Part shown: piece by piece, positions 1 to 64,000 of the stretch | Layout of the letters: each line of letters begins with the position of its first letter | Position numbering within the stretch: the first letter of the stretch is position 1 | Sequence record: NC_048170.1 | DNA from: Escherichia phage vB_EcoM_Goslar | DNA length: 64,000 nt | Reading direction: 5' to 3' (one strand) | Position numbers and translations under genes: made by a program | Notes under the pieces: generated by a model | Told to the model about the DNA's origin: nothing | What the model saw: the letters and a program-made list of their open reading frames with translations, nothing else | The model's database searches: none

Positions 1-30
1 CCTTCCCTGATGGGTTGGAGGAGGGTTATG
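1..30 (+). terminator. partial conserved stem-loop (plus-sense copy, truncated by the window edge) with UUAUG
   Basis: ccttccc-tgat-ggg-ttggaggaggg then ttatg; 5' arm lies outside the window. Confidence 0.4.
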
Positions 31-39
31 CCGTCAAGC

Positions 40-56
40 AAAAAAAAAAAAAAAAA
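40..56. repeat. A17 homopolymer tract
   Basis: 17 consecutive A residues, 10 nt after the UUAUG that follows the partial hairpin. Confidence 0.9.
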
Positions 57-101
57 TGATAGTCACAGGCTCTCCAATGAAGGAGAGCCGTGACCGTCAG
101 T

Positions 102-803
102 TTAGGATGCGGATAATCTCGTGTACTTCTGGCGAATATGATTCTTACGGCGAACTTCGTCATCCTCGTCACGCCATTCGAGATAAGCAACGAATCGACG
201 TAACTGCGCTGCAGTCATCGCTGACGAGCGATCTTCTACATCTAGAACAACGTAACGAACGTCACCAACGCCATCGCAATCGACGTAACTGAATACCAAA
301 AGGCCATCGCCGTATTCAACGATGGTAACTTCGAATCGTTTATCGAACAAATAAAACAGTTCCGATTCAATGATCATCGGAATGACGCACATATCAGGAC
401 GATTGAGGATTTCCATCATCACCCGTAACGCGCGAGGAGTATGGCGAGCGAACTGGTCGTTAAAACGTTGTTTCATCGCTTGTTCCACACCATCTGTTTT
501 TGTTCCAAACCACGGACGTACTACAGATTTCGGTGGTGTAAGACGAAAGCGATATGCTTGTATAAACAACAGAATATCAGCGACGTTGGGAAATTCTTCC
601 TGGTCTTCGTATATCTTGCGGATAATATCCGGAATCGTAACCATCAAGTATTTCTTATCGCCTCCTACTTTCTCGAGATTAGCAATATGCCCTTCTACCA
701 CCGGCAGGTAAACGAAATTATACCAATGACGGTATCTTTCGGTACGTTGGTAGTTTGGGATAAAATTAAGAATACTACTCACTGCGCGTTTTAATGGGTT
801 CAT
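102..803 (-). CDS. hypothetical protein
   Basis: 233-aa ORF, ATG start at 801-803, no recognisable motif; follows the partial hairpin and A17 tract at the window start. Confidence 0.5.
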   Translation of the reverse strand: MNPLKRAVSSILNFIPNYQRTERYRHWYNFVYLPVVEGHIANLEKVGGDKKYLMVTIPDIIRKIYEDQEEFPNVADILLFIQAYRFRLTPPKSVVRPWFGTKTDGVEQAMKQRFNDQFARHTPRALRVMMEILNRPDMCVIPMIIESELFYLFDKRFEVTIVEYGDGLLVFSYVDCDGVGDVRYVVLDVEDRSSAMTAAQLRRFVAYLEWRDEDDEVRRKNHIRQKYTRLSAS

Positions 804-817
804 CGGAAGGATCCTTC

Positions 818-1231
818 TTATGTTTTAATATGCGCATCGTCAATCCCCTCGGTAATCCAGCCGATGGGAAGGACAATCGTTGTTATCCTGTTATGGGTGT
901 AGTGGTTGAGAAAATGGAAATAGTAATTTTTGTTAGACTGTTCGATCCGCAGGTCGAGATGCGCGTCTTCAGGTAACCGCAACCAAGCGCCGTACAGTTC
1001 ATTAAACTTACGCTGAATTTTACCGGGGTTCATTGGAACCCCACGACCGTGGTGGTGTAGCTGACGCAATGATTCAATCAAACACTCAGAGATACCCGTT
1101 GTCGTTCCGTTATCGCTTGTATCAATAACGATGAACTCTCGTGACCCACGACCGAGATAAAAACCGGCGACAAAAGCTGCAGCAACAAAAATTATCGTAC
1201 CGATACCAATATACCAATAGTAAGTATCCAT
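818..1231 (-). CDS. hypothetical membrane protein (single N-terminal TM helix)
   Basis: Track ORF 818..1252 starts at TTG; first ATG at 1229-1231 has SD GTGAGGT; hydrophobic stretch YWYIGIGTIIFVAAAFVAGFYLG. Confidence 0.45.
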   Translation of the reverse strand: MDTYYWYIGIGTIIFVAAAFVAGFYLGRGSREFIVIDTSDNGTTTGISECLIESLRQLHHHGRGVPMNPGKIQRKFNELYGAWLRLPEDAHLDLRIEQSNKNYYFHFLNHYTHNRITTIVLPIGWITEGIDDAHIKT

Positions 1232-1242
1232 AACGACCTCAC

Positions 1243-1770
1243 TTATACCCAATAGTCGGCAAGCGGTTTTACCTTATTAATGGGCAACTGTACTTTACCG
1301 ATGTTCTCTACATCCGCATCAGCGTAGAGAACAATTTTATCGTCGTCTCTTTCCCAACGAATAGTAAATCGGCCAGGAAGAAGATTACCCTGTTCAAGAG
1401 ACGCAGTAACCTGTTGTGTTAATACAGACAGCCAAGCAGGCATCAGTGTTGCAACATCTAAGTCATTTGACCACTCAGCGCGTTGCTCCACTGGGCGTAA
1501 CATACGTTCGACGGTGCGTTGAACTGTTGCGGTGATATAGCCTTTATCTTCGTCACTGATTGGATCAGGGCGAGACACAAAACGTTCAGCAGGCTTGTGG
1601 GTAATATATTCATGCAAATCGATGAGTGGTGTTGTCATAGTACTCGCTCCATCAGAATGTAATTGGGTAACCCGTAGGGTTGTCTGCATGCTATTCAGAA
1701 GCGCAAAAGCGCCATAAACAACAATGATGCTAAGTACGACCAAAACAGAAATCATTAATGTGTATTGCAT
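1243..1770 (-). CDS. hypothetical membrane protein (N-terminal TM helix)
   Basis: ORF 1243..1776; start moved to the second ATG (SD AGGAG 7 nt upstream); N-terminal hydrophobic segment LMISVLVVLSIIVVYGAFALL. Confidence 0.45.
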   Translation of the reverse strand: MQYTLMISVLVVLSIIVVYGAFALLNSMQTTLRVTQLHSDGASTMTTPLIDLHEYITHKPAERFVSRPDPISDEDKGYITATVQRTVERMLRPVEQRAEWSNDLDVATLMPAWLSVLTQQVTASLEQGNLLPGRFTIRWERDDDKIVLYADADVENIGKVQLPINKVKPLADYWV

Positions 1771-1871
1771 TGTCATCTCCTACTCACACGTATCTTGAAG
1801 ATTAGTTAAAATCAACAAAAGAAAAAACGATATAAAGCAAGGTCCTCTGATATCAGAGGACCTTGGATCAA

Positions 1872-2528
1872 TTAGCTTGCAGCTTCTTCATTTGTATCAG
1901 GTTTGCTTCCCCCTAACAAACCGTCAAACAGACCCGTATGTTTCAGGTAGAAGAGAGCGATAGCGCCCATCGCTGCTGCGCTCGTCGCCGTTAACGCAAC
2001 CCCAGCACGATACTGCCATTTACGGTCAGGCTTTTGATCAAGCGCCATACGACGCATGTATTCAGCCTCTGCCTCATTCCGATGAATTTCGGATTCGGCC
2101 AGACGGGCTAAGGTATCGCGGTCAAGGTTATCATAACGTACGTTCATGGTGGTTTCCTCTTGTTTGGAAGTTGATTGCTTAGTGGATTCTTGGTCAACAG
2201 TCGTTTCAGTTGGTTCAAACGGCTGGTTGTTCATTTTCTGATCTTTATTGGTCATGATAGACTCCTTCGATTTTTGAGATGAAATTGATTTAAACCATCG
2301 TGGATGGCGGTATTCGGTTTTACAGGTACAGTTAAGTTTCTCGTGCAGGAAAGCGTAAAAACGTTTTGCGCCTACACGTAAGGCTTTCAGCATTACCCAT
2401 CCACGAGCACTCAAACGGTGTAGCTGTTGCGGTATGTCTAGTTTCCTAGCCAAGCGAAAGTATCTTTCAATCACTTCGATAGGAAACCATTGTTGTTCCA
2501 CATCGGTGAGACTGAAAGTCTTATCCAT
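1872..2528 (-). CDS. hypothetical protein with C-terminal hydrophobic segment
   Basis: 218-aa ORF, ATG at 2526-2528; promoter-like motif D lies 25-50 nt upstream. Confidence 0.5.
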   Translation of the reverse strand: MDKTFSLTDVEQQWFPIEVIERYFRLARKLDIPQQLHRLSARGWVMLKALRVGAKRFYAFLHEKLNCTCKTEYRHPRWFKSISSQKSKESIMTNKDQKMNNQPFEPTETTVDQESTKQSTSKQEETTMNVRYDNLDRDTLARLAESEIHRNEAEAEYMRRMALDQKPDRKWQYRAGVALTATSAAAMGAIALFYLKHTGLFDGLLGGSKPDTNEEAAS

Positions 2529-2551
2529 GAATGAAATCTCGCTGGCTTACT

Positions 2552-2576
2552 TCACTTAAGTAATATAGCCGTGAAA
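2552..2576 (-). promoter_or_regulatory. conserved promoter-like motif, copy D
   Basis: Minus-sense TTTCACGGCTATATTACTTAAGTGA, 25-50 nt upstream of the 2528 start. Confidence 0.4.
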
Positions 2577-2678
2577 AATGTTGGATTAAGTTAAATACCG
2601 CAACCGCAGCTAATTTTATAGGCTTTTAGCCTAAACCAATCATCTTCGGAATCATCATCTTTGAAACAGGAATCTATC

Positions 2679-3500
2679 ATGGAAAAAGTATTTGTTTGTA
2701 AGTTGTTTACCAACGGCAATAGCCAACCAATGTATCTGACCGATCCAGTTCTGGGTAATCGGAACAGTACCGTATTCAAAGAAGCTTTCGAATACGCTAA
2801 AAATAAAGCCGTGAGAACGCTGACGTCTGATGACTGTATCAACGGTATCACGTGGGCAGAGTTATTCGGTGATGCTGTTAGACACTTCGTTCAGAACGCA
2901 AGAAAACAGGAAATCAGTCTCACGACTATCGTTGTGCGCGAAAACGCAGAAATTTTATCAAACGTTTTAGTTGATTTTAATGACGTTTGCGTGTTTAATC
3001 CAGAGAACACGTTTGAACAATATCTTACTGCCCTGAACAACCAGCTCGGTAAAGATATTCATCCCGAATTCGCCAAGTTAACATATCAGTTACTTTTTGA
3101 TGACATCGATCCAAATACGAAGATCAATACCAGCTCGTCACACCTGGTAAAGAAATACGGATCGGTTCTTGCTACGGCAACACCCACCACCGATGGCGGT
3201 TATGATATCGAATTGGATGGTCCATTAAAAGAACAAGAGCCTACTGGGGTTAGGGCGGTACATCACAACCTCGTCGTTAAATCTGATGGATGCGATGAAC
3301 ATTACGCTATGATAAACGATGAAAACAATTACCGTTTAAGTCAAGCGATTGGTGTTCTACGCTATACCGAACCCACTGTTGTAGACGATTATACATCGAC
3401 AACAACGCACACCACGTGTTTCATTTTCATTTATCCCAATGAAAGTGTGTACATTACTGACTGCTACGGCAACACTGTAGATAGCCTACGTCGTTACTAA
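2679..3500 (+). CDS. hypothetical protein
   Basis: Track ORF begins at TTG 2661; first ATG at 2679 has AGGA 9 nt upstream; followed by a hairpin plus T-tract terminator. Confidence 0.5.
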   Translation: MEKVFVCKLFTNGNSQPMYLTDPVLGNRNSTVFKEAFEYAKNKAVRTLTSDDCINGITWAELFGDAVRHFVQNARKQEISLTTIVVRENAEILSNVLVDFNDVCVFNPENTFEQYLTALNNQLGKDIHPEFAKLTYQLLFDDIDPNTKINTSSSHLVKKYGSVLATATPTTDGGYDIELDGPLKEQEPTGVRAVHHNLVVKSDGCDEHYAMINDENNYRLSQAIGVLRYTEPTVVDDYTSTTTHTTCFIFIYPNESVYITDCYGNTVDSLRRY

Positions 3501-3506
3501 TCGTCG

Positions 3507-3533
3507 AGCCTGTCCTTCGGGGCAGGCTTTTTA
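3507..3533 (+). terminator. rho-independent terminator (GC hairpin with TTCG loop, then TTTTT)
   Basis: agcctgtcc-ttcg-gggcaggct followed by tttttat immediately after the stop of the 2679..3500 gene. Confidence 0.6.
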
Positions 3534-3603
3534 TGCTGTTAAATATCCGGAATAAGAATTAACAAAATAGGAAAATGGTGTGAATATAACACAAAGGAGG
3601 GAG

Positions 3604-3726
3604 ATGATTATGTTACTCATTCTAATGGAGAGAGCATTGCTGGCGGGTATCTGCGCATTCTCTGTTAAACACGCTGTTGCTATCATGGCTGAAGAAAGGC
3701 GTAATACGCATAATGTATTACGCTGA
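3604..3726 (+). CDS. possible small hydrophobic peptide (40 aa), not in the ORF track
   Basis: ATG at 3604 preceded by AAGGAGG with 4-nt spacing; translation MIMLLILMERALLAGICAFSVKHAVAIMAEERRNTHNVLR; below the track's length cut-off. Confidence 0.3.
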   Translation: MIMLLILMERALLAGICAFSVKHAVAIMAEERRNTHNVLR

Positions 3727-3835
3727 AAACACTGTGTGCATTAGTGTATGACGAGAAATCGTCGAGGCCCCCGTCTTCACGAGGGCCAACACCTATGCAT
3801 GATTATCCATCGTCTGTTAAACAAAGGTTATAAAC

Positions 3836-4144
3836 ATGAGCAATTTGAACGTTGAGTTTACTTCAACAACGCCTGTCATGAATGGTGTTGGCACTGAAAC
3901 CAAAATCGTATTAGAACCCATTCCAGGGTTACGTGATCTCGGTGATTTTTATCAACTGATGCCGCGTATACGGAAGGCCTTAAACAGTATCGATCTTGAT
4001 TCTAATAAAGATTTCCAACACGATACAGAAAATACCGATCATGTGTTGCTGCCATCGGGGATCGCAAAATTCACCTACACGCAAACATTGAAAGCCTCCG
4101 ATGGTGAAATCCGTCGTTTTATCGTTGAAGTAGAAAGCGCATAA
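3836..4144 (+). CDS. hypothetical protein
   Basis: 102-aa ORF, ATG at 3836; ends at the conserved hairpin 4149-4180. Confidence 0.45.
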   Translation: MSNLNVEFTSTTPVMNGVGTETKIVLEPIPGLRDLGDFYQLMPRIRKALNSIDLDSNKDFQHDTENTDHVLLPSGIAKFTYTQTLKASDGEIRRFIVEVESA

Positions 4145-4148
4145 AAAC

Positions 4149-4180
4149 CATCCTCCCAACCCGTAAGGGAAGGGAGGATG
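4149..4180 (-). terminator. conserved intergenic stem-loop terminator
   Basis: catcctccc-aa-ccc-gtaa-ggg-aa-gggaggatg between convergent genes; minus-sense followed by UGGUUUUUAUGC. Confidence 0.55.
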
Positions 4181-4197
4181 AAATATGCCGTTAAACG

Positions 4198-4827
4198 TTA
4201 TTCAACAAACCCTGCGTTCAACAGATTGTCGTAAACACGATTAGCGACATCAACAGGAGAATGTGTGTTACTGGTGTCTATACACAACGTTTTCGCGTCG
4301 CCGAGATAGTCCATAAAATCCATGTAACGATAACGTCGTTTATTGAATGTCGCTTCATCGATGTTATCAAACATCTGATGTTTAGCGTGACGAACACGGA
4401 ACCGTCTTAAATACGTAGGATAGTCGATATCCAGATAAACATAGTAAGACGGCATGATAATCGACGGTAGGTTCGGCAACAATGCGTCAAACAACTTAAC
4501 GTTGGCATCATTAACCTGATAAACATACGTCGAAGCAATCGAACGATCGCTAAGCACAGTCTTCCCTTCGTTAAGGGCTGGATGAATCACCTTGTTGAAG
4601 AGATGATTGCGTTGCGACATCATCGCCAATAGCTCAGTTTCTGGATCGAATCTGTTCGTTGGCGTCTGATCTTCCAGGATAAGTTTACGAATGGCTTCTC
4701 CGTAGAGCGTACCACCAGGTTCGCGTACGACACAGACATTGTTTAAACGACTATGTAAAGACGAGATAACCGAACTCTTTCCTGAATAATCCAGGCCTTC
4801 AATAACGATATATTTATTACGAGACAT
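4198..4827 (-). CDS. tmk: thymidylate (dNMP) kinase-like protein
   Basis: P-loop IVIEGLDYSGKSS near the N-terminus, size about 210 aa; track start is TTG, first ATG at 4825-4827 has GGAG 9 nt upstream. Confidence 0.7.
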   Translation of the reverse strand: MSRNKYIVIEGLDYSGKSSVISSLHSRLNNVCVVREPGGTLYGEAIRKLILEDQTPTNRFDPETELLAMMSQRNHLFNKVIHPALNEGKTVLSDRSIASTYVYQVNDANVKLFDALLPNLPSIIMPSYYVYLDIDYPTYLRRFRVRHAKHQMFDNIDEATFNKRRYRYMDFMDYLGDAKTLCIDTSNTHSPVDVANRVYDNLLNAGFVE

Positions 4828-4843
4828 TCCCCGCTCCAATTAA

Positions 4844-6019
4844 CTACTTCGTTTTCGCCATTATCGGCTGCGATACTGTAATCTCGACCCGATCGACATC
4901 GGTACGTTTAACGATGATAAGGCTGCGTTCATCACCGAATGGTTCTGAGATCTTACAAGCCTCTTTAAGATTTTCGAGAATCTTGCCATGGGGTTCAAAC
5001 ACCGCAAAACCGGAACTAGCGTCGATTCTTATTAGACTTACACGCGTGCCGTTTACGGTAATAACATCTTCCGTCTTGAATTCACAACAGGAGGGTAGAC
5101 GGAACTGGCCGGGAATACCGGCTACGTATGCCTCACCACCGAACATTTCTATTAACGTCACTGGTTTGAATGTTTTCTCTGGGAAAGCATTATTAAGGAT
5201 ATCGTTTCCATTCACAAACCAGATCGTTACTTTATCTTCGGAATACGCTAGTCGGTACGGTTGGGTTGCGGACGCTTGCGCTTTATGTTGGTTAAACAAC
5301 TTTGATTTTGTCGCAATCACAGCACGACCTTGGGCGTCAAAGTACAGAACTTCATACCCAACACATCCGATAAACACGCGACGGTTATTAAGTTCCGGAA
5401 TTCTGACTACTAACGCATTACCGTCTTCCGTCGGTGTAATGCCGCGTAGGACGATCGATTCGTTATTCAATACTGAGTTGTCCACAACGATGCTTCGCAT
5501 TACCGCTGGGGTTACTGTTTTATCTGCGGTAGGTTCAGGTTGCTCAGCAATGCGGTCAAAAGGTTCGATGGATACCATGGGAACGAAGTATTCAACTATA
5601 TGCTTGTTTGCAGCACCAACGTCCATGACGGTGATCTGCAAACGCGTAGCATCCGAATTCAATGCTTGTTTCACACGTTCTGCATTAGGAGTATCACGGT
5701 CAATACGAATCAAGGCTTTTACCACACCGTCGTCTTCCAACCATCCCGTTAAAACGCGACCGACGATATCGTTCACGTCACGAATCGGGAAGCACAGTTC
5801 AGCGCCATCGAGCACCGCTTCGATTTTACTGCTAATGACGGGCACCTTACCATCGTTAAGATGCGCCAGCAGACCGGTTAATGCACCTTCACTAACCGGA
5901 TGTTTTGTCGTCGTACTGACCAACGGTACGATAAAACGATCTTCGCTGTATTTCTCTGCACCACAGATAACCGGGACTTGAGGGCATCGATCAACCAGAC
6001 CCCATTCAACGGTATTCAT
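4844..6019 (-). CDS. hypothetical protein
   Basis: Long ORF 4844..6097 (TTG start); internal ATG at 6017-6019 has the strong SD AAGAAGGA and avoids overlap with the upstream RuvC-like gene; 5' end uncertain. Confidence 0.45.
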   Translation of the reverse strand: MNTVEWGLVDRCPQVPVICGAEKYSEDRFIVPLVSTTTKHPVSEGALTGLLAHLNDGKVPVISSKIEAVLDGAELCFPIRDVNDIVGRVLTGWLEDDGVVKALIRIDRDTPNAERVKQALNSDATRLQITVMDVGAANKHIVEYFVPMVSIEPFDRIAEQPEPTADKTVTPAVMRSIVVDNSVLNNESIVLRGITPTEDGNALVVRIPELNNRRVFIGCVGYEVLYFDAQGRAVIATKSKLFNQHKAQASATQPYRLAYSEDKVTIWFVNGNDILNNAFPEKTFKPVTLIEMFGGEAYVAGIPGQFRLPSCCEFKTEDVITVNGTRVSLIRIDASSGFAVFEPHGKILENLKEACKISEPFGDERSLIIVKRTDVDRVEITVSQPIMAKTK

Positions 6020-6053
6020 AACGTTTTTTCCTTCTTGGGTTTTGTACATGTTG

Positions 6054-6668
6054 CTAACGGCGTTTTGTACCGACCTTCCCATTTCGATGGTCATCAAGAA
6101 TACGCCATTCTTCGAACAGGAGTTCGGCTGCGAAATAACCTACAGCGATGCTGTCTATCGCATGCTCATCAAGATTCGCTAACACAACACCGTTTCTGGG
6201 TGTGATGTTCATGAGGTTCAACACTTTCTGGCGAACATCGTCCTTACCAACACGGGACGTCATGATCCCAACAGCACGTTTCGCGCTTCGGTTATCAACC
6301 CCTAAGAAAGACACCGTAGGATCAAAATCGATAACCGTTGTCTGAATCGCTGAAAACAGCTCGCTGAGCGCCATCCCGCTTTGCTTGAAACGACCGATGA
6401 ACGGTGTCTCACAAGCAACCGCTTGCGGCTGGTACTCTTGCAATAACGTTGTCAGCGAACGACGGTGTTCTTGGATACGTGCGGCACGATTACCGTATCC
6501 AAGCGCAATATCGCCATCAGGATCATATCGACGTGAAGCGTGCCATGTCCCCGCATACAGCAGTTCAATATCTTCGACACGCACGTCCAAACGTAGTAAC
6601 GACGCACCGAGTGTATCGGTGCCAGGGTCGATTGCCAGAATATCGTAAGCGTATTCTGGTGGGATCAT
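6054..6668 (-). CDS. ruvC: RuvC-like Holliday junction resolvase
   Basis: N-terminal ILAIDPGTDTLG (RuvC IDPG acidic motif), ACETPF, C-terminal DEHAIDSIAVG; ATG at 6666-6668 overlaps the upstream stop as ATGA. Confidence 0.6.
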   Translation of the reverse strand: MIPPEYAYDILAIDPGTDTLGASLLRLDVRVEDIELLYAGTWHASRRYDPDGDIALGYGNRAARIQEHRRSLTTLLQEYQPQAVACETPFIGRFKQSGMALSELFSAIQTTVIDFDPTVSFLGVDNRSAKRAVGIMTSRVGKDDVRQKVLNLMNITPRNGVVLANLDEHAIDSIAVGYFAAELLFEEWRILDDHRNGKVGTKRR

Positions 6669-7477
6669 GGTGTTACAACAGCCTCTACTGACCATGGGAA
6701 GGTTTTCGCAACAACACCTTCCAGGAAGCGTTCAACTTCCGATTGCTCATACACCGAAAGCTTTTCGAACGGCGTTTGGTCTTCGGTTAAACCTACCGCA
6801 TGAATAGGACCCAGGTCTTTAACCAGGGTAACTTCGCCTTTAACGCCTTCGCGCTTAACGATGATCGCATGATCGTTAACCTTGGGATCGTACAGCACGC
6901 GCATCATGGTTACCGCGTCATCCGGTTCATAACCGAAATCGATAGCAACACGAGCATTCGTCCCTTCATCGTCCAGAAGCTTGCTTAGCGCTTTACAACG
7001 GTCTTCAATCCAATCCAACGCCACCACGGTTTCTTGGCGTAGCTGAACCTCAACCTCTTTTCCTTGTTCGTCGATACGTTTCACGGTAACAAAATCGTGC
7101 AATAAACGGTCAGGAAGGAGAGAAGCAATAAGCTCAACGTCGGGTTCAGGTTTTTCGTTTTCCAGAATGATGGTCGCTTGTGCGTCCAGATGTTCTTTAA
7201 AACGGATGTAGCGCGTTAATCGCAGAACCTCGTCTTGGGATTTTGCGTTTTCGGGAATAATCTCCGTCATGACGTTATAAATCTTTTCAGCGAACGTCGG
7301 AATTACGGTGATTGTAATTCGTGCTGGCGTACCACGCTCCTGGTACTCATCGGCTAACTTCTTCGCCATCCCGTTAAAGTAGGTCTGGAGAAACGGTTGC
7401 TGCGTTAAAAACATTTTCTCCAGATCGGAATAGCGATGCTTGCGTGCATGGCCCAGCTTCTTCATCGGCTTTTTCAT
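6665..7477 (-). CDS. hypothetical protein
   Basis: About 270-aa ORF directly downstream of the SbcC-like gene; start chosen at the second ATG (AAGGA spacing 9). Confidence 0.45.
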   Translation of the reverse strand: MKKPMKKLGHARKHRYSDLEKMFLTQQPFLQTYFNGMAKKLADEYQERGTPARITITVIPTFAEKIYNVMTEIIPENAKSQDEVLRLTRYIRFKEHLDAQATIILENEKPEPDVELIASLLPDRLLHDFVTVKRIDEQGKEVEVQLRQETVVALDWIEDRCKALSKLLDDEGTNARVAIDFGYEPDDAVTMMRVLYDPKVNDHAIIVKREGVKGEVTLVKDLGPIHAVGLTEDQTPFEKLSVYEQSEVERFLEGVVAKTFPWSVEAVVTP

Positions 7478-7498
7478 CAACATAAATCCTTATTTATC

Positions 7499-10018
7499 TT
7501 AAATAATCGTGACGTGTTCGTTATATGTTTCAGGGAGAATGATGTTCGTTTTATCAAGAACCATACACTCTGCTTTACGGAACGACGCATGGTTGATAAC
7601 ATAGTGGCTGATGAACCACACCTGACTTACACGGTGACCATCAACCAAACGACGAACAAAATCCATGGCATTAGATTGGTGTTGTGGATCAAATGTTGAT
7701 GCGAATTCATCTAACATCAACGGATAATCCGTAAACCCTTTGTAATGCATCATCGCGATGATAAACGCGATATTGATAATTTCCTTTTGCCCCTTACTCC
7801 CATAAACAATATCTTTTCGCGGTGTCGGATACTTCTCAGTTAAAAGCGGAAAACGATAGTTCAATCCTTGCGCATCGATAGCACATGGGAGTATCTGAAG
7901 TTGGTATTCCCAAATACTCGCAATGATACCATTCATGTATTCGACGAACGCGTTGATTGGACCCGCGATTGTTTCGGCAATCAGTCCGTTAGATGGACTT
8001 AACTCATCCAGAACCAGTTGTGCGTAACTGAGCTGTTCTTCCACCTCTTTTTGTGTCGTTTCCAACTGAGCCAAAAGCTGCTGGTCGGTTTTAGCTTCCT
8101 GTAGTTGTTGTTCGACATGACTTATTCGGCGAACCGTATCAGACATCGCAGCACGTAACGATTTCGTGTAGAGGTGTTGCAGATACTCTAGCCACAGTTG
8201 CGTTAACGCTTTATCGCTGTTATCAGAACGCACCTGATCTTCCATAATCGTCGTAATGGTTTCCAGCCTACCTTCCGTAGCTGTGATGGCTTGTGTTAAC
8301 CGTTCAACGGTAGTCAGCAACTCTGTCCTGTTCTTATAAAGCAATTCTCGACGTTGCTGTAACGGTTCAACATCAACCGCTTGTACACGTTCGAGCATGC
8401 CTTGAAGATGTTTACGTTCCTGTTCGGCTTGTGTGTAACGCGCAAGTTTCTCAAACGCAAGCAACCAATCGTTAATGATGCCAATGCTGCGGAATCCTAA
8501 ACCGTTTTTACGGCCTTCTTCCAGCAGATTGTCCCACATGGGTTTAATGGCGTAATAATCTTTCGTCCAACGTGTTAACTGACGATGCTGTTCCATCCAG
8601 AGCGTATAACGCTGCACCTTCTCATTAAGTTCGGCTAACGATTTCTCTTGTTCTTCAACCCAAGCACGACCCTTCTGAATACGTTGTTCAATACTCGCTT
8701 TGCTGGTCTTTTCTGTTTCACCAACATGAAAGCGATAATTGCATTTTGGACAGCTGGTCTGGGGTTGATGATTCAGGTGGTCAAGATGCGCTTCCAAATC
8801 GGCTAACGCATGTTTCGCGTTACGCAAACGCATTCTTGCCGCCTCTTCCTCCTTGATGTAAGCTTCAGCATCGTAAACATGATAGGTGTTGTCGGTATCA
8901 ATCCATTCTTGGAGTAATTCTGTTAACGGAGCCTGAACTTGCGTGAGCTGCTGTAAACAAACCGCGGCGTCCAGATTCATTGTTAAAAGCTCACCTGGAT
9001 GATCTTGCTGAAGTTGTTCGTCCAAACGTGCGAGACGGGCTTTAATCTGATCGATATCGCCTTCTCCAGACTGTTTCAACTGGTCAAGGATATTATCGAT
9101 ACCCAACAGCTCGTCAACCTGACTTTCGAGTTTCGCATTCGCATTCGCGAGTTGCTCTCTTAGTTCAGCCAGATTCCGCTGTTCTTGTTGCGATGTTCCT
9201 CCTTGGTAACGAACAACCGCATGAAGAAGCTCGCGATTAAAATGATGAGCACGTTGTGCGGATTCCAGAAGCTGTCGTTGATCAACATCACTATCGAATA
9301 ACGGCAATCCCATCATCGCTTCGAGCGCTGAGCGTTGCTGCTTTAACTCTGCTTCCAATCCCTGGTGGTCGGTTCCGGTGTATTTCGCTTCAATGCGCTG
9401 TGATGTTTCAACCAACTTATTCAGTGTATGCTCATTCACCGCTTTCAGTGAACGTACTTGTTGCTTAACAACCTGAAACAACTCAAGCGCATAATCGACG
9501 TTAACCGGACATATCTGCGTTAATCGTTCGCGACGTTTCATTGGCCCCATTTCAGTGAACTGGTAAGCTGTTTCGTAACCTAACAACAAACGAATGGTAT
9601 CGTCATTAAGTTCGAAATGTTCTTCGATCAGTTTCCACTGGGCCGGTTGTGTGCCACCACCATTCAGGTTCTCGCTATCGTTAACGTAGAACTCATGCTT
9701 AAACCCTTTTTCTAAACGACTGATAAGACGGTATTGCTTATTACGGTGTTCGCAGCGGTACTCGTAATACCCGTCTTTATCAAAATCGGCACGCTCAGGA
9801 ACGGTCGGATACAGCAAAGGCAATAGACTACTCTTACCCGAACCATTACTACCTAAAATGAGTTGTACGGGATTATCTGGCCGGATGACCAGCTCCCGAA
9901 TCATCCCGGTATCAAAACGATTGAATCCACGTAAGTGGAGATAGGTGCATCGCATGCTATGATAATCCTTCTTCGATACCTTCTGAACCCGTGGTTCAGA
10001 ATGCGAAGCTGAAGCCAT
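7499..10018 (-). CDS. SbcC/Rad50-like recombination ATPase
   Basis: Walker A LILGSNGSGKSSLL, long heptad-rich central region, CPKC zinc-hook-like motif in the middle, C-terminal LMLDEFAST Walker B/D-loop. Confidence 0.6.
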   Translation of the reverse strand: MASASHSEPRVQKVSKKDYHSMRCTYLHLRGFNRFDTGMIRELVIRPDNPVQLILGSNGSGKSSLLPLLYPTVPERADFDKDGYYEYRCEHRNKQYRLISRLEKGFKHEFYVNDSENLNGGGTQPAQWKLIEEHFELNDDTIRLLLGYETAYQFTEMGPMKRRERLTQICPVNVDYALELFQVVKQQVRSLKAVNEHTLNKLVETSQRIEAKYTGTDHQGLEAELKQQRSALEAMMGLPLFDSDVDQRQLLESAQRAHHFNRELLHAVVRYQGGTSQQEQRNLAELREQLANANAKLESQVDELLGIDNILDQLKQSGEGDIDQIKARLARLDEQLQQDHPGELLTMNLDAAVCLQQLTQVQAPLTELLQEWIDTDNTYHVYDAEAYIKEEEAARMRLRNAKHALADLEAHLDHLNHQPQTSCPKCNYRFHVGETEKTSKASIEQRIQKGRAWVEEQEKSLAELNEKVQRYTLWMEQHRQLTRWTKDYYAIKPMWDNLLEEGRKNGLGFRSIGIINDWLLAFEKLARYTQAEQERKHLQGMLERVQAVDVEPLQQRRELLYKNRTELLTTVERLTQAITATEGRLETITTIMEDQVRSDNSDKALTQLWLEYLQHLYTKSLRAAMSDTVRRISHVEQQLQEAKTDQQLLAQLETTQKEVEEQLSYAQLVLDELSPSNGLIAETIAGPINAFVEYMNGIIASIWEYQLQILPCAIDAQGLNYRFPLLTEKYPTPRKDIVYGSKGQKEIINIAFIIAMMHYKGFTDYPLMLDEFASTFDPQHQSNAMDFVRRLVDGHRVSQVWFISHYVINHASFRKAECMVLDKTNIILPETYNEHVTII

Positions 10019-10069
10019 ACTTCAGCGTTATTTTCTATATCGTTATTTAAATCAGTAGGAGATTACAGC

Positions 10070-11158
10070 ATGAGCGATCTGGCAACAGACAATCGCACAA
10101 AAGGGAGTCAGCTAGCTCCAGACAACAACGTAAGCGTTTTCCGTATCTATGCCTTGGGTACTGTTGCTGCCGACTTTTCCAATAAAAGTCTGGAGGAAGA
10201 TCCTAACCAGACGCTGGAGGTCTTTCTTGATGAGATGATGTCAGGCGCTGATGGGAAAGTTGAAGCGGCGGGAAGCGTTAAAGAAGTCAGTGCAACAGAC
10301 GCTCAAGGGAACAGTTATACGGCGAAAGCGGCAACAACAACCAGCGTACAGTGTTATTGGTTACCTTTCGGCAGTAACCGGATGACAGCACCTAACTTGA
10401 GGAAAGGTCAGCGTGTGGTGGTCTGGCGTACCGCCGATGAAGAACAACTCTACTGGCAACCCAAAGGAGGGGATAGTGAGTTGATGACCATGGAATCGGT
10501 TATCCTCACCGTCAGCGCACGTCCTAGCGCTAAGAAGGACCGTAAATCGATTTCAACGGAAGACTGCTATTACCTAATGGTTGATACCTTCCTCAAGAAA
10601 GCGGTTATCGGCACCAGCGCACAGCTTGGTGAAGTTACCCAAGTTTACATGGAACTTAATCTGGACGAGGGTTACCTACAGGTTGCGGACAGCGTCCATC
10701 AAAATCTGCTGTTACTCCATTTCGTTGAACATATGCTACGTTATCAAAACCAGGACGACAGCATCATCGACGTGACAAAAAAGAACATCACATTCCAGTG
10801 CGAGGATACGCTCAAAGCAATCGCTAAGAACGATATCCGAATGAAAGCAAAAAACATTTATACCGAATGTGAGAACTTCGAACGTACCAGCAAAACAGAA
10901 AGCGTTACGAGCCAGAATGTTTCTTTGAAGTGTGATCGTTACACGGCGCAAGTATCAGGACAGACCACGTTTAAATGTCCGAATACGGTATTCACTGGAG
11001 CTGTAAGCTTCACAGGTGAAGACGGAAACACGATGACGTTGAATGGGAACTTCATACACGTCGCAGGCTCTTGGCGTTCACCAACCGGAACAAACGTATA
11101 CACCCACGATCACGGTGGTGTAGATCGTGGTAGTGGTCGTACAGACCCGTTCCAATAA
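10070..11158 (+). CDS. possible baseplate central spike protein (gpV/gp5-like OB-fold)
   Basis: YWLPF...GQRVVVW...YWQPKGG resembles the gpV/VgrG OB-fold signature; C-terminal THDHGG could be a metal-binding HxH tip; AGGAG SD; low certainty. Confidence 0.3.
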   Translation: MSDLATDNRTKGSQLAPDNNVSVFRIYALGTVAADFSNKSLEEDPNQTLEVFLDEMMSGADGKVEAAGSVKEVSATDAQGNSYTAKAATTTSVQCYWLPFGSNRMTAPNLRKGQRVVVWRTADEEQLYWQPKGGDSELMTMESVILTVSARPSAKKDRKSISTEDCYYLMVDTFLKKAVIGTSAQLGEVTQVYMELNLDEGYLQVADSVHQNLLLLHFVEHMLRYQNQDDSIIDVTKKNITFQCEDTLKAIAKNDIRMKAKNIYTECENFERTSKTESVTSQNVSLKCDRYTAQVSGQTTFKCPNTVFTGAVSFTGEDGNTMTLNGNFIHVAGSWRSPTGTNVYTHDHGGVDRGSGRTDPFQ

Positions 11159-11185
11159 ACAGAAGAAAAAAGAAATGCTATACAA

Positions 11186-11220
11186 CCTCCTTCCCTAGCC
11201 GTCAAGGCCGGGGAAGGAGG
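11186..11220. terminator. conserved intergenic stem-loop (variant loop), between convergent genes
   Basis: cctccttccc-tagccgtcaaggccg-gggaaggagg; 10-bp outer stem, U-rich flanks on both strands. Confidence 0.5.
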
Positions 11221-11235
11221 ATTATAGTTTATTTA

Positions 11236-11625
11236 TTAACGCGTTGCATTCTGGATGATTTCTTTTCCGATCTTAACCAAAGCGGGTATCTGTACAGCGG
11301 TTGCGCCTCGATGACGAAACGCGGTCGTTAACGCAGTATCGATACTCACCGCACGTCCATGAAGACGATCGAAATAGACTTGAGTGATTGCGGTAGCGTA
11401 ATCCTTTCGCTGTTTCTTGGTTTGGCTCAACAGCGCCGCACTATGACTAACGATGAAGTAAGCGATTAAGAAGAACGCCGCTGAACGCGAACCGGGTAGA
11501 AAACCTTGTCGCTTAGGGAGCATCTCACAATCGCGAACACTATTATCGTTCGCCAGCTCTTCCATATCAACACAGCATAATTTTGCATAGGTGTGGAGAT
11601 AGTGGGTAAAAGTTGAATTTAACAT
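11236..11625 (-). CDS. hypothetical protein
   Basis: 129-aa ORF, ATG with GAGGAAAG SD; last gene of a minus-strand block of 8 small genes. Confidence 0.45.
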   Translation of the reverse strand: MLNSTFTHYLHTYAKLCCVDMEELANDNSVRDCEMLPKRQGFLPGSRSAAFFLIAYFIVSHSAALLSQTKKQRKDYATAITQVYFDRLHGRAVSIDTALTTAFRHRGATAVQIPALVKIGKEIIQNATR

Positions 11626-11730
11626 TTTCTTTCCTCGATTACAATGAGTTCAATGTATAGCTTAAACGTCACAGAACGACGTATAACAGTTTGTTTTAAT
11701 TTCTAAGGGGTTTCCTTATCTAAGATTGAA

Positions 11731-12093
11731 TTAAAGCGCTCTGAAGAGTTCTGTAGCGTTCTCGTCACGTAAACAGGCTTCGTTCAACAATTCAGCTAAC
11801 AGCTTCGACCGAACTTCAACAAATGTCCTGAGGCGATGCTCCCATTCTAAACGGATAGTGTACGTATTATCCAGGTTTTTGTAATCAACGACAGATGTAG
11901 AACAACGGGCTTCGCGTTTGTTCACAGCACTCCAAACATCACGGATAACCATCACGCCTTTCTTGGTACACGTAAACGTTAAAATAAAGCGATTATTCGC
12001 TGCTTCTTCACGGACATGACTAAATTCACTTCGTAACGATGAGACTTTGATAAGTCGGTCAATAGCTAACGATAAACCGATACGTTGTTGCAT
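11731..12093 (-). CDS. hypothetical protein
   Basis: 120-aa ORF, SD AAGAGGGG; start lies 1 nt from the stop of the upstream gene. Confidence 0.45.
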   Translation of the reverse strand: MQQRIGLSLAIDRLIKVSSLRSEFSHVREEAANNRFILTFTCTKKGVMVIRDVWSAVNKREARCSTSVVDYKNLDNTYTIRLEWEHRLRTFVEVRSKLLAELLNEACLRDENATELFRAL

Positions 12094-12094
12094 A

Positions 12095-12520
12095 TCAAAT
12101 CCCCTCTTTCAGAATCTCATTAAGACCGTCAGTAATCCAGTCGAACTTCGTCTTAATCATGGCTGGGTTCAATCCATATACTTCCCACACAAGCTGGGGT
12201 TTATGTGTTCCATCGTCCAAACAAAGCACATCGATTGAGAGTACCATACCACCCGTCAATTTCATGTTCTCGCAACTACGAAGATATGCGGATTCTAGCA
12301 ATACTTTCCCTAACGCAGTGCAAGCAAATGTTAACCGGGAAGAGTACAGGTACGATGACGTTTTACAGTAGGTTGCTGATATCGGTTGAATATGTTTGCG
12401 GAGTTTGGCGTCTTCACGTAAAAGCAATAACGTGTGATGTAACCGCGTATGCTCGGTAACCGATGAGCTATACTCACCGATGCACTCTTCGGCGACTGAT
12501 TTAGGCCATTTAATTTTCAT
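12095..12520 (-). CDS. hypothetical protein
   Basis: 141-aa ORF, SD GAGGAA 7 nt upstream of the ATG. Confidence 0.45.
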   Translation of the reverse strand: MKIKWPKSVAEECIGEYSSSVTEHTRLHHTLLLLREDAKLRKHIQPISATYCKTSSYLYSSRLTFACTALGKVLLESAYLRSCENMKLTGGMVLSIDVLCLDDGTHKPQLVWEVYGLNPAMIKTKFDWITDGLNEILKEGI

Positions 12521-12535
12521 GTTCGATTCCTCGTA

Positions 12536-12979
12536 TTAACACTGTGTTCCATTCGATAAGCGGGTGGTATCAAAACGATCCAGTTGGTGTACAATGCTAT
12601 CAGCAACACGATGCAAATAGTGTATTTTGTCCATTCGTGAAATCGCAGAAATCGTCCAGCAAGCCTCTGACGTCCAATAGGTGCCGTCTTCACTAAGGCT
12701 AACGTTATAAACTAACTTCGTCATCACATTTCTCGCCTTATGCTCAGCAGACCAGAATATGTTTTCTAACACATCCTTCCCCGTTTGTGAAAACACGAAC
12801 CCAAGCTTCACGTCGAAGTCGGATGCTTCAAGATTAACGCAGTGAAGATGATTCTCTAACGGCGCAAAAGAGGCTAAACGTTCCAGCGCATGTTGCAGTG
12901 TGGGATGATCGAGCTTTTCGAGATCATCCGCAGGTTGTTCAGGTACAATCGCGATCGATTTACAGAATTTAATTTCCAT
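12536..12979 (-). CDS. hypothetical protein
   Basis: Track ORF 12536..13057; internal ATG at 12977-12979 has SD AAGAGGA; a GC hairpin sits just upstream. Confidence 0.4.
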   Translation of the reverse strand: MEIKFCKSIAIVPEQPADDLEKLDHPTLQHALERLASFAPLENHLHCVNLEASDFDVKLGFVFSQTGKDVLENIFWSAEHKARNVMTKLVYNVSLSEDGTYWTSEACWTISAISRMDKIHYLHRVADSIVHQLDRFDTTRLSNGTQC

Positions 12980-13091
12980 GGCAGGTTCCTCTTGATAGTG
13001 GTTGATGATAGTAACGGGGACGGCGATGTCCCCTTGGTTTCTTATTGCCCCGCCCAAACCCGATGGGGTACAGGCGGGTGATGTTGATGCG

Positions 13092-13499
13092 TTATAGCGG
13101 CATCAGACGTTCTTTAAGTTGGGTTAACTTATTTGCAACGATGGTCTCAACATCGATGATCTTGTTCATGTTGTCGAGGGTATCCTGCCAGATGAAAATA
13201 TCCACGGAACCGGTTCCGACTAACGCGTTCTCAGGACGATGGTCACGGGTCACGTAGCGTGGTCCCTGCGGGCAGGTTTGTAACTCGATCCAAAGCGCAT
13301 CTAACGGACCACGGTCCGTGACACCTAAGGCGAAGAATTCACCTCGTACGACCAGAACATCATCAGCCGTCCTGACACGGGTTGATCCTTCGTACACCAA
13401 TTCCATCTTTGCTCGACAGGCTGGGTTCTCGTTCCACGCCTGGACGGCATCGGCAAGGGCTATTGACGTTGCGGTGGTGTTCGTTTGATCATGTTGCAT
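13092..13499 (-). CDS. hypothetical protein
   Basis: 135-aa ORF, SD CAGGAG. Confidence 0.45.
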   Translation of the reverse strand: MQHDQTNTTATSIALADAVQAWNENPACRAKMELVYEGSTRVRTADDVLVVRGEFFALGVTDRGPLDALWIELQTCPQGPRYVTRDHRPENALVGTGSVDIFIWQDTLDNMNKIIDVETIVANKLTQLKERLMPL

Positions 13500-13576
13500 T
13501 CTAAGCTCCTGTAACGCTCTCTAAGCGTCGTTTTAAGTTAAGGTATAGTTTCCCTTCTTTGGATTCGTTTATTGCG

Positions 13577-13852
13577 TTATACGGCTTTTCTGTGCGCGTA
13601 GAACGCCTTCGTTCCGTTGTTGATTGCTTCAACCACATCCCGGGTTAACACAACGGCGTTATCGCTTCGAGACGACGGTGCGTAATACCCTTCACCGTTC
13701 TCGGTAATCAGGCGATAACGGACTAAGCCTATGCTCGGTTCAACACGTAGCACCTTCTCAAGTTTGTATTTGATGATCTTCGTCAGGCTGACTGTGTCTG
13801 ACGCGTAGATTGCTTTATAAACCTTGTTCTTTGCTGTCGGTTTCATCAACAT
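13577..13852 (-). CDS. hypothetical protein
   Basis: 91-aa ORF, weak SD. Confidence 0.35.
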   Translation of the reverse strand: MLMKPTAKNKVYKAIYASDTVSLTKIIKYKLEKVLRVEPSIGLVRYRLITENGEGYYAPSSRSDNAVVLTRDVVEAINNGTKAFYAHRKAV

Positions 13853-13892
13853 GATTTCTGTTGTACTTTCCTTTTCGCTTGTTGGTGTTGGA

Positions 13893-14192
13893 TTAAGGTT
13901 TAGGTTCCGTTTTGTGTTGTGCGAGTAGTGTGTTGATCTGCTCCCGTTGTTCTTTTAAGCATGCGGGAAGCTGGTCTTCCCGTACCGTTCCGATTTCCAA
14001 CGTGATGTACCAGCGTTGTTCGGAAGCCTGCCATTGAAAACTGCTCTGTAGCCGTAGGATGCTAGGATCACGTACCTTGCTTGCGCTGTAGCGATCGAAC
14101 CAATCCAGGTAAGCGGCTTTCCCTTCCTCGTCGGCAACGTAACGCTGCACGCTGTTCTTCCCTTTGTTCTCGTATCCCGTTGCACGTATCAT
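13893..14192 (-). CDS. hypothetical protein
   Basis: Track ORF 13893..14246; ATG at 14190-14192 gives an ATGA overlap with the upstream stop (pattern recurs in this window). Confidence 0.4.
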   Translation of the reverse strand: MIRATGYENKGKNSVQRYVADEEGKAAYLDWFDRYSASKVRDPSILRLQSSFQWQASEQRWYITLEIGTVREDQLPACLKEQREQINTLLAQHKTEPKP

Positions 14193-14971
14193 GCGAGCGT
14201 TGCTCCTGCATCGTGTTGCGGATAGCGTAGCATGGTAGCATCCCATTGTACGATCCGGCTCCGGCTTACCCGCATCATGATGGATTCATCGTCAAGACCC
14301 GGCTGCGCAACCGGCAACCAACGTTCGTTAAGCACCTTCGCTTCAACGCGTTTCTTGCGGGGATTGTAACGCACCTCGCTAACCCAAGCGAATCCAAGCG
14401 GATGCACAACCCGCGGATAATACATGCGAAGCAATTGATGCATCCGATCTGTTACCTCCAAGCTCGCCTCCGCCATGTAAGGTTTCACCATGGTAAGCTT
14501 TTTGGTGTAATACGTTCCAACGGTATGGTTCGCCCACCCAGGAAGCGCGTGATGGAATCCTACCTGTAATTGTGTATTACCGTTCACCTTCAGCCATCCG
14601 TATTGTCCCGCTGCACGTCCCTCGTCGGTATCGATCCATGTAAGTATATCGATGAATGCATGATCGGTGATCTCGATGCGTTCCACCCGTTCATCCAACG
14701 CACCACGTACCACGAATCCGCTCGTGCTCATCCGTGCAGGATGCTGGCTGCGATGTGCGTACCAATTCTTGTTGCTGGTAAGCAGGTAAGGATACAAGTG
14801 TGCGCCACGCCAAACAACCTTTCCGTTCGTCCCGTCAACGCAGCGTACGCGCATCCCAGCCTGACCGCTGCTGTAGCATGCTACCTTCACGCATTCCGCT
14901 TGCACCGTTGTCGGTAACGCCAGGTATTCATCTTCGGTAAACATCGTATCAAAAATCAATGCTTCTTTCAT
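14189..14971 (-). CDS. hypothetical protein
   Basis: 260-aa ORF, SD AGAGGAA 9 nt upstream; first gene after the AT-rich non-coding island and promoter-like motif A. Confidence 0.5.
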   Translation of the reverse strand: MKEALIFDTMFTEDEYLALPTTVQAECVKVACYSSGQAGMRVRCVDGTNGKVVWRGAHLYPYLLTSNKNWYAHRSQHPARMSTSGFVVRGALDERVERIEITDHAFIDILTWIDTDEGRAAGQYGWLKVNGNTQLQVGFHHALPGWANHTVGTYYTKKLTMVKPYMAEASLEVTDRMHQLLRMYYPRVVHPLGFAWVSEVRYNPRKKRVEAKVLNERWLPVAQPGLDDESIMMRVSRSRIVQWDATMLRYPQHDAGATLA

Positions 14972-15052
14972 TTAAAAAGTTCCTCTGTTTCACGTTAATT
15001 AAACAACGTATTGATTTCTATTTGACAGAATACGAACAGTGTACGTATCTAT

Positions 15053-15076
15053 CATGAAGGTAATGTAGTCGTGAAA
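15053..15076 (-). promoter_or_regulatory. conserved promoter-like motif, copy A
   Basis: Minus-sense TTCACGACTACATTACCTTCATGA; one of four near-identical copies, about 80 nt upstream of the 14971 start. Confidence 0.45.
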
Positions 15077-15638
15077 GGATTTGTGTTACAGAAAGGGTTT
15101 TGTTTGTTTTAAGAAGGGATGGATTTAGAAGAGGTGTTTCAAGGAAGGTAAACGAGGATAGGTATTTTGATTTAAGTAAGCAAGTAAGATGTTATCTGTA
15201 TTTGTTAAAAGTGTATTGTCTATGTTATCTTGTTTATCTTAGGTTATGTCTTATTGTTCAATCGTTTTATCTTGGTATGTTTACGTTGTTTTTATTTATC
15301 TTAAATTAATTTAAAAGTAGATCAATAAGCTTATCTTCAAAACAATGGATAACATGTGTTTACTACCTTAACGGTAACACATGTCATCTGTGCATTACAC
15401 TACGTTACATGCTAGTTAAATCGGATAACTCAAAAAACCATTTGTGATACTCTTCTTCACGTTGTTCATCAGAGTATCTCGTCTATACTCATTGCATTCG
15501 TATACGACATAACCGTTATACGCTAACGCTACGCTTATAGCTTGATAACTCTAAGGATAAAAACATAAACTCGCTTCGCTCGTTTAGTTTTTCTTTTTCT
15601 TAGAGTTATCCTGTTGCTCGTCTCTAAAGGACTTCGCT

Positions 15639-15666
15639 CCTCCCCCGTCCCCCGAAGGGGCCGAGG
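15639..15666 (-). terminator. degenerate member of the stem-loop family (CCCC-CGAA-GGGG core)
   Basis: cctcccccgtcccccgaaggggccgagg inside the non-coding island. Confidence 0.3.
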
Positions 15667-15777
15667 TCGTGGAAATTTTACTTTCCAAATACATTTACAA
15701 CATCTGTAAACTTTTACTCCAGGTACTTAATCTTATCGTTAGAAATTATAAAAGAGAAGAATAAACACAAACATAAA

Positions 15778-15810
15778 CCTTCCTCCAACCCAACAGGGAA
15801 GGAGGAAGGG
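15778..15810 (-). terminator. conserved intergenic stem-loop terminator
   Basis: ccttcctcc-aa-ccc-aaca-ggg-aa-ggaggaagg directly after the stop of 15826..16719; minus-sense hairpin followed by UUUAUGUUUG. Confidence 0.6.
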
Positions 15811-15825
15811 AGAGCTTGATTTTAA

Positions 15826-16719
15826 TTAATCAGCAGTGTTATAACCGAATACTGCTTTACCGTAGGTGTGGGTACCGTTAGCTAATGACAGCACCAACAC
15901 ATGGTTGTACGTAGCGTTAACACCATTGTCGGTAGAACTGGTGGTAGCACCGTTATAGACAAAGGTAGCTGTTTGCAGATTGGCTTTCAGCTCGGTGATG
16001 ATCTCATCACTTACACCGGTCTGCTCTTTGATCAGCGTGGTCAGGTTACCTGCCAGGCTTTCATTGATCTTGGTTTCGTTATTGGTAATCCCCTGTAAAC
16101 CTGCAGTGTAGGTGCTGAAGTCTAACGGATAGGTTAACAGACGTGCTGACGTTTTGGTACCATCGCCTTCATCAACGTAGGTTAAGTTACCCAGGTTGGT
16201 AACCTTGATGATGTTAGCCAGATCCAGCGTAGTGTTATAAACTTTAACTTGAACAGAGCCATACCACGCCAACGAATCTTCTTTGGCTTCCAGGGTGATC
16301 GTCTGGATACCATGCTCGTTGAAGGTAACCGGATTAGATAACGTATCGGCTTTGATGTCTTTATCTTTATCCAGGAACTTCTCACCGGTCGGCGTGATCA
16401 TACCGTAGCGTTGAGCTACAAGGTCAACCACATCACCGATGGTGGTGTCAGCAGTAACGTTAACACGTACAGCGATTTTCTGGAACCACTTAGCCAGATC
16501 CAGACGATGGTAGGTAACATCGCGGTTATTGAAGTAAGGGGTACCTTCACCAGGGCTAAGCGTTAAAGTTGCGTCTGGAGCAGAATCACTTTTGGATTTA
16601 AGGACGTATTTAAGGTCGGTATATTTGAAGTTGGCACCAGTGTCAGTGTTGAGTTTGTTAATCTCATCAACGATAAGTTGCCAAGGTGTTTTTAAAGTAA
16701 GCGATACTTGAGTTGCCAT
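15826..16719 (-). CDS. virion-type protein, paralog family A (YxRxD and LAWxGSV motifs)
   Basis: Contains TYHRLDLAKWF and LAWYGSVQVKV shared with four other ORFs; optimal-codon-rich; SD GAGGT. Confidence 0.55.
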   Translation of the reverse strand: MATQVSLTLKTPWQLIVDEINKLNTDTGANFKYTDLKYVLKSKSDSAPDATLTLSPGEGTPYFNNRDVTYHRLDLAKWFQKIAVRVNVTADTTIGDVVDLVAQRYGMITPTGEKFLDKDKDIKADTLSNPVTFNEHGIQTITLEAKEDSLAWYGSVQVKVYNTTLDLANIIKVTNLGNLTYVDEGDGTKTSARLLTYPLDFSTYTAGLQGITNNETKINESLAGNLTTLIKEQTGVSDEIITELKANLQTATFVYNGATTSSTDNGVNATYNHVLVLSLANGTHTYGKAVFGYNTAD

Positions 16720-16861
16720 TTTCTACCTCTATGGTTGTTACATCACTCTCAAAAGATGTAAGTGTTTACAGAAATCAGTATATTTTATATTAATGTAAAT
16801 ATTATGGAGAACGACTCCGATTCTCCTTTTCGACCATCAAAAAATCAGAGGATACACAATC

Positions 16862-17404
16862 ATGGCCTTAGACTTTAACAAAGCAGCAAAATCCCTTCTG
16901 CTTGATCTTATCAACACCAAAGCAACCCGTTCACTGGCCGAACAAGAACTGCAGTTCGGTACTCCGGCGGCATCTTTCGAACATTCTAAGAACACCGTTA
17001 TTCAGCTGGACGCTGCGCCTGAAGCAGAAAACCTGCAGGGTACTCAGCAGTTCTACTACGATCGTCTGGCTCTGTCTGACGTTTTCGCTGATGTAACCGG
17101 CGATGTTACTTTCGAACTGCCGCACGGTACCGACAGCATTCAGGCTTCTGAACTGGTGAACAAACTGGTCACCAAATTCGGCCTGGCTTCACTGAACGGT
17201 GAAATCAAAGAAGAAACCTTCCAGCTGTCTGGAGGTACTGTTGGTCAGGTAACTCTGAATGCGATCGAGAACGGCCTGGTATATACCGGCACTCTGCAGG
17301 TTGCTCTGACCTATGCAGCAGCACCGAAAGACCAACTGGCAACCGTTCTGGCGGATAACGTAGCTGATGGCTTCGTGAAACCGACCGTTAGCGTTGTTGG
17401 CTAA
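16862..17404 (+). CDS. short paralog of family A, predicted highly expressed
   Basis: QFYYDRLALSDVF and LVYTGTLQVAL motifs; strongly optimised codons (CTG, CGT, ACC, GGT, GAA); SD GAGGA 9 nt upstream. Confidence 0.6.
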   Translation: MALDFNKAAKSLLLDLINTKATRSLAEQELQFGTPAASFEHSKNTVIQLDAAPEAENLQGTQQFYYDRLALSDVFADVTGDVTFELPHGTDSIQASELVNKLVTKFGLASLNGEIKEETFQLSGGTVGQVTLNAIENGLVYTGTLQVALTYAAAPKDQLATVLADNVADGFVKPTVSVVG

Positions 17405-17603
17405 TAAGCACATAGAGCAATAGTATGGGTTTTGTACAGCTCGGCTATTGCTCTTCTACAATTTGGTTGTAACAATCTGCGTGGTTGCACGCTTATCTTT
17501 CTCATTGAGCGCTTCGTATGAAGCGTGGTGTTGAAAGGGTTGTGGATCTCCTCAAGCGGCCAGGGACCCAGACCAACCTGAATAAACACAAACAAACCTT
17601 AAG

Positions 17604-17637
17604 CCCCTCCTCAGCCCTTATCGGGTTGGGGAGGGGT
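17604..17637 (+). terminator. conserved stem-loop terminator (plus-sense copy)
   Basis: cccctcc-tcagccc-ttat-cgggttg-gggagggg followed by cttatacgtctttatg; downstream of the 16862..17404 gene. Confidence 0.55.
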
Positions 17638-17699
17638 CTTATACGTCTTTATGCGTTTCGTTCGTTCTGGAGCGTTTTAGGGCGGTTTACGACAGGGTT

Positions 17700-18335
17700 T
17701 TATTCAACACTGAAACCATTCAAACAGATAGCTTCATAACGCTTACGTTCACGACGTTTACGCGCCTGCCAGCCGTAAATAAACTTCTCGTCTTTCTCAC
17801 GACGTTCAGCTAATTCGATGTAATAGGTGCTCTGCATATCCAGCATCGCATCGATGAGATAATCCTTACCGGTTGCGCCACGCTTAGCGATATAAGCATC
17901 AAGAGCCGCCAGTGTTTTGGGGCCCATTGCGCCATCAGCGTCGATATCTTTCCAGTAAGTTTGACGGTTGTTCATGACGTTCAGGTAACGCTGGAGGTTC
18001 TTAACCGCAACCGTTTTACCTGCATTGATACCCAGGTCAAAGAGACGGTCAGCTAAAAACACAGAACGTTTCATGACGTCATCAAGTTTCATTTTATCCC
18101 AGAAATGGGTCTTGTAGATAAAGAACGCCATTTCCGTGGTAAGGTTACGCATGTTACCGTTCCAGCCGAATTTCGTTTTCAGCGTGGTTTTGTATTGATC
18201 AGCAAGCGCTTGCGTAATGCCGTGGTTTGTACATTTTCCGCTGTCGTCTGGGTCATCAACATACCCGCCTTCAACATCGGTTTTGTCGCGAATGATGAAT
18301 TCGCAGGTAAAATCTTTTTCAGTAATCTTAGCCAT
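17700..18335 (-). CDS. endolysin, GH108-type lysozyme with peptidoglycan-binding domain
   Basis: N-terminal EFIIRDKTDVEGGYVDDPDDSGKCTNHGIT matches the GH108 catalytic region; C-terminal half consistent with a PG-binding domain; SD GAGGAG. Confidence 0.7.
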   Translation of the reverse strand: MAKITEKDFTCEFIIRDKTDVEGGYVDDPDDSGKCTNHGITQALADQYKTTLKTKFGWNGNMRNLTTEMAFFIYKTHFWDKMKLDDVMKRSVFLADRLFDLGINAGKTVAVKNLQRYLNVMNNRQTYWKDIDADGAMGPKTLAALDAYIAKRGATGKDYLIDAMLDMQSTYYIELAERREKDEKFIYGWQARKRRERKRYEAICLNGFSVE

Positions 18336-18461
18336 TAGAACTCCTCGTTGGAATAACGATTTAGAGGAACAGGAAGGGTCTAGAACGCGATAAACGATTT
18401 AATCCAGGCAAACCCCAGGTTAAACTTTTCGAAGCGTTACAACGCGTTCTAGAACGTTGAA

Positions 18462-20510
18462 TTAAATACCCTTGGTTCCTTTCACGTGATGTGCGATTTC
18501 TTCAACCATTGCACGCAGAGCACGAAGCTGTTGGTCGTGTTCGTACCAACCACCTAACAGAACCCCGCTATACACCATGGTGTCAAGACTTAACAGTCCT
18601 TTATCTGATACGTTGATCATTTCAGGGAACTGTTCTTGAACACGCTGTGCGATAACACCGATCTTCTCGACATCAGGATCGTAGTTGTGACGGAAACGGG
18701 CAAGCCCACTGCGCGCCATTTCACGTAAACGTTCACTGAGAGATTCCGGATGATCTTTCAGATAACGAATGTCGTGTTTACTACGTTCATCCGAGCGAAT
18801 GTAAGCGTTAGGAACATCGATATTGCTGTTGAAGTACAGCGCACTACCACCGCCTGCAGAGTTCCCCCAATAGAAGCGTGTGATCTCACCGCCGCCATTT
18901 TCCGTGATGATAACATGTTTACCTAAACGCGTACCACCATTACCATCAACGAAGACCAGTTTGTTTCCGCTGTAAGAACCCCAGAACAAGCGTGTATCGA
19001 TGATGTGTGTTGCAGCGAGACGGGCGTTACGTGGTGTAGAATACACGGTGTTAACATCTTGCTGCGCATGTGCATCGGAAGCGATACCATAGTTCTGTAC
19101 GTTACCCAATCCCACCTGCGCTTTCGTAACAGCGTGAGGGTTATCCCGACGGTTAGCGTGAGCGTTAACCAGATCACCCGCTAATTTCTGAATTGCCCAG
19201 TTGGTAGACTGTGGTGTCATGTAACGGTTCGTTGCAGAACCACCTTGCGCTTCAGCTTGGTTAGCGGTTGGGTAGTTCTCAACACTTCCTAACCCTACTT
19301 GTGCTTTAGACACTTGGTGTGGGTTATTCTTGTCAGCGATATGCGCATTAAGCGGAACTAACGCAAAGGTCTCAATGGACGCTTTGGTTGTGTTCGGTGC
19401 CATTAATCGGTTAGCTGCAACACCGGCACGCGCTTCTTCTTCAGAAGCCATTGGGTAGTCTTGCACATTCCCCAACCCAACCTGCGCTTTGGTTACCCTG
19501 TGTGGGTTGTTGTAATCGGCTTTATGCGCATTAAGTGGGATCAATGCGAACTGTTCAATCGATGCAGCGGTGCGTAGCGGCGTCATGAAACGGTTGTTCG
19601 CTGTTCCGGCTTTCGCCTCTTCATCCGAAGCGGTCGGGAAGTTATCAACGTTCCCAAGGTTAACCTGTGCTTTGGTGACGCTATGTGGGTTATCCCGACG
19701 GTTAGCATGCGCGTCGACCAGATCACCCGCCAGTTTAGCAATCGCCCAGCCAACCGTCTGTGCGGTCATGTAGCGGTCAGGTGCAGTACCGGCTTCTGCC
19801 TCCGCCTTGTTTGCGGTAGGATAGTTCTGTACGTTACCTAGTCCGACTTGGGCTTTTGTTACTTCGTGTGGGTTATCGGTACGGTTAGCATGCGCGTAAT
19901 GCAGATCGGTCAGATCTTTATCCGCCGCTTGCATGTCTTTGCGTAGCTGATCGATTGCCGCCCAGAGACGGTTATCGGACGCAGCATCACCGATAAGTAT
20001 TGCGGCTTTTAACGAATAGATCGCTAAGCAAAGATGTTCGGTACCGTAAATAGCACTAACGTGGTGGATGTGTGGCTCAGGCGGATAAAGTTCCGGTTTG
20101 TTCTTGATGTCATCCCAGTTGATCGGACGATCGTCAAGTTTGAGTTCTTCGATAGCCTGATATAACGCGTCAATAAGACTTACGTAAACACCACCGATGA
20201 TACGATAGTCGTTAACTAACGTCCCCTCGATATCATCGTTGATAATGGCGATGGCTGCACAGATTTCTTTACCCGCGTAAAGCGTTGCATCCTGGTACAA
20301 GAAAATGGGTTTATAATCCACGCCTCGTACCAGTGTCTTACCGGTAAGCTTTTCAGTGATGACCAGACTTTCGGTGAAGAACGGTCCGCCATCAAGGGCG
20401 TAACATTTATTCTCGGTTCGTGGAACGGTATGCTCTTCACCAACGATGTGGTTGCTGGCGAGTGTACCGGTCCAGTCCTCGGGGTACTTCAGGGTAATTG
20501 GTGTCGACAT
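18462..20510 (-). CDS. tail fibre protein with repeat array and C-terminal peptidase-S74 chaperone domain
   Basis: At least six repeats of NPHxVTKAQVGLGNVxNY (about 40-aa period); C-terminal ~110 aa contain S-D-E-R-S-K fitting the S-D-x-x-x-K self-cleavage site of S74 domains. Confidence 0.7.
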   Translation of the reverse strand: MSTPITLKYPEDWTGTLASNHIVGEEHTVPRTENKCYALDGGPFFTESLVITEKLTGKTLVRGVDYKPIFLYQDATLYAGKEICAAIAIINDDIEGTLVNDYRIIGGVYVSLIDALYQAIEELKLDDRPINWDDIKNKPELYPPEPHIHHVSAIYGTEHLCLAIYSLKAAILIGDAASDNRLWAAIDQLRKDMQAADKDLTDLHYAHANRTDNPHEVTKAQVGLGNVQNYPTANKAEAEAGTAPDRYMTAQTVGWAIAKLAGDLVDAHANRRDNPHSVTKAQVNLGNVDNFPTASDEEAKAGTANNRFMTPLRTAASIEQFALIPLNAHKADYNNPHRVTKAQVGLGNVQDYPMASEEEARAGVAANRLMAPNTTKASIETFALVPLNAHIADKNNPHQVSKAQVGLGSVENYPTANQAEAQGGSATNRYMTPQSTNWAIQKLAGDLVNAHANRRDNPHAVTKAQVGLGNVQNYGIASDAHAQQDVNTVYSTPRNARLAATHIIDTRLFWGSYSGNKLVFVDGNGGTRLGKHVIITENGGGEITRFYWGNSAGGGSALYFNSNIDVPNAYIRSDERSKHDIRYLKDHPESLSERLREMARSGLARFRHNYDPDVEKIGVIAQRVQEQFPEMINVSDKGLLSLDTMVYSGVLLGGWYEHDQQLRALRAMVEEIAHHVKGTKGI
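18465..18800 (-). other. predicted S74 self-cleaving chaperone domain (C-terminus of the fibre)
   Basis: YIRS|DERSKHDIRYL with Ser and Lys spaced as in the endosialidase/T5 pb1-type chaperone domain. Confidence 0.55.
19040..19880 (-). repeat. in-frame coding repeat array (about 120-nt units) in the fibre gene
   Basis: Six to seven consecutive copies of the NPHxVTKAQVGLGNV unit with flanking Ala/Gly-rich linkers. Confidence 0.6.
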
Positions 20511-20523
20511 AACCTGGAGGTCC

Positions 20524-23127
20524 TTATAACGTGACTGTACCTAATTTGGTTGTCTTATTGAGATTAATGACAGAGATCTGGGTATCGCTGGTCGTAATCG
20601 TTCCGATATTAACGCGCTGTCCTTTATCATCTTCTTGCTTGTAGATGGTTAACTCCAGCTCTAACTGATTACCATTAGGAACAACGGAAACGTACCATGT
20701 TTTATTACCTGGTGAACTATTATAGTCTTTTAGGTTATAATGGCCTTTAGGTAAGGTCATGACCTTACCGGCAAACAAGCAAGTGATGTCTTCGTTGATG
20801 TAGATATCGTAACCGGAAGCAGCAACGACCGTAGAAACCATGTAACGGTTTTTAACAGCGAGAGCTTTATATTCCGCAACGGAATTACCGACAGCGTTAA
20901 AGACCTGCCCGCCATTACCCATCACCGTAGAGACTGCGGTATCAACATAACCGATTCCCCACACCGGATGCACGTTCCAGCGATAGCCGCTTGTCTGTAG
21001 GTAAGCATACATACCTTCAAATGCGATGGTTGTCCAGTTCCCATCGTTTTGTCGTCCAGCTCGGAACTGATAGGTGTTCTGGTTCCCTGCAGACTGACGG
21101 GAGTACGGAACATGTCCCGCAACAAGCCATCCATCACTAACCTTCTTGTAAGCTAATACACCCCAGGCAGCATCCTGACTACCGATATTTGTTGAATCGG
21201 GTTCTTCGACATAACCCAGCAATTTGGTTACGCCCGTCACCGTAATAGCGCCTTTACGCGCGGATACGGTAACCTCTGCAGCGATTCGTCCATGTACGCG
21301 TGTGCTGGTATTACAGCCAGCAACAAACAGGATACAGGGTGCGTTTGTACCATCTGGAGGCACTGCTAACGCATGTCGCCACTGACTTACCCCTGATAAC
21401 TTAGATCCTGTATATGCGTTCCACACAAGCTGACCGCCTGCCTGCAGATTCGCTGCGGTTATGCTGATGGCTTCACCGGATGGTGCAAGTTTGGTTGCAT
21501 CGTAACCGATTTTGCTTGTTAGGACCGCATCGGTTAAATAAGACCCGCTAACCACCGTATTGTCATCGCTTAAATGCACGGTTAGGAAAGGTAACGACAT
21601 TTGACCCGTTCTAACCACCACGTTGTTGGAAGGCGGAAAACCGTAAACATTAATACCCTCGCCCTGATAATGGTAATTGAGGTTCCAGTCATAGGTCACT
21701 AGACGAGCCTCAAAATTACCCTGTCCGCCAGCCGTACGCGAGTTAACAAAAACCTTGTTCTTAGAAAAGAAACCCAGGTAACCATGGGACGCGAGTGCAC
21801 CAACGACGCGATCCCCGACGCTTTTCCAGTTTGAATCGTACTGTCTTCCACCGGTCGGGCCGAGTTTGGCGAGTTCGTCGAACACGTTTCCAGAGAAACC
21901 ATTGATGGTGTACGATCTCGCTTGGGGGGCGGATAAGTTGTCGTTTTGGATAAGGGCTACCTGACCACGTTCGTTGATTTCGATATTCCCGGTACCGTTA
22001 CCCGAACCCCATTGCCAGAAACCATCGTTATATGCACTTGTCCCCTCCGTTGTGTTGGAAGGTCCTATCCAGTCAATACCGCTGCTGGTTGACGTGTAAG
22101 TCGATTGTCCAGCGCCTGGGTTCATGCTGTAACTGTTGTTGGCGGTTTCGAAATCCAGATAAAACTGATGCAGCCCATTTTTATTCTTGTTATTGCGGTT
22201 GTTCGTCCACCACGCCGAAGCAATCAGAATGCGTGCTTTAGTGCCTTTGGTTGCTGCAAGCAGACGAATCTGGGCACGCCAGACGATTTGACCGATCCCG
22301 TCAGAAGGGAAATCGTTCGCAGTTATGCGGTTGCAGACAATCATCTCGGCGCTGTTGCTTATTGCCGTTCCTTCTATCGTTCTACCGCTAATATTCGTAA
22401 GCTGTGTAGCTGCTACGCTGCCACCGCTGGGACCGATGGAAGATTTAGTTACGGTATAAACATTTAAGTAGAGTTTATAACTGTTAGTGCCAGCAATAGC
22501 GATGTAGATTTTACCGTTAATTTCCCAACAGCAGACATTCGGTGACGTATCAACAAAGTTGGCAAGACTACCATCGAGATACATGGCGACGTGTTTGGAT
22601 GCATCAAACGTTCCGTCTGTCAATGCGATAAACATTTTAGGGCTGCTACCGTCTTCAAAAGCAGCTTGACCTAACATGATACCGTTCTGGTGACAGTATA
22701 TCGCCGTAGGAATACGGTCGAGCGTCGCGGGTTCATAACGACGACTGGTTGGGATAACTTCGGTGATTTGCCCGTTTTGATCTGTTTTACAGATAACGTA
22801 GTAAACCCCTTTCTTTACGCTGTTTGTTGCTGAACGCAATAACACGATGGTACCGTCCGATTCACGACATACGCCGTAACGACGGTATCTGTCGTTTAGG
22901 GAGATAGCACCATCAGCGGAGCCTTCAATTGCCAGAGGAAAATAACTTTGGTCCCCAACCTGTTCGATATCGGTTACGCCAATATCGATGTATTTTTCCA
23001 TCTCGGCGTTGAACTCAGCGGTACTGTAGGCCCCAAGATCACTCGCTTTTAGTCCCGTTGGGTTGTCGCGACTGGCGATACGCGTAGTAACGCTACTCAC
23101 CAGTTCGCTGAACTTTTTCATTGCCAT
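20524..23127 (-). CDS. tail fibre or tail spike protein (receptor-binding candidate)
   Basis: 867-aa ORF inside the fibre module, Gly/Ser/Thr/Asn-rich beta-type composition; SD GAGGTG. Confidence 0.45.
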   Translation of the reverse strand: MAMKKFSELVSSVTTRIASRDNPTGLKASDLGAYSTAEFNAEMEKYIDIGVTDIEQVGDQSYFPLAIEGSADGAISLNDRYRRYGVCRESDGTIVLLRSATNSVKKGVYYVICKTDQNGQITEVIPTSRRYEPATLDRIPTAIYCHQNGIMLGQAAFEDGSSPKMFIALTDGTFDASKHVAMYLDGSLANFVDTSPNVCCWEINGKIYIAIAGTNSYKLYLNVYTVTKSSIGPSGGSVAATQLTNISGRTIEGTAISNSAEMIVCNRITANDFPSDGIGQIVWRAQIRLLAATKGTKARILIASAWWTNNRNNKNKNGLHQFYLDFETANNSYSMNPGAGQSTYTSTSSGIDWIGPSNTTEGTSAYNDGFWQWGSGNGTGNIEINERGQVALIQNDNLSAPQARSYTINGFSGNVFDELAKLGPTGGRQYDSNWKSVGDRVVGALASHGYLGFFSKNKVFVNSRTAGGQGNFEARLVTYDWNLNYHYQGEGINVYGFPPSNNVVVRTGQMSLPFLTVHLSDDNTVVSGSYLTDAVLTSKIGYDATKLAPSGEAISITAANLQAGGQLVWNAYTGSKLSGVSQWRHALAVPPDGTNAPCILFVAGCNTSTRVHGRIAAEVTVSARKGAITVTGVTKLLGYVEEPDSTNIGSQDAAWGVLAYKKVSDGWLVAGHVPYSRQSAGNQNTYQFRAGRQNDGNWTTIAFEGMYAYLQTSGYRWNVHPVWGIGYVDTAVSTVMGNGGQVFNAVGNSVAEYKALAVKNRYMVSTVVAASGYDIYINEDITCLFAGKVMTLPKGHYNLKDYNSSPGNKTWYVSVVPNGNQLELELTIYKQEDDKGQRVNIGTITTSDTQISVINLNKTTKLGTVTL

Positions 23128-23139
23128 TATTCACCTCGA

Positions 23140-23625
23140 TTAAATAGGCGAGTCGGGTAGCTGACCATCATCGATCTCGATGGTGGCCACCTTACGTGTT
23201 GCAGCAAGATGTGATGTACCCTGGATTTTGTTCCAGGTGCCGATACGCATGGCGTTTTTGTAGCTACTATCGCTATCGTTCAGCGTGTAAACAAAACCGC
23301 TATCGGTTACGGCAAGATAGATCCAGCCCACAGACTCACTGATACCAGACACATCCAAAGTCGTTGCTGGTACTGTCCCTACCACCGTGTTGTATTCCGC
23401 TGTACCTTGACCAATGCTGATCCGCCCGTTGCTGTAACTGGCTGCCGGAAGCGTTTTATTTCGACTGAAGAAAAGAAACGGAAGGTAACGCTGGGTAACA
23501 AGCGGTGCAAGTTTAGGAGCCACTTCGGTCTTAACGTAGACATCTGTTTGTTCTGGCGTTACCTCGTGAGGGTTCTTTTGGGTAAGATACGTCCCCCATT
23601 CAGAAAGCAGTGTTGATAGCTTCAT
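23140..23625 (-). CDS. small fibre-associated protein (single fibre-repeat unit)
   Basis: N-terminus LTQKNPHEVTPEQTDVYVK resembles one unit of the fibre repeat. Confidence 0.45.
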   Translation of the reverse strand: MKLSTLLSEWGTYLTQKNPHEVTPEQTDVYVKTEVAPKLAPLVTQRYLPFLFFSRNKTLPAASYSNGRISIGQGTAEYNTVVGTVPATTLDVSGISESVGWIYLAVTDSGFVYTLNDSDSSYKNAMRIGTWNKIQGTSHLAATRKVATIEIDDGQLPDSPI

Positions 23626-23629
23626 GCGG

Positions 23630-24139
23630 TTACCCCATGTAACGTTTTTGGCCGAGGATGAAGACTTTGTTGAATACCACCGAAGTGATTCCTGTTGCGT
23701 TACAGCTCACCTGCCCGACGCGAATTGCTGTTGACGTATCGACCCCAGCACTACTCTGCCAGATCCAATCGATCGATCCGTCTTTCTGACGAATGAAAAG
23801 ATAACCGGTTTTGTTCGCCCAGTCGGAAGTAAGTTTTTTGATGTCTAGCGTTCCTTTCGCCAGAATATAGTCGGTACCGGCGATCATGACGGGTATTTCA
23901 GGATACGAGATTACCGTACCGCTGGCAGTAACGTTGCTGATGCGTTCGCTACGAATATCGGTACAGTCACCGAAATACGCTACGGGGAGTATCCCCTTAG
24001 GGAGCTTTTTGCCGATTCTCGTATCGATCGTGTTTTTATCGGGTGCGCCGATTTGTGCTGCGGTGACTTGGTTAGGGTTATCCTTCCTTGTGTACCAAGT
24101 CGTCATGCGAGCACCTAATTCACTCATTTTTGTGCCCAT
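23630..24139 (-). CDS. small fibre-associated protein (single fibre-repeat unit)
   Basis: N-terminus RKDNPNQVTAAQIGAPDKN; track start is GTG, ATG at 24137-24139 has SD TAGGA. Confidence 0.45.
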   Translation of the reverse strand: MGTKMSELGARMTTWYTRKDNPNQVTAAQIGAPDKNTIDTRIGKKLPKGILPVAYFGDCTDIRSERISNVTASGTVISYPEIPVMIAGTDYILAKGTLDIKKLTSDWANKTGYLFIRQKDGSIDWIWQSSAGVDTSTAIRVGQVSCNATGITSVVFNKVFILGQKRYMG

Positions 24140-24196
24140 TTTCACGTCCTATCGAAAAATAAAAAGAAGGAAAGGTGGGTAGAACCCACCCATCCG

Positions 24197-26350
24197 TTAT
24201 AACGTTTCGAAGTCGGTTGCTTTGATAACCGCGTTGAAGTTGGCAAGGAATTCCTTAAGCAGTGCTTGGAAGACATCACGAAACGCTGTGTTCGTCTGCA
24301 AGCTGGTTAAATAATCGTTCTTAAGGTAATCGCTCAGCTTACCGATCTTCTGCATCTTCTCGCCGTCTTGGTTCTCTCCAGGTTCTTGGCTGTTGATGTT
24401 AACCCATTTGATCCCTTCGAGATCGCCATCGGCAAGGAAGTTGGCGGGTGTCTCATCGTCGTTCAGGATTTTAATCGTATCACTGGATTCAATGCCACCG
24501 TAAGCTTCCAGAAGCTGGTTGACTGTTAGCTTATTGGTGTTGATTGAACCATTGACACCATCGATACCGATGCCTGCACCTGTGATGGATGTCGCCGAAA
24601 GATCGATCGGTCCGGTTAACTTACCACCGTTGATCGGTAACGCACCAACTTGCTCAGCGGTGTGTGTATGGTCAGCTAACGCCGCAAACGCCACGATAGA
24701 CTTATATGTCGAATACGGCGTCATATACGCTGATTGGTTGGTGTTGTCAGCCGCTTCAGTATCGGTAGCGATATTAAAGTTCTGCACGTTGCTGAGACCG
24801 ACCTGCACCTTCGTTACTTCATGCGGGTTGTTCTTATTGACAACGTGTGCTGCAAAACCATCACCAGCTAAAGCAGTGATTGCCGCTTTTGTCGCAGCCG
24901 GTGTCATATAGCGGTTGGTTGCTTCACCCGTTTGCGCCTCTTCGTCGGAAGCAACAGGATAGTTCTCAACGCTTCCCAAACCGACCTGAGATTTTGTTAC
25001 TTGGTGTGGGTTTTCGGTATTCGCAATATGACTACTGAACCCTTGACCCGCCAGTTGCTCGATTGCGTAACGAACAAGTATTGGTGTCATGTACTTGTTG
25101 TTAACTTGACCATCGATAGCTTCTTGGGTGGTGGCAACCCCGAAGTTTTGCACGCTCCCCAACCCAACTTGCGCTTTCGTAACAGCGTGGGGGTTATTGG
25201 TGTTACCGATGTGATCGGTAACCGTTGGGGTGATTAATCCTGCGATAGCGGCTGCCGTGGTCGCAGGGGTCATGTATTTATCGTTAGCAACACCCGCAGC
25301 AGCTTCTACGTTAGATGCTACACCGTAGTTCAATACATTTCCTAACCCAACCTGCGCCTTGGTTACCCCGTGGGGGTTGTTCTTGTCTCCGGTATGGGTT
25401 GTCAACGTAGCGTTAACGTTATCGATACGCGTGCTTAAGCTATCAGTGATTGCTTTGATTGCGGCTCGTACACCCGCTGGTGTTGTGTACAGATCTGTGG
25501 CCGTACCGGTAATGGTTGTATTACTATCGGCTACACCGTAGTTCTCAACGTTTCCGAGTCCCACCTGGGCTTTCGTTACCTTGTGTGGGTTGTTGTAGTT
25601 GCTGATGTGCGCAGCAGCACTATCACCACTCAGGTTAGCGATCATCTTACGCGTCATCGCCAACGTCATGTACAGATTTTCACCGATGGTTTCCAGATCG
25701 CTCTCGGTCGCCGTTGTGAAGTTCTGAACATTTCCTAACCCAACCTGCGCCTTGGTTACCCCGTGGGGGTTATCGCGACGATTCTCGTGCTGCAGCAATG
25801 CAGTCATTGCTTTATTGAACCCTTCTTCAAGCGGTTCTTTCAATGATTCGATTGCAGCCACCACATCGTCCCACGTCATTGTGTCGGTTTCGACATTATG
25901 TTGGTGGTTGATTGGCGGGAATACGGAAGGAACGTCAGCAACCTTTTCCCAGAACGTAACGCGAGGGTCGTAAAGGTTGTTGGCTAAAACGTTAAGAATT
26001 TGTTGTTGATCAAGTGTAAACTCACCCCCCAGTGAATAGTAGTTCAGTTGCAACTGTCCACTGAATGCGGTGTCCAACAGCATGATGGAACCGTATAATT
26101 CCAGGCCGGTCAGCGCAGCCATGGCACGGAAGGGGTGAGTGCATAAAAAGTCAACGCCTTCTTCCAGATACGCGTTTGTTTCAGGGTTGTAGATCTTTAA
26201 CCCATTGCGAAAATATGGCGCGTATTTAGGAACGAGAAAGTTAAATCCGGTCCCCGTGGAAGGACGGACAGTGACGAGTTCTTCTGGAACCCATGCGCCA
26301 TCCAAATTCCCCTGCGGGTTATACGGAAGGCGTTTAATTTCATCTGTCAT
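24197..26350 (-). CDS. tail fibre protein with repeat array
   Basis: At least eight repeats of NPHxVTKAQVGLGNVxN between residues ~190 and 540; C-terminal domain differs from the S74-containing fibre. Confidence 0.65.
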   Translation of the reverse strand: MTDEIKRLPYNPQGNLDGAWVPEELVTVRPSTGTGFNFLVPKYAPYFRNGLKIYNPETNAYLEEGVDFLCTHPFRAMAALTGLELYGSIMLLDTAFSGQLQLNYYSLGGEFTLDQQQILNVLANNLYDPRVTFWEKVADVPSVFPPINHQHNVETDTMTWDDVVAAIESLKEPLEEGFNKAMTALLQHENRRDNPHGVTKAQVGLGNVQNFTTATESDLETIGENLYMTLAMTRKMIANLSGDSAAAHISNYNNPHKVTKAQVGLGNVENYGVADSNTTITGTATDLYTTPAGVRAAIKAITDSLSTRIDNVNATLTTHTGDKNNPHGVTKAQVGLGNVLNYGVASNVEAAAGVANDKYMTPATTAAAIAGLITPTVTDHIGNTNNPHAVTKAQVGLGSVQNFGVATTQEAIDGQVNNKYMTPILVRYAIEQLAGQGFSSHIANTENPHQVTKSQVGLGSVENYPVASDEEAQTGEATNRYMTPAATKAAITALAGDGFAAHVVNKNNPHEVTKVQVGLSNVQNFNIATDTEAADNTNQSAYMTPYSTYKSIVAFAALADHTHTAEQVGALPINGGKLTGPIDLSATSITGAGIGIDGVNGSINTNKLTVNQLLEAYGGIESSDTIKILNDDETPANFLADGDLEGIKWVNINSQEPGENQDGEKMQKIGKLSDYLKNDYLTSLQTNTAFRDVFQALLKEFLANFNAVIKATDFETL
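24730..25780 (-). repeat. in-frame coding repeat array in the second fibre gene
   Basis: Same repeat family as 19040..19880. Confidence 0.6.
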
Positions 26351-26381
26351 GATGCGCCCTTTACAAGTTGTTAGTAAGTAT

Positions 26382-26400
26382 GGGATACCCTGGGGTATCC
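26382..26400. promoter_or_regulatory. palindromic operator-like site in a divergent intergenic region
   Basis: GGATACC-ctgg-GGTATCC between the divergent starts at 26350 and 26455. Confidence 0.3.
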
Positions 26401-26454
26401 TGTGTTAACAGCGGTAAAATATTACTGTAACTATAAAATAAGGGGGCCTCTCCC

Positions 26455-27735
26455 ATGTATACATTGGTAAAAACTTACGGGTTACCCGTAGGTTCTGGCA
26501 CGGCCTGGACAGCGCTTGAGGCGGGTGAAAGTGTCCTGAGTACGTTGTTCTCAACGTATCAAAAACTCAAGATCCAGGTCCACGAAAGCTATGCTGACCA
26601 GCAACAAGTTATTGATCTGTACACATTTCAATCCGAGCTTCAAAACAGCAGCGATACGCTCAATGCGTGGTTGAAAGCGAAATCGGATGCGCATACCAAC
26701 CTTCGAGGACAGCCTGGCGAGCTGTCGATTAAAACCCACAAGCTTTATTGTCACGACGCTATTACTGTAGGCTTTCTCCCTAAAGTCGGTAATAGTGGCT
26801 ATCATCCGAGCAACGCGATCCCTGAGTCGGAACGCACTGATATCCTGTTGACGAAAGCGAATACGAATTACGAAAATATCGGCAAACACTGCTTGTTCAC
26901 CGTAGGCGGTTATGTTCATCCTCACGTCTACGGTAAAGACGTCGGTGTCTATATCCAGGGTGGGTTCAAGACGGCACAGCGCAGCCAAGAAAACGATATC
27001 GGCATGATTGATTTTAGCCGTATCGGGAGTTTGGAAATCCATGCTATCACAGAAGAGATGATTGCTGATTCCACGAAGCTCTTGCCGTATAAGGACGAGA
27101 TGTACTTGCGGTTACCGCGCAAGGTCGCCGAAGATGAAACCGTCGCGCTGGTGTTCGGGGGATATTTACATCTTCTTGACGATTGTTACACGATCGTTAG
27201 CGACACGACAGCGAAAATAAACTGCATTAACATGTTTCTCTATGAACGGTACTTCCGTTCCCGTAAATACCTTGATCTAACATCTCTTGGTATTCTGTTG
27301 AACGAAGAAGACCCACAGTCCGACATTGTTGCCAATCGTTTATTGTCCGATAAAGCATTAAAAGCGTGGGTGACGCATCCTTGCAGTTTCTGGGTGTATA
27401 TCAAAGCAACATCAATTCAGGTTACGCAAGAACCTTTACCACGAAGCGGTGTACCGGGACAGTATTTCTTAGGTAAGAAACCGGAAGGATTGATTCGGGC
27501 CGATCTCGGTGAGTTACCCGCTTACGTGCAGACCTATGAAAAACCGTTATGGGTACTTCACTCGCGCTGGGGACTTCGTAAGAACATGTTGTTTGAAAAT
27601 ACGTTGTACAAACATACGCGCGTTAAGCGACTTAACGATACGCCTTATCTTCACCAGGTCTGGTTGGAAACGCATGCGACGTTGCAGACAGTACACAAGC
27701 TCGAATTGATCGATTCCAGTCAGAAAAACAAATAA
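26455..27735 (+). CDS. hypothetical protein (divergent from the fibre gene)
   Basis: 426-aa ORF, ATG with AAGGGGG SD; upstream TATAAAATA-containing AT-rich stretch. Confidence 0.5.
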   Translation: MYTLVKTYGLPVGSGTAWTALEAGESVLSTLFSTYQKLKIQVHESYADQQQVIDLYTFQSELQNSSDTLNAWLKAKSDAHTNLRGQPGELSIKTHKLYCHDAITVGFLPKVGNSGYHPSNAIPESERTDILLTKANTNYENIGKHCLFTVGGYVHPHVYGKDVGVYIQGGFKTAQRSQENDIGMIDFSRIGSLEIHAITEEMIADSTKLLPYKDEMYLRLPRKVAEDETVALVFGGYLHLLDDCYTIVSDTTAKINCINMFLYERYFRSRKYLDLTSLGILLNEEDPQSDIVANRLLSDKALKAWVTHPCSFWVYIKATSIQVTQEPLPRSGVPGQYFLGKKPEGLIRADLGELPAYVQTYEKPLWVLHSRWGLRKNMLFENTLYKHTRVKRLNDTPYLHQVWLETHATLQTVHKLELIDSSQKNK

Positions 27736-27745
27736 CCAAACATAA

Positions 27746-27777
27746 CCCTCCTCCAACCCGTAAGGGAAGGAGGAGGG
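27746..27777 (-). terminator. conserved intergenic stem-loop terminator
   Basis: ccctcctcc-aa-ccc-gtaa-ggg-aa-ggaggaggg; minus-sense hairpin followed by UUAUGUUUGG; sits between convergent genes. Confidence 0.6.
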
Positions 27778-27786
27778 AATATGCTG

Positions 27787-28692
27787 TTATGCTACATATA
27801 ACGTCAGATAACCGTCGATGAGCGTATTCATCACACTGAGCTGAAGTACGACAGCTTTACTAACATCTGTACGTACACCGAACGGTAGTGTTTTGAATTG
27901 CTCTGGATCGGCTATTACTTGCGCATTCTGCAAGTTGAGCGGTCCAGGCATTGCTGATAATACCCAGCGATCGTTGACCATAAGGCCGTCGATCTCTTCA
28001 GAGAGACCCAATTGCAGTGCGTTCATTTCTGCGATTAGTGCCTCCGATTGCGTATCGCCTGAGGTTAGCGTATACCCATCGGTAAGCGATGCCAGAACAC
28101 CAGCAGATACGAACCAGTTGTACGAAACAATAGCGCCTGGGAGTTTACTGCTATCTCGATCGATGATATAATTCAACCCAGCCAACATATTGTTGCGAAC
28201 GAGGTTGTTGAGGTCGTTATGTCCTGAGGTTAACTCAACAAGTAACTGACCAACCCATACTTGGTTACCGGGTTTAGGTGTTATCACAACCTGTATCGGT
28301 GACTTGGATTTATCCAGATCCGCGTCGACAATCTCGGTTTTGTTGAGAAGGATACCGTACGTCGATGCTAAGACAGGTAGGATCTCAGAGACCTTGGTTA
28401 GTGCATCTAAGGTTTCGATCTCGATAGGCCAGCGGTGCTGTCCGCCAGACCAAGTACCTAGTTTACCAAGATCGATGCGGTTATAATAGATGTCGACAGA
28501 GTTCACCAGCCCTGAACCCGGTTGGGGATGCACGGTTAACTTGCTGTTACGCTTGTACCCGGTGCTTTCAGAAGCCTCACCGATAACCAGTTTATCCAGC
28601 GTTACGCCTCGAGCATCGAAATCGCTATGCTTTCGAATCAGCCGAAAGAGGATTTCTTTCGATTCTAACCCTAGGATTTCACTGTACTCCAT
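27787..28692 (-). CDS. virion-type protein, paralog family A
   Basis: IYYNRIDLGKLGTW motif and overall similarity to 29609 and 30471 ORFs; SD AAGGGG. Confidence 0.5.
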   Translation of the reverse strand: MEYSEILGLESKEILFRLIRKHSDFDARGVTLDKLVIGEASESTGYKRNSKLTVHPQPGSGLVNSVDIYYNRIDLGKLGTWSGGQHRWPIEIETLDALTKVSEILPVLASTYGILLNKTEIVDADLDKSKSPIQVVITPKPGNQVWVGQLLVELTSGHNDLNNLVRNNMLAGLNYIIDRDSSKLPGAIVSYNWFVSAGVLASLTDGYTLTSGDTQSEALIAEMNALQLGLSEEIDGLMVNDRWVLSAMPGPLNLQNAQVIADPEQFKTLPFGVRTDVSKAVVLQLSVMNTLIDGYLTLYVA

Positions 28693-28707
28693 TTAACACC
28701 CCTTAGG

Positions 28708-29592
28708 TTACGGTAGGATTTCTGCGCCCGTCGGGCCTGCCTTACGAGCTTCCAACGCACCAAGGTCGTATTTCAGTGTCAGCGTATCGTTGGTAGTATA
28801 AAGGTTGTGGTAAGTCGAAATCAGATCGGTAACCTGCGCGCCGACGATTTCGTTCATGTCGAAGGCCGAACCTTGACCATCATCAGCACGAACGATTTTA
28901 TCGCCAGCAGAGACCATCCCGATTTCAGAAATAACCGCGTACTCTTCACCACCTTCGGTGAGTTTAGCCACATTGAGATATTCGTTAATATCCCACGGCG
29001 TCCAAACCAAAGAGACTTTACAGCTGTAGTCGTAGTACTCTCCGGTCGCTACCAGAATTCCGGTTGTTGGGATATCCGGTCGGGTGGGGTTGAGGTTCTT
29101 GTCGGTTGGGTGCCATTCGATGGTCTGAGCGACGCCGTCGACGTATTTGGTATAACGCATGGAGCGGACAACGTTATCGAAATCGATGCGACGACCGTAA
29201 TAACAGATATACTTTTTACCGCTTTCCAGTGTCTCAATACGACGTAACCCAAATTTAGCGCGTTCGTCTGTGGTCAAATCGTTACCAACTTCACGCATCA
29301 CGAACGGCTTGATTTTCCACGGTGAAAGATCGCTTGCTTCGTGAGCGATCGGCATCGAGGAAGGGATACCGTTAGCGTTGCGGATGAATTCATGACCTTG
29401 GTTGCCGATACAGAAGTAACGTACAGCAGGATTACCCTCGGGGTAAACCTTTGATTGAATCTGAAGCTTTTCATTCAAGGTGCTGTGTTCTTCCCATGCA
29501 TGAGGAAGACCGAGCGTAAGGTTAGTTTGTACTTGACCGCCGATAATCGTACGGACGATACGATCGGTAGCACGGATTTGTGTAGAAGCCAT
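28708..29592 (-). CDS. hypothetical structural-type protein
   Basis: 294-aa ORF embedded between family A paralogs; SD AGGAAAAG. Confidence 0.45.
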   Translation of the reverse strand: MASTQIRATDRIVRTIIGGQVQTNLTLGLPHAWEEHSTLNEKLQIQSKVYPEGNPAVRYFCIGNQGHEFIRNANGIPSSMPIAHEASDLSPWKIKPFVMREVGNDLTTDERAKFGLRRIETLESGKKYICYYGRRIDFDNVVRSMRYTKYVDGVAQTIEWHPTDKNLNPTRPDIPTTGILVATGEYYDYSCKVSLVWTPWDINEYLNVAKLTEGGEEYAVISEIGMVSAGDKIVRADDGQGSAFDMNEIVGAQVTDLISTYHNLYTTNDTLTLKYDLGALEARKAGPTGAEILP

Positions 29593-29608
29593 GTCTTTTC
29601 CTATTTAA

Positions 29609-30460
29609 TCAGTTATATTGCATCAACAGGATACCGCCGTAGTTCGTGCAGTAATCTTGGCTAAGCGTAACGATAACAGCGTTAGCGAACGCAGGGTTAA
29701 CAGGATAACCCTGTGCGATAAGTTCTGTTGTTTTACCGGTTGCAAGCACGGTGGCTCCGTAAAGGTTGTTTTCGTCTTCACGGCCGTTATAAACCCATGG
29801 GGTTGGCGCAACGTTGTTGAATAAGCTAACCAATGCGCTTAAGTTGCCACCAACTTTTAACCCGGCGAGATCGGAACGGATAGCTGTACAGTCTATAGCG
29901 TAACTGTAGACCAATGCCTGGATACGATTTGCGGTGTAGTACGGGAAATTGAGACCGGTCATCACCGTGGACTTCATCATCCCCGCAATATCGCGTGCGC
30001 TATCGAGGAGGTAGAACGTGACACTTCCCGTCCAAGCCAATCCGGTTGTTTTCAACTCTACGGTGTGAGGGAACGGATATTCATCACCTCGTACAATCGG
30101 AGAATCGACGCAGCTATCCTGATCGATAACGATTCCGTACGTTGATTGAATCAGAGGGATAAGATCGTGCGTTGTTCTAACCCCGGCATCGATAGCAAGC
30201 TTCGGTTCCATTCCCAAGAAGAAGTCTTGAATAGGGATACGATCGTACCATACGTAGCTGCTTTCACGGTATTGTGCCGGTGTTACTGTTGCCGAAGGGG
30301 ATACCTTAGCGCGAGTGTTTCGGCTATACGCGTGGTTTCCGTTTTCAGCAACATCCGTGATATCAAGTGCATCGAAGTTAAAGTCGAAGTCAGGATTGGC
30401 TGCCTGAATAAGTTCAGCGACCAGTACTTTAGGACTTTTGTTTAACAATTTCTGACTCAT
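29609..30460 (-). CDS. virion-type protein, paralog family A
   Basis: YVWYDRIPIQDFFLG, LAWTGSVTFYLLDS, C-terminal DYCTNYGGILLMQYN; SD AAGGAA. Confidence 0.5.
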   Translation of the reverse strand: MSQKLLNKSPKVLVAELIQAANPDFDFNFDALDITDVAENGNHAYSRNTRAKVSPSATVTPAQYRESSYVWYDRIPIQDFFLGMEPKLAIDAGVRTTHDLIPLIQSTYGIVIDQDSCVDSPIVRGDEYPFPHTVELKTTGLAWTGSVTFYLLDSARDIAGMMKSTVMTGLNFPYYTANRIQALVYSYAIDCTAIRSDLAGLKVGGNLSALVSLFNNVAPTPWVYNGREDENNLYGATVLATGKTTELIAQGYPVNPAFANAVIVTLSQDYCTNYGGILLMQYN

Positions 30461-30470
30461 TGTTTATTCC

Positions 30471-31406
30471 TTAGCCTTGTTCTTCTGGAGAACGACCCTG
30501 GAGGCTTGCGGTATGTCCGTCGACGTTGTAATAGAAAATCAATGGACCGCCGACGGCAGTACAGTAGTTTTCATCCAGACCGATCTCGATACCGTATTGG
30601 TAACCCGCTCGTGCTGGAATACGTCCGCCTAACTCGCCGTTGAAAGCCACTTTAGCGTTATACAGGTTATACGGTGCTGCGTTGTCGTCTAATACCCAAC
30701 GATCGGCGGTCATTTCAGCCAGAAGATCGGCGACCACCACATCGCTAATGACGGTACCTGTTACCAGCGAAGCTAGCAACTCACCGTAATCAGAAGTATC
30801 GCGACTGTAACTGTAGATCTCACCGCTAGCGCGTACGCCCTGTCCGAAGAACTTAAGACCATCAAGCTCTTTGATCGCGATAATATCATCAAGATTCGGT
30901 ACACGCGATTTCATCAAGATACGAACACTTCCCGTCCAAGCCAGGCAGCTAGATACGACACGGAGCAATTGTCCGTTAACGGTATCCCAGTTAAGTTCGT
31001 CGTTGACAATTTCTTCCGCGGTAAGGCCAAGACCGAAACGTTCTTTGATGATAGGCCAGATATCACGCATCTTGGTGGCGTCTGGCGCATCGATAAGAAT
31101 AGGCGCTACGTTACGCAGATACGCACCGATATTGATACGATCGTAATACAGCGTCGTCGAACCTTCATAATCGTCTAACTCGGTAAGCTTAGCGGTTGCT
31201 GTCGCCGTAATCTGGGTGTCGCGCTCGTAGGCGCTTTGGTTGGTGGTTGGTGTTCCTAAAACCAATAATTCAGGGGTTAGAACATGCTCTCCGTTCTGAG
31301 GTGGGTTATCGTGGTTGATAAGACCATACACGAGATCGGATGAGGGTAAAGAGACGTCGACCGGGTAAAGTTCGGTGTCGTCAATAGTTGTTACCGTATC
31401 ACTCAC
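30471..31406 (-). CDS. virion-type protein, paralog family A
   Basis: TLYYDRINIGAYL, LAWTGSVRILMKS, C-terminal ENYCTAVGGPLIFYYN; track start is GTG without SD, second GTG at 31404-31406 has GGAGG 6 nt upstream. Confidence 0.5.
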   Translation of the reverse strand: MSDTVTTIDDTELYPVDVSLPSSDLVYGLINHDNPPQNGEHVLTPELLVLGTPTTNQSAYERDTQITATATAKLTELDDYEGSTTLYYDRINIGAYLRNVAPILIDAPDATKMRDIWPIIKERFGLGLTAEEIVNDELNWDTVNGQLLRVVSSCLAWTGSVRILMKSRVPNLDDIIAIKELDGLKFFGQGVRASGEIYSYSRDTSDYGELLASLVTGTVISDVVVADLLAEMTADRWVLDDNAAPYNLYNAKVAFNGELGGRIPARAGYQYGIEIGLDENYCTAVGGPLIFYYNVDGHTASLQGRSPEEQG

Positions 31407-31465
31407 GGTGACCTCCACGCCAGGAATTAATTAAAAAAGACTTTACGATTTGCAGCGCTATCACG

Positions 31466-33877
31466 TTAAGCGTCCTCGATAGGCAAAGGTTTAACAATCA
31501 AACGATTGAGCGGATTCGATAGACGCATACTGATAGGCTTATACGCAACATGATTCGTCTCACTTAGAGCCACTGATCTGAAACGACCGTTCAACTGTTT
31601 GTAAATCGGCTCTATCCAGAGACCTTGAAGATCGCGTTTACGGAAACGTTGTTCGAACGGTTTGATCGGGGTTACGGTCAACCCACGCAACGACTCTGAT
31701 GGCAGACGTTCACGAAGGTCGCGCGGTGCCCGACCTGGGAACGGCGCAAGCCACAACCCGTCAAGCGGATTTTTACGGAAACGTAACGAGATAGGATCAC
31801 TGATGACTTGTGCCCAATATTGCGTACTGAATCGAACGGTTTGGGTGTTCTCGTAACCACTACAATCACACCAGGTTGGTTTCGGAGGCGCTTCCAAACT
31901 TTCAACCGCTGATTCACGCCAGTTCGTCATCGGGTTGTTATCATGCACGAATTTGATAACTTCCGTAGCCTGGTTATCCGTATCATGAACGTTTGCCTGT
32001 GCCCAGTCTTCCCACAGTTCTTCACTACCACTTACTAAACTCGAACCAAGACGGACGGCAATTTTGTTTAGTGGTTTGATTGGATCACTGTTGATTGTCT
32101 GGATAAAATGGATGGTGTAACTGCTCAATGTCTTAAGCAGCTGCAGCATTCCGTATTGAATATCCTTAAGACTGGTGACATCTTCCAAATCTTGACCGGT
32201 GGCCTTTGTGAAGATATCGAGAGCCAGAATTCCCGCCTCTTCTTGACTGATTGCGTCAAGCTCCCAATCCATCGCTAAGAACCATTCCTTGTAAAGCTGC
32301 CCAATACCGAAGTCGACACCAACATCCATGTAAAAGTTTTCAACGATGGCTTCAGCCATACCTCGAGCTTGATAATGCTCTTGGAGCTGGTACATGAACT
32401 GATGACGACGCCAGCCCTGGTAGATCTCGGTAACGGCGGTCAGAAACTCTTCAGTACTGACGACAGCACGCAGCGTCACTTGTTTATCCAAACACCACCA
32501 GATCAGTTTATCGGGAATGATAGCAGGATCGGTAATGCTACGGAGATGGTCGAATGTCGGTAGCGTTAACACCCTGACATGGTTAGCATGGATCTTAGGT
32601 ACTTCAATCAGCGTCATGCCCATCGAATAGTTCAGCAAATACAAGAACAGCTTGTATGCATCTTTCATCGACATCGTCATGGTATCACCCGTCACCGGGT
32701 TGGTTGTCGTTAACCGTGACTGATACATGCCTATTGCGCTAAGATGAATCCATTCATTCAGCAGGAAATCATACTTAGGATACAATTCACTGTCTGTAAG
32801 GTCTTCGGCTTCACTTTCCAACACCTTGGTCGTTAAGGTATTGTTGTCGTGCATCGACATCTTCTCTATCGTGCGGTTAAGCTCGGTATAATACTCCGCT
32901 TCGTTATCCCGCGCTAAAGGGAACTGTTGCTGCATCACGGTGGTGACCTTACGTCTTACCGTGCCATTACCGACGATCTCTTGAAGGTTAAGCGGTTTAC
33001 GCTCCATGTAAACTGCGGGTTTTAACGTTTGGGGTATCTCGGAAGCGTCTTGTTTGATCGAGAACGCACCGATTGGAATCCCACGATCGGTTAATACCTT
33101 TTGAATGAGCTTATCGTAGTTTTCCGTCCTACCCATGTTTCGTTCAACGTAAGCGATGTTACGATAGAACCAGAGCATTTGGGATTCGGTCATGTATCGC
33201 TTGAATCGATCGAGACCTTGATGGCTTGCCAGATAACTCCAGATATGGAAGCTATGGGCATAATGGGTATGACAGTTTTCCCAACGAATACCTTTTATCA
33301 TCTCAGGTATTTGTGTGAATAGAATGGCGTATAGCGCAGGCCAATGAAGCATATCGACGCTCTCATATGCCGGATGTTCCCAGCGTCTGAAGTAATCGTC
33401 GATTTCTTGCTGTAAACGTGGAATAAGATTGGCCTCGCGTGACTCAACCTCTTGTGTATCGTACCAGAGAATCTCGTGATTGCGGGCTGCAATTGCTTTC
33501 TCGATATCGATGGGGTTAAGGATACCCAAGATCAACATACGTTGTTCCGGGTACCGCGCAATTAAACGATTGAAATAATCTCCACCATACGCGTATTCCC
33601 TTGCCGTCATGCGATGCCGTAACATGTTTTCCTTGGTGAACTCGATCTCTTCGAGCGTATCCAGGGAATTTACGGTCATCATTGTCTGACAAGGATGATA
33701 CTCGCCAGCGAGATTCATGTAGTATAACCACGTGCGTGGGTCGTCCCCGACGGCCATCTGGTAGACTTCGGAAACCTTGAGGTTTAACCGTTCTGCCGTG
33801 ATGTCGCTTTTAATAATCAGGGTGTCCGTTAGACGCTGCACGCTTTCCGAATAAAGCTGATAGTCAGTGTTGGACAC
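31466..33877 (-). CDS. large hypothetical protein with C-terminal triple repeat
   Basis: Track ORF starts at TTG 33946; GTG at 33875-33877 has GGAGGA 7 nt upstream; C-terminus has three copies of RFRK(N/R)xLxGLW(L/I)xP. Confidence 0.45.
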   Translation of the reverse strand: MSNTDYQLYSESVQRLTDTLIIKSDITAERLNLKVSEVYQMAVGDDPRTWLYYMNLAGEYHPCQTMMTVNSLDTLEEIEFTKENMLRHRMTAREYAYGGDYFNRLIARYPEQRMLILGILNPIDIEKAIAARNHEILWYDTQEVESREANLIPRLQQEIDDYFRRWEHPAYESVDMLHWPALYAILFTQIPEMIKGIRWENCHTHYAHSFHIWSYLASHQGLDRFKRYMTESQMLWFYRNIAYVERNMGRTENYDKLIQKVLTDRGIPIGAFSIKQDASEIPQTLKPAVYMERKPLNLQEIVGNGTVRRKVTTVMQQQFPLARDNEAEYYTELNRTIEKMSMHDNNTLTTKVLESEAEDLTDSELYPKYDFLLNEWIHLSAIGMYQSRLTTTNPVTGDTMTMSMKDAYKLFLYLLNYSMGMTLIEVPKIHANHVRVLTLPTFDHLRSITDPAIIPDKLIWWCLDKQVTLRAVVSTEEFLTAVTEIYQGWRRHQFMYQLQEHYQARGMAEAIVENFYMDVGVDFGIGQLYKEWFLAMDWELDAISQEEAGILALDIFTKATGQDLEDVTSLKDIQYGMLQLLKTLSSYTIHFIQTINSDPIKPLNKIAVRLGSSLVSGSEELWEDWAQANVHDTDNQATEVIKFVHDNNPMTNWRESAVESLEAPPKPTWCDCSGYENTQTVRFSTQYWAQVISDPISLRFRKNPLDGLWLAPFPGRAPRDLRERLPSESLRGLTVTPIKPFEQRFRKRDLQGLWIEPIYKQLNGRFRSVALSETNHVAYKPISMRLSNPLNRLIVKPLPIEDA

Positions 33878-33904
33878 GATCGGTCCTCCAAGGAGCCAGT
33901 GTAA

Positions 33905-36814
33905 ATGAACGATATAAATAAAGGGCGCGTCGCCCTCGAACGTCAAATGAGCAATAATGACGTTGCGAAGGCACTCATGAACAAATTTGTCGCTCCTGCT
34001 CCGCAGTCACGTCTTTATAACACACGTGATGCGGAAGGAGCGAACGGTCGTTTCGGGTTAGTTGTTCCCGACCAAATGACGATGAACACGGTTACGCGTG
34101 CGACCGCGACAAACATCGAGGATAATAAAAACATCCTCGAGTTGTTCCCTGAACTTAAACGCGTGATGCAGATCTATGTTGCCGCGTTGACGAACCCTAA
34201 CGATCTTAAGACGGTCGAGATGTTTATCGACAGCGAAGATTTCCCCGGCAGAGTCGCAGAAATCGTTCAGCCGATGATCGATACCATCGACACGCATTTT
34301 AAGAATATCTATAAAATAAAGACGCTTATCCCTCGTATCATCGAAGACGTCTTCTTTATCAAGGGCAGTTATAACTTCGTTGTTCTGCCAGAAAGCACGC
34401 TCGACCGCGCCATTAATGGTAACGGTCAACTGAAACTTGAAGAATACGGTTTTAAAGACAACCATTTTGCAAGCTGGGGACTTTTAGGTAACGACAGTCG
34501 CAAACGCCACGAAAATCAATTACCTGCGACGGTTTCGATGGAAGATTATTTCTCAGGCGTTAATGAAACCATACCGTACGATCCTGTTGTTCGCATAGAC
34601 AGCATTAAATTTACCAATACCCTGCTTCGTGATAAGGACGGTAAATTCATTGAAGCGAAGATCGATATTCCGGATATGGTTACGGTTGTCGATAACCCGG
34701 ATATCCTCCGCATGCCTATTCTGCATCAACGTCGAGCAGCGACAGCAGTGCAGCGTGCGTTACGTGCAAACACGTTAGGAGGTAGTGGTTTGGTAACGCT
34801 GTCAGGTGATCCGACCCTAACCGCTAACCGACGTGAGCTGACGCAAGAGCAGGTTAACGAGATCTGGAATAAACTCAACATCCAGCGTCACACCAAGGTA
34901 TCTCCCGTTTACGCGTTGGCAACCCCAGATACACTCGATCGTCAAAGCGTCGGTCATCCTGGTGTGATGCACGTACCACCTGAGGCATTAGAACCTGTAC
35001 ATGCGCCGGGTGATCCGGAGAACCATATCGGATATTTGGTTCAGTTGGATGAGTTTGGTTATCCGGTGCGTTTGGTTGAAGATGCTGCGTATTACAAGCA
35101 GTTGGAAGGTCGGTTGTCGAAGATCACTGCAGATATCGCGGGCACGTCAAGCAACGGCATGGCGAGCGAGATGATTGGTGCAGCCAAGAACATGATCCAA
35201 GGTACGTCATGTAATCAGGTAGACATGTCGGCCTTCGTATCGTCGTACGAATCGCTGATGCAACGTTACATTGTCGAACGTATCGTTAACGGTTATCTTG
35301 GCAGTGCGGTGGAGATCGGTGCGACATCATCGTTTTATCTGTCGATGCTTGCCCGTAGCCTCGCTCACAAGCAGACCCGTGTTTTGTTTATTCCTCGAGA
35401 GATGGTGACTTACATCGCCTATGAATACAACAAATACGGTATCGGTCGTTCGCTGCTTGAAAGTACGAAGATGATCTCGTCGCAACGAGCCATGCTCATG
35501 GTTCAAGAACTGATGGCAAAAATCAAAAGTTCGTTGAACTATACGACGCTAAGCGTAATGCTTGAAGACACCGACAGAAACCCGGTCGATACCGTCGAAC
35601 AAGCACTGCATAGTTTCGCTCGTGTCTACCAGTCTGGTTTCCCGTTGGGTGAAACTAACCCGATGGATATCATCAACGCGTATGAACGAAGCTCGATTCG
35701 ATTGAAGGTTGAGGGGAATAACCCACGCTTCCCGAAATTGAATACAGACGTCAGTGTTGAGCAGCGTAACTATCAGTCTCCTGATAATGAGCTGATGGAT
35801 CGTTACCGTCGTGACCATTTCATGGGCTTGGGTGTGTCTCCGGAGATTATCGATACTTCCTACCAATCTGAATTCGCAGCTTCTGTGATTACAGCTAACG
35901 CGATGCAAGAGAAACAGTTCACGGTTTGTCGTGAGGTGATCACGAATGGATTATCGGACCACATCAAGAAATATACGGCATACAGTCCCGTGTTGTTGAC
36001 GTCGTTACGAAACACGGTTCGTGCGAACATGTCTAAGCTTTCCCAGGCACAATTGAAGCAGCTTTTTGGTAGCGATTTCGAAAACGGTGTTATCCGTAAC
36101 GTTAACGCCTATCAGGAGATTGACGACCAATCAGCAACAATGGATCTGGATTACACTAAACCAGAAGTCCAGGAAGTTATTGCCGATGCTTATGTGTCCA
36201 TGTTCTTAAACAGCCTGCGTGTGCGTTTACCGGATAGCAATGCTCGTCGCCTTGAAGATCAGGTACGTGAATATAATCAGTACAAGGAAGCGATTACTGC
36301 GCAACTTGATGATTATTTAACGCCTGATTACGTCATGGGTCTGGGTGGGGTTGATGAAACAACGCTGCAGATGATCCGCGCATGCATTATTGGTACCGCG
36401 ATGCGTACGTGGGCAAAAGAGAACAACTTCAATCAGGAGCTGGCTGATCTCTTCAGTCTTGACGATAAGAAGAATGCCGTGCAAGATTGGAAACGTATGT
36501 CCATGGAACATATTGAAGTCATGGGTAAATGCATGGGTGATTTTGCATTGTATATTCAGAATCTGACGAAGAAGATTGAAGAGAAGATGGGAGCTCAAGC
36601 ACAGGACGGTAGCGTTTCATCTGATGGTTCGTGGTCATCCGATTCAAGTAGCGATACCGGTTCTTCTGATGACTTCGGTGGCGGTGACGATTTCGGAGAT
36701 ACCGATTTCGATACCGAAACGATGGAGGAAACCTCAACAGAAGAAACAACCACATCTGAGGAAACGACTACCGACACAACGTCAGAAGACGACACTTCAG
36801 GTGGCGTTGTCTAA
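33905..36814 (+). CDS. large hypothetical virion-type protein with acidic S/T/D/E-rich C-terminal tail (portal is one guess)
   Basis: 969-aa ORF, ATG with AAGGAG SD; C-terminal ~70 aa low-complexity acidic (SSDSSSDTGSSDDFGGGDDFGDTDFDTE...). Confidence 0.45.
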   Translation: MNDINKGRVALERQMSNNDVAKALMNKFVAPAPQSRLYNTRDAEGANGRFGLVVPDQMTMNTVTRATATNIEDNKNILELFPELKRVMQIYVAALTNPNDLKTVEMFIDSEDFPGRVAEIVQPMIDTIDTHFKNIYKIKTLIPRIIEDVFFIKGSYNFVVLPESTLDRAINGNGQLKLEEYGFKDNHFASWGLLGNDSRKRHENQLPATVSMEDYFSGVNETIPYDPVVRIDSIKFTNTLLRDKDGKFIEAKIDIPDMVTVVDNPDILRMPILHQRRAATAVQRALRANTLGGSGLVTLSGDPTLTANRRELTQEQVNEIWNKLNIQRHTKVSPVYALATPDTLDRQSVGHPGVMHVPPEALEPVHAPGDPENHIGYLVQLDEFGYPVRLVEDAAYYKQLEGRLSKITADIAGTSSNGMASEMIGAAKNMIQGTSCNQVDMSAFVSSYESLMQRYIVERIVNGYLGSAVEIGATSSFYLSMLARSLAHKQTRVLFIPREMVTYIAYEYNKYGIGRSLLESTKMISSQRAMLMVQELMAKIKSSLNYTTLSVMLEDTDRNPVDTVEQALHSFARVYQSGFPLGETNPMDIINAYERSSIRLKVEGNNPRFPKLNTDVSVEQRNYQSPDNELMDRYRRDHFMGLGVSPEIIDTSYQSEFAASVITANAMQEKQFTVCREVITNGLSDHIKKYTAYSPVLLTSLRNTVRANMSKLSQAQLKQLFGSDFENGVIRNVNAYQEIDDQSATMDLDYTKPEVQEVIADAYVSMFLNSLRVRLPDSNARRLEDQVREYNQYKEAITAQLDDYLTPDYVMGLGGVDETTLQMIRACIIGTAMRTWAKENNFNQELADLFSLDDKKNAVQDWKRMSMEHIEVMGKCMGDFALYIQNLTKKIEEKMGAQAQDGSVSSDGSWSSDSSSDTGSSDDFGGGDDFGDTDFDTETMEETSTEETTTSEETTTDTTSEDDTSGGVV

Positions 36815-36845
36815 ACGGATATAAAAAAAAATAACACATAGTTAA

Positions 36846-36880
36846 CCTTCTCCCCAACCCGATGAGGGAAGGGGAGAAGG
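36846..36880 (-). terminator. conserved intergenic stem-loop terminator (variant loop GATGA)
   Basis: ccttctcccc-aa-ccc-gatga-ggg-aa-ggggagaagg between convergent genes; stem changes are compensatory. Confidence 0.55.
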
Positions 36881-36897
36881 GCTATGCGCTATTTAAT

Positions 36898-37173
36898 TTA
36901 TTTCGAGGTTAACCACGATTCAATTGTGGTGAGTTTGCTTCTCAGTACGCGCCAACTAGGGTGTGGTGGGATCACAGCGCCATTGTCGATTACGGTTAGC
37001 TGAACCTGGTACTTCTGTTGCATACGTGCTACCGTGTCGCTTATCGAGAGGAAAAGCTGGTAACGTTCATATGCCGTCAGTTCACTGTCCTGTTGAACTG
37101 CGTTGGCTGCTAACGTAATTTCGCGTAAGTCCTTTGCATCCACAGAGACGGTAATGAGTTTATATTGACTCAT
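36898..37173 (-). CDS. hypothetical small protein
   Basis: 91-aa ORF, SD AAGGAAA. Confidence 0.45.
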   Translation of the reverse strand: MSQYKLITVSVDAKDLREITLAANAVQQDSELTAYERYQLFLSISDTVARMQQKYQVQLTVIDNGAVIPPHPSWRVLRSKLTTIESWLTSK

Positions 37174-37234
37174 ACGGTTTCCTTATCAACTGGGGTATTG
37201 CAAATACAATACCCGTCGTCGGACGATAAGTTAA

Positions 37235-39793
37235 TTACTGCTCTTCACGTTCCAGCAGATACTCGGAAGCGGTAATACCGTTTACCGTACGTACTGCTTT
37301 CAGACGAGTATCATCACTCAGAATCACGGTAACAGATTGCAGACCTTTTACTTTGGTTTCGAAGGTCTTGAACACCTGATCCAGCATACGAGCAATGCTT
37401 GGGTTGGTTGCAGCCGATGCGTGGGTGTAACCGCTTTGGTTCAGCTTCAGAATCTTGGCGTTGGTCGGTACGCGAACAACAACATGCGGACGCATCGCGA
37501 ATACGCTGTGATTGAACCAGTAAGCGTCGTTACTATCTTCGTCGGTAACGATGTCTGGATTAACACGCATATCCTCGACAGCCGCATCCGCCAAACGACG
37601 TTCGATTTCATCGGCGTCCAGAGAGCCATCTTTCTCCAGTTCTGCACGATACTCACTCATGGCAACCAGATGACGTTCACGATTCGCTGCGGATTTTTCG
37701 TGAGCGGCTTTCAGGTAGTCATGCATGTTGTACAGTTCTGCCATGGAAAGACGAATGTTCCACTGACCTTCGCCATCGCGATTGCAGTAGAGACACTTCA
37801 GCATGTTGACCCAGGTATAGTAGCAATTGGCGAATTCATCTTCAATGAACTTCTGGTCCATTTTAAGATCGTGAATCAGCCAACCGGACAGTTCTCCGAT
37901 ATCATCAACGAAGCTAGAGATGGTGGTTTCAGAGAAGTTCTTCGGTACGATACGTTTGATCAGCTTATTGACGTCTTTGGTCATGCTATCGTTCAGGAAA
38001 TGCCAGATACGCAGAGGAATGACATCTCGATACTGTTGCATGATCTGACGATAAGCTTTGATATCGTCGCTACGACCTTTATCAATAGACAACGCATCCA
38101 GGAATTCATGGATTGCATCCAGCTCTTTGTCGGTATAGGTTCCCAGATAGGAATTGACGGTGGCCAGGAATGCTAATGCGTCGTTTTGGTTGACGTCGGT
38201 GTTGGTCTGCTGAATGATCGCCACTGCAGCTTTAGTTTCAGCATCCTCAACGCTTGACGCTGCGATCGCGTCGGTGACGGTAAACAGTTTCATTTCGCGC
38301 TGCTCACCGACAACGATTGGCTCACGCTGAACCGGCTTGTTAAGACTAACGCGAACAACTTCTGCTTGCGCGATACGATCCAGTTTTGCCATTTCCTGCT
38401 CTGCCATACGACGAGCGGTTGGATCTGATTCAAGTTCGATGTATTCCACTTCTTCCTCCGTGAGGGATGTAATGTCAACAATGGTTTCATGAAGAATTCC
38501 GTTTTCGTCGATACGTGCTCGACGAGCGAAGTGCCTGAAGTCATACAACGTCGGCCAACGACTATTAGGTGCAAAGTCTTTGGCTTTCAGACGCATCTGC
38601 ATAAATTCTTCATGTTGAACAACACGACCGTAACGCTTAGCATCTTCGGTCGCATCAATTGGATTAACGGTCTTTGTTGCCGTAGCGGAACGAGCCGTAC
38701 GAACCGGTTCCGGTTTCACCTGCGCCGGTTCAGGTTGAACGGGTTTCTGCTGTCCAGCCTTAACATGCCATTCTGGCTCTTCGTACTGTTCAGCAAATTG
38801 CTCAGCCGCTGCAAAGATATCGTTGATACCACCAATATCTCCTTCAGGATTTGTCGAGTAAATCCGTGGTTGCGGTGCCTCGTAACGCGGCGCTGTAGCA
38901 GCAGGTGCCTCATCAACGATAGGATCATCATCACCGACATCATACAAACGGTTGAACGCACAATCCTTCGAATCAATGTACGATGGTGTTTGTGGTTGGA
39001 CAACCGTAGGCCGAGGTTGTGTGCCGTATCCTGGTGTTGTTGGAGCCATACCACGCATAACTGCTGGGTTAGGTTGGTATTGTGGTTGTGGGTAGGTTCC
39101 ACCATACATGGCGTACGCAGGCTGTTGTGGTTGACCATACCCGTTGCTAACCATCGCACTTGCTTGCGGCCCACGATAAGTCATCCCCATCTGCATCACC
39201 TGCTGCTTCAAACCACGTGACTTCTGCGCGATTTGCGCTAGGCTTCCGCTTTTATTCAGCTGCGTGTACTTATTCGCGGCTTCCGGGTTAATGCGTGATA
39301 ATTCAATCGCGCGATAATATTCCGGGTACTGATTCGGTTCAAAGAGCCACGTTACAAGATGATACAGCGCAACTGTACTCACGGCAGCAGAGACGATCTG
39401 GTCGTCGGACGCGTTCTGTGGCATCGGGTTGATGTAAGAGAACACGTTCCAACAACAGTCTTCAACAAGCGATTCCATCATCATATCGTTATTGGTATAA
39501 CGTGCGACGAACTCGGTTTGTATTTTGTCTTGCTGAGCGAAGTCTTTCAGGACATTAAAGATGGCTTGACGGATTTTGACGATCGTCGCTTCTTGGGTGA
39601 TGAAGTTATAGTTCTGCTGATATGAGGGTTGTTGGTATTGTGGTGGTTGATAGGCGTTATTCGGGTATGCGCCGTACGGCGATTGCTGATACTGTTGCTG
39701 ACGAACCTGTTCAGCCGCATAATTAATCGTGCTCGTATAAGGGTTTTCGCTATAGCCCATTTGTTGATACATGTTGTTACTGCCATTATACAT
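37235..39793 (-). CDS. large hypothetical protein with Q/Y/P/G-rich low-complexity segments
   Basis: 852-aa ORF, SD AAAGGA; N-terminal YQQSPYGAYPNNAYQPPQYQQPSYQQNY and internal GYGQPQQPAYAMYGGTYPQPQYQPNP. Confidence 0.5.
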   Translation of the reverse strand: MYNGSNNMYQQMGYSENPYTSTINYAAEQVRQQQYQQSPYGAYPNNAYQPPQYQQPSYQQNYNFITQEATIVKIRQAIFNVLKDFAQQDKIQTEFVARYTNNDMMMESLVEDCCWNVFSYINPMPQNASDDQIVSAAVSTVALYHLVTWLFEPNQYPEYYRAIELSRINPEAANKYTQLNKSGSLAQIAQKSRGLKQQVMQMGMTYRGPQASAMVSNGYGQPQQPAYAMYGGTYPQPQYQPNPAVMRGMAPTTPGYGTQPRPTVVQPQTPSYIDSKDCAFNRLYDVGDDDPIVDEAPAATAPRYEAPQPRIYSTNPEGDIGGINDIFAAAEQFAEQYEEPEWHVKAGQQKPVQPEPAQVKPEPVRTARSATATKTVNPIDATEDAKRYGRVVQHEEFMQMRLKAKDFAPNSRWPTLYDFRHFARRARIDENGILHETIVDITSLTEEEVEYIELESDPTARRMAEQEMAKLDRIAQAEVVRVSLNKPVQREPIVVGEQREMKLFTVTDAIAASSVEDAETKAAVAIIQQTNTDVNQNDALAFLATVNSYLGTYTDKELDAIHEFLDALSIDKGRSDDIKAYRQIMQQYRDVIPLRIWHFLNDSMTKDVNKLIKRIVPKNFSETTISSFVDDIGELSGWLIHDLKMDQKFIEDEFANCYYTWVNMLKCLYCNRDGEGQWNIRLSMAELYNMHDYLKAAHEKSAANRERHLVAMSEYRAELEKDGSLDADEIERRLADAAVEDMRVNPDIVTDEDSNDAYWFNHSVFAMRPHVVVRVPTNAKILKLNQSGYTHASAATNPSIARMLDQVFKTFETKVKGLQSVTVILSDDTRLKAVRTVNGITASEYLLEREEQ

Positions 39794-39827
39794 TTCTTAC
39801 GATCCTTTTTATTTATTCGGTTATGTG

Positions 39828-41624
39828 TCAATCGATTATGTCGCGATCGTTAATTTCTACAATTTCTTCATCGAATCGACCGACGTCTTTCTTCAAGCCT
39901 GCATTGGTTGCTGCAACGTCATTTGCAATTTGTGGGGTAATGATTAACCGACCGCGCTCATCGATAGGTGCGTACATACTGAACTTCTGACGTCCGGTTG
40001 GTTCGGAGTGTGGAAGATTCAGATAGCTTGCACAGAACGGGATGGAACCACTAACCAAACGACTCTCGTCAGCCAATGCAGCACCGCCTGCGTTTTGGCT
40101 CTGGAGAACAACATGCGTGCTCACTTTGAACAGCATGCAATCACCAGGTGACTGAATCGATGTTGCCACTTTCTCACGTTTATCACGATTGCTCTGGATA
40201 TTGAGAATCGCTTCCGTTGCAACTTGATTTCGCAACGCCTTCTGTACATCGCGATTGGTCATCTCTTTACGGTTGTTCTGTCGTTTACCACGTTCTGTGG
40301 TTTTAAGATGGAACCCCAGTTTAAAGATGCTCTTACGCACATCCTCCATGACATATTCCAACACCATCAATTCCTTACCGAACATCGTCGTGGTATCAAC
40401 ACGACTCATTTCGATAGTGACATTGTCAATCAGATACGCCATAAATTCGTAGAAGTCGTCGCAAGGAATATTTTCCTGTTTGAACTTCTTCTGTTGAATC
40501 TCGTCAACGTAAAGATCGAGACTGTCGATGTGGTGGTTTACATCACGCAACAAACGCGCATCCGCATTGTTGTTATTAAAGATAATCAAACCGAGTAATG
40601 TACGCCAATGGTCTGGCGCATTCGCGAACTCCTCAACCGGATAGTCTTCCGGAAAACGATCGTAATAACGGTCGATGAGATACAAGAATGCACCGACAAG
40701 GCCAAGAACAATACGTTCCGTGCCTCCACGTCTTACAGCAATTTGAATATCAGGATGTTTGTAACGTACAGCGCTAGCGCTACGGCTTTTACCGCTTTTG
40801 CTGATACTAAAGCCTTTAGGAATAACCCCCATGGTGCGATAGATTACCCATTGGTCACGCGGAAAATCACGTTCAGCAAGGTTCCGTCCGGTTACGGCTT
40901 CGACACCTGCAAAACGTCGGAAACACTCACCCACCCCGTACTTCGCAAAGAGATAGTGACCCAGTGTGGTTACGCTGGTGTGGTTGATGTTGTCACCGTT
41001 CACTTTACTTTGTTTAGTAAGATGATAGATTTGCGACCAGGGTAATGACAGGTAATGACGATAATCGATACCGGTCGGTGTATCATTGCTCAGGAACTGA
41101 TACGGTGTACGTTTAACCGTGATTTTGTCACGCGGAAGCATGATGAACGCCATGTCTTTCGTGTAACTGATTACGGGGTCAGCGAGTACCGCACTGAGAA
41201 TGAAGTTCGCACCACGTAGACGCATTTTACCACCCTGACCTACCGCGGGCAATAGGAGAGGATGTCGGATAATGCAGTAGTCCTTTCCTGGTTCACGACG
41301 GTCACCTGATTCCATCGCGCCGTACCAGCGGAATTCCAGCATCACCATAAACACATCGGAAGGCGCAAGGTCGAAGGTCAGCTTACCGCTATCCTTCCCT
41401 TTGGTTTTCTTTCCTCCGCTTAAGTAGTGGAACTGTTCGCGGGCCATACAACGACGCAGGCCATGATACACCAGATCCTTAGGTAAACTATCTTTGCTGT
41501 TCCGCCAAAGACGATCAACATAGGACTCAACATCTTGCATCTTATCGACGACGATGTTGCGTGCTATCTTCTCGTTCATCTTCGGTGCAAGCTCAGCGAC
41601 AGCTTTGCAGAATCTAGGATCCAT
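39828..41624 (-). CDS. hypothetical protein
   Basis: About 598-aa ORF; track start is GTG, adjacent ATG at 41622-41624 has SD AAAGGAG. Confidence 0.5.
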   Translation of the reverse strand: MDPRFCKAVAELAPKMNEKIARNIVVDKMQDVESYVDRLWRNSKDSLPKDLVYHGLRRCMAREQFHYLSGGKKTKGKDSGKLTFDLAPSDVFMVMLEFRWYGAMESGDRREPGKDYCIIRHPLLLPAVGQGGKMRLRGANFILSAVLADPVISYTKDMAFIMLPRDKITVKRTPYQFLSNDTPTGIDYRHYLSLPWSQIYHLTKQSKVNGDNINHTSVTTLGHYLFAKYGVGECFRRFAGVEAVTGRNLAERDFPRDQWVIYRTMGVIPKGFSISKSGKSRSASAVRYKHPDIQIAVRRGGTERIVLGLVGAFLYLIDRYYDRFPEDYPVEEFANAPDHWRTLLGLIIFNNNNADARLLRDVNHHIDSLDLYVDEIQQKKFKQENIPCDDFYEFMAYLIDNVTIEMSRVDTTTMFGKELMVLEYVMEDVRKSIFKLGFHLKTTERGKRQNNRKEMTNRDVQKALRNQVATEAILNIQSNRDKREKVATSIQSPGDCMLFKVSTHVVLQSQNAGGAALADESRLVSGSIPFCASYLNLPHSEPTGRQKFSMYAPIDERGRLIITPQIANDVAATNAGLKKDVGRFDEEIVEINDRDIID

Positions 41625-41663
41625 CACACACTCCTTTCAGAAAGTTGCTTAAGCAGATTAAAG

Positions 41664-43100
41664 TTACTTTTTCGATGACGCCTTCTCAAGAATCTTGAAA
41701 AAGGTCATACCTATACCGACAACAGCCGCGGTTATACTCGCAGCGGCTTTCCAAACATCGACGTTACGTTGACGTCGCGCTTCTTCCGCTTCACGTTGTC
41801 TTTTTGCCTCTTCATCACGTCGACGTATCTCAGCCGCAAACTCGTCATGCTTACGTTTGGCTTCTTCGTCTCGACGACGAAGTTCAGCGACGAATTCTTC
41901 ATGTTTGCGTTTAGCCTCGTCGTCACGACGTTTTAAATCAGCTTGATAATCTTCGTGTATTTGTCTACGTAGATCATCTTGACGTTTCATTTCGGCTTGG
42001 TGTTGTTCCATCCTACGTTTTTGTTCGTCTTTAAGCTGATCGAGTTCGGCTTTATGTTGTTCATCACGCAGCTTTGCGTCGGCGCGATGCGCCTCATGCA
42101 TCTGTGCGATAACTGCCTTGTGTTCATCCGCCATACGTCGCATTTCAGCCATCACCCCTTTAAGGGTTTCTTCTGATGCCTTACGTTCGTAGCTACGTTG
42201 GTCGAAATCATTTTTGTAGGCTTCTTTTTGGATGGGGTCGCGCCAATGCAATGCCGATTCACGCGTCGGAAAAACATTGTACTTCCACATCTCTTTTTCC
42301 AAATCTTCGACCGGTACGAAGACGGAGTCATTATTCCCGAAGGTAACCAACATACCTGGCGCGCCTGCTCCATTCGTTGGTTTTATTTCGAACGCTTTCC
42401 CCAACACGTTAACCCATAAGCTATACGGATTATGAAAGTCGGGCGGCGTCCAATGGATAGTGAGTTGCGTTCCGAGAATCCGGAAACCCTCTGTTTTTCC
42501 CGTCAAGCTCCGCGCGCACGTTGCGATGTAGGGGTGATCAATCCCTTTCGTAACGTGGTCTGCGCTTTTGTATTCTCCTTTAACTTTTACGATTGCCACG
42601 TTGATTTGCGCGACATAAGCGGGTTGATTAAAGTTCAACGTGTTGAGGTCAATTTGACATATTTCATCCAGCGTATCGTACCAGTCTTGCTGGTCTAATA
42701 GACGCGGCATTTTCTCTGTGTTAACAATACGACGGATATGCGGTTTCCTTATCGCGTAACCTGTGCCGTTTTTAACACGGAGTATATCCCGACGTCTACC
42801 CGCGTAGACGAAGTTTCTGAATGCACCATTCGCATTAGATACGTCATGGCTGTCAACTATTACAGGACTACGAAATTTTGAACGTCGTACGATCCTGAAT
42901 GTATTGCCGTCCTCAACCCTACCAGGAATGTACTGGAACATATTGTCGGAGGTGATAACCAACACGGTATGGCCAGATTCATTAATACATGCCCATCCTA
43001 ATTCCAGGTCATATAACGGTTCAGCATAACCGTCAATGCGATATGCGTGCGTACCATCCCACGGTTCGAACGCAGTATCACATATTGGCATGGAGGGCAT
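41664..43100 (-). CDS. hypothetical tail-anchored membrane protein with tandem coiled-coil repeats
   Basis: ATG at 43098-43100 (SD GGAGG); three tandem 18-aa repeats RRDEEAKRKH(E/D)EF(V/A)AE(L/I), then C-terminal TM helix ASITAAVVGIGMTFF. Confidence 0.5.
   Translation of the reverse strand: MPSMPICDTAFEPWDGTHAYRIDGYAEPLYDLELGWACINESGHTVLVITSDNMFQYIPGRVEDGNTFRIVRRSKFRSPVIVDSHDVSNANGAFRNFVYAGRRRDILRVKNGTGYAIRKPHIRRIVNTEKMPRLLDQQDWYDTLDEICQIDLNTLNFNQPAYVAQINVAIVKVKGEYKSADHVTKGIDHPYIATCARSLTGKTEGFRILGTQLTIHWTPPDFHNPYSLWVNVLGKAFEIKPTNGAGAPGMLVTFGNNDSVFVPVEDLEKEMWKYNVFPTRESALHWRDPIQKEAYKNDFDQRSYERKASEETLKGVMAEMRRMADEHKAVIAQMHEAHRADAKLRDEQHKAELDQLKDEQKRRMEQHQAEMKRQDDLRRQIHEDYQADLKRRDDEAKRKHEEFVAELRRRDEEAKRKHDEFAAEIRRRDEEAKRQREAEEARRQRNVDVWKAAASITAAVVGIGMTFFKILEKASSKK
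41765..41945 (-). repeat. tandem 54-nt in-frame repeats (3 units)
   Basis: Repeated ttcttcgtctcgacgacgaagttcagcgacgaattc-type units encoding the RRDEEAKRKHxEF repeats. Confidence 0.5.
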
Positions 43101-43250
43101 CGTCAACCTCCATCAGATTGAAAACTATCACGCATAATACATTTCCCTTTTTCTTGTTCTTATCAAGCCGACAGCCGACGGTTTCAGCATCGTTCCTAGC
43201 GCGAGAACGACCTTACGTGTTGTCTATGCCTTATTCATCGCAGGCGTCTG

Positions 43251-43274
43251 TCACCTAGGTAATGTAAGCGTCAA
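43251..43274 (-). promoter_or_regulatory. conserved promoter-like motif, copy C
   Basis: Minus-sense TTGACGCTTACATTACCTAGGTGA, about 35 nt downstream (minus sense) of hairpin 43310-43339 and ~150 nt upstream of the 43100 start. Confidence 0.45.
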
Positions 43275-43309
43275 ATTTTTTCTATTCGCAACGATAAACG
43301 GCATAGAAA

Positions 43310-43339
43310 CCTCCCCCAACCCTTACGGGCTGAGGGAGG
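43310..43339 (-). terminator. conserved intergenic stem-loop terminator (variant)
   Basis: cctccc-ccaa-ccc-ttac-ggg-ctga-gggagg; minus-sense followed by UUUCUAUGCCG; downstream of the candidate capsid gene. Confidence 0.5.
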
Positions 43340-43438
43340 CTGACTTATGTATCACGGTGCCGGATGAATGTCCGGTGCAATGAAACCATCTGCAACGTTG
43401 TCATCAAGAATATCATCCAACGAAGCAGCTACGGTAGT

Positions 43439-45661
43439 TCAGTTAGTCTGAACCGGCAGCTTGATGTTTTCAGTGTAGACCTTACGCAGGTTCACAACGT
43501 TAATCAGACCCAGCAGCGGGCAGTTGTTAACGAAGCGGCAGCGCGGCTGAACCATGGTTTCTTTAGAAACCTGACCGTTACGGGTAACCTGAGCAACAGA
43601 TACCAGTTCCGGTACATACAGGAACATACCGAAGGTCAGCGGATCCGGAGAACCCTGGATACCACGAGACAGGGTCACGAAGATCTTATCGCGCAGCATG
43701 ACGTTCGGGTTATCTACAACCACGAAGTTGAAGCTTACACCAACGGTACGGAAATCGCCATCGGTCTGCAGGAACTGCGGGATGTAGTTGTCAGTTGCTA
43801 CTACGCAACGCGGTTTCTCATCAGCGTTGGAAGACAGCAGCTGCAGAGCTGGCTGATAACCAGACTCGGAGTACATGCGGTATGCCATCTCACGAATCAC
43901 GTTCATGATCGCAGCAGACACTTCAGCACGACGTTCTGCAGTGGTGGTACCCTGAACAGATTTCTCCAGGTCCAGATTGATTTCTTCGAACCACGGACGG
44001 ATCAGGTAACGACCGAAACCTTCGATCTGGATGTCACCGAACTGACGGAAGCGAGAGGTCGCAACCGCTTTCAGTGCGTCTTTGTAGCTGAACAGTTTCT
44101 CAACCATCAGGTTGTCGAAACGTGCGTTAGCAGCTTGGATCAGAACGTCCAGGTCAGCAGCGTTTTCTTCCCAATCCAGCGGACGAGGAATGGAGAACGG
44201 AGCCAGCAGGCCGATTGCGTAACGTTCTTGCTTCATGTTGAAGTCAAGGTGCTTACCGCGCTCACGACGGTTGCTGTTGTTACGACGGATACGCAGTTCG
44301 TAACCAACCAGTTTGAAGCTCAGGTCTTCAGCCAGTTGTTTGAACTCTTCGCTCTTACGCGGTTGTTCGATGTTGTCCTGATCAACCAGGCGATACAGTT
44401 CAGCGTTAGCGCCGTTAACACGCAGACCCGCTTTCTCTACGTTGGAAGAACCGTAAACTTCGATCGCCAGCTGAGCAGCGGATTTCGCATCGATGATGTC
44501 CTGCAGCGCTTCGGCTTTCGCACCTTTAACGTCTTTGGTGTTCTCATCAACGAAGATGGAGTGGGTGTCGAACGCCAGGGTCATTTTGCGGAAGTCGCCT
44601 TCCAGGGATTTCTGGAAACCGTTGGTGATCAGACCAGATACGTCGAACGGTACGTAAGAGGTTTTGCTGTGCTTGGTAGATTTGATTTCCACCAGGATTT
44701 TGGTCAGCGTGATCTGAGCATCCAGCGCGTCGGTGTTGTCGCTGTAACCGTTAGCCAGAATGCTGTCGTCTTCAGCGATACCGATCATGTCGATCAGTTT
44801 ATCAACAGCCAGGTAAGACGTTTTATAAGTTACGCCTTTAATTTCGATGTCGCGCGGAGCAACGATAGCTTTGTCAACGAAGTACTGCGCGTTAGCATCG
44901 TCAGCACGATAGATCGGATGCAGATCGGTCACGTCGTTGGACAGAACGTCGTTATACATGAACGCATCCAGCAGCGGACGACGTACCCAATCAGCCGGAG
45001 TACCGTCAGCGTTACGACGCAGGTGGTTGAACACCAGCGGACGACGGAAAGATACGTCGTAACCGATCTGGTTCGGAGCCAGAACGATGGTGTTGTACAG
45101 TTCGTTACCCATGCGGCTCAGACGAGAAGCCTTCACGTTGAACACGACGGAGTACGGCATCATGTCACGCAGTTCTTTCTGGTCGTAGGACAGCTGAACC
45201 AGTTCTTCAGATTCGCAACCGCAGGAATCAGCAGCCATCATGACGAAGTTAGAGCTGTCAACTTCACGACCTGACGGAGTGGTGCTGATGTTCATGGAAC
45301 GTGCTTGTTTAGCATATTCTACCGGGTTGCCATGAGCCAGCATGATCAGTGCTGCTGCACGAGCCTGCTGTGCGTTCATGGTGAACAGCTGTTCTTCAAT
45401 ACGCTGCTTCTCTTCCGGAGTGGTGGTTTCGAAGCCCAGCAAGGTCAGAACCGGTTCTTCGGCTTTACGGATGTCGCTGCTGAAGCTCTTAACATCCATT
45501 TCGTTAACCAGTTTGTCCATGGATTTGAAATCAACCTTAGAAGCAGATTCCATAGACAGGAAGGTGTTCTCCAGACCTTTGTCTGCTGGTTTGCTACCAT
45601 TAGCGGTCAGGAACTGGCGAGTGGCCGCGACCTGTTGGCTAAGAAGGGTTTTATCATTCAT
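43439..45661 (-). CDS. putative major capsid protein (jumbo-phage-like size); tail sheath not excluded
   Basis: 740 aa; strongest optimal-codon bias in the window; SD AAGGA 9 nt upstream; own promoter-like and terminator elements; N-terminal ~160 aa contain S/A/G-x-E motifs (SME, GFE) of the kind cleaved by prohead proteases. Confidence 0.35.
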   Translation of the reverse strand: MNDKTLLSQQVAATRQFLTANGSKPADKGLENTFLSMESASKVDFKSMDKLVNEMDVKSFSSDIRKAEEPVLTLLGFETTTPEEKQRIEEQLFTMNAQQARAAALIMLAHGNPVEYAKQARSMNISTTPSGREVDSSNFVMMAADSCGCESEELVQLSYDQKELRDMMPYSVVFNVKASRLSRMGNELYNTIVLAPNQIGYDVSFRRPLVFNHLRRNADGTPADWVRRPLLDAFMYNDVLSNDVTDLHPIYRADDANAQYFVDKAIVAPRDIEIKGVTYKTSYLAVDKLIDMIGIAEDDSILANGYSDNTDALDAQITLTKILVEIKSTKHSKTSYVPFDVSGLITNGFQKSLEGDFRKMTLAFDTHSIFVDENTKDVKGAKAEALQDIIDAKSAAQLAIEVYGSSNVEKAGLRVNGANAELYRLVDQDNIEQPRKSEEFKQLAEDLSFKLVGYELRIRRNNSNRRERGKHLDFNMKQERYAIGLLAPFSIPRPLDWEENAADLDVLIQAANARFDNLMVEKLFSYKDALKAVATSRFRQFGDIQIEGFGRYLIRPWFEEINLDLEKSVQGTTTAERRAEVSAAIMNVIREMAYRMYSESGYQPALQLLSSNADEKPRCVVATDNYIPQFLQTDGDFRTVGVSFNFVVVDNPNVMLRDKIFVTLSRGIQGSPDPLTFGMFLYVPELVSVAQVTRNGQVSKETMVQPRCRFVNNCPLLGLINVVNLRKVYTENIKLPVQTN

Positions 45662-45810
45662 TGAAAGTATCCTTTACAGAATTAACTTATATAAGTCGGT
45701 CGATAGACCATAGCGTACACGCGTGCATGCGCCACTATAGTATCAGTAAACACTTACCGTTATTGAGGTCGTGATACAACACTAAAAATGCCGCATAACT
45801 TTTCCCTACG

Positions 45811-46431
45811 TCATAAACGACGCAGGCGATAATGGATGGAACGATTGGTGCAATATGAACGGAACAGCGGCAATTGCGCAACTTCCGCAAGACTCATATT
45901 AATTCGCAGGTGTTCAATAACGGCGCTGTAGTTATCAGCAATACGATCGCTCAATAACTCTTCTGCCAATAAAGGAAGACAATCGACAACAATCGCGATC
46001 ACATCCTCATTAACATAACGCACCCGAACACTCAACGGACGTTTGTCTGGGCTGTAAGTTGGATCCGCCAAACGACGTTCAATATCACGCGGATAGCTCG
46101 TCAGTAAATGGTAATAACCATTGTCATAACGATTGATGTACTCGCACAGCACATCAACATTCTTCTCTGGCGGCAAACCTGTTTCGTCATAGTGATACGC
46201 AAACATACCACCAAGCAGGTTGTTAAGATGAACTGCAGGGTTCGCTTGTTCGTGTTCTTTCGTGATGAAGAAAGGCACGTTTTGAGCCGCGAAATAAAAA
46301 CCTACATCATTGGGCGATAGTATGCCGAAAAGACTTTTAGGATCTAATAACACCTGTAAGTCATCACGCGCATTTCGAATGATCGCGTGTTCTACCCAAT
46401 TCGGAACGACGAGATATCGGAGTTCCTTCAT
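45811..46431 (-). CDS. hypothetical protein
   Basis: 206-aa ORF, SD AAGAGG. Confidence 0.45.
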   Translation of the reverse strand: MKELRYLVVPNWVEHAIIRNARDDLQVLLDPKSLFGILSPNDVGFYFAAQNVPFFITKEHEQANPAVHLNNLLGGMFAYHYDETGLPPEKNVDVLCEYINRYDNGYYHLLTSYPRDIERRLADPTYSPDKRPLSVRVRYVNEDVIAIVVDCLPLLAEELLSDRIADNYSAVIEHLRINMSLAEVAQLPLFRSYCTNRSIHYRLRRL

Positions 46432-46470
46432 TATGATTACCTCTTTGCAAGTATCGAAAGGATTGAGTCG

Positions 46471-48081
46471 ATGGACCCAAAACAGATAGCCATTAAGATT
46501 ATTACGTTACTGTTTCGTAATGCACAATTGAACCATCCCGATCCCAGTACGATCGAACATGTTAAATCCGTCTTAGATAAAGTCGAACCCCCGAAAAACC
46601 ATCTCGCTACAGACGTAGATAGAGAGGTTTTCAGCAACCTGATGAACACCATTCATTGGATGCTGGAACAACCGTTATCGGAACCTTTCGATAAACAACA
46701 GTTGTTACAAAGGATACGTTTAGATTGCCTTGAACAAAGCAATCTTTACGAGATTCTTGCCGACGGACTGTACGATATCGAAGACGACGCTCATATCAGT
46801 AAGGTCTGTTCGCTCTATTACAATGAATTACGTAATCTGATTACCCGTCGTCGTGTTTTCGAAACCTTTAAAAACACGTACATGGATATCAGTAACGGGC
46901 GACTTGGGGATAAAGAATTTTTCGATGCGATGGCGAATTTGAAATTATCGCTAGACAGTATCGAAATGGATACCGAAAATCCCGAAGAGATGTCGTGTAT
47001 GATTGACGGCTTTATCGCTGACAGCGAAGACGATATCGAGAAAGTTGAACGTATGTTCGTCAAAGCGATGGAACGTAACAGTCCTGAAGGTGGATTTGTA
47101 ACCGGCTGGCAAGGCTTTAATAAAATGTTGGGGTCGGTCGGTGTTTTACGTCGCGGTACCTTAGGACTGATTGGTGCAATGCAGCACCGAAACAAGTCAG
47201 GTGTGTTGTTAAAACTGTTCACGCATCTGGCACTGTACAATAAACCCCATTTCTTTTTTCCGGAGCGAGCAAAGAAAGCACTACTGATTCACTTGTCAAC
47301 AGAAAACGAAGTAGAAGAAAACACGCTTCAGATATACAAGAACATGCGAGAACAGGAAACAGGCGAATATGTCGATATTCGTAAGATTGACCCTCGCGAG
47401 GCATCACGTTATGTGTTGAAGGTGTTCAACGATGCGGGTTTCTCTGTTTGTATGCGTCGTGTTGATGGGATGAGTTATAAACAACTCGCTAATCTCATCG
47501 ACCATTTCGAACGCATGGGTTATGAAGTCATGGCGTTGTTCATTGACTATCTGAAAATGTTCTCATCGGAAGGGTTGGATAGAAATGGACCGACCGGCGC
47601 ATGGTTACAAGAACTCTTCAACAAAGTACGTAACCTCTGCAGCGTTAAACGTATTTTAGGTATGACCGTACACCAGCTGTCATCCGACGCGAAGATGCGC
47701 GCACGTGACGGTAACGATGAAGAGTTCGTTGACCAAGTCGCGGGTTTAAGTTACTGGGATGGTTGTAAAGGGATTGACCGTGAGATTGACCTCGAAGTGA
47801 TTGTTGATATCGTTAAGGAACCGGGTAAACGTCAAAGCTGGCAAGTCTTTGCGTTAGGGAAAGACCGTCAACCGGATAACGGTTCAACGAAACCTGAAGA
47901 CAAACATTTCGCGATGCCATTCCAAACCATCGGGATGCTTCCTGATGATTACGGTAAGAAAGCAGTATATTGCCGCAAGGTTGGCGGACAACCTGTCTCC
48001 GAGGGAGGTAAAGGTCCGTGGAACAAGTTCGATGAAAACGCAGCACCGAGTAATGAATTACAATTTGATTTAGAATTTTAA
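46471..48081 (+). CDS. DnaB-like helicase-family ATPase (divergent Walker A)
   Basis: Start moved to ATG 46471 (SD AAAGGA); motifs in DnaB order: LIGAMQHRNKSG (H1-like, atypical), FIDYLKMF (H2/Walker B), VHQLSSD (H3-like), VKEPGKRQS (H4-like); only plus-strand gene in this block. Confidence 0.4.
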   Translation: MDPKQIAIKIITLLFRNAQLNHPDPSTIEHVKSVLDKVEPPKNHLATDVDREVFSNLMNTIHWMLEQPLSEPFDKQQLLQRIRLDCLEQSNLYEILADGLYDIEDDAHISKVCSLYYNELRNLITRRRVFETFKNTYMDISNGRLGDKEFFDAMANLKLSLDSIEMDTENPEEMSCMIDGFIADSEDDIEKVERMFVKAMERNSPEGGFVTGWQGFNKMLGSVGVLRRGTLGLIGAMQHRNKSGVLLKLFTHLALYNKPHFFFPERAKKALLIHLSTENEVEENTLQIYKNMREQETGEYVDIRKIDPREASRYVLKVFNDAGFSVCMRRVDGMSYKQLANLIDHFERMGYEVMALFIDYLKMFSSEGLDRNGPTGAWLQELFNKVRNLCSVKRILGMTVHQLSSDAKMRARDGNDEEFVDQVAGLSYWDGCKGIDREIDLEVIVDIVKEPGKRQSWQVFALGKDRQPDNGSTKPEDKHFAMPFQTIGMLPDDYGKKAVYCRKVGGQPVSEGGKGPWNKFDENAAPSNELQFDLEF

Positions 48082-48106
48082 ACGCAAAAAAAAAGATTGT
48101 GCGGTT

Positions 48107-48138
48107 CCCTCCTCCAACCCGTAAGGGAAGGAGGAGGG
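48107..48138 (-). terminator. conserved intergenic stem-loop terminator
   Basis: ccctcctcc-aa-ccc-gtaa-ggg-aa-ggaggaggg; on the minus strand followed within ~10 nt by a U9 tract; between convergent genes. Confidence 0.6.
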
Positions 48139-48154
48139 GTTATGACCGCTTTGA

Positions 48155-48481
48155 TTAACTTATTGTCATGAATTCATTAGGTGAAAATTTCCAGCCGTTC
48201 TCAGTGAGAAGCGTGTTGAGTTTCGCTGCAACGATAAGCCATGCATGCATGGCCGTTACATCGTATTGGCGATTCACTCGACGTTGGTTTTCGATATTGA
48301 TTTGCTCCTGTTCAGTGATGTTTGGATAAAGTGCGATAGCGCTAGGTTTACCCAGCGCGCTAGTCATCACCGCAGTACATTCACTGATAATGTTGTTTAA
48401 GTGGTAGTTATACACCGTTCCACGCATGACGCGATGACGGCATTCGATAATAGCGTCGTAAATGATTTCTCGAGTAATCAT
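48155..48481 (-). CDS. hypothetical protein
   Basis: 108-aa ORF. Confidence 0.45.
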   Translation of the reverse strand: MITREIIYDAIIECRHRVMRGTVYNYHLNNIISECTAVMTSALGKPSAIALYPNITEQEQINIENQRRVNRQYDVTAMHAWLIVAAKLNTLLTENGWKFSPNEFMTIS

Positions 48482-48487
48482 GATAAT

Positions 48488-48889
48488 TTAAAACATACGG
48501 TCGTTTTTAGCACGGGCGTCCATTACCAGATCGTAGATGCCTGCGGTTCGTAAGCACTCTTCGTAGTAACGATGCGCGCCTTCATCAGCCATCCACGATA
48601 ACCCTCGGCTATCCGCAACGATAACCAGTTTGTTATTGTTGAACGCACACACCACACGGTAGGTCGCGTTGTTATTCGGATCGCGAGTGATAAGTTCGTA
48701 AACGCCGTTAACAGGTTTACTGAATTCACCGTTTAACGGGATGAGTTCGGTAGTACCTTCAGCAAACGTTACGTTGATCGGTGATGGGTCTTTAGCGATA
48801 ACAGTATATTCCACATTGTGTTCTTTACTGGTCATGATACCGAAGTAAGAACTCACAGGGGAACGCGGTACACTAAGAATATTAAACAT
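48488..48889 (-). CDS. hypothetical protein
   Basis: 133-aa ORF, SD AAGAGGA. Confidence 0.45.
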   Translation of the reverse strand: MFNILSVPRSPVSSYFGIMTSKEHNVEYTVIAKDPSPINVTFAEGTTELIPLNGEFSKPVNGVYELITRDPNNNATYRVVCAFNNNKLVIVADSRGLSWMADEGAHRYYEECLRTAGIYDLVMDARAKNDRMF

Positions 48890-48943
48890 GGATGTTGTCC
48901 TCTTAATTGGATTTAGATTGTTGGGTATGGATTGGGAAATGAA

Positions 48944-49513
48944 TTAGACGATGAGTGACCAGGTGGTAAGCACCCCGCTTGCGAATTCGAGCTTAAGACG
49001 TTTACCGATAAGTTGTTGTTGGATCATCTTCTCGGTGATGCGTCGATCTTGCTGAACCGCTTTATCAAACGCTTCTTTTGCTTCAGCTTGGTAGAAGTTC
49101 GTTTCTTCGTTGTCGTCGATCTCTTCGAGAGTATCGTCGTCGATGTCGGCAAGTTTCACTCGACCGTTTTCATCAGGTTGTTCTGCAGGTTCATTGTCAT
49201 ACGGCGTGTCTTTTGTTGGTGCGACACGATGTTGCAACTCGACCTGTGTTAACATGATCTCCATCTCACCATCGATAGGAATGATTTCATCGGCGCTGCC
49301 GTTTTCGGTTAGCTCTCGACTTTCCAGTAATGTCGTGGTAACAGAGAACACCTCTTCAACAGGAACCTCGTCATCGTCGATGGTGTTAACCGTGTTGCTG
49401 GTAACTTCGGCAACGACCATCAAATCAAATGCGTGAGGGTCACCTGGCATTTTGATTCCTGGAAGTTTGTTGAGGTACCAAGGATCAAGAATCATGATTT
49501 CTGGATTAAACAT
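48944..49513 (-). CDS. hypothetical acidic protein
   Basis: 189-aa ORF, Asp/Glu-rich; SD AAAGG. Confidence 0.45.
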   Translation of the reverse strand: MFNPEIMILDPWYLNKLPGIKMPGDPHAFDLMVVAEVTSNTVNTIDDDEVPVEEVFSVTTTLLESRELTENGSADEIIPIDGEMEIMLTQVELQHRVAPTKDTPYDNEPAEQPDENGRVKLADIDDDTLEEIDDNEETNFYQAEAKEAFDKAVQQDRRITEKMIQQQLIGKRLKLEFASGVLTTWSLIV

Positions 49514-49716
49514 CGTATTTTTACCTTTCTATGTTAGGTGGATTGCGGATAGAAGAATCAATGCATAGATTGATCGTTCTATGTTAGAAATTATTGCCGA
49601 ACTGGTTATGGTTATAACGCGTGTTTTCGTATTCTGACGGGTCGCGTATTAATAAGGTCATGACTGTATCCTCGATTATTAAGAGAAATTTACAACGATA
49701 ACAGTAACCGCTGTTA

Positions 49717-49740
49717 TCATCTAGGTAATGTAGTCGCGAA
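49717..49740 (-). promoter_or_regulatory. conserved promoter-like motif, copy B
   Basis: Minus-sense TTCGCGACTACATTACCTAGATGA, about 35 nt downstream (minus sense) of hairpin 49776-49807. Confidence 0.45.
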
Positions 49741-49775
49741 ATAAACTGGAGTAATGCGAAATAAGACAGCATAAG

Positions 49776-49807
49776 CCCTCTCCCAACCCGTAAGGGAAGG
49801 GAGAGGG
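49776..49807 (-). terminator. conserved intergenic stem-loop terminator
   Basis: ccctctccc-aa-ccc-gtaa-ggg-aa-gggagaggg; compensatory stem changes relative to other copies; followed by CUUAUGCUG. Confidence 0.6.
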
Positions 49808-49811
49808 AATA

Positions 49812-51179
49812 TTAAACGGTTGGACGAACGGTGTTGTCTTTTTCTGGTGCAAGCCATAACGTGACCGTACCATGGCATGTCCACTGTGGTTCACGTACAG
49901 AAGAACCTGCCATCGTAACAGCACAATCGGTACGCATGATAACCCCGTATGCTTCGCAGAGATTGTTATCCTGCATCCACACAACTTTAGCAGGCATGCC
50001 GGGATACAACAAATCCATGTTTGCGTATTCCCACACCAACTGCATTGTTCTACCGCGTAATCCAGCAGTATTGCTTAATTCACGCCATCGGTTATCGGTT
50101 ACGCGTCCCATCCCTTTCGCCACCTTCACGTTATCGCCACGTTCTTCAGTTACGTACTCGCTAACGTTTACAGTACGACTGATTATTGTATCGCCCCCTT
50201 TTGATAACGTCATTCCCTGGCTCATCTGACTTGCCGAAACAAAACGCCCACCCGCATTACCTAACAACGAAGCCGCGTTATTGATGTCGCTTACCGACGC
50301 CCCTCTCGTACATGCAATTTCCACGTATTTGTCACGATTGATCCAGGTCTTGTCCATGCCCGGAAACATATCGGCAGGATAGTTGTAAAAGATAGCCGTG
50401 CGCCGACCATCAGAAAAACGGGTTTCGTCATAGAGAGGATAAATATACAGATACGGAGATTGATAATAACAACCGACGTCCGCTGAATAAATACCGACCT
50501 GGTTCTGGATTTTGTCTACGAGATCCATTGCGTTGGTACCGTGCGGAAGAATAAGCAACTTGAACAGGTTGTCGTTATTCGGTGCAACAATATCCACACC
50601 CTGCATTTTGAATCCGGTGTCAGCTTCAACCGCAGAAAGTATCTTGCTGAATTCGAGCCGTAACACATCCAGCACTTTCGACCCGGTATAGTTCTCACCG
50701 GTTTCTGATTGCATGAAGCTTTCAAGAACAGGATCGAACAGTTGAAATTGAAGGTCGACCATTTGTTCGTAGTCTTTCTTCGAAGAATCGGTTGCGGTAC
50801 GTTCGTCGGTAGCAGACATACGACTGTCTACGGTTGTTAAACAAACCGCCCGGTAGACATAAGCCTGTGTGGCATCGTCTACGGTTTGGCGTTGTCCACG
50901 CATCAGGCTGTACGCCTGCACGATGATGCGCATTTTAAGTTGTTGTTGGTACGGTAGAATGTATTTTCCGTAACTGCCGGGCGGGAACTTTACAGAGATA
51001 TAAAGTTCATCTCCTGCGTTACGTTCATAGTCTCGATACGTGTGGACTTGAGTCACTAAAGGAACAGACACCGTCATTGACGGCGTGATTAATTCCGCGG
51101 TGACTTTATACGCAACAGCAACTGCTTCCTGCGCAAATGTACCGATATACCGTCCTAACGGCGTCTGTTTGTAATCCAT
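49812..51179 (-). CDS. hypothetical structural-type protein
   Basis: 455-aa ORF at the end of a long co-directional block. Confidence 0.5.
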   Translation of the reverse strand: MDYKQTPLGRYIGTFAQEAVAVAYKVTAELITPSMTVSVPLVTQVHTYRDYERNAGDELYISVKFPPGSYGKYILPYQQQLKMRIIVQAYSLMRGQRQTVDDATQAYVYRAVCLTTVDSRMSATDERTATDSSKKDYEQMVDLQFQLFDPVLESFMQSETGENYTGSKVLDVLRLEFSKILSAVEADTGFKMQGVDIVAPNNDNLFKLLILPHGTNAMDLVDKIQNQVGIYSADVGCYYQSPYLYIYPLYDETRFSDGRRTAIFYNYPADMFPGMDKTWINRDKYVEIACTRGASVSDINNAASLLGNAGGRFVSASQMSQGMTLSKGGDTIISRTVNVSEYVTEERGDNVKVAKGMGRVTDNRWRELSNTAGLRGRTMQLVWEYANMDLLYPGMPAKVVWMQDNNLCEAYGVIMRTDCAVTMAGSSVREPQWTCHGTVTLWLAPEKDNTVRPTV

Positions 51180-51181
51180 GT

Positions 51182-51787
51182 TTAACGACCCCGTTGCTGT
51201 TGTTGAATGATGAATTCTTCGATCTTCGTACCACGGAATTCGCTGTGACGAACTGCTTGCAGTTGCTCTTCAACGGTTGGGCCTGCATTGAGACCACCAC
51301 GACGTGCGCGGTTGATGCCGATTTTACGGCGCTGGCCGATTTCACGCAAACGTGAAGATAATCCGCTCATTTCGGTTGGGTCTTTAATACGACCGCGTGC
51401 AACGTTCCACAGACCGCCCATGAACTCTTCGAGAATACGGCTGGCTTCGAGAGACGGTACGCGCGCGTTGGGATCGTTTTCAAGATTGTATTTAACGTAT
51501 TCCGTGTGTTCCAGAAGAAGCATGAACATCTTCATGGCGTTCACGTCGGGATTTGCAATACGCATAGGAACACCACGAGAATGTTTTTCAGCGGCCTGCG
51601 GTACGGTAAGCTGTGCGGGCACCTCTTCGTTCATGGCCATATCGTCGATTTCTGCAACCCCTGAAGAGTAGACGCCGCTGACCTCATTGGTGTAGTTATC
51701 CACCATGAATTTACGGGGAATCCAGAATTCGAATTTACGTTCAAATAGACGTTTGGTTGGGGTATCTTTAACGTGTTGTAGACTCAT
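51182..51787 (-). CDS. hypothetical protein
   Basis: 201-aa ORF; ATGA start/stop overlap with the upstream gene. Confidence 0.5.
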   Translation of the reverse strand: MSLQHVKDTPTKRLFERKFEFWIPRKFMVDNYTNEVSGVYSSGVAEIDDMAMNEEVPAQLTVPQAAEKHSRGVPMRIANPDVNAMKMFMLLLEHTEYVKYNLENDPNARVPSLEASRILEEFMGGLWNVARGRIKDPTEMSGLSSRLREIGQRRKIGINRARRGGLNAGPTVEEQLQAVRHSEFRGTKIEEFIIQQQQRGR

Positions 51788-53100
51788 GGTTCAATAGCTC
51801 CTGCTCGTAACAGCATAATAACGAACGGTGTGAAATAATAACGATCTAGCGGAGAAAGCAACGGTATTGCGTCGACCATCTGTTTCAGTGCTGGATGACT
51901 GATTGCTTTCTCGTCGACCATATCACGTACCATACTCTCAATGATCGTCATTGGGGCTTGGTTGCGATAGAAAGCCTCTGTGAAAACATAGTACGGATCG
52001 TCCGCTACCGATGGAAACAACGGAACGCCGTCATACTCCATCGATGTAAGGTTGGTCACCAACGGATTTGTCGGTGGTGTGTTTTCAGGTACAGCCAACT
52101 CTTTACCGACGTCTTCACCGAGCGACGTGGTCGCAGGCCACATACAGAACCGCGCACCACTAAAACGAATCCCGCCTGCAGCCGGGTATTGATAGAAACG
52201 CTTTGTTGACAACAGTGTGAATTTCACCGTCAACCGCGCCTCGTCTTCCCGACGTCCATCCATGACCCATTCAAAGACAGAAATCGCATTCGCTTCCTGG
52301 TTATCGTCTACGTTAAGGCGTCCAAAGTTCCATGATGGCTTTCCTTCAAGCGACGACCATAATTTCGTAAACGCGTTAACGCACCAGGGATCGTAGGTTG
52401 CAGCATCTTGACCAGGAACAAGCAGTGTGTTGAGTTCACGGCTGTAGAATTCATGGTAATACGCGTGACAAAGCCCCAGCGCACGACGGAGATAATCATA
52501 CTTACGATTGTATTTCTCCGTTGCCATTACGGGATGTTTTCCGTGCTTTAACTGGTCTTGGTCGTACAGTGTATCCTCAACGATTTTCGCTTCCAGTTCG
52601 ATAAGCTGTTTTTCGTCAAGAATACGTTGGAAGGAAATATCACATTCGTAAGCCGGTGCTAAGCTGATGTTCTTCGGCGTGATTCGGGTGATTGTGTACA
52701 CCGCGATACGATGATCGAGACCGGAGATTAACAGCATGTTACCTAAAAGAGGAACCGATACCGCCGGAAGTATACACGTACCCTCTGATTGAAAACGCGC
52801 AGTACCGTTGTCGTACGATGGCGTCAATGACGACATTAACTTGATAGGGTAATGTCTGATGCGACGGTACTGCTGTTCAGCGATGTCACGGTTAGCTTGA
52901 AAACTGCTTTGTTCATCATCGCGACCGAGAATCTGTTCGTAATAATCGCATTCTACGGAATAACCGGATGCGTAATTCACTAACCCGATTTGACTATTGT
53001 ATTGCTCATCCACCACCGCAGAACGATAAACATCGTCGCGAGCCTTCGCGGGTTGTTGGGGGTTGATGTTGGGTTTCGCGGGCTTCTTAGCGAGCGCCAT
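51784..53100 (-). CDS. hypothetical protein
   Basis: 438-aa ORF, SD TAGGAG. Confidence 0.5.
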   Translation of the reverse strand: MALAKKPAKPNINPQQPAKARDDVYRSAVVDEQYNSQIGLVNYASGYSVECDYYEQILGRDDEQSSFQANRDIAEQQYRRIRHYPIKLMSSLTPSYDNGTARFQSEGTCILPAVSVPLLGNMLLISGLDHRIAVYTITRITPKNISLAPAYECDISFQRILDEKQLIELEAKIVEDTLYDQDQLKHGKHPVMATEKYNRKYDYLRRALGLCHAYYHEFYSRELNTLLVPGQDAATYDPWCVNAFTKLWSSLEGKPSWNFGRLNVDDNQEANAISVFEWVMDGRREDEARLTVKFTLLSTKRFYQYPAAGGIRFSGARFCMWPATTSLGEDVGKELAVPENTPPTNPLVTNLTSMEYDGVPLFPSVADDPYYVFTEAFYRNQAPMTIIESMVRDMVDEKAISHPALKQMVDAIPLLSPLDRYYFTPFVIMLLRAGAIEP

Positions 53101-54652
53101 AGCGTTTTACTCCTACGATGGTACCGACAAGAATTCTCGGTACGAATAAACTACGATGTTTGAACCATGAAGCTGTTGTTGGGATACGTTTGATGGCTTC
53201 GATAAGCCCGATTAGCGTATAGCACCCCCGACTGTTCTTCTTAGGCCAGTACTTTTTATCTAGACCTAATACTGCAAACAGTTCATCCACCAGATTGGGA
53301 TAACAACACAACGCTTCAAGTGTTTCAACCTGTAACTGACTTAAATCTAACAGTATCGCTAGACGAACGTGGTAATCACTCCGTAAGTCTAACGGATCTT
53401 TCGCTTCAAGATCGCCAACGTCGGTTAATGTCCACGCGTCTCTTGCGTAGCGGTATTTGCCCTTCCAAACCTCAAGGAAAAAAGGAGACTGGTAATGACA
53501 TTTTGACCATTCCGGGTACTCGCGGAACCATCGAACAAGATCGGGATGGAATTCACCTTCTTCGGCTAACGAGTCCAACGTCACCAATAGGTTAGGTTGT
53601 TCGGGATCGATAGCAAGCAGCGCGGTGAAAAGCGTGCTTGATGGAAGCTCGGTTTCCACGCTCGATGGAGGCAACCATTCATCCAAATCGGGATACCGAT
53701 ACGCTTGAATCGACGCACCCTGCTCGGGCAAGAACGAATCACGAAGAATGTCCTGATACTGCACCACCATACCACCACGACGCGCACGGGATTTATCGCG
53801 CACCGAGAGGCTCGGTTTGTATAGGTACTCTTCGGGGAGTATCTGTTGGTGTACTTGAACCGGATACCGTGCTACGATGTGTGTTGGTGTGTCGTACGTG
53901 TAACGGTAAGAGAAGGTTGCGTTGTATGAAGAACTGTTCTCATTCTTCTCGGGTTTCGGAGCGTCGGTGAAATCAAATTGACCAGAGATCTCTTCTTGCA
54001 TTTCCCTGATAACCAATTTAACGCTCTTACCGTCACCTGCAACCGTCGTCATGGTGGTTGCACGGTTGTCGAACCCGTCTCTAAGATACTCACTGAATTT
54101 ATCCCCATAACCCGCGACAGCCTCTCGGTGGGTGTGGATAACTTTTAACAACATGAGAAACTGTGTAGGGATCGCATAGCTGTATTCGGCACTGAGAAAC
54201 GCGGCAACATGCTGACTTGTGAGCAAGCGTTTCATGTCGTACCACCAACGTTCGGCGGTGACCTGATCCTCGAACCGTTTGGTGATCTGCATGGTCGCAA
54301 CCATCGTACTGTAAACAGGTACTAGCGATACGCCAAGGTTACGGTCTTCAAATACTGGAAGACTGTTTCGTTTGTAAACGGTATCGTACATGGACGCCTG
54401 TTCTTCAGGGACAATGTTAAGCTCAATTTGGATGAACCCGTCAGCAGGCCCTTTTACATCCTGATCAACAACTTGCGGCGGTTGCTCGTTCGCAGCGCTC
54501 ATTTTAGCGTGAAGCGCTTCCCCTCGAAAAAGAATGTTCTCCCGATTATAATCCCACCCGCAAAGCTCGCTGATCTGCCGTAACACCGCGATTGCAACCG
54601 GACGTGTTACCGTCGCGTATACGTCATTGATTTTTCGATCAAGTTTAGGCAT
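53087..54652 (-). CDS. hypothetical protein
   Basis: Track ORF starts at GTG 54679; ATG at 54650-54652 preferred (SD GAGGA). Confidence 0.45.
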   Translation of the reverse strand: MPKLDRKINDVYATVTRPVAIAVLRQISELCGWDYNRENILFRGEALHAKMSAANEQPPQVVDQDVKGPADGFIQIELNIVPEEQASMYDTVYKRNSLPVFEDRNLGVSLVPVYSTMVATMQITKRFEDQVTAERWWYDMKRLLTSQHVAAFLSAEYSYAIPTQFLMLLKVIHTHREAVAGYGDKFSEYLRDGFDNRATTMTTVAGDGKSVKLVIREMQEEISGQFDFTDAPKPEKNENSSSYNATFSYRYTYDTPTHIVARYPVQVHQQILPEEYLYKPSLSVRDKSRARRGGMVVQYQDILRDSFLPEQGASIQAYRYPDLDEWLPPSSVETELPSSTLFTALLAIDPEQPNLLVTLDSLAEEGEFHPDLVRWFREYPEWSKCHYQSPFFLEVWKGKYRYARDAWTLTDVGDLEAKDPLDLRSDYHVRLAILLDLSQLQVETLEALCCYPNLVDELFAVLGLDKKYWPKKNSRGCYTLIGLIEAIKRIPTTASWFKHRSLFVPRILVGTIVGVKRYGAR

Positions 54653-55028
54653 CGATGTCGTCCTCGCTAATTTCCTCACCTCCTTGTTGTCGATATCCGG
54701 TATAATGAATCAGACTGCTCTGTAGAAGCTCTTTAACGAGCCCTAGACGCGTTTTATCTGTTTCATTGGACGTTTCCATTAATGTTTCTATTTCGTTGTT
54801 TAAAACAGCGTATAGCGCTTCTAACGGCAATCCTTGGATGATTGGTTTGTTGGTACCTTCCGGTAGTGCCGCAACAGGAATCTGCACGACGGTTTCATGT
54901 GAGGTATGTGGGTTGATACGGCAAATATACATACCGGGTACTGAATGTCGCGGGCACGCCGCTACCAAGCATGTCTGTTGCTGCGCACCGTTAAGTGCGA
55001 GTGAAAGAAATTTTGCTTCACGTGTCAT
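54645..55028 (-). CDS. hypothetical protein
   Basis: 127-aa ORF. Confidence 0.45.
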   Translation of the reverse strand: MTREAKFLSLALNGAQQQTCLVAACPRHSVPGMYICRINPHTSHETVVQIPVAALPEGTNKPIIQGLPLEALYAVLNNEIETLMETSNETDKTRLGLVKELLQSSLIHYTGYRQQGGEEISEDDIDA

Positions 55029-55079
55029 CGCAGATTCCTGTTTGAAAGATAAGATATCACATGATGGTCGACAGCATAA

Positions 55080-55101
55080 AGCCCACCCCGAAGGGCGGGC
55101 T
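55080..55101 (-). terminator. variant hairpin terminator with the same downstream UUAUG
   Basis: agccc-acccc-gaag-ggcgggct, minus-sense followed by UUUAUGCUG; directly after the stop of the 1125-aa gene. Confidence 0.5.
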
Positions 55102-55116
55102 GTTTATGCGTACGGA

Positions 55117-58100
55117 TTACTTGTAGGCACCGCAATGTGCTTTGATGAGGAAAAGCACCGCTTGCATCGGTTTATTGAACTGTTGCCATAACGTCAATGC
55201 AGGATGGAACAACCAATCTTCCAGGCCAAGAACAATACCGTAGTTAACGACATTATTAACATCGTTCTCAACGTTGAGTTCGCTGTCCAGGAATTTATCG
55301 ATTGAACGCAGGGTCTGCATGGCGTTGTCAGCAATAAGCCAAGCTTCATGTGCTTCACGAGCCGCACGCAGCACTGCCTCCAGTTCGCTGATAGTAGCTA
55401 CCGGTAATTCCTCACTGGTGAGGTCGTCAGAAACCGTAAACTGGCGATTGATACCGGTGTAGATCCACTGCATCAGTTTCGCTGCTTCCTCGTTCGGGTT
55501 GTTGCGCGTTGTCGCATAAGTCGCGCTCACCTTCACGATGTGCGTTTCACCAAGATACGCTTTGGACCCAACACCTTTACGATCGCTGTCTTTCCACGGT
55601 TGTACGGTAGCGACCATGAGCTTATCCCATTTCTGAATAGGAATACGCTTCAGACCAACAACCGATCCGGCGGATGTTTCGGACTGGTTGCTCTTCCGCA
55701 CTTCGCTGAGCTCACGATCGATAGCAACGATTAATTCACGCGTCATGTTACCGAGCATTTTGATTTCACCCAACGCAGCGATGAGCTTCTTCACATCGGT
55801 AACAGGTTCACCACCGATGGTAAGATGACGGATGAAACGTTTCAGAATAATCCGTTCCGCTGCTGGATTACCGCGACGCGCTTTGGCCAGCGCTTGCTGT
55901 GTTTCGGCGAACAGCTTATCCCATGGAGCCGTAGCGGCGGTATAGTAACGGTGGTTGGTTTCAATCCAGTTACCGATACGGTTGACCGCGCTCTTAACGG
56001 TATCCATGAATCCTTCCATCGCAATTTCGGTAGCTTCCACGTTACCCTGGAAGTTATCAGGACCGATCTCGCGTGCCGCTACCAGAATACCTTCCACCGC
56101 ACTCACCGCATGACGACCGATAGCCAGATTTCGCTGCGCTTCTTCAGCACGCTCAACGAATTCCACTACCGCAGGATCGTCGACGATTTCCGCCTCGGCA
56201 ACAGCACGCGTACCCGCATCACCTTCCAGCGTTTCGATGGTGACAACCGGATCGTTTTCACCGGCAACATCCTGGTACTCTTCCTGTTTGAGATCGCCGT
56301 TATCAGCCGCTGCGACAGCGGTGAGTATACGGACGGTAACATCACCGAGTTCTTTTGCAGTGAATCCGTAGACGGTGCATGCTGTTGTCGCAAAGTTCAT
56401 CAGTGTGCGTGTGCGTTTAACGATGTAGCCAACATCATAATCGCTACCGCTCTTATCGATGTCACGGATTAACCGTTCAGCTGTCTCCTGAAGTTGTGTA
56501 GCTGCTTTCAGAAGGTCTTCGTCAAACAGTTTCGTTGACGCATCGATCAGCATATCAACGCTAACGTTAGACGGTACAGCATCATCCTGCTGTTTCATGG
56601 CGCTAAGTTCGTCACGGAACTTACGAATACCGTCTAAAGCGGCGTCAGCGGTATGTCCGAACGCAGCCACGCCTGACATTGTTGTTGCCGTCAGCATGTC
56701 TGAATCTGCGTTTGGACTTTCGCCTTCTTTAAGATTCTTCAACTGGTCGAAGAACTTACGAGATGCTTCAGCGATACGTTTACTGTCTTTGACCGCGTTT
56801 ACGATCTTATCGACAGATTTAGCGTCGTTCGCGAGCAGAGTATCCAGTTTATTCCACTCAACGTCAACCTTCTTGGTATCGCTTGGTGGTGGAAGCAGTT
56901 TCATCACTGGCGTTGTACGTTGTTCTTTGGTGAGCTTATCGGCCTTCTCATCGATTTTCTTTTTACTAACACCGAAGAGTTTTCTTAGGCGTGCCACGAT
57001 TGCTTTTAAGAACTTCGCGACCGCTTCGTAAACCGATTTCAGAATCTGTTTAAAGCGACCTGGCTGCTTTTCCCCGTCTTCCAGATTGAGATCGCTATTC
57101 AGTGCGACATCAAGCTGTTTGTACGATTCCATGATGTATTCGTCTTTGATTTCAGGACGAATCTCGAAGCTTTCCATCGGACCTTCAGCCGGACGGAATT
57201 CCATTTTCAGTTCGCCTTGCAGGGTAGGGTCGATAATAGCGATAGCTTCACCCTGACCATCAGCGTTAAAGCGTTCAGCGTAACGAGTACGGCGAACAAT
57301 AACACTCTTATCCCCATCAAGACGACGTACCACCATGGTGCCAGGAATGTACGGTTGTTCTGTTTCAATGACGGTTACATCTGCTTCACCTTCGCCGAGA
57401 ATAACCGATGCGCGCTGTTCAACAACAGGAACATCTAATACGCCACGGGCTTCCAGCTCTTGACGAATTTCGAACGACTCTTGTTTCAGATCTTCATCTT
57501 CTTCGTTTTCGTCGTCTTCATCATCGTCACCTTTGGTGTTTTCATTACCCTCGGTGGTTGTGGTGTTTGTAGCAGCAGCGTCGGCGTCTGTGTTGGTAGG
57601 TTCTTCGGACGCAGGTTCGGTGGTGCCGTCCTCGGCAGGCGTTTCGTCAGCGTTATCGACGTCAACATCACCTTGCAGCTCCGTTTCTTGAGCAACTGCT
57701 TCGGCTTTCTGCTCGCCGGTATTACCATCATTAGCGTCGACAACAGGTTGTTCGTCAGCGACGGTATCTTCAACCTTTTCTACTTTCTCCACGACACGTT
57801 TAATCACGGTGACTTTGATGGGTTCTTCCGTTGTTTTGGTTTCTGGCGTCACCTCGGCTGCCGCAGCCGCTGTTTCAGCAACAGGTTCTGCTTTTTCCGG
57901 TTCGACGACATTACCTTTAACACCTTCGGTGGTTTCTGCAGGTTGCGCTGCCTGTTCGATTTGCGCCGGATTGGTTGGATCGATGGCGTTAGCCGCATCC
58001 TGAATCTTGTTCTTCAGGTTGTCGCGGTCAGCGTTAACGGTCGGGTCGTTGGTCACTTTCGGTGCCGGTGTTTCGGTCGGCGCGTTTGCCGGATACGGGT

Positions 58101-58494
58101 TCTTCGGCTCCTCGCCAGGTGCGGTCGGTACCGCGATCAGAACGAACGGCTGAACGTCGTTACCGTCTTCCATGGTTACGCCGCCGTTGCTTGGCGTGAA
58201 ACGGATTCGCAAACTACCATCGATAGGACGGGTCACAATAACAGCACGTACGACATCCTCGCCGTTTTCATCTGTGCTACGAATCACGCGAACAGCGTCA
58301 TCAACGGTAGCCCCTTCCTCGAGCGTATCTGATTCGATCGTCGCTTCGATGCTGTCTGGCCGTGCCGCTGTAGGTAATGCGATCACTTGCTCTTCTTTAT
58401 CAGTAGAAAGCGTTGCTTTGACTTCGATAGGTGTATCGCCGCTTTCCAGGTTAAGATGCGACTTACGCATCAGATCAGCTAACGATTTTTTCAT
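55117..58494 (-). CDS. large hypothetical virion-type protein with acidic low-complexity region
   Basis: 1125 aa; central Thr/Glu/Asp/Ala-rich disordered segment including DDDEDDENEEDEDL; internally duplicated ~80-aa unit (ESFEIR motifs). Confidence 0.5.
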   Translation of the reverse strand: MKKSLADLMRKSHLNLESGDTPIEVKATLSTDKEEQVIALPTAARPDSIEATIESDTLEEGATVDDAVRVIRSTDENGEDVVRAVIVTRPIDGSLRIRFTPSNGGVTMEDGNDVQPFVLIAVPTAPGEEPKNPYPANAPTETPAPKVTNDPTVNADRDNLKNKIQDAANAIDPTNPAQIEQAAQPAETTEGVKGNVVEPEKAEPVAETAAAAAEVTPETKTTEEPIKVTVIKRVVEKVEKVEDTVADEQPVVDANDGNTGEQKAEAVAQETELQGDVDVDNADETPAEDGTTEPASEEPTNTDADAAATNTTTTEGNENTKGDDDEDDENEEDEDLKQESFEIRQELEARGVLDVPVVEQRASVILGEGEADVTVIETEQPYIPGTMVVRRLDGDKSVIVRRTRYAERFNADGQGEAIAIIDPTLQGELKMEFRPAEGPMESFEIRPEIKDEYIMESYKQLDVALNSDLNLEDGEKQPGRFKQILKSVYEAVAKFLKAIVARLRKLFGVSKKKIDEKADKLTKEQRTTPVMKLLPPPSDTKKVDVEWNKLDTLLANDAKSVDKIVNAVKDSKRIAEASRKFFDQLKNLKEGESPNADSDMLTATTMSGVAAFGHTADAALDGIRKFRDELSAMKQQDDAVPSNVSVDMLIDASTKLFDEDLLKAATQLQETAERLIRDIDKSGSDYDVGYIVKRTRTLMNFATTACTVYGFTAKELGDVTVRILTAVAAADNGDLKQEEYQDVAGENDPVVTIETLEGDAGTRAVAEAEIVDDPAVVEFVERAEEAQRNLAIGRHAVSAVEGILVAAREIGPDNFQGNVEATEIAMEGFMDTVKSAVNRIGNWIETNHRYYTAATAPWDKLFAETQQALAKARRGNPAAERIILKRFIRHLTIGGEPVTDVKKLIAALGEIKMLGNMTRELIVAIDRELSEVRKSNQSETSAGSVVGLKRIPIQKWDKLMVATVQPWKDSDRKGVGSKAYLGETHIVKVSATYATTRNNPNEEAAKLMQWIYTGINRQFTVSDDLTSEELPVATISELEAVLRAAREAHEAWLIADNAMQTLRSIDKFLDSELNVENDVNNVVNYGIVLGLEDWLFHPALTLWQQFNKPMQAVLFLIKAHCGAYK

Positions 58495-58509
58495 AAAGCG
58501 TTATTCCTC

Positions 58510-59616
58510 TTAAAAGTAATATTTCAGCGCCTCGCGAGAGACATCAAGCATAGCCGCTGTTGAATTCGTAAAGAACTCGGCATAGCCCACAAGCGGCACC
58601 TTGATCCACGCGGTATACGCTGTAAGGTATCGAGAAAGGGCTACCATAGCATCATCAGAAGCAGTAGTAACTGACAACTGACCTTGTTGACGATAAACGT
58701 CGTTAAGTTTTGCTTGTAGATTCCCTGCGATTTCGAGTAACTCGTTGGCGTACTTTTTACGATGGTAACTAACCAGCAAATCAACACCCGTATTTACAGA
58801 CTCGAGTAGAAGACCAACTTGTTCTAATGTTGGCATTGTAACCACCATATCCCGTTCAACGGATGGGACATCCTGGACTTCAAACCGTGCGGATTGAATG
58901 GCGAGGGACTGTTGAATTGATCCAGAACCTGAAGCGGTAACTTGATCGAGTCGTAGCATACGGTTGCCCAGTAACGTCACGTTGACGAGTTTCGATTCGT
59001 TCAGCGTACTGTAGACTTTATGCAATAACGTATACGCATCACGGTTAATCACATCGATTAATGCGGTATCCGTCTGTTTTAAGATAATGTCGAGTGCTCT
59101 ATCTAACGTATTAGCGAACTGCTTAAAATCATCACGGAACGACGAAGACAAGAGATATTCAGCGATCGCTAAATTCTGTTTGTATAACGTATTCCCGGTT
59201 GTGAAATCGAACCCAAAACTGTTCCCATACCGTAGGTGCGGAGCCAACGTCGACGAAGCTTCGAAGCTTTGCGCGATAGGTTTACGACCAACGGCTTTTG
59301 TGTAGTGACGGCGGATGTTGCTGAGTTCGAGCTGTAGTGCGCGACTACGATCGATAAACCGTGCGATAAACGCGGTAATGTTCCGCAACGTTGTCCAGAT
59401 TGCATCGATGATAGCTTTGATGATCTTCATCGCAAGTTGATCGTACGATTCCATTGTGAGGAGATCAGCACTTTCCGTGGTATAACTGGTTGATAGCATA
59501 CCACCCGCTTGCTGATAAATAAGCTGGTGAATTTGTCGTTGCGTTGCTGTCTCTGGCACAGGTAATGTTTTTAACAAGCTTAACGCTTGAATCTGTCCAT
59601 CATTGGTCTGCAGCAT
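58510..59616 (-). CDS. paralog family B protein (tandem array member)
   Basis: Track ORF 58510..59667; ATG at 59614-59616 has SD TGAGGAA; shares the helical core LTMESYDQLAMKIIKAIIDAIW with the three downstream ORFs. Confidence 0.45.
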   Translation of the reverse strand: MLQTNDGQIQALSLLKTLPVPETATQRQIHQLIYQQAGGMLSTSYTTESADLLTMESYDQLAMKIIKAIIDAIWTTLRNITAFIARFIDRSRALQLELSNIRRHYTKAVGRKPIAQSFEASSTLAPHLRYGNSFGFDFTTGNTLYKQNLAIAEYLLSSSFRDDFKQFANTLDRALDIILKQTDTALIDVINRDAYTLLHKVYSTLNESKLVNVTLLGNRMLRLDQVTASGSGSIQQSLAIQSARFEVQDVPSVERDMVVTMPTLEQVGLLLESVNTGVDLLVSYHRKKYANELLEIAGNLQAKLNDVYRQQGQLSVTTASDDAMVALSRYLTAYTAWIKVPLVGYAEFFTNSTAAMLDVSREALKYYF

Positions 59617-60901
59617 TGCTGGTTTCCTCAAGTTCGAGATGCGCGTCAAGATAATCATTAAGACCATCGATGACGTCGCAGACAGTTAACAGGAATCGGG
59701 CAAAAGCAACCGCCTGGAAGCCGACGACGTTACGCGCGATACCCACGCGTTGAACGATAGCGGATGCTGCGGTATCGTTATTGCCCATCTGTTGTAGCAA
59801 ACGTTCATACGGTTGAATCCATTCGTCCTGGTCGGCAAGGCTTGCTTCAAGACAACGTTTAAATTCCAACTGTCGTAGCGTAGACCATAACGTACTTAAT
59901 GCGTTGATGATCGCGTTGGTTCCGTCGATAACATCGTTTAACGGTAAGAAACGGAATCCGTCTTTTGCTGATTGGAAAGGTGCGGCTTCCCACACAACGC
60001 TGAACTGCGTTCCTGTTGCGTCTTCGATGTTGTGTAATTTAAGATAGGAAGCACCAACAGGAACGTCAACGACCAGATCGTCTGTTCCGGTAGGTGTTAA
60101 CGGCTTCTCGCATAACGCCTCGTTGATGGCCTCGAGAATATTCTCCCAACAGGCTTCGTTTTCCGCAGCGATACCTTCTTTGTTATCCGCTGATGGTGCT
60201 TTTAGTAGCTGCATTAATAACGGATCAAGTTGACGGTGCCATGCTGCGAGGATTCCTGTGTTCGTTACGATGTTTTCTGCGGTTTGTCGTAAATCAGCAA
60301 TACTGCTTACCGCACCGCCTTTCGGATGGAGATATCGCCAGTTGTAGGGAAAGTTCTCCCAGAATGCGTTATCTTCATCGACGTCGTATTCGGAAATAGT
60401 TTTCAACGCAGCCGCTTTCTTTAATAACGGCTTCACCTGACGAACGAATCGACGATAACAGCGATTGCAGATATCGATCGCATAGCGGTATAATTCGTTC
60501 ATGTAAAGCCATAATGCACGGGTTGCTTCTTTTGCTGTCTTGTCAAAACTTTCCATGTTCAGACTCATCCCGCTGGAAGTTTCCTCTTCCAGACCCTCGA
60601 TGATGTGGTTTGGATCCATCCCCATCCCGGCTGCTGCGGTCGATGCGATATGTTTGATGGTGTTGATATCGCGTTCCTCGACTTCAGCCATGTTTGGGAC
60701 AATATCCAGCCTGAGTTTATTTAATGTTTGAAGGTGTTGTTCACCTTCTTTCATCGCCGTGTTTGTTTCGTCGATTGAGTGAAACTGATTCTCAATATTA
60801 CTGGCATCGAGAATGTTGCCAGCGATACCGAACGATTCTACAGGTTCATCATCAATCCCTTGAAACAACGATGTCATGGGTTGTTGTAACACGTTTTCCA
60901 T
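59600..60901 (-). CDS. paralog family B protein
   Basis: Conserved IKHIASTAAAGMGMD and ALWLYMNELY blocks; SD TAGGAG. Confidence 0.5.
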   Translation of the reverse strand: MENVLQQPMTSLFQGIDDEPVESFGIAGNILDASNIENQFHSIDETNTAMKEGEQHLQTLNKLRLDIVPNMAEVEERDINTIKHIASTAAAGMGMDPNHIIEGLEEETSSGMSLNMESFDKTAKEATRALWLYMNELYRYAIDICNRCYRRFVRQVKPLLKKAAALKTISEYDVDEDNAFWENFPYNWRYLHPKGGAVSSIADLRQTAENIVTNTGILAAWHRQLDPLLMQLLKAPSADNKEGIAAENEACWENILEAINEALCEKPLTPTGTDDLVVDVPVGASYLKLHNIEDATGTQFSVVWEAAPFQSAKDGFRFLPLNDVIDGTNAIINALSTLWSTLRQLEFKRCLEASLADQDEWIQPYERLLQQMGNNDTAASAIVQRVGIARNVVGFQAVAFARFLLTVCDVIDGLNDYLDAHLELEETSNAADQ

Positions 60902-61008
60902 TTGGGACTCCTACGTAGGAAAATCTTGGCGGGTGATCATGTCCGCCATTTACCTTCTGAACCGTTGATTCAGAAGTCAAAAGATAACCGGATACCAACG
61001 CCATAAAA

Positions 61009-61041
61009 CCTTCCTCCAACCCGTAAGGGAAGGAGGAAGGG
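61009..61041 (-). terminator. conserved intergenic stem-loop terminator
   Basis: ccttcctcc-aa-ccc-gtaa-ggg-aa-ggaggaagg; minus-sense followed by UUUUAUGGCG. Confidence 0.6.
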
Positions 61042-61050
61042 ATATAGTGG

Positions 61051-62340
61051 TTATGCTTTTTCGGTTACAGCATCGAAGTATTTCGCTGCAGCAAATACGG
61101 CATCCGCATATTGACGGTTAGCAACACGGAGGATCTTAGCTGCTAATACCGCACTCAAGAGCGCCATTTCAGAAATGGCGCTTATATAAGGGCGAACGGT
61201 TTCACGATCTGCTTCCGGTAGATTGTCGAGCATACCGTCCCATTTGGTTTTAATTTTCATACCGTTCAGTTTAGCGGTACGTTCGACAGTACTCGTTAAA
61301 CTTTCCGTCTGGTTAAAATACGCAGGGTCAACAATACGAAACGCGTTAAGATACGAAGTCAGTGCGGCTTTCAATTCGTCGTCGTTATTGAAAATGTTCG
61401 CGTTTTCGATACTACCAGTCGCGGTTTCTTCCACTTCGATCTGAATATTCTTCACGAGCGCGCAGGCCTTAATGGTATCTTTCTCAGCCATAAGAGCGTC
61501 AAGACCTTTAACAACATATCGTTTCCCACCGCTTTCTGGTATTTTGAGTCCTTTTAACGCGGGCTTGATGGCGTAAATATAGTCGTCCAGAATATCGGCA
61601 AGTGTCGTCAAATCGGTTAGTTTATTAACTTTCTTGTTAATGTCGTCGGTTTGGAGTAGTAAAAAAGAGGATGCTTGTGTGGATGCCGCTAACTGCTCAA
61701 TATGTTTACGGACCTCCAACGCGTTAACTGTTTTTGCGTTAGGGAACATGCTAATCATATTCCCGGTCGGTTTATTTAGTTGTTTGATGTGACGCTCGCC
61801 TTTATTTACAGCGGTTGCAACATCGGTAATTTTTTTATACGCTACCGCAAGGTTTTTGAAAAGCAGCTGAATCAGTTTACATAACTGTTCAGCCATGTTC
61901 GCAATGATTACCCAAACTGCGTATAGCGCTTGTGCTGCGCGTTCTTTAAAGCCTTCCAGTACGATAGCCTGCCCTTCCACCAAACGATCGTCAGCTTGGA
62001 ACATGTCTTCATCAGACATCCCCAGGTTAGCTGCTGACGTCGAAGCAATCTGGCGGATAAGGGCGATGTCGCTCGCACGTGCTTCAGGGATCGTAGGTGC
62101 GATCATGTACGCGGTATCTTCCAGCGTTGCTGAGGTACGCACCGCAATTTCAGCCAGTTCGCTGGATTCGTCGATCGTCTCGTCGGTGCGTCGAATCACC
62201 AACTCAACTTCGTCCTCTTCAATTTCTGCGTTAGGATCGTTCTGCTCCGCTGGAATTGCCGCAAGAAGATCTTCGGCGCTGAGCAGTGCGAGTTCGAATG
62301 CGTTTTTATTGACGTTATCAAAAAGAGAAATGCGGGCCAT
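61051..62340 (-). CDS. paralog family B protein
   Basis: IRQIASTSAANLGM and LVEGQAIVLEGFKERAAQALYAVWVII blocks; acidic N-terminus; SD AAGGAA. Confidence 0.5.
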   Translation of the reverse strand: MARISLFDNVNKNAFELALLSAEDLLAAIPAEQNDPNAEIEEDEVELVIRRTDETIDESSELAEIAVRTSATLEDTAYMIAPTIPEARASDIALIRQIASTSAANLGMSDEDMFQADDRLVEGQAIVLEGFKERAAQALYAVWVIIANMAEQLCKLIQLLFKNLAVAYKKITDVATAVNKGERHIKQLNKPTGNMISMFPNAKTVNALEVRKHIEQLAASTQASSFLLLQTDDINKKVNKLTDLTTLADILDDYIYAIKPALKGLKIPESGGKRYVVKGLDALMAEKDTIKACALVKNIQIEVEETATGSIENANIFNNDDELKAALTSYLNAFRIVDPAYFNQTESLTSTVERTAKLNGMKIKTKWDGMLDNLPEADRETVRPYISAISEMALLSAVLAAKILRVANRQYADAVFAAAKYFDAVTEKA

Positions 62341-62349
62341 GTTAGTTCC

Positions 62350-63666
62350 TTAACCTTTGGTATAAGCGTTAACGAGAGTGTTGATAAATGAAGTCAGTGC
62401 GCGAAGATACTGGTAAGCGAATTGGTTTTCAATACGGTTCTCTTTACCGCAAAGCAGAATCGCACGCTTAACGAGTTTAGGATAGATCTCGACATACGGT
62501 TGGTAGCTTGCATCAAAATTCTGCTCGTTGAAGCGTTTCATGGTGATTTCCTGGATACGCTCCATGGTGCGAATTTTATTGCGAGAGAATATCTCAGAGA
62601 AAGCACGTCCGCGTTTTGTTACCATCAACAAATCTTTCGCGAACGTCAGTTGTCGAACGCTACGTAATTCGTCAGGTGTTGGCAGGACATACGTTTCTGG
62701 ATCGTTATCCCATTCAACATCTTCAACGATAATATCCAAGTCGAGGTAACGTTTAACAGCATCGATGATGTTGTCTTTTGACGCATCGAATTCTTTCAAG
62801 AAGACTGCGCCGTTGATGTAGCGGATGCGTTTCCCAGAAACTGTTGGGGTGATAACATCAGCACCTTCCACGGAACCGCGATTTTCCAGTGTCGATTTGA
62901 CAGCGTGCAAGAAAGACAGATAATCAACAGGAAGTTTTTCAACCTTATCTAAATGGAAGTCGATGATGTTTAATCCTAACCCATCAATAACTGAATAGCC
63001 GTCCGATTTAAGGAACATCTGATTGAAGGTATCGATGTTGCTTTTCAGCGTGTCTACGCCACCAACGCTGTTACGGTTAGGGAAAAGTGTCCGCCACTCC
63101 GCTTTAAACGCAACCTCTTTATTTTCCTCGTATTTGCCTTTAGGCATTTGTTCGAGGTCTGCAACGGCTTTCTGAAAATTGCGCGTCTCGTCGTAAACAA
63201 GACGGGTAAGCTTCTCGAAGGCTGCTGCCAAGGTCAGGGCAATATCAACAATGATATCCCAGATCTTTTTCATGGCTTTTACAACGGTGTCCTTAAACCC
63301 CTCAACAACCAAAGCTTCTCCAACCTCAACACGATCGGTTGGCGTCAGCAATGCTTCGGAGGGTAGACCCAGAGCAATCGACGCGGATTCTTGAACGTTA
63401 CGAACCAACGCAACATCACTGTAGTTAGCCGATTCGATAGTCGGAGCAACATCAAAACTGATTTCCCGTAATGCAGCAACAGCAGGGAAAGCACGATCAA
63501 GCGCATCTTCATGTTCGTCGATTGCCGCCAAACGTAATTCGACGCCATCGGCATCGATGACTTCAGCGGCAGGCTCCACAGCAAGCGCCTCAGCAACAAT
63601 AGGATCTTTTTCAAACGCCTCAAGGCTGATATCGCCTTGGGTCGCAAATAGCGGTATGTGTACCAT
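62350..63666 (-). CDS. paralog family B protein
   Basis: VRNVQESASIALGL and VEVGEALVVEGFKDTVVKAMKKIWDII blocks; track start is TTG, ATG at 63664-63666 has GGAG spacing 9. Confidence 0.5.
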   Translation of the reverse strand: MVHIPLFATQGDISLEAFEKDPIVAEALAVEPAAEVIDADGVELRLAAIDEHEDALDRAFPAVAALREISFDVAPTIESANYSDVALVRNVQESASIALGLPSEALLTPTDRVEVGEALVVEGFKDTVVKAMKKIWDIIVDIALTLAAAFEKLTRLVYDETRNFQKAVADLEQMPKGKYEENKEVAFKAEWRTLFPNRNSVGGVDTLKSNIDTFNQMFLKSDGYSVIDGLGLNIIDFHLDKVEKLPVDYLSFLHAVKSTLENRGSVEGADVITPTVSGKRIRYINGAVFLKEFDASKDNIIDAVKRYLDLDIIVEDVEWDNDPETYVLPTPDELRSVRQLTFAKDLLMVTKRGRAFSEIFSRNKIRTMERIQEITMKRFNEQNFDASYQPYVEIYPKLVKRAILLCGKENRIENQFAYQYLRALTSFINTLVNAYTKG

Positions 63667-63714
63667 GTGTTGTCTCCAGTAATGATTCAAAAGATAAACC
63701 TGAGCGGCATAGAA

Positions 63715-63746
63715 CCCTCTCCCAACCCGTGAGGGAAGGGAGAGGG
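63715..63746 (-). terminator. conserved intergenic stem-loop terminator (GTGA loop)
   Basis: ccctctccc-aa-ccc-gtga-ggg-aa-gggagaggg; minus-sense followed by UUCUAUGCCG. Confidence 0.6.
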
Positions 63747-63768
63747 AATATGTCAGTTTATTAACTGA

Positions 63769-63999
63769 TTACTGCTGTGCTGCGTCAGCCGGTTTCTCAG
63801 CCGCCTGGCCGCCGTACTCTTTCAGCATTTTAGCAACGCCATCCAGGACAGCGTTACCTGCCTGAACACCGTATTTCATCAGACCGGTCTGCGGGTTCAC
63901 GTAGCAGGAACGTGCGTCTTTCAGTGCAGACAGTACAGCTTGAACACGCTGTTTTTCCTGAGCGGAAACTTCGCCTTTCTTAGACAGATCGGCTTCCAT
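63769..63999 (-). CDS. small protein, predicted highly expressed; 5' end may lie beyond the window
   Basis: 76-aa ORF with strongly optimised codons; ATG at 63997-63999 touches the window edge. Confidence 0.4.
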   Translation of the reverse strand: MEADLSKKGEVSAQEKQRVQAVLSALKDARSCYVNPQTGLMKYGVQAGNAVLDGVAKMLKEYGGQAAEKPADAAQQ

Positions 64000-64000
64000 A

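Follow-up and report, generated by a model that had tools for sequence, protein, structure and literature searches.

A hypervariable block of early genes in Escherichia phage vB_EcoM_Goslar with a putative host-interaction role

Genes gp021 to gp014 of Escherichia phage vB_EcoM_Goslar, a nucleus-forming jumbo phage of the Chimalliviridae with E. coli as host, are transcribed independently of the phage nucleus and differ strongly among otherwise near-identical phages. Here it is proposed, with moderate confidence, that this block is an early, hypervariable accessory cassette array, whose likeliest role is the putative binding of polymorphic host factors. No early operon compared in this laboratory-model phage varies more than this block, whose few, clearly bounded genes come with natural allele series of 38-95% identity and are candidates in which to look for chimallivirus functions of counter-defence, sensor escape or persistence.

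The gene block and its early transcription

The eight consecutive minus-strand ORFs of 91-260 aa reported in the first-pass annotation of the window (the whole stretch of DNA analysed, 64,000 nt) lie exactly at 11236-14971 and correspond to Goslar gp021-gp014 (P1-P8), annotated as hypothetical genes (Table 1). They are genes and not chance ORFs: all eight start with ATG and have a ribosome-binding site (Shine-Dalgarno) of the GAGG/AGGA type 5-11 nt upstream, their dN/dS values across 14 genomes are 0.10-0.38, all below 1, and peptides of gp016, gp017 and gp018 were seen by mass spectrometry in published virion-preparation data. The block had been called undescribed, but the genes were already annotated and have expression values in a published supplementary table. 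Likewise, the coupling by 1-nt gaps or ATGA overlaps applies to two of the seven junctions (the P1/P2 overlap and the P6/P7 gap), while the other five are wider: P2/P3 with 40 nt, P3/P4 with 77 nt, P4/P5 with 112 nt, P5/P6 with 15 nt and P7/P8 with 105 nt. The stem-loops in the P4-P5 spacer are a possible candidate for an internal attenuator or processing site; this spacer is much shorter in loci with divergent alleles, so the stem-loops there are probably not conserved.

Table 1. Features of the gp021-gp014 block and its surroundings (positions in the window)
Feature	Position	Strand	Remarks
AT-rich non-coding region	15077..15825	(-)	~750 nt; between the gp022 terminator hairpin and motif A; outside the operon
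Motif A, early (virion-RNAP type) promoter	15052..15076	(-)	TTTCACGACTACATTACCTTCATGA; 81 nt before the P1 start codon
P1 (gp021)	14189..14971	(-)	260 aa
P2 (gp020)	13893..14192	(-)	99 aa; ATGA, P2 start overlaps P1 stop
P3 (gp019)	13577..13852	(-)	91 aa; basic, pI 9.8
P4 (gp018)	13092..13499	(-)	135 aa; acidic
Two stem-loops in the P4-P5 spacer	13016..13078	(-)	-35.5 kcal/mol, z -2.2
P5 (gp017)	12536..12979	(-)	147 aa; tandem paralog of P6
P6 (gp016)	12095..12520	(-)	141 aa
P7 (gp015)	11731..12093	(-)	120 aa; 1 nt after P6; shorter than P5/P6
P8 (gp014)	11236..11625	(-)	129 aa; basic; a single hydrophobic stretch (residues 49-67); conserved final gene
Terminal G+C-rich hairpin	11186..11220	(-)	CCTTCC...GGAAGG family, then U-tract; -30.3 kcal/mol, z -4.87

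The promoter-like motif A that had been placed upstream of the block is present at 15052-15076. The window contains it four times vs 0.00 expected, each time on the minus strand, and it fits the early (virion RNA polymerase) promoter consensus TTTRARR-BTATATTAC-DWHDGTG published for the chimalliviruses 201phi2-1, phiKZ, EL and OBP. Of the 13 related contigs, 11 carry a sequence before P1 that fits the degenerate pattern exactly. Each of the four copies lies 5' of a gene block resistant to ChmA knockdown, a pairing inferred from gene order and protein masses, and the Goslar early promoter motif was in this way validated against published expression data. No second promoter core motif was found inside the block, and host sigma-70 promoters had fewer matches there than in shuffles.

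At its other end the block stops, as had been noted, at a family-type hairpin, which is terminator-like and stands where gp014 and gp013 converge; other members of this hairpin family occur near 15778-15809, 27760-27777, 48120-48138 and 61009-61040. The adjoining AT-rich island was also recovered (GC 0.365 in 15001-16000), and its non-coding region is kept in all related loci with 78-92% identity and indels; no Rfam family was found in 10900-16000, which includes this region.

In the published Goslar RNA-seq table, which is based on a 30-min knockdown comparison with per-gene read counts, gp014-021 change by log2FC +0.8 to +1.4 upon ChmA knockdown, whereas the flanks gp005-013 and gp022-036 fall by log2FC -3 to -7; its authors state that the knockdown gives the same profile as early wild-type infection. 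The block is therefore transcribed with nucleus formation blocked, while both flanks collapse. Reads are spread fairly evenly over gp014-021, at 0.7-1.6 per nt, which, together with the absence of a second promoter core, makes it likely that gp021-gp014 are one operon. The block thus bears two marks of a Chimalliviridae early unit, the promoter consensus directly upstream and transcription that needs neither the nucleus nor the non-virion RNAP.

Variation among Goslar-like phages

Across 13 related contigs the proteins of the flanks share 98-100% identity, whereas for P1-P7 there are discrete allele classes (38-78% identity) that assort independently, and the number of genes in the block is 8, 9, 10 or 11 among related loci; these loci were picked with a preference for differing neighbourhoods, and the allele counts are not population frequencies. 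The classes have identities of 98-100% and 74-78% for P3, 97-99%, 92-94% and 38% for P4, 99%, 63% and 54% for P5, 99-100%, 55-56% and 48% for P6, and 94-98% and 72-74% for P7. One locus (L014) is without one of P5/P6. P2 has 90-99% identity and directly follows P1 in every locus examined, and P8 is 100% identical in every locus retrieved other than with P8 as exact query, having a dN/dS of 0.10. With P8 invariant and P2 almost so, the accessory label does not suit every gene of the unit. An extra 145-aa gene was considered as a paralog of P4 because of collinear motifs in the MAFFT alignment, but hhalign did not support this (E 0.09).

The dN of the block is 10-100 times that of the flanks, with dN/dS of 0.18-0.38 vs 0.01-0.05, and between close alleles dN/dS is 0.08-0.22, corresponding to purifying selection. 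Reading frames are intact in nearly all the genome copies examined, with one shortened P4 (L011). Since close alleles are under purifying selection and dN/dS above 1 was found nowhere in the block, including the hypervariable region of P1, positive selection is not proven; the variation fits old alleles that would have been maintained and shuffled, a pattern that other selective forces could also yield. By contrast, gp001-004, the second early block in the comparison, shows 93-100% conservation, which makes the variability particular to gp014-021. With alleles and gene content varying between conserved flanks, the block is the hypervariable part of an otherwise 98-100% conserved stretch and resembles an accessory host-interaction region. 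The first-pass annotation had named this the likeliest place in the window for an undescribed accessory system, host-takeover and anti-defence functions being usual in such blocks, and the regulatory and evolutionary parts of that proposal are supported by the early expression and the variation described above.

Protein families and predicted folds

In agreement with the earlier statement that the ORFs carry no recognisable motifs, searches of the block proteins in Pfam, PHROGs, NCBIfam and PADLOC yielded no hit with an E under 0.04, the PADLOC defence-system models had 0 matches at E up to 1, and PDB sequence searches with the eight proteins gave no match. Homologues were also not found among 50,697 phage records, where close DNA relatives were lacking too; Goslar itself is apparently absent from the phage collection, the complete E. 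coli genomes and the GTDB representatives. A profile search of P1 against 1.84 billion representatives returned only the P1 family itself, all members within this block. By these sequence searches, the eight proteins have no detectable homologue outside Goslar-like phages, and the homologs of housekeeping function that would have spoken against an accessory role did not appear in the family, phage-record or profile searches. A link to known anti-defence proteins was not found in sequence and fold searches (the P1 model being of low confidence), and nothing specific to Goslar gp14-gp21 or phiKZ gp290 was found in the literature.

P1 founds a family of paralogs, with further members of 277-297 aa in some genomes, and its alleles share 41-95% identity. 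Its N-terminus and its C-terminal domain (about residues 143-250) are conserved, it carries an AHRSQHP motif, and its centre (residues 31-71 and 91-142) is hypervariable, with pairwise identity of 23-40% vs 74-91% in the core; dN/dS of the hypervariable region is 0.75, with saturated dS. A diversity-generating retroelement was rejected as the origin of this hypervariability, as no template repeat was found and the variation consists of discrete alleles between genomes. A second copy of any block sequence was not found in the window beyond chance matches of at most 31 nt.

Structure prediction and fold comparison, which the first-pass annotation had named as a check for each ORF, succeeded for P6 and not for P1. 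The P1 model is of low confidence (pLDDT 52.8), and Foldseek against the PDB gave noise only. The AlphaFold2 model of P6 is confident (pLDDT 89.9, pTM 0.84) and has an alpha/beta fold of helix, beta-hairpin, helix, beta-hairpin and helix. P5 and P6 are tandem paralogs (hhalign probability 91.7%, E 8e-7, full length). P7 is probably a third member of this family: hhalign relates it to P5 with E 6e-4 and to P6 with E 5e-3, motifs are shared in two alignments, and BLAST single linkage groups the three together. The closest matches of the P6 model (Foldseek E 9e-5 to 2e-3, TM 0.46-0.59) are uncharacterised jumbo-phage proteins of 140-165 aa, including PhiPA3 gp356 (phiKZ gp290-like), 201phi2-1 B3FJY3 and proteins of the Erwinia phages Stratton, Simmy50 and Kwan, Klebsiella phage RaK2 and Vibrio phage VP4B; these differ in having no profile-level sequence similarity to P6 (hhalign E 0.16). 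Because the matches come from several jumbo phages, the modelled P5/P6/P7 fold may be a module common among jumbo phages. The closest known systems also include TYW3-like UPF0130 proteins and the Mfd C-terminal domain; the Pfam/PDB profile match and signature motif of the TYW3/UPF0130 sequence family were not found in P5-P7.

Proposed role, known systems and alternative explanations

The exchange of P1-P7 alleles between near-identical phages suggests a putative role in host interaction or counter-defence. Nucleus-forming jumbo phages shield their DNA from restriction and CRISPR, so that conflict with the host would run largely through early proteins exposed to the cytoplasm. In the proposed mechanism, the virion-packaged RNA polymerase would start from motif A once the genome has been injected and no phage nucleus has yet formed, reading the block as far as the hairpin at 11186-11220; the products would be eight soluble or weakly hydrophobic non-structural proteins acting in the host cytoplasm. 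P1-P7 would be the accessory cassette array, each gene existing as a few discrete, old and very divergent alleles that are exchanged gene by gene through recombination, with paralogs gained and lost. The array would interact with polymorphic host factors, either blocking defence or takeover targets or evading sensors of early proteins, with counter-defence as a putative selective force. P1 would carry on a conserved scaffold (N-terminus and C-terminal domain) a central hypervariable surface for specificity, P2 would be its translationally coupled partner, and P5, P6 and P7 would be triplicated small alpha/beta binding modules.

The block does not represent a novel type of genetic element. The early operons of phiKZ-like phages (phiKZ, 201phi2-1, EL, OBP and N1M2), which depend on the virion RNA polymerase, have the same promoter architecture, with a common plan of TTT..., C/TATATTAC, about 4 nt and GTG, and share with the Goslar block the early nucleus-independent expression, the strings of small ORFans and the intrinsic-type end hairpins. 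They differ in the core motif, which is CTACATTACC in Goslar vs TATATTAC, and none of their proteins is detectably related by sequence to the eight Goslar proteins. In T4-like phages the core genome is conserved and the periphery is plastic, made up of small early ORFans that are dispensable one by one. Their hyperplastic regions are similarly short stretches between conserved modules in which gene content and alleles vary among close relatives; however, the Goslar block shows mostly allelic replacement at fixed positions and paralog expansion instead of insertion of unrelated genes, its allele cassettes are syntenic with conserved gene ends, and the phage family and RNA polymerase are different. 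Early-region anti-defence clusters, such as T7 gene 0.3 (Ocr) and anti-CRISPR loci, consist of small orphan genes with rapid turnover. The Goslar genes are likewise small, orphan, of fast turnover and directly behind an early promoter, but no sequence or fold similarity to a known inhibitor was found for them and no associated regulator gene was recognised. JADA (Pa36 gp316, sensed by Avs5) is, like the block proteins, early and chimallivirus-specific; it has a novel fold, is exposed to host immune sensing and has been described as essential and as conserved across the family, whereas the block proteins are genus-restricted, variable and without a PDB sequence match.

The example of Avs5 and JADA, in which host immunity senses early chimallivirus proteins at the infection vesicle, also underlies an unlikely alternative, in which the proteins would have phage-internal early jobs (infection vesicle, nucleus set-up) and their alleles would be variants escaping protein-sensing immunity instead of inhibitors. 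Sensing of early chimallivirus proteins by host STAND NTPases, discrete alleles under purifying selection, which fit escape followed by stabilisation, and the conservation of P8 and P2, as though with a fixed job, all accord with it. Members are nevertheless missing or duplicated among the related loci, which argues against indispensable internal functions, and the proteins have no homologues in other chimalliviruses, whereas JADA-type core proteins are found family-wide.

It is similarly doubtful that the array serves competition between Goslar-like phages or carrier-state control (superinfection exclusion, kin discrimination), with the alleles acting as specificity types. Goslar-like phages are widespread as persistent infections in Salmonella, E. 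coli and Shigella isolates: 59 of 60 such genomes are persistent phages in Enterobacteriaceae isolate assemblies, and cluster members lie on 235-245 kb contigs of assemblies from these three hosts. Early expression with discrete, balanced allele types would fit exclusion systems, but sequence and structure gave no evidence of an exclusion mechanism, and the only hydrophobic segment among the eight proteins belongs to P8, the invariant member. A further reading, more speculative than the host-factor array and improbable as it stands, takes the P1 family and the coupled P2 as a modular specificity system of persistent Goslar-like phages, and the P5/P6/P7 module as a functionally uncharacterised fold family common to many jumbo phages. 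If it were true, the conserved P1 scaffold would present an exchangeable hypervariable recognition region, with paralogs stacked in some genomes, and the alleles would set which Enterobacteriaceae strains or defence/sensor variants permit infection or persistence.

A virion structural or late module, the first of the contrary readings named in the first-pass annotation, was rejected: late nucleus-dependent expression, as in the neighbouring structural genes, is absent from the block genes, and none of gp014-gp021 is among the 28 proteins of the published cryoEM virion model. CsCl-purified virions did contain gp017 (4 peptides, estimated 12-29 copies), gp018 (2 peptides, 2.5-6 copies) and gp016 (2 peptides, <1 copy; range for gp016-018 0.4-29), these being the ones recorded, among the mass spectrometry entries listed, of the six proteins looked up (gp014, gp016-018, gp020 and gp021). 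These counts would suit low-copy virion-associated proteins injected with the DNA, above all P5/gp017. However, the non-virion proteins chimallin (84-198 copies) and PhuZ (113-268 copies) are far commoner in the same preparation, which makes carry-over the simpler reading, and with the early expression and the cryoEM model such packaging is very improbable.

Equally remote is evolutionary filler, that is, ORFans that lack a selected function and evolve under relaxed constraint, which would agree with the lack of homologues and recognisable domains and with dN/dS above that of core genes, but is largely refuted by the purifying selection described above, and is opposed by the intact frames, the conserved ribosome-binding sites, the confident compact fold of P6, the peptides detected and the conserved cores of P1 beside its variable segments.

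Operon layout and early transcription

The run of eight minus-strand ORFs at 11236-14971 that the first-pass annotation had described was recovered by ORF listing, with the most plausible ATG starts each placed behind a GAGG/AGGA-type ribosome-binding site. Exact-sequence look-up identified the window as Escherichia phage vB_EcoM_Goslar and P1-P8 as its proteins gp021-gp014, annotated as hypothetical. The tight coupling claimed in that annotation holds for P1/P2 and P6/P7 only (ATGA overlap or 1-nt gap), whereas the other spacers measure 40, 77, 112, 15 and 105 nt. GC3 steps within the operon from 0.55-0.58 in P1-P4 to 0.40-0.47 in P5-P8, a sign that its two halves may differ in origin or history.

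From TTTCACGACTACATTACCTTCATGA (motif A), which lies upstream of P1, a degenerate pattern was built; it has four matches in the window where 0.00 are expected, each of them on the minus strand. Its reading as promoter-like is strengthened by agreement with the published early-promoter consensus of other chimalliviruses, namely 201phi2-1 (TTTRARR-BTATATTAC-DWHDGTG), EL (WTTTYAAACCTACATTATY) and phiKZ (TATATTAC, to be compared with the Goslar core CTAYATTACYT), and motif A is effectively the Goslar early promoter. In RNA-seq under knockdown of the nuclear-shell protein ChmA, gp014-gp021 stay expressed (log2FC +0.8 to +1.4), whereas gp005-gp013 and gp022-gp036 are down by 3-7 log2 units; this transcriptome represents the early wild-type programme, with the virion RNA polymerase transcribing from the infection vesicle, and other knockdown-resistant blocks inside the window are gp001-004, gp037-040 and gp044-047 (Armbruster et al., supplementary table, bioRxiv 10.1101/2023.09.20.558163). 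By gene order and protein masses, each copy of motif A appears to precede one resistant block (gp004-001, gp021-014, gp040-037 and gp047-044).

From the published RNA-seq table a density of 0.7-1.6 reads per nt was computed for the eight genes, a fairly even level; a core-motif search of the block found no additional promoter core, and host-type promoters are not enriched in it. As the first-pass annotation had also stated, the block ends at a family-type hairpin, a strong structure past P8 (-30.3 kcal/mol, z -4.9) with a U-tract, belonging to a repeated G+C-rich CCTTCC...GGAAGG family. The near-identical members (CCTTCCTCCTTCCC ... GGGAAGGAGG) lie at the ends of gene blocks and are probably terminators, bidirectional at convergent genes; folding of two of them gave z of about -4.9 each. 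The early promoter, the ChmA-independent expression, the even reads, the lack of an internal core and the end hairpin establish the block as one early operon read from a virion-RNAP promoter; these data fix its promoter and expression class, and from them we infer a single transcript across gp021-gp014. Between the gp022 terminator and motif A lie ~750 nt of AT-rich non-coding DNA (GC about 0.37) with several inverted repeats, kept in 13/13 related contigs at just 78-92% identity with indels, in which neither an Rfam match nor a convincing ORF was found. This stretch may be an RNA, an origin or a spacer.

Coordinates of the operon, its control elements and adjoining genes, with the identity of proteins from Goslar-like contigs to those of the window
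Feature	Coordinates	Strand	Description	Alleles (% identity to window)
P1 = gp021	14189-14971	-	260 aa	90-95 / 60-61 / 42
P2 = gp020	13893-14192	-	99 aa	90-99
P3 = gp019	13577-13852	-	91 aa	98-100 / 74-78
P4 = gp018	13092-13499	-	135 aa	97-99 / 92-94 / 38
P5 = gp017	12536-12979	-	147 aa	99 / 63 / 54
P6 = gp016	12095-12520	-	141 aa	99-100 / 55-56 / 48
P7 = gp015	11731-12093	-	120 aa	94-98 / 72-74
P8 = gp014	11236-11625	-	129 aa	
Motif A	2552-2576	-	pattern match	
Motif A	15052-15076	-	pattern match, upstream of P1	
Motif A	43251-43275	-	pattern match	
Motif A	49717-49741	-	pattern match	
Hairpin	11186-11220		past P8	
Hairpin	~15778-15809			
Hairpin	~27760-27777			
Hairpin	~48120-48138			
Hairpin	~61009-61040			
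AT-rich DNA	15077-15825		non-coding	
gp013	10070-11158		baseplate tail spike, structural flank	
gp022	15826-16719		DUF7941 protein, virion-associated, high-copy, structural flank	88-92 in all loci compared
gp023	16862-17404		DUF7941 protein, virion-associated, high-copy, structural flank	49 in two loci
417-aa gene	4844-6097	-	late-expressed flank gene	60-64, 88 or 94
369-aa gene	L005 94-1203; L007 2208-3317; L009 52-1161	- (locus orientation)	beside endolysin gene	

Protein families of the block

The block is genus-restricted. The absence of recognisable motifs, noted from sequence at the outset, was borne out, as P1-P8 gave nothing in Pfam, PHROGs, NCBIfam and PADLOC, PDB sequence searches with the block proteins were empty, and tblastn (E up to 1) against 50,697 phage records (a collection without Goslar) had no match. 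A HMMER search of 1.84 billion representative proteins with a profile built from 19 P1 alleles recovered six proteins only: two P1 representatives and four longer paralogs that have the P1 C-terminal domain. One of these paralogs was looked up and maps to this same block on a Goslar-like contig.

In the P1 alignment the N-terminus, an AHRSQHP motif and a C-terminal domain (about 143-250, with YYPRVVHPLGFAWVSEV and EAKVLNERWLPV inside it) are conserved. These parts flank a hypervariable centre (31-71 and 91-142) in which mean pairwise identity is 23-40%, against 74-91% in the core. The regional dN/dS maximum of 0.75 falls in 91-142, where dS is saturated, and close alleles have 0.08-0.22, so the evidence stops short of demonstrating positive selection. 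AlphaFold2 gave P1 a poor model (pLDDT 52.8), for which Foldseek returned no match.

P5 and P6 are paralogs in tandem (full-length hhalign match, probability 91.7%, E 8e-7), and P7 is a probable third and shorter member (hhalign E 6e-4 and 5e-3; BLAST connection via divergent alleles). The three have in common the motifs L-x-F-x-C-T/S-x-x-G-K and D-G-T-Y...W. The fold of P6 is confidently predicted (pLDDT 89.9, pTM 0.84, from a 27-sequence alignment), in the order helix, beta-hairpin, helix, beta-hairpin, helix. Its best matches among predicted viral structures (E 9e-5 to 2e-3, TM 0.46-0.59) are uncharacterised jumbo-phage proteins of PhiPA3 (gp356, annotated phiKZ gp290-like), 201phi2-1, Erwinia phages Stratton, Simmy50 and Kwan, and RaK2 and VP4B; profile comparison showed no similarity, and a literature search on phiKZ gp290 found nothing. 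P3 is small and basic, and P8 is basic with a single hydrophobic stretch.

Allele classes among Goslar-like contigs

Thirteen distinct Goslar-like contigs were compared (2 from IMG/VR, 10 via the P8 sequence and 1 via a P1 paralog). The flank proteins (SbcC-like, gp013 and ORFs 4198-4839, 6054-6695 and 6665-7483) are 98-100% identical to those of the window, and P8 is 100% identical in loci retrieved independently of it. The SbcC-like protein has its top matches in phiKZ-like phages (24-28% identity), in agreement with Goslar as a nucleus-forming jumbo phage of the Chimalliviridae. P1-P7 form discrete allele classes, which assort independently: compared with Goslar, contig L010 differs essentially in P7 only, L011 in P6 and P1, and L002 in P1 only. 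Most loci have eight genes, with nine in L008, ten in L014 and 11 in L001, L005 and L009, through extra P1 paralogs (277-297 aa), an additional 145-aa gene and the loss of one of P5/P6.

P1-P7 have a mean dN of 0.04-0.35 and the core flanks one of 0.001-0.007, dN/dS is 0.18-0.38 against 0.01-0.05, and dS is 0.3-1.2 in P1 and P3-P7 against 0.05-0.2 (P2, with 0.21, is within the flank range). The higher dN and dS indicate that the alleles are older than the genomic background and were moved by recombination. The early block gp001-004 is 93-100% conserved, and the variability therefore belongs to the gp014-021 operon and not to early genes as a class. The 64-kb window contains no template repeat of the DGR kind. 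The block is established as the hypervariable and mosaic part, with expanding paralogs, of a genome that is very conserved elsewhere.

The 90%-identity cluster of each block protein has 76-405 members, many of which come from assemblies of Salmonella, E. coli and Shigella isolates and from Logan/ENA runs, on contigs of 235-245 kb, so a large natural allele series is available for association studies. Early ORFan operons driven by virion-RNAP promoters were known before, as were plastic accessory regions, and the gp014-021 genes were already annotated and their expression values published; the searched literature had no description of the allele-cassette structure, of the P1 and P5/P6/P7 families or of the match of motif A with expression blocks.

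Possible functions and adjoining variable genes

The block shows what would be expected of proteins meeting polymorphic partners: discrete old alleles swapped gene by gene, variable centres set in conserved scaffolds, and genes gained and lost. Such partners would most plausibly be host factors or protein-sensing immune systems, active in the cytoplasm early in infection, because the phage DNA is hidden from nucleases; immune systems of this kind exist, as Avs5 senses the early protein JADA. Given the allele pattern, the hidden DNA and this precedent, here it is proposed, with moderate confidence, that the block has a putative role as a counter-defence or host-interaction cassette array. It is unlikely that the block proteins have phage-internal jobs and evade host sensing, and a similarly low probability is given to inter-phage exclusion or persistence control, in favour of which it may be said that, of the 60 Goslar-like genomes known, 59 are from assemblies of bacterial isolates.

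That the proteins are low-copy and injected is very improbable. The cryoEM model of the Goslar virion, with 28 proteins, contains none of gp014-021. Three block proteins were detected by label-free mass spectrometry of CsCl-purified virions: gp017 with 4 peptides (estimated at 12-29 copies), gp018 with 2 (2.5-6 copies) and gp016 with 2 (<1 copy). This proves translation of P4, P5 and P6. The non-virion proteins chimallin (84-198 copies) and PhuZ (113-268 copies) far exceed them in that sample, so the signal is most simply read as carry-over. gp017 exceeds its paralog gp016 in these preparations but is below the known contaminants, and there is a small chance that it is packaged. Late-expressed virion components, which the first-pass annotation had named as one finding that would count against it, are contradicted by the early expression, the cryoEM model and these copy numbers, and the block is non-structural. 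Filler is hardly credible either, as purifying selection inside allele classes, intact frames and the compact predicted fold of P6 exclude junk.

As gp022 and gp023 are themselves variable, the early cassette operon, a favoured candidate for counter-defence or host interaction, has next to it another variable locus, which belongs to a different class (late, virion). The 417-aa flank gene is strongly polymorphic too, with a dN/dS of 0.41 and no match in PHROG, whereas its neighbours are 98-100% identical across Goslar-like contigs; it may act in host recognition or in some other conflict. The 369-aa gene that contigs L005, L007 and L009 have beside the endolysin gene, with a faint Stc1-domain match, could be a mobile element; it shows presence/absence polymorphism, as Goslar and most other contigs lack it at that place.

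Follow-up and report, generated by a model that had tools for sequence, protein, structure and literature searches.

Between the genes gp22 and gp21 of Escherichia phage vB_EcoM_Goslar, both transcribed on the minus strand, lies an intergenic island of 854 nt (14972-15825), extending from the start of gp21 (14189..14971, minus strand) to the stop codon of gp22 (15826..16719, minus strand). All positions refer to the 64,000-nt stretch of record NC_048170.1 that we analysed, here called the window. As had been claimed in the original prediction, the island is the largest gap in the window, the second-largest genuine one measuring 332 nt (43107-43438), and it is AT-rich, with 36.5% GC as against 42-52% elsewhere. 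It also contains, as had been noticed, just one open reading frame (ORF) of at least 40 aa, at 15100..15309, which falls in a part of the island where relatives differ by indels. Goslar is a nucleus-forming jumbo phage, among the main laboratory models of that kind, and we know of no non-coding RNAs or replication origins described for it; what is more, a search of the literature on Goslar non-coding RNAs (ncRNAs), intergenic regions and promoters returned no description of this locus. We compared the island with its counterparts in 17 related genomes (18 Goslar-like genomes in all, with only two of the relatives contributed by IMG/VR). In minus-strand order, its modules are the gp22 terminator, a core of ~305 nt, a variable G-poor zone and the gp21 early promoter. 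In other words, the island is a composite control region, in which a terminator and a structured conserved element are followed by AT-rich repeats that can be dispensed with and, finally, by an early promoter. A scan for sigma-70 promoters stayed below chance.

The gene at whose stop codon the island starts, gp22 (Goslar_00022), is a late gene for a DUF7941 virion protein. Namely, its product is 100% identical to the NCBI Goslar_00022 protein, matches Pfam DUF7941 and a PHROG of virion structural proteins, and is present at ~580 copies per virion (bioRxiv 10.64898/2026.04.21.720040). The gene is followed by a phiKZ-type terminator (15772..15809, minus strand), in which an inverted repeat forming the hairpin CCTTCCTCC..GGAGGAAGG (15778-15809), the very family hairpin that had been proposed to bound the island, precedes TTTATG. 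The site thus has the CCYCC...GGRGG hairpin followed by TTAT(G) of phiKZ-type intrinsic terminators, whose published motif is ...GGGRRGGBYTTATKYYGT (PMC10914365), and in relatives its stem shows compensatory changes, from CCTTCC/GGAAGG to CCTCC/GGAGG. The TATG after the hairpin is, at the same time, the phiKZ late-promoter word, T-3ATG+1, and the TATAC that replaces it in one relative (L010) is the type of change that would inactivate a late promoter in phiKZ (PMC7598289). This hairpin-plus-TTAT(G) design recurs throughout the window, with at least 15 occurrences, and the likeness to the phiKZ-type terminator and late TATG extends over no more than 40 nt at the right-hand end of the island, leaving its core unaccounted for. 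Between terminator and core lies a T-rich variable spacer (15737..15771, minus strand), with indels and substitutions in relatives. A further element, GGTT(T)ATCTTTTGA, had been connected with the TTATCT words of the island; it is indeed found after the hairpins near 61009 and 63715, although on the minus (coding) strand, opposite to those words. As a general motif, TTATCTTTTGA shows no overall enrichment. Its few exact copies are all on the coding strand and preceded by terminators, and it therefore probably belongs to the design of the terminator or the 5' UTR.

At the other end of the island, gp21 is preceded by an early promoter of the virion RNA polymerase type (15060..15075, minus strand; TTCACGACTACATTAC), assigned by motif only. 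Originally described as the promoter-like motif A, this sequence has the TTTCA-N5-ATATTAC-like form of phiKZ-family early (vRNAP) promoters at 15060-15075 and is kept in all relatives. In particular, the consensus of phiKZ-like early promoters (TTTCARRYAKATATTAY...; PMC7058600, PMC7598289) is matched, again at the level of the motif, by TTTCACGACTACATTACC at 15060-15077, and the published promoter table, which includes N1M2, OBP, 201phi2-1, EL and phiKZ, agrees with it (PMC7058600 Table 2; PMC7598289). The motif has 7 matches in the window, where 1.9 are expected, and its good copies, at 2560, 15060 and 49725, are all on the minus strand and upstream of genes. The promoter is flanked upstream by a partly conserved pyrimidine-rich block (15076..15165, minus strand), with 3% G on the minus strand, and downstream by the 5' leader of gp21 (14972..15059, minus strand), which carries a palindrome that varies, an ACGTT..AACGT hairpin that is conserved and, at 14980-14985, the Shine-Dalgarno sequence GAGGAA. 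The 260-aa gp21 heads the early operon and evolves fast (41-90% identity within the clade); it has no match in Pfam, PHROGs, NCBIfam, PADLOC or PDB, and its AF2 model, with a pLDDT of 56.6, is too poor for a fold search.

The zone between this promoter and the core is AT-rich, with a minus strand that is 49% A and 9% G. It carries an array of TTATCT words (15192..15337; AGATAA on the minus strand), for which a count of about six had been given: there are indeed six, all on the plus strand, at 15192, 15225, 15234, 15267, 15296 and 15331. Such a number is highly non-random, since 5000 shuffles of 15150-15400 that preserved dinucleotides gave 0.27 words on average and never more than 3. That said, the description of these words as iterons does not hold, as they share 6-7 nt only, are spaced irregularly (35, 29, 33, 9 and 33 nt in Goslar, 4-61 nt across relatives), number 0-7 per genome and form no array that Tandem Repeats Finder detects at a score of at least 30. 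They always have one orientation and form arrays in 17/18 relatives; L016 has no TTATCT word at all, and its T-run lies 115 nt from the early promoter. Next to the array is the near-palindrome of 33 nt that had been predicted (15348..15388), an inverted repeat with 13-nt arms at 15348-15360 and 15376-15388 that are 92% complementary, followed on the minus strand by TTGTTTTG. In most relatives its stem is kept and its loop varies, and it is missing in L002, L016, L017 and L018. We also considered a type III toxin-antitoxin RNA or pseudo-ToxI, and rejected it, as the ~34-36-nt tandem repeats are missing and the neighbouring genes have no PADLOC match.

The core itself (15432..15736, minus strand, ~305 nt, from ATAAGATTA to ACAAATGG and then T6) is extremely conserved. 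Among 13 genomes, pairs of core sequences are on average 95.9% identical and 88% of the columns are invariant, while the same comparison gives 82.8% and 52% for the last 600 nt of gp22 and 67.4% and 29% for the first 600 nt of gp21; for the rest of the island, the values are 53% and 6%. A non-coding sequence is, therefore, more conserved than its neighbours here, as is looked for in a structured ncRNA. In a comparison of ~9 kb among 3 genomes, 15722-15522 is the sole stretch with zero variable columns, the other intergenic regions having 16-21 variable columns per 100 nt. Both edges of the core are sharp, with conservation at the 3' side ending exactly past the T-run, and its loops and linkers are as invariant as its stems. 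Judging from these alignments, the core is under strong selection, and it is the only module of the island that is.

The core was found in 18/18 Goslar-like genomes and is confined to one genus. Namely, an all-loci search of the relative L006 (51% identity) gave no match, its equivalent gap being shorter, different and encoding a small membrane ORF, and in Serratia phage PCH45 an nhmmer search of 40 kb surrounding its DUF7941 gene gave none either; with the same program, no second copy was found in the window. The core does not belong to known families: the whole window has no match in Rfam 15 at gathering thresholds, with a chance snoRNA of 17 bits as the sole match at E up to 10, and ARAGORN finds no tRNA or tmRNA in it. 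BLAST searches with the island or the core, run on deposited phages as well as on E. coli genomes and plasmids, returned no match or chance A-rich matches only, the core resembling no entry of the phage database in sequence, and an exact-pattern scan of GTDB genomes returned no core match.

On the minus strand, the core folds into ~9 hairpins and ends in the T-run. Its RNA minimum free energy (MFE) is -88.7 kcal/mol, with z -5.2 (z-scores from -5.2 to -5.3), the consensus fold has -79.6 kcal/mol on the minus strand vs -62.1 on the plus strand, and the mean MFE is -86.8 vs -72.5 for the same two strands. Within the core, 99.7% of 1190 pair cells are canonical, compared with 37-52% when the partners are slid. 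Double-sided changes occur in 13 cells, affecting 4 pairs, and the covariation score was reached by 0/500 shuffles; single-sided changes that keep a stem paired yield G·U, where the plus strand would have A·C mismatches, and five G·U pairs are invariant. In this sense, substitutions in the core preserve pairing on the minus strand only, with thin support, as no more than 4 pairs changed on both sides and part of the helices can be drawn in more than one way. The core sequences are 90-100% identical and most pairs never vary, which leaves few events from which covariation can be read.

Several of the individual hairpins deserve mention. The GC hairpin that had been reported is present as P4 (15643..15666, minus strand), a stem with a cUUCGg tetraloop on the minus strand, and in L016 it is flipped, from GGCCCCTTCGGGGGAC to GTCCCCCGAAGGGGAC, such that the stem is retained and an internal G/A mismatch repaired. 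The inverted 12-mer of the original prediction is exact at 15544-15555 and 15599-15610; it extends to a 20-nt, 85% inverted repeat and forms the base of a long imperfect hairpin, P6 (15545..15609, minus strand), whose 24 pairs are invariant in 14 sequences and whose tip reads GA-GC-GAA-GC-GA (GCGAAGC at 15573-15579). The P7/P8 region (15481..15538, minus strand) contains G-N-A triloop mini-hairpins with two alternative pairings, and each of the two competing models has a broken pair in some genome. The P7/P8 tip covaries (AU-GCA-AU, AC-GCA-GU, GC-GCA-GU and GC-GAA-GC), and the mini-hairpin G-N-A loop varies at N alone (GCA, GAA or GUA). The last hairpin, P9 (15446..15478, minus strand), invariant in 18/18 genomes, has an 8-bp stem and a 17-nt loop, GAUGAACAACGUGAAGA, and is followed by ACAAAUGG and U6 (15432-15445). 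With 8 nt between this last stem and the T-run, the latter does not make a canonical intrinsic terminator. In the recombinant L024, the closing helix P1 is weakened (G·G), and only some members of the clade allow the P9 loop (AACAACGU) to pair with the gp21 leader (ACGUUGUU). MFE folding also predicts that the T-rich spacer pairs with the P9 tail in a long-range 5'/3' closing helix, which was rejected because the spacer is not conserved.

What could the core be? We consider it very improbable that it encodes a small protein, the obvious example being a 36-aa minus-strand ORF at 15584..15694. This ORF is open in all relatives, but it lacks a Shine-Dalgarno sequence and shows zero synonymous variation in its 36 codons across 18 genomes, the few changes being all non-synonymous and inside a hairpin, and conservation reaches ~200 nt past it on both sides; the core contains no credible ORF. 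The reading we favour, in which our confidence is about even, is that the island is the control region between a late gp22 and an early gp21 operon, and that the core would be the gene for a structured ncRNA of ~300-340 nt. Motif-level cues to a discrete transcript are the TATG upstream of the core and the T-run downstream of it. The RNA would be made by the late (non-virion) phage RNA polymerase, either by re-initiation at TATG or by read-through of the terminator, and would act by contacting, in a specific manner, a protein or nucleic acid of the phage or the host. The AT-rich zone, with its words and palindrome, may be an accessory, fast-changing spacer between the ncRNA and the gp21 early promoter. 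We infer in this way that the core is transcribed, as well as the ends of its transcript and its mode of action. In particular, since selection has spared loops and linkers no less than stems, the core most likely acts via specific contacts, and not as a simple terminator. Counting against this reading are the TATAC of L010, the small number of covarying pairs, the weakened P1 and the rival P7/P8 models, the distance of the T-run from the last stem and the restriction of the core to a single genus. Another possibility, that the core has no function in trans and is a structured 3' UTR or insulator that stabilises the gp22 mRNA or stops late read-through into the early operon, is one that we regard as unlikely, even though the core directly follows the terminator of a highly expressed late gene, precedes an early promoter on the same strand and consists of ~9 hairpins ending in a T-run, and other modular hairpins come and go within the island. 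Namely, true terminators of Goslar, such as the family hairpin, drift and covary freely, none of the other terminators in the window has such an appendage, and neither invariant loops and linkers nor conservation above that of coding DNA is required of simple terminators or stabilisers.

The remaining explanations concern DNA. According to the original prediction, the locus was a replication origin or a regulatory or ncRNA locus; its regulatory/ncRNA part stands, given the terminator, the early promoter and the one-strand pairing in the conserved core, whereas the iteron/DnaA origin does not. An origin of the plasmid or lambda type, where iterons and DnaA boxes lie next to the gene of an initiator, would fit AT-rich non-coding DNA with repeated words and inverted repeats, which is what the island shares with plasmid oriV and lambda ori. 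However, the island lacks several ~17-22-bp direct repeats at regular helical spacing and above-chance DnaA boxes; the adjacent gene is not recognisable as that of an initiator in profile searches, and GC skew, a test of little power here, shows no signal. The resemblance to a DnaA box that had been seen in the 12-mers is not borne out: TTATNCACA with at most one mismatch occurs 57 times in the window vs 60 expected, once in the island and never within the 12-mers, which pair with each other at the foot of P6, a conserved core hairpin. The repeats are not retained in related replicons, the TTATCT words being dispensable (absent in L016) and the palindrome also missing in 4 relatives, and gp21 has no similarity to any initiator or DNA-binding family in profile searches. 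Nucleus-forming phages, moreover, keep most host proteins away from their DNA, which also counts against a DnaA origin. Consequently, the island does not look like a DnaA/iteron replication origin, and that model, which we hold to be very unlikely, is largely refuted. Unlikely, too, although to a much lesser degree, is that the core is a cis-acting replication element of another sort, be it a T4/ColE1-type R-loop origin, in which a structured transcript would persist on the downstream AT-rich DNA and prime DNA synthesis, or a minus-strand, hairpin-rich single-strand initiation signal. Transcription of the core would indeed run straight on into an AT-rich (36.5% GC) zone, which is the likeness to T4/ColE1 R-loop origins; the core carries several GC-GNA-GC mini-hairpins and a long inverted repeat, and its structure is kept on one strand only and is also apparent with DNA folding parameters (z = -5.1). 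In addition, Goslar replication is reported to need an RNase H-clamp subunit, with R-loops implicated (PMC13648698), and the review that was searched mentions no chimallivirus origin. Against this, the cumulative GC skew has its minimum at 23.4 kb and does not change direction between 14.8 and 18.4 kb, where it is flat (although skew is weak evidence in a phage), gene orientation does not switch at the island, and the repeat zone is dispensable in one relative, L016, where the T-run is only 115 nt from the early promoter. Five invariant G·U pairs and wobble-only substitutions suit RNA better than DNA, and the core is absent from more distant relatives, which must replicate too. Finally, the TTATCT/AGATAA words may themselves be the functional heart of the island, as a duplex-DNA array to which a terminase (in a pac-like role), a protein of partition or of the nucleoid, or a transcription factor of the early promoter would bind. 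Their excess over expectation, uniform orientation and presence in nearly all relatives despite turnover speak for such an array, but the words lack helical phasing, vary in copy number down to none, form no repeat unit and are absent from the three other early promoters in the window, and the genome is circularly permuted, with no defined end reported in this region (PMC6563267). We consequently consider this improbable.

The core is a previously undescribed element, and most likely a ncRNA gene. More tentatively, with a confidence that falls somewhat short of even, we propose that with it a new family of structured RNAs may have come to light, large (~300 nt) and specific to Goslar-like nucleus-forming phages; a sequence-specific partner of this RNA would explain that even its loops are invariant. 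If so, it might serve in R-loop priming or licensing of replication, processed by the phage RNase H-clamp, in RNA traffic between nucleus and cytoplasm, or as a decoy against RNA-sensing host defences. The DNA of Goslar is shielded from host defences, and RNA is therefore the exposed layer of the infection. A 300-nt element that surpasses coding DNA in conservation and sits between late and early units is a concrete and cheap target for study. For Goslar, the motifs of terminators, late TATG and early promoters have in addition been mapped in a form that can be used.

Phages of the phiKZ type make short RNAs from intergenic regions and 5' UTRs, as found by ONT-cappable-seq (PMC10914365, PMC11512511). 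The ncRNAs of phiKZ and 201phi2-1 come from the same virus family, are delimited by phage transcription start sites and hairpin terminators, and are conserved in position among jumbo phages. They are, however, 70-250 nt long and experimentally detected, whereas the Goslar core has ~305 nt and ~9 hairpins and is a candidate predicted from sequence; what is more, it follows a DUF7941 gene, while the phiKZ/201phi2-1 RNA lies upstream of a gp182-type tail gene. The core also resembles single-stranded DNA hairpin signals in being strand-specific and hairpin-rich and in having several C-GNA-G loops, including GCGAAGC. GNA-triloop DNA mini-hairpins are found in the phiX174 and G4 complementary-strand origins and in the N4 virion RNA polymerase promoters, elements of 20-150 nt that serve enzymes unrelated to one another. 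In the core, by comparison, features more typical of RNA are the cUUCGg loop and the large number of G·U pairs. GC-GNA-GC mini-hairpins are best known for their exceptional stability as single-stranded DNA. Several of the core hairpins are of this type, an observation that we counted against the RNA reading.

The main finding of our analysis is the core of the island, a conserved, hairpin-rich element on the minus strand (15736-15432), which we give about an even chance of being a previously undescribed structured RNA of ~300 nt. The island itself is, as originally proposed, a large and AT-rich gap: it spans 854 nt (14972-15825; the next largest real gap in the window is 332 nt) with a GC content of 36.5%. 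Because the flanking genes gp21 (14189..14971(-)) and gp22 (15826..16719(-)), together with nearly all of their neighbors, are on the minus strand, the island is read on that strand, 3' of gp22 and 5' of gp21. Goslar is a nucleus-forming jumbo phage with a circularly permuted genome of 237 kb (PMC6563267), and nothing in the literature that we could search describes this locus. The product of 15826..16719(-), 100% identical to Goslar_00022 and hence gp22, matches the family profile of the DUF7941 virion proteins and is present in ~580 copies per virion (bioRxiv 10.64898/2026.04.21.720040). Profile searches of all family libraries used returned zero matches for gp21, whose AF2 model is poor (pLDDT 56.6). 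Within the clade its homologues (P0072-P0092) are only 41-90% identical, as compared with 74-100% for gp22; gp21 is a fast-evolving early gene.

The homologous region was gathered from 17 further Goslar-like genomes (IMG/VR, ENA, Logan and NCBI assemblies; handles beginning with L below), whose gp22 is 76-93% identical to that of Goslar. All 17 keep a gap at this site. Its width is 793-922 nt in the nine genomes whose flanking genes were called or scanned, and it is clearly shorter in L016, where only 115 nt separate the T-run from the early promoter. The alignments divide the island into five modules, namely, in minus-strand order, a terminator hairpin (CCTTCCTCC..GGAGGAAGG) followed by TTTATG, with compensatory changes among relatives; a variable, T-rich spacer of ~35 nt; the core, with sharp boundaries; a variable, G-poor zone (40% A and 10% G on the minus strand) with a palindrome and AGATAA words; and a block rich in pyrimidines, then TTCACGACTACATTAC at 15075-15060 and the gp21 leader.

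Conservation of the core begins at ATAAGATTA and ends exactly past ACAAATGG-T6. Averaged over all pairs among 13 genomes, the core is 95.9% identical, and 88% of its columns are invariant; the corresponding values are 82.8% and 52% for the last 600 nt of gp22, 67.4% and 29% for the first 600 nt of gp21, and 53% and 6% elsewhere in the island. When three genomes were compared over ~9 kb, only the core showed two consecutive 100-nt bins free of variable columns, while ordinary intergenic regions have 16-21 such columns per 100. The core, in which no credible ORF was found, occurs once in the window and has zero matches in Rfam, deposited phages, E. coli genomes and plasmids. Goslar itself has zero nucleotide matches in the deposited-phage collection searched (an INPHARED copy), and the lack of a match in phages should therefore not be equated with an unsequenced phage. 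In the more distant relative L006 (51% identity), the 374-nt gap after the gp22 homologue holds an uncalled, hydrophobic, membrane-like ORF of ~74 aa (~5016-5240), where Goslar has only a remnant-like ORF of 11 codons (MFVFILLFYNF; 15740-15775(-)).

Compared with shuffled sequences, the core folds with a z of about -5 both as RNA and as DNA. The minus strand is favored over the plus strand in consensus energy (-79.6 vs. -62.1 kcal/mol) and in mean MFE (-86.8 vs. -72.5 kcal/mol). In the predicted consensus, a weak closing helix encloses four hairpins in the 5' part and is followed by an imperfect 65-nt hairpin with GA-GCGAAGC-GA at its tip; its base is the inverted 12-mer (15544-15555 and 15599-15610) which, like the GC hairpin at 15643-15666, had been correctly noticed before. 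The 3' part comprises the P7/P8 region, for which there are two competing pairing models, an 8-bp hairpin whose 17-nt loop is invariant, and a U-run. Canonical pairs fill 99.7% of the pair cells in the 14 distinct sequences, as opposed to 37-52% in slid controls, both sides change in four pairs (13 cells), and the covariation score was reached by 0 of 500 shuffles. That said, most core pairs never vary among the compared sequences, and qualitative events are more telling than pair statistics. Namely, L016 carries a flipped version of the cUUCGg hairpin that retains the stem and repairs a mismatch; AU-GCA-AU, AC-GCA-GU, GC-GCA-GU and GC-GAA-GC all occur at the tip of P8; two G-N-A loops vary at N only; and pair-keeping one-sided stem changes give G·U on the minus strand, the plus-strand equivalent being A·C. 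In the recombinant L024, the closing helix is weakened. Synthesis of the proposed RNA would take place on the minus strand, past the gp22 terminator; its locus lies between the late (gp22) and early (gp21) transcription units and is followed by a dispensable AT-rich spacer.

The invariant loop of predicted helix P9 (15446-15478(-)) and the gp21 leader (14985-15012(-)) have AACGTGAA in common (L007 clade: AACAACGTGAA), and the Goslar leader additionally bears the complement ACGTTGTT; this sharing, which is not conserved clade-wide, could reflect a common binding site or RNA-RNA pairing. Right after the core T-run, L007, L009, L013, L014, L017 and L019 have a perfect extra hairpin, AACGTTTTGT-GAAGA-CAAAACGTT, absent from Goslar.

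The original prediction had considered either a replication origin or a regulatory or ncRNA locus, and it is the latter part that stands: the island is a regulatory and probably an ncRNA locus, and not an iteron/DnaA-type origin. The supposed likeness of the 12-mers to DnaA boxes is at chance level (57 matches in the window vs. 60 expected, and 0 in the 12-mers), phased iterons and tandem repeats were looked for in the island and not found, and the neighboring gp21 shows no recognizable initiator match in profile searches, its model being poor. Moreover, there is no skew inflection or change in gene orientation at the island, and the core was not found in the more distant relatives examined. 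The locus may nevertheless act as an R-loop origin of the T4 or ColE1 type or as a signal for single-strand initiation, a reading favored by the GC-GNA-GC mini-hairpins in the core, the AT-rich DNA immediately downstream of it and the essential RNase H-clamp of the Goslar polymerase (PMC13648698). We treat the core as a candidate phage-encoded structured ncRNA.

The six predicted TTATCT copies are indeed there on the plus strand (15192 to 15336), compared with a mean of 0.27 and a maximum of 3 in 5000 local dinucleotide shuffles. Read as AGATAA on the minus strand, these words are clearly non-random and so maintained by some function or mutational process; whatever maintains them is not essential. 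In particular, AGATAA/AGATAG words, always in one orientation, number 0-7 per genome at spacings of 4-61 nt, TRF found no repeat unit in the zone, and L016 is devoid of it entirely. The palindrome, confirmed at 15348-15388, is missing from L002, L016, L017 and L018, and other small hairpins were gained or lost among different relatives. We regard the repeat zone as accessory. The GGTT(T)ATCTTTTGA elements reported near 61009 and 63715 exist, but do not share the orientation of the island words, being on the coding (minus) strand.

At the borders of the island, both expected elements were recovered. The family hairpin (15778-15809) fits the published phiKZ terminator motif (PMC10914365), and TATG is the phiKZ late-promoter word T-3ATG+1 (PMC7598289). 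The combination of hairpin and TATG recurs across the window, at least 15 times in all and often readable on both strands; TATG follows within 1-5 nt, often on both strands (CATA-hairpin-TATG), at 4143/4184, 27744/27780, 36840/36883, 43305/43346, 48141, 49773, 55078/55105, 61005/61052 and 63711/63749. Terminator motif and late-promoter word therefore coincide, an overlap pointing to re-initiation coupled with termination, or to terminators that act in both directions. On the other side, the promoter-like motif A corresponds, by consensus match, to the module-5 motif TTCACGACTACATTAC, which agrees with the published promoter consensus of N1M2, OBP, 201phi2-1, EL and phiKZ (PMC7058600), a type regarded as an early, virion-RNA-polymerase promoter (PMC7598289). 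Further copies, as TTTCACGRCTAYATTACYTWNRTGA, are found 5' of minus-strand genes at 2560-2575(-), 49725-49740(-) and ~43259-43274(-), and could serve to delimit the early operons of Goslar. In the stretch from the early promoter to the gp21 start, relatives have 0-2 extra units of TTACCT, a ~20-nt palindrome that differs from unit to unit, and GCGACGCGTAAGNG (L002, ~7560-7640, and the equivalent positions of L012 and L015); the units resemble duplicated copies of the region transcribed first. Finally, just past a family hairpin at the window start, a run of 17 A is present on the plus strand (~45-61).

Follow-up and report, generated by a model that had tools for sequence, protein, structure and literature searches.

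DUF7941 paralogs flanking the fibre module of Escherichia phage vB_EcoM_Goslar and their probable role as filaments of the peripheral baseplate

The part of the Escherichia phage vB_EcoM_Goslar genome considered here is a window of 64,000 nucleotides (from NC_048170.1, to which window all coordinates refer), and it contains five related genes that lie on either side of an endolysin and fibre module. To the left are gp22 (15826..16719, minus strand, 297 aa) and gp23 (16862..17404, plus strand, 180 aa), which are divergently transcribed, and to the right are gp31 (27787..28692, 301 aa), gp33 (29609..30460, 283 aa) and gp34 (30471..31406, 311 aa), all on the minus strand. The five ORFs are located exactly where a sequence-only reading of this DNA had placed them, and their products are exact matches to Goslar_00022, Goslar_00023, Goslar_00031, Goslar_00033 and Goslar_00034; Goslar_00041 is a further exact protein match from the window. 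The ORF tool also permits an upstream GTG start for gp34 at 31418, but because the database protein is 311 aa we assign the start to the ATG at 31406. The module between the two groups of paralogs (17700..26350, minus strand) is composed of gp24, gp25, gp26, gp27, gp28 and gp29, of which gp24 is an endolysin (GH108 plus PG_binding_3), and gp25 and gp29 are fibre proteins with N-termini and repeats similar to those of phiKZ gp131. A megablast comparison of positions 15000-32000 with a phage collection that does not contain Goslar gave no nucleotide relatives, and the best tblastn identities to other phages are 25-42%. No matches were found in Rfam (using the gathering threshold for the whole window and E-value mode for 14900-17750) or by a tRNA scan, and matches to sigma-70 promoters around gp22 and gp23 are no commoner than in shuffled sequence. 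Goslar-type phages transcribe with their own RNA polymerases.

All five proteins are members of DUF7941 (PF25613), a chimallivirus-specific family for which 2277 cluster representatives are found as relatives at E <= 1e-3. Their Pfam scores are 178.5 bits for gp22, 72.0 for gp23, 191.9 for gp31, 161.6 for gp33 and 215.0 for gp34 (the gathering score is 27 bits), the precomputed PF25613 annotation of the database copies agrees, and all five match PHROG 1037/2935, 'virion structural protein'. Pairwise identities among the five are 21-26%, and BLASTP comparisons among the four long members give E values of 1e-8 to 4e-18. The pairwise matches of gp23 are weak (E = 1e-4 at best, in a tiny database), so the profile and fold matches are the grounds for counting it as a member; it spans only positions 4-174 of the 276 in the DUF7941 profile. 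The profile scores, together with the shared predicted fold and the synteny described below, confirm the five as a true paralog family, as the sequence-only reading had proposed. That the ORFs are unrelated and their motifs coincidental, a view that the low identities and the poor pairwise score of gp23 could suggest, can be set aside entirely given profile scores of 72-215 bits, predicted folds that match one and the same solved structure, and motifs that are conserved family-wide. A search of all six frames with a profile of the five paralogs gave no sixth member in the window, and the DUF7941 module is absent from the fibre proteins gp25, gp26 and gp29.

The motifs by which the five had originally been grouped hold to differing extents. 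Y-x-R is present in all of them (as TYHRL, YYDRL, YYNRI, WYDRI and YYDRI) and is conserved throughout the family, but LAW(T/Y)GSV, also described as common to the group, is exact in only three of the five, with LVYTGTL and QVWVGQL in the other two. A C-terminal (D/E)YCT..GG.L..YN block had been attributed to three members; a literal YCT occurs only in gp33 and gp34, and it is a looser ending, ...G......YN, that is common to gp22, gp33 and gp34. The C-terminal signature block is missing from gp23 by truncation. Positions Y70, R72 and G154 (gp22 numbering) are invariant across the five, and among 180 DUF7941 domain instances the Y is conserved in 94%, the R in 99%, the G of LAWxG in 92%, and the C-terminal G in 96%. 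We also note that gp22 is without a C-terminal-domain Trp whose conservation across the family is 94%, and this domain of gp22 may differ in behaviour from the canonical one.

Structure predictions, all of single chains, show how these proteins are organized. The AF2 model of gp22 (pLDDT 87.8, yet pTM 0.55) has an N-terminal domain (residues 8-165), a linker of low confidence (166-190, pLDDT 66-71), and a C-terminal domain (191-297). That of gp23 (pLDDT 91.1, pTM 0.77) has an N-terminal domain (1-151) and a tail (152-180), with the C-terminal domain absent. gp31 and gp33 are full-length DUF7941 proteins, as is gp34, which has short N- and C-terminal extensions. The sole solved structure matched by the models is the N-terminal domain of phiKZ gp127 (PDB 9XQD), whose fold the Goslar models share at about 20-25% sequence identity (for gp23, Foldseek against 9xqd_0 gives E = 1e-7 and TM 0.73), and structure searches gave no other fold relatives above noise. 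Structure comparison, which had been suggested as a check on the sequence-only reading, leads to a baseplate protein and to no tube-like neighbour.

Conservation of the DUF7941 linker is on a par with that of the domains that it joins, with 0.98 bits per column versus 1.08 and 0.89 for the domains. In gp23 the tail is conserved far above its domain in most of the orthologues compared; residues 158-175 are 83-89% identical in four of these, whose N-terminal domains are 44-47% identical, although the tail core is weaker in two others (67% in P0101, and 44% in P0108, no higher than its domain). Some natural DUF7941 relatives contain two to three tandem-fused N-terminal modules, or an extra C-terminal sub-domain. 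We note that the tandem fusions, the linker conservation and the conservation of the gp23 tail in most orthologues provide indirect support for a putative head-to-tail polymerisation.

The DUF7941 genes are interleaved with homologues of the phiKZ baseplate proteins gp139, gp128 and gp130. Goslar gp32 (28708..29592, minus strand, an exact match to Goslar_00032) contains DUF7208 (PF23838, 325 bits) and is a peripheral-baseplate spoke protein homologous to phiKZ gp139 (34.6% identity to PHIKZ139 by tblastn, E = 3e-42), its spoke role being known from cryo-EM of both Goslar (10.64898/2026.04.21.720040) and phiKZ (PMC13250141). This ORF was also considered as a sixth paralog and rejected, being a DUF7208 protein with no similarity to the five. 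gp30 (26455..27735, plus strand, phrog_3337) is related to phiKZ gp130 (24.8% identity by BLASTP, E = 9e-27), which forms part of the 'star lobe' in the peripheral baseplate (PMC13250141), and gp35 (31466..33946, minus strand), an inner baseplate (wedge) protein, is related to phiKZ gp128 (34.9% identity by BLASTP, E = 6e-119), which contacts the first gp139 dimer (PMC13250141).

Erwinia phage RAY, phiKZ and a metagenomic relative all retain this synteny. In RAY, which belongs to a different genus (Agricanvirus), gp7, gp8, gp9, gp10 (DUF7208) and gp11 correspond to Goslar gp35, gp34, gp33, gp32 and gp31, respectively. RAY gp8 is the orthologue of gp34 (33% identity, E = 1e-40) and gp9 is the best RAY match of gp33 (26% identity, E = 1.6e-21); by BLAST, RAY gp11 is nearer to gp22 than to its positional counterpart gp31. 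Because the gp34-gp33-gp32-gp31 order is retained as RAY gp8-gp11, the duplications are old. Goslar has ten members of the family, including five outside the window (gp86, gp91-93 and gp161; 10.64898/2026.04.21.720040), whereas phiKZ has about three (gp126, gp127 and gp143), the last of which is only marginally matched by the five-paralog profile (E = 0.014).

Codon usage, ranked over the 53 window ORFs of at least 100 aa, sets gp22 and gp23 apart from their paralogs. Strongly host-optimal codons had been claimed for two members, and this is so for gp23 (E. coli CAI 0.659, Nc 34.5, second of 53 by CAI) but only moderately for gp22 (CAI 0.467, Nc 42.8, fourth of 53), the window medians being 0.294 and 51. 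The other three are ordinary (CAI 0.24-0.32, with gp31 at 0.242), giving a CAI order of gp23 > gp22 > gp34 ~ gp33 > gp31, and across 32 window genes CAI correlates with the logarithm of copy number (r = 0.78). The high virion copy number predicted from the codons is borne out by published label-free mass spectrometry, in which all five proteins were detected in Goslar virions, with approximately 2144 copies per virion of gp23, 577 of gp22, 112 of gp33, 27 of gp34, and 8.5 of gp31 (Table S4, 10.64898/2026.04.21.720040). The DUF7941 proteins thus exceed 2500 subunits per virion, above the capsid protein. The same CsCl-purified preparation contained PhuZ and chimallin, which are non-virion polymers, at about 171 and 126 'copies' (10.64898/2026.04.21.720040).

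In phiKZ, gp127 is located in the outer peripheral baseplate, where the gp139 band ends (PDB 9XQD; PMC13250141). This location, the interleaved baseplate homologues and the RAY synteny support the proposal, made first from the sequence for tail or baseplate components, that the DUF7941 proteins are baseplate components diversified by duplication, with the two abundant members not placed in any map. There is a difference in stoichiometry, in that only one gp127 N-terminal domain is modelled per star lobe of phiKZ (PMC13250141), whereas two Goslar members reach copy numbers in the hundreds to thousands. No DUF7941 density is resolved in the map of the peripheral baseplate of Goslar (7.9 A; 10.64898/2026.04.21.720040), and attachment to the Goslar virion is therefore extrapolated from phiKZ. 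The family is neither tube nor sheath. gp23 is small and very abundant and bears the automatic UniRef name 'Tail tube protein', but it is extremely improbable that it forms the tail tube, or that its relatives are tube, sheath or capsid-decoration proteins: cryo-EM identifies the tube as gp217 and the sheath as gp218 (10.64898/2026.04.21.720040), the models of the capsid, neck and tail are complete and include no DUF7941 protein, there is no tube or sheath match in Pfam or PHROGs and no tube-like structural neighbour, and some 2144 copies of gp23 are far above the 276 tube subunits.

The Goslar DUF7941 family, including its head-to-tail filaments, has already been reported in a bioRxiv preprint of April 2026 (10.64898/2026.04.21.720040), which lists the five proteins with gp22 and gp23 as high-copy paralogs and assigns the family to the outer baseplate; the sequences are identical and the object is the same. 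Negative staining shows that purified gp22 forms filaments in vitro, and a domain-linker-domain architecture and head-to-tail dimers modelled with AlphaFold3 are presented with a 'fiber cloud' model (10.64898/2026.04.21.720040). What is added here is the quantification of codon usage, the conservation of the linker and of the gp23 tail, the tandem-module fusions, and the caveat about contaminating polymers. Paralogy, high copy number and a tail or baseplate association, as read from the sequence, are each matched by this independent cryo-EM and proteomics on Goslar itself.

We consider it probable that the DUF7941 proteins assemble into flexible filaments that are rooted on the peripheral baseplate at its gp32 spokes, with a division of labour among the paralogs. 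The filaments would emanate from the tips of the six spokes, and be built of subunits with an N-terminal globular domain followed by the conserved linker or tail and then, in all but gp23, by a C-terminal globular domain. The low-copy gp31, gp34 and gp33, which are encoded beside gp32, probably act as anchors or adaptors close to the baseplate, with gp31 a candidate for the anchor present once per spoke. The codon-optimised divergent pair would supply the bulk subunits, gp23 being the likely bulk filament subunit. Family members encoded elsewhere in the genome have sugar-binding, hydrolase or LRR domains, and we therefore propose that the filaments would serve to enlarge the host-capture radius and thus act in host recognition. 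The family may then form micron-scale filaments for host capture, which for a tailed phage would be an unusual means of adsorption; this idea is already published.

It is unlikely that gp22 and gp23 are free self-polymerising late proteins that co-purify with virions, and that only gp31, gp33 and gp34 are true baseplate parts; the pair would then form free filaments, or an intra- or extracellular matrix that could, for example, organise late assembly. Several observations fit this explanation. First, no density for gp22 or gp23 is seen in any Goslar map, and gp22 polymerises alone in vitro. Secondly, PhuZ and chimallin show that non-virion polymers can be present at more than 100 'copies' in the virion preparation. 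Thirdly, gp22 and gp23 are outliers in the family (through the absent conserved Trp and the weak pairwise similarity) and lie apart from the gp31-gp34 baseplate block. However, they are as abundant as the major capsid protein or more so, far over the contaminant level, and homologues are annotated as virion structural proteins in many chimalliviruses. The N-terminal domain and tail motifs that they have in common with the baseplate paralogs would permit docking, and a short DUF7941 protein of phiKZ, gp143 ('structural protein'), adjoins endolysin and fibre genes, a placement that recurs in a distant metagenomic relative.

Two more specific alternative readings go further than the 'fiber cloud', and we advance them as a speculation that is rather doubtful. 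In one, DUF7941 would be a hierarchical heteropolymer, in which gp31 anchors (about six per virion) and gp34 and gp33 adaptors may nucleate a shaft that is mostly gp23, and the gp23 C-terminal peptide (approximately residues 158-175) may be the docking element of a chaperone-free viral counterpart of pilus-type polymerisation. In the other, gp22 and gp23 would be a co-purifying matrix, and their polymer could act within infected cells, or in the space between virions, and not in a search for receptors. The comparison with chaperone-usher pili is by analogy only: the proposed logic would be common to both, in that a small domain is combined with a terminal peptide by which the following subunit is completed or bound (donor-strand exchange in the pili), and low-copy anchor and tip subunits with one high-copy shaft subunit, but the pili have no sequence or fold kinship with DUF7941, and the Goslar system is without a chaperone or usher. 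The tandem fusions and the tail conservation point to specific mutants that bear on the mechanism of polymerisation.

All five open reading frames that a sequence-only reading had grouped as paralogs are found exactly where it placed them, and all are carried by the 237,307 bp Goslar genome. The gp22 gene product (15826–16719, minus strand, 297 aa) is 100% identical to Goslar_00022 in a large protein database, and gp23 (16862–17404, plus strand, 180 aa), gp31 (27787–28692, minus, 301 aa), gp33 (29609–30460, minus, 283 aa) and gp34 (30471–31406, minus, 311 aa) are exact-sequence matches to Goslar_00023, Goslar_00031, Goslar_00033 and Goslar_00034. In an all-against-all BLASTP comparison with a six-sequence database, gp22, gp31, gp33 and gp34 are mutually linked (21–26% identity, E = 1e-8 to 4e-18), and gp23 is weakly linked to the other paralogs (best E = 1e-4). 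Membership is settled by profiles: all five match Pfam DUF7941 (PF25613) with 72–215 bits, where the curated cut-off is 27 bits, gp23 spanning profile positions 4–174 of 276 and nothing beyond, and all five match PHROG 1037/2935 ‘virion structural protein’. The intervening gp32 (28708–29592, between the third and fourth paralogs; exact-sequence match Goslar_00032) was ruled out as a member, being unrelated by BLASTP and assigned to DUF7208 by Pfam, and a six-frame search of the window with a profile of the five reveals no additional paralog. A nucleotide search of a phage collection that does not include Goslar returned no match to this region; translated searches of the same collection show window proteins with 25–42% identity to those of Erwinia, Klebsiella, Burkholderia, Salmonella and Pseudomonas jumbo phages.

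The proposed shared motifs are real. Y-x-R is present in all five proteins; three carry LAW(T/Y)GSV exactly and two in degenerate form, and the literal YCT of the C-terminal block occurs in two alone. In 180 domain instances taken from some 150 distant representatives, conservation is 94% for the Tyr, 99% for the Arg, 92% for the Gly of LAWxG and 96% for a C-terminal Gly, and the motif positions form the signature of DUF7941 as a whole. A Trp found in 94% of C-terminal domains across DUF7941 is missing from gp22, so that the high-copy full-length paralog has an atypical C-terminal domain; a small deletion at residues ~235–240 takes out this Trp of an ‘R-W-V’ motif, which gp31, gp33 and gp34 retain.

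Placement in the tail or baseplate is borne out by fold and by neighbourhood. The sole solved chain matched by the five-paralog profile is PHIKZ127 (9xqd_0, E = 8e-16), and neighbouring genes encode Goslar homologues of phiKZ gp139 (gp32, E = 3e-42), gp128 (gp35, E = 6e-119) and gp130 (gp30, E = 9e-27); gp25 and gp29 match the phiKZ gp131 fibres, and gp36 the portal gp129. In phiKZ, gp139 forms a band from the wedge protein gp128 to gp127 (PMC13250141). Erwinia phage RAY gp7–gp11 keeps the order of Goslar gp35-gp34-gp33-gp32-gp31 (RAY gp8 matching gp34 at 33% identity), and the short form adjoins the endolysin both in phiKZ (gp143–gp144) and in a metagenomic relative, L003, whose gp22 is 51% identical; given this conserved order, the duplications must be ancient. 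The automatic UniRef name of gp23, ‘Tail tube protein’, is a misannotation: gp23 is without a tube-like fold, and cryo-EM assigns the tube to gp217 and the sheath to gp218 (10.64898/2026.04.21.720040).

Codon adaptation was scored for every window ORF with the Sharp and Li E. coli relative adaptiveness values. Against a window median CAI of 0.294 (Nc 51), gp23 has 0.659 (Nc 34.5) and gp22 0.467 (Nc 42.8), and gp31, gp33 and gp34 lie at 0.24–0.32 (Nc 48–56); only the major capsid protein gp41 (43439–45661, minus, 740 aa, exact-sequence match Goslar_00041; CAI 0.743, Nc 30.2) and a gp58 (PF12699) fragment exceed gp23. Median label-free estimates per virion are 2144 copies for gp23, 577 for gp22, 112 for gp33, 27 for gp34, 8.5 for gp31 and 2151 for gp58, with capsid protein estimated at 1030 copies versus 1615 in the model (Table S4, 10.64898/2026.04.21.720040). 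For the 32 window genes that have such an estimate, log10 copies correlate with CAI (r = 0.78, p = 2e-7) and copies with Nc (Spearman -0.70), and thus the inference from codon usage to high virion copy number holds, strongly in the case of gp23 and moderately in that of gp22. The fragment with the maximum CAI in the window (63769–63999, 0.757; Nc 30.1) is cut by the window end and, by gene order, encodes the C-terminal end of gp58, the dominant ‘inner body’ protein (PF12699; ~2150 copies per virion). A 636-aa frame (43364–45274, plus) antisense to gp41 is most likely a shadow ORF arising from the extreme codon bias of gp41, and no gene. In phiKZ, the neck ‘whisker ring’ includes the endolysin gp144 as a structural component, and by analogy the endolysin gp24 (17700–18335; GH108 and PG_binding_3; CAI 0.482, rank 3 among complete ORFs) may be virion-borne too. 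It is present in virion preparations at ~76 copies (Table S4, 10.64898/2026.04.21.720040).

For the Goslar genome specifically the finding is already known, since the virion structure and proteome posted on bioRxiv on 22 April 2026 cover the same proteins (10.64898/2026.04.21.720040). That preprint treats DUF7941 as a family specific to chimalliviruses, to which ten Goslar proteins belong (gp22, gp23, gp31, gp33, gp34, gp86, gp91, gp92, gp93 and gp161), calls gp22 and gp23 high-copy paralogs and describes for them the same domain architecture as found here. From head-to-tail dimers predicted by AlphaFold3, filaments of purified gp22 in negative stain, and a phiKZ gp126–gp127 heterodimer fitted into unexplained peripheral-baseplate density, it puts forward a ‘fiber cloud’ model, in which flexible filaments serve host recognition. 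The sequence-only observation is confirmed and its interpretation supported, and the underlying DUF7941 biology is unusual.

Our analysis adds evidence on polymerisation. A library clustered at 50% identity contains 2277 DUF7941 representatives at E ≤ 1e-3, and many of the best 150 of these carry two or three tandem N-terminal modules per chain. Among such relatives, P0224 (341 aa, modules at 1–166 and 171–312) and P0279 have tandem N-terminal modules, and P0212 and P0200 have three copies; other relatives, P0208 and P0286, have a duplicated C-terminal sub-domain. Covalent fusions of this kind are expected if head-to-tail alignment is the normal arrangement of the modules. The AlphaFold2 model of gp22 (pLDDT 87.8, pTM 0.55) has an N-terminal domain (8–165), a low-confidence linker (166–190) and a C-terminal domain (191–297), and the supposedly disordered linker is conserved to the same degree as the globular domains (0.98 bits per column versus 1.08 and 0.89). 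The gp23 model (pLDDT 91.1, pTM 0.77) has an N-terminal domain (1–151) and a 30-residue tail, whose core (residues 158–175, QLATVLADNVADGFVKPT) is 83–89% identical in four orthologues with N-terminal domains at 44–47%, and 67% and 44% identical in two more. This conservation, and a tail pLDDT of 82–90 in the monomer although it is coil, suggest that the tail may be a docking element.

A self-assembling gp22/gp23 polymer might instead co-purify unattached to the virion, which we consider unlikely. PhuZ and chimallin are intracellular polymers, not virion parts. Both are present in the same virion preparation (~171 and ~126 ‘copies’), so that a gp22/gp23 polymer could be carried along likewise, and the Goslar baseplate map shows no DUF7941 density (10.64898/2026.04.21.720040). 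With ~8.5 copies, near six, gp31 is a candidate anchor, and the filaments may serve host recognition.

Several features surround the divergent gp22/gp23 pair, whose intergenic region (16720–16861, 142 nt) is very AT-rich. A hairpin with a T-rich tract after it occurs downstream of gp22 on the minus strand (15778–15809, CCTTCCTCC...GGAGGAAGG) and again ~200 nt downstream of gp23 (17603–17638, CCCCTCC...GGGGAGGGG); the two are probable terminators bracketing this highly expressed pair. Between gp21 and gp22 is an ORF-free gap of ~850 nt (14972–15825) with a sole AT-rich 69-aa ORF (CAI 0.10), hairpins with 20-nt arms (15544–15563/15591–15610) and 13-nt arms (15348–15360/15376–15388), and a G+C-rich element near 15640–15665; Rfam and tRNA searches gave no hit there, and the corresponding position in L003 is occupied by a 151-aa ORF. 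Finally, database look-ups show that many NCBI and ENA assemblies labelled as isolates of Salmonella enterica, E. coli (including O157) and Shigella flexneri contain near-identical Goslar-like contigs of 235–248 kb, which suggests that such phages are often carried in clinical or food isolate cultures, as a carrier state or pseudolysogeny.
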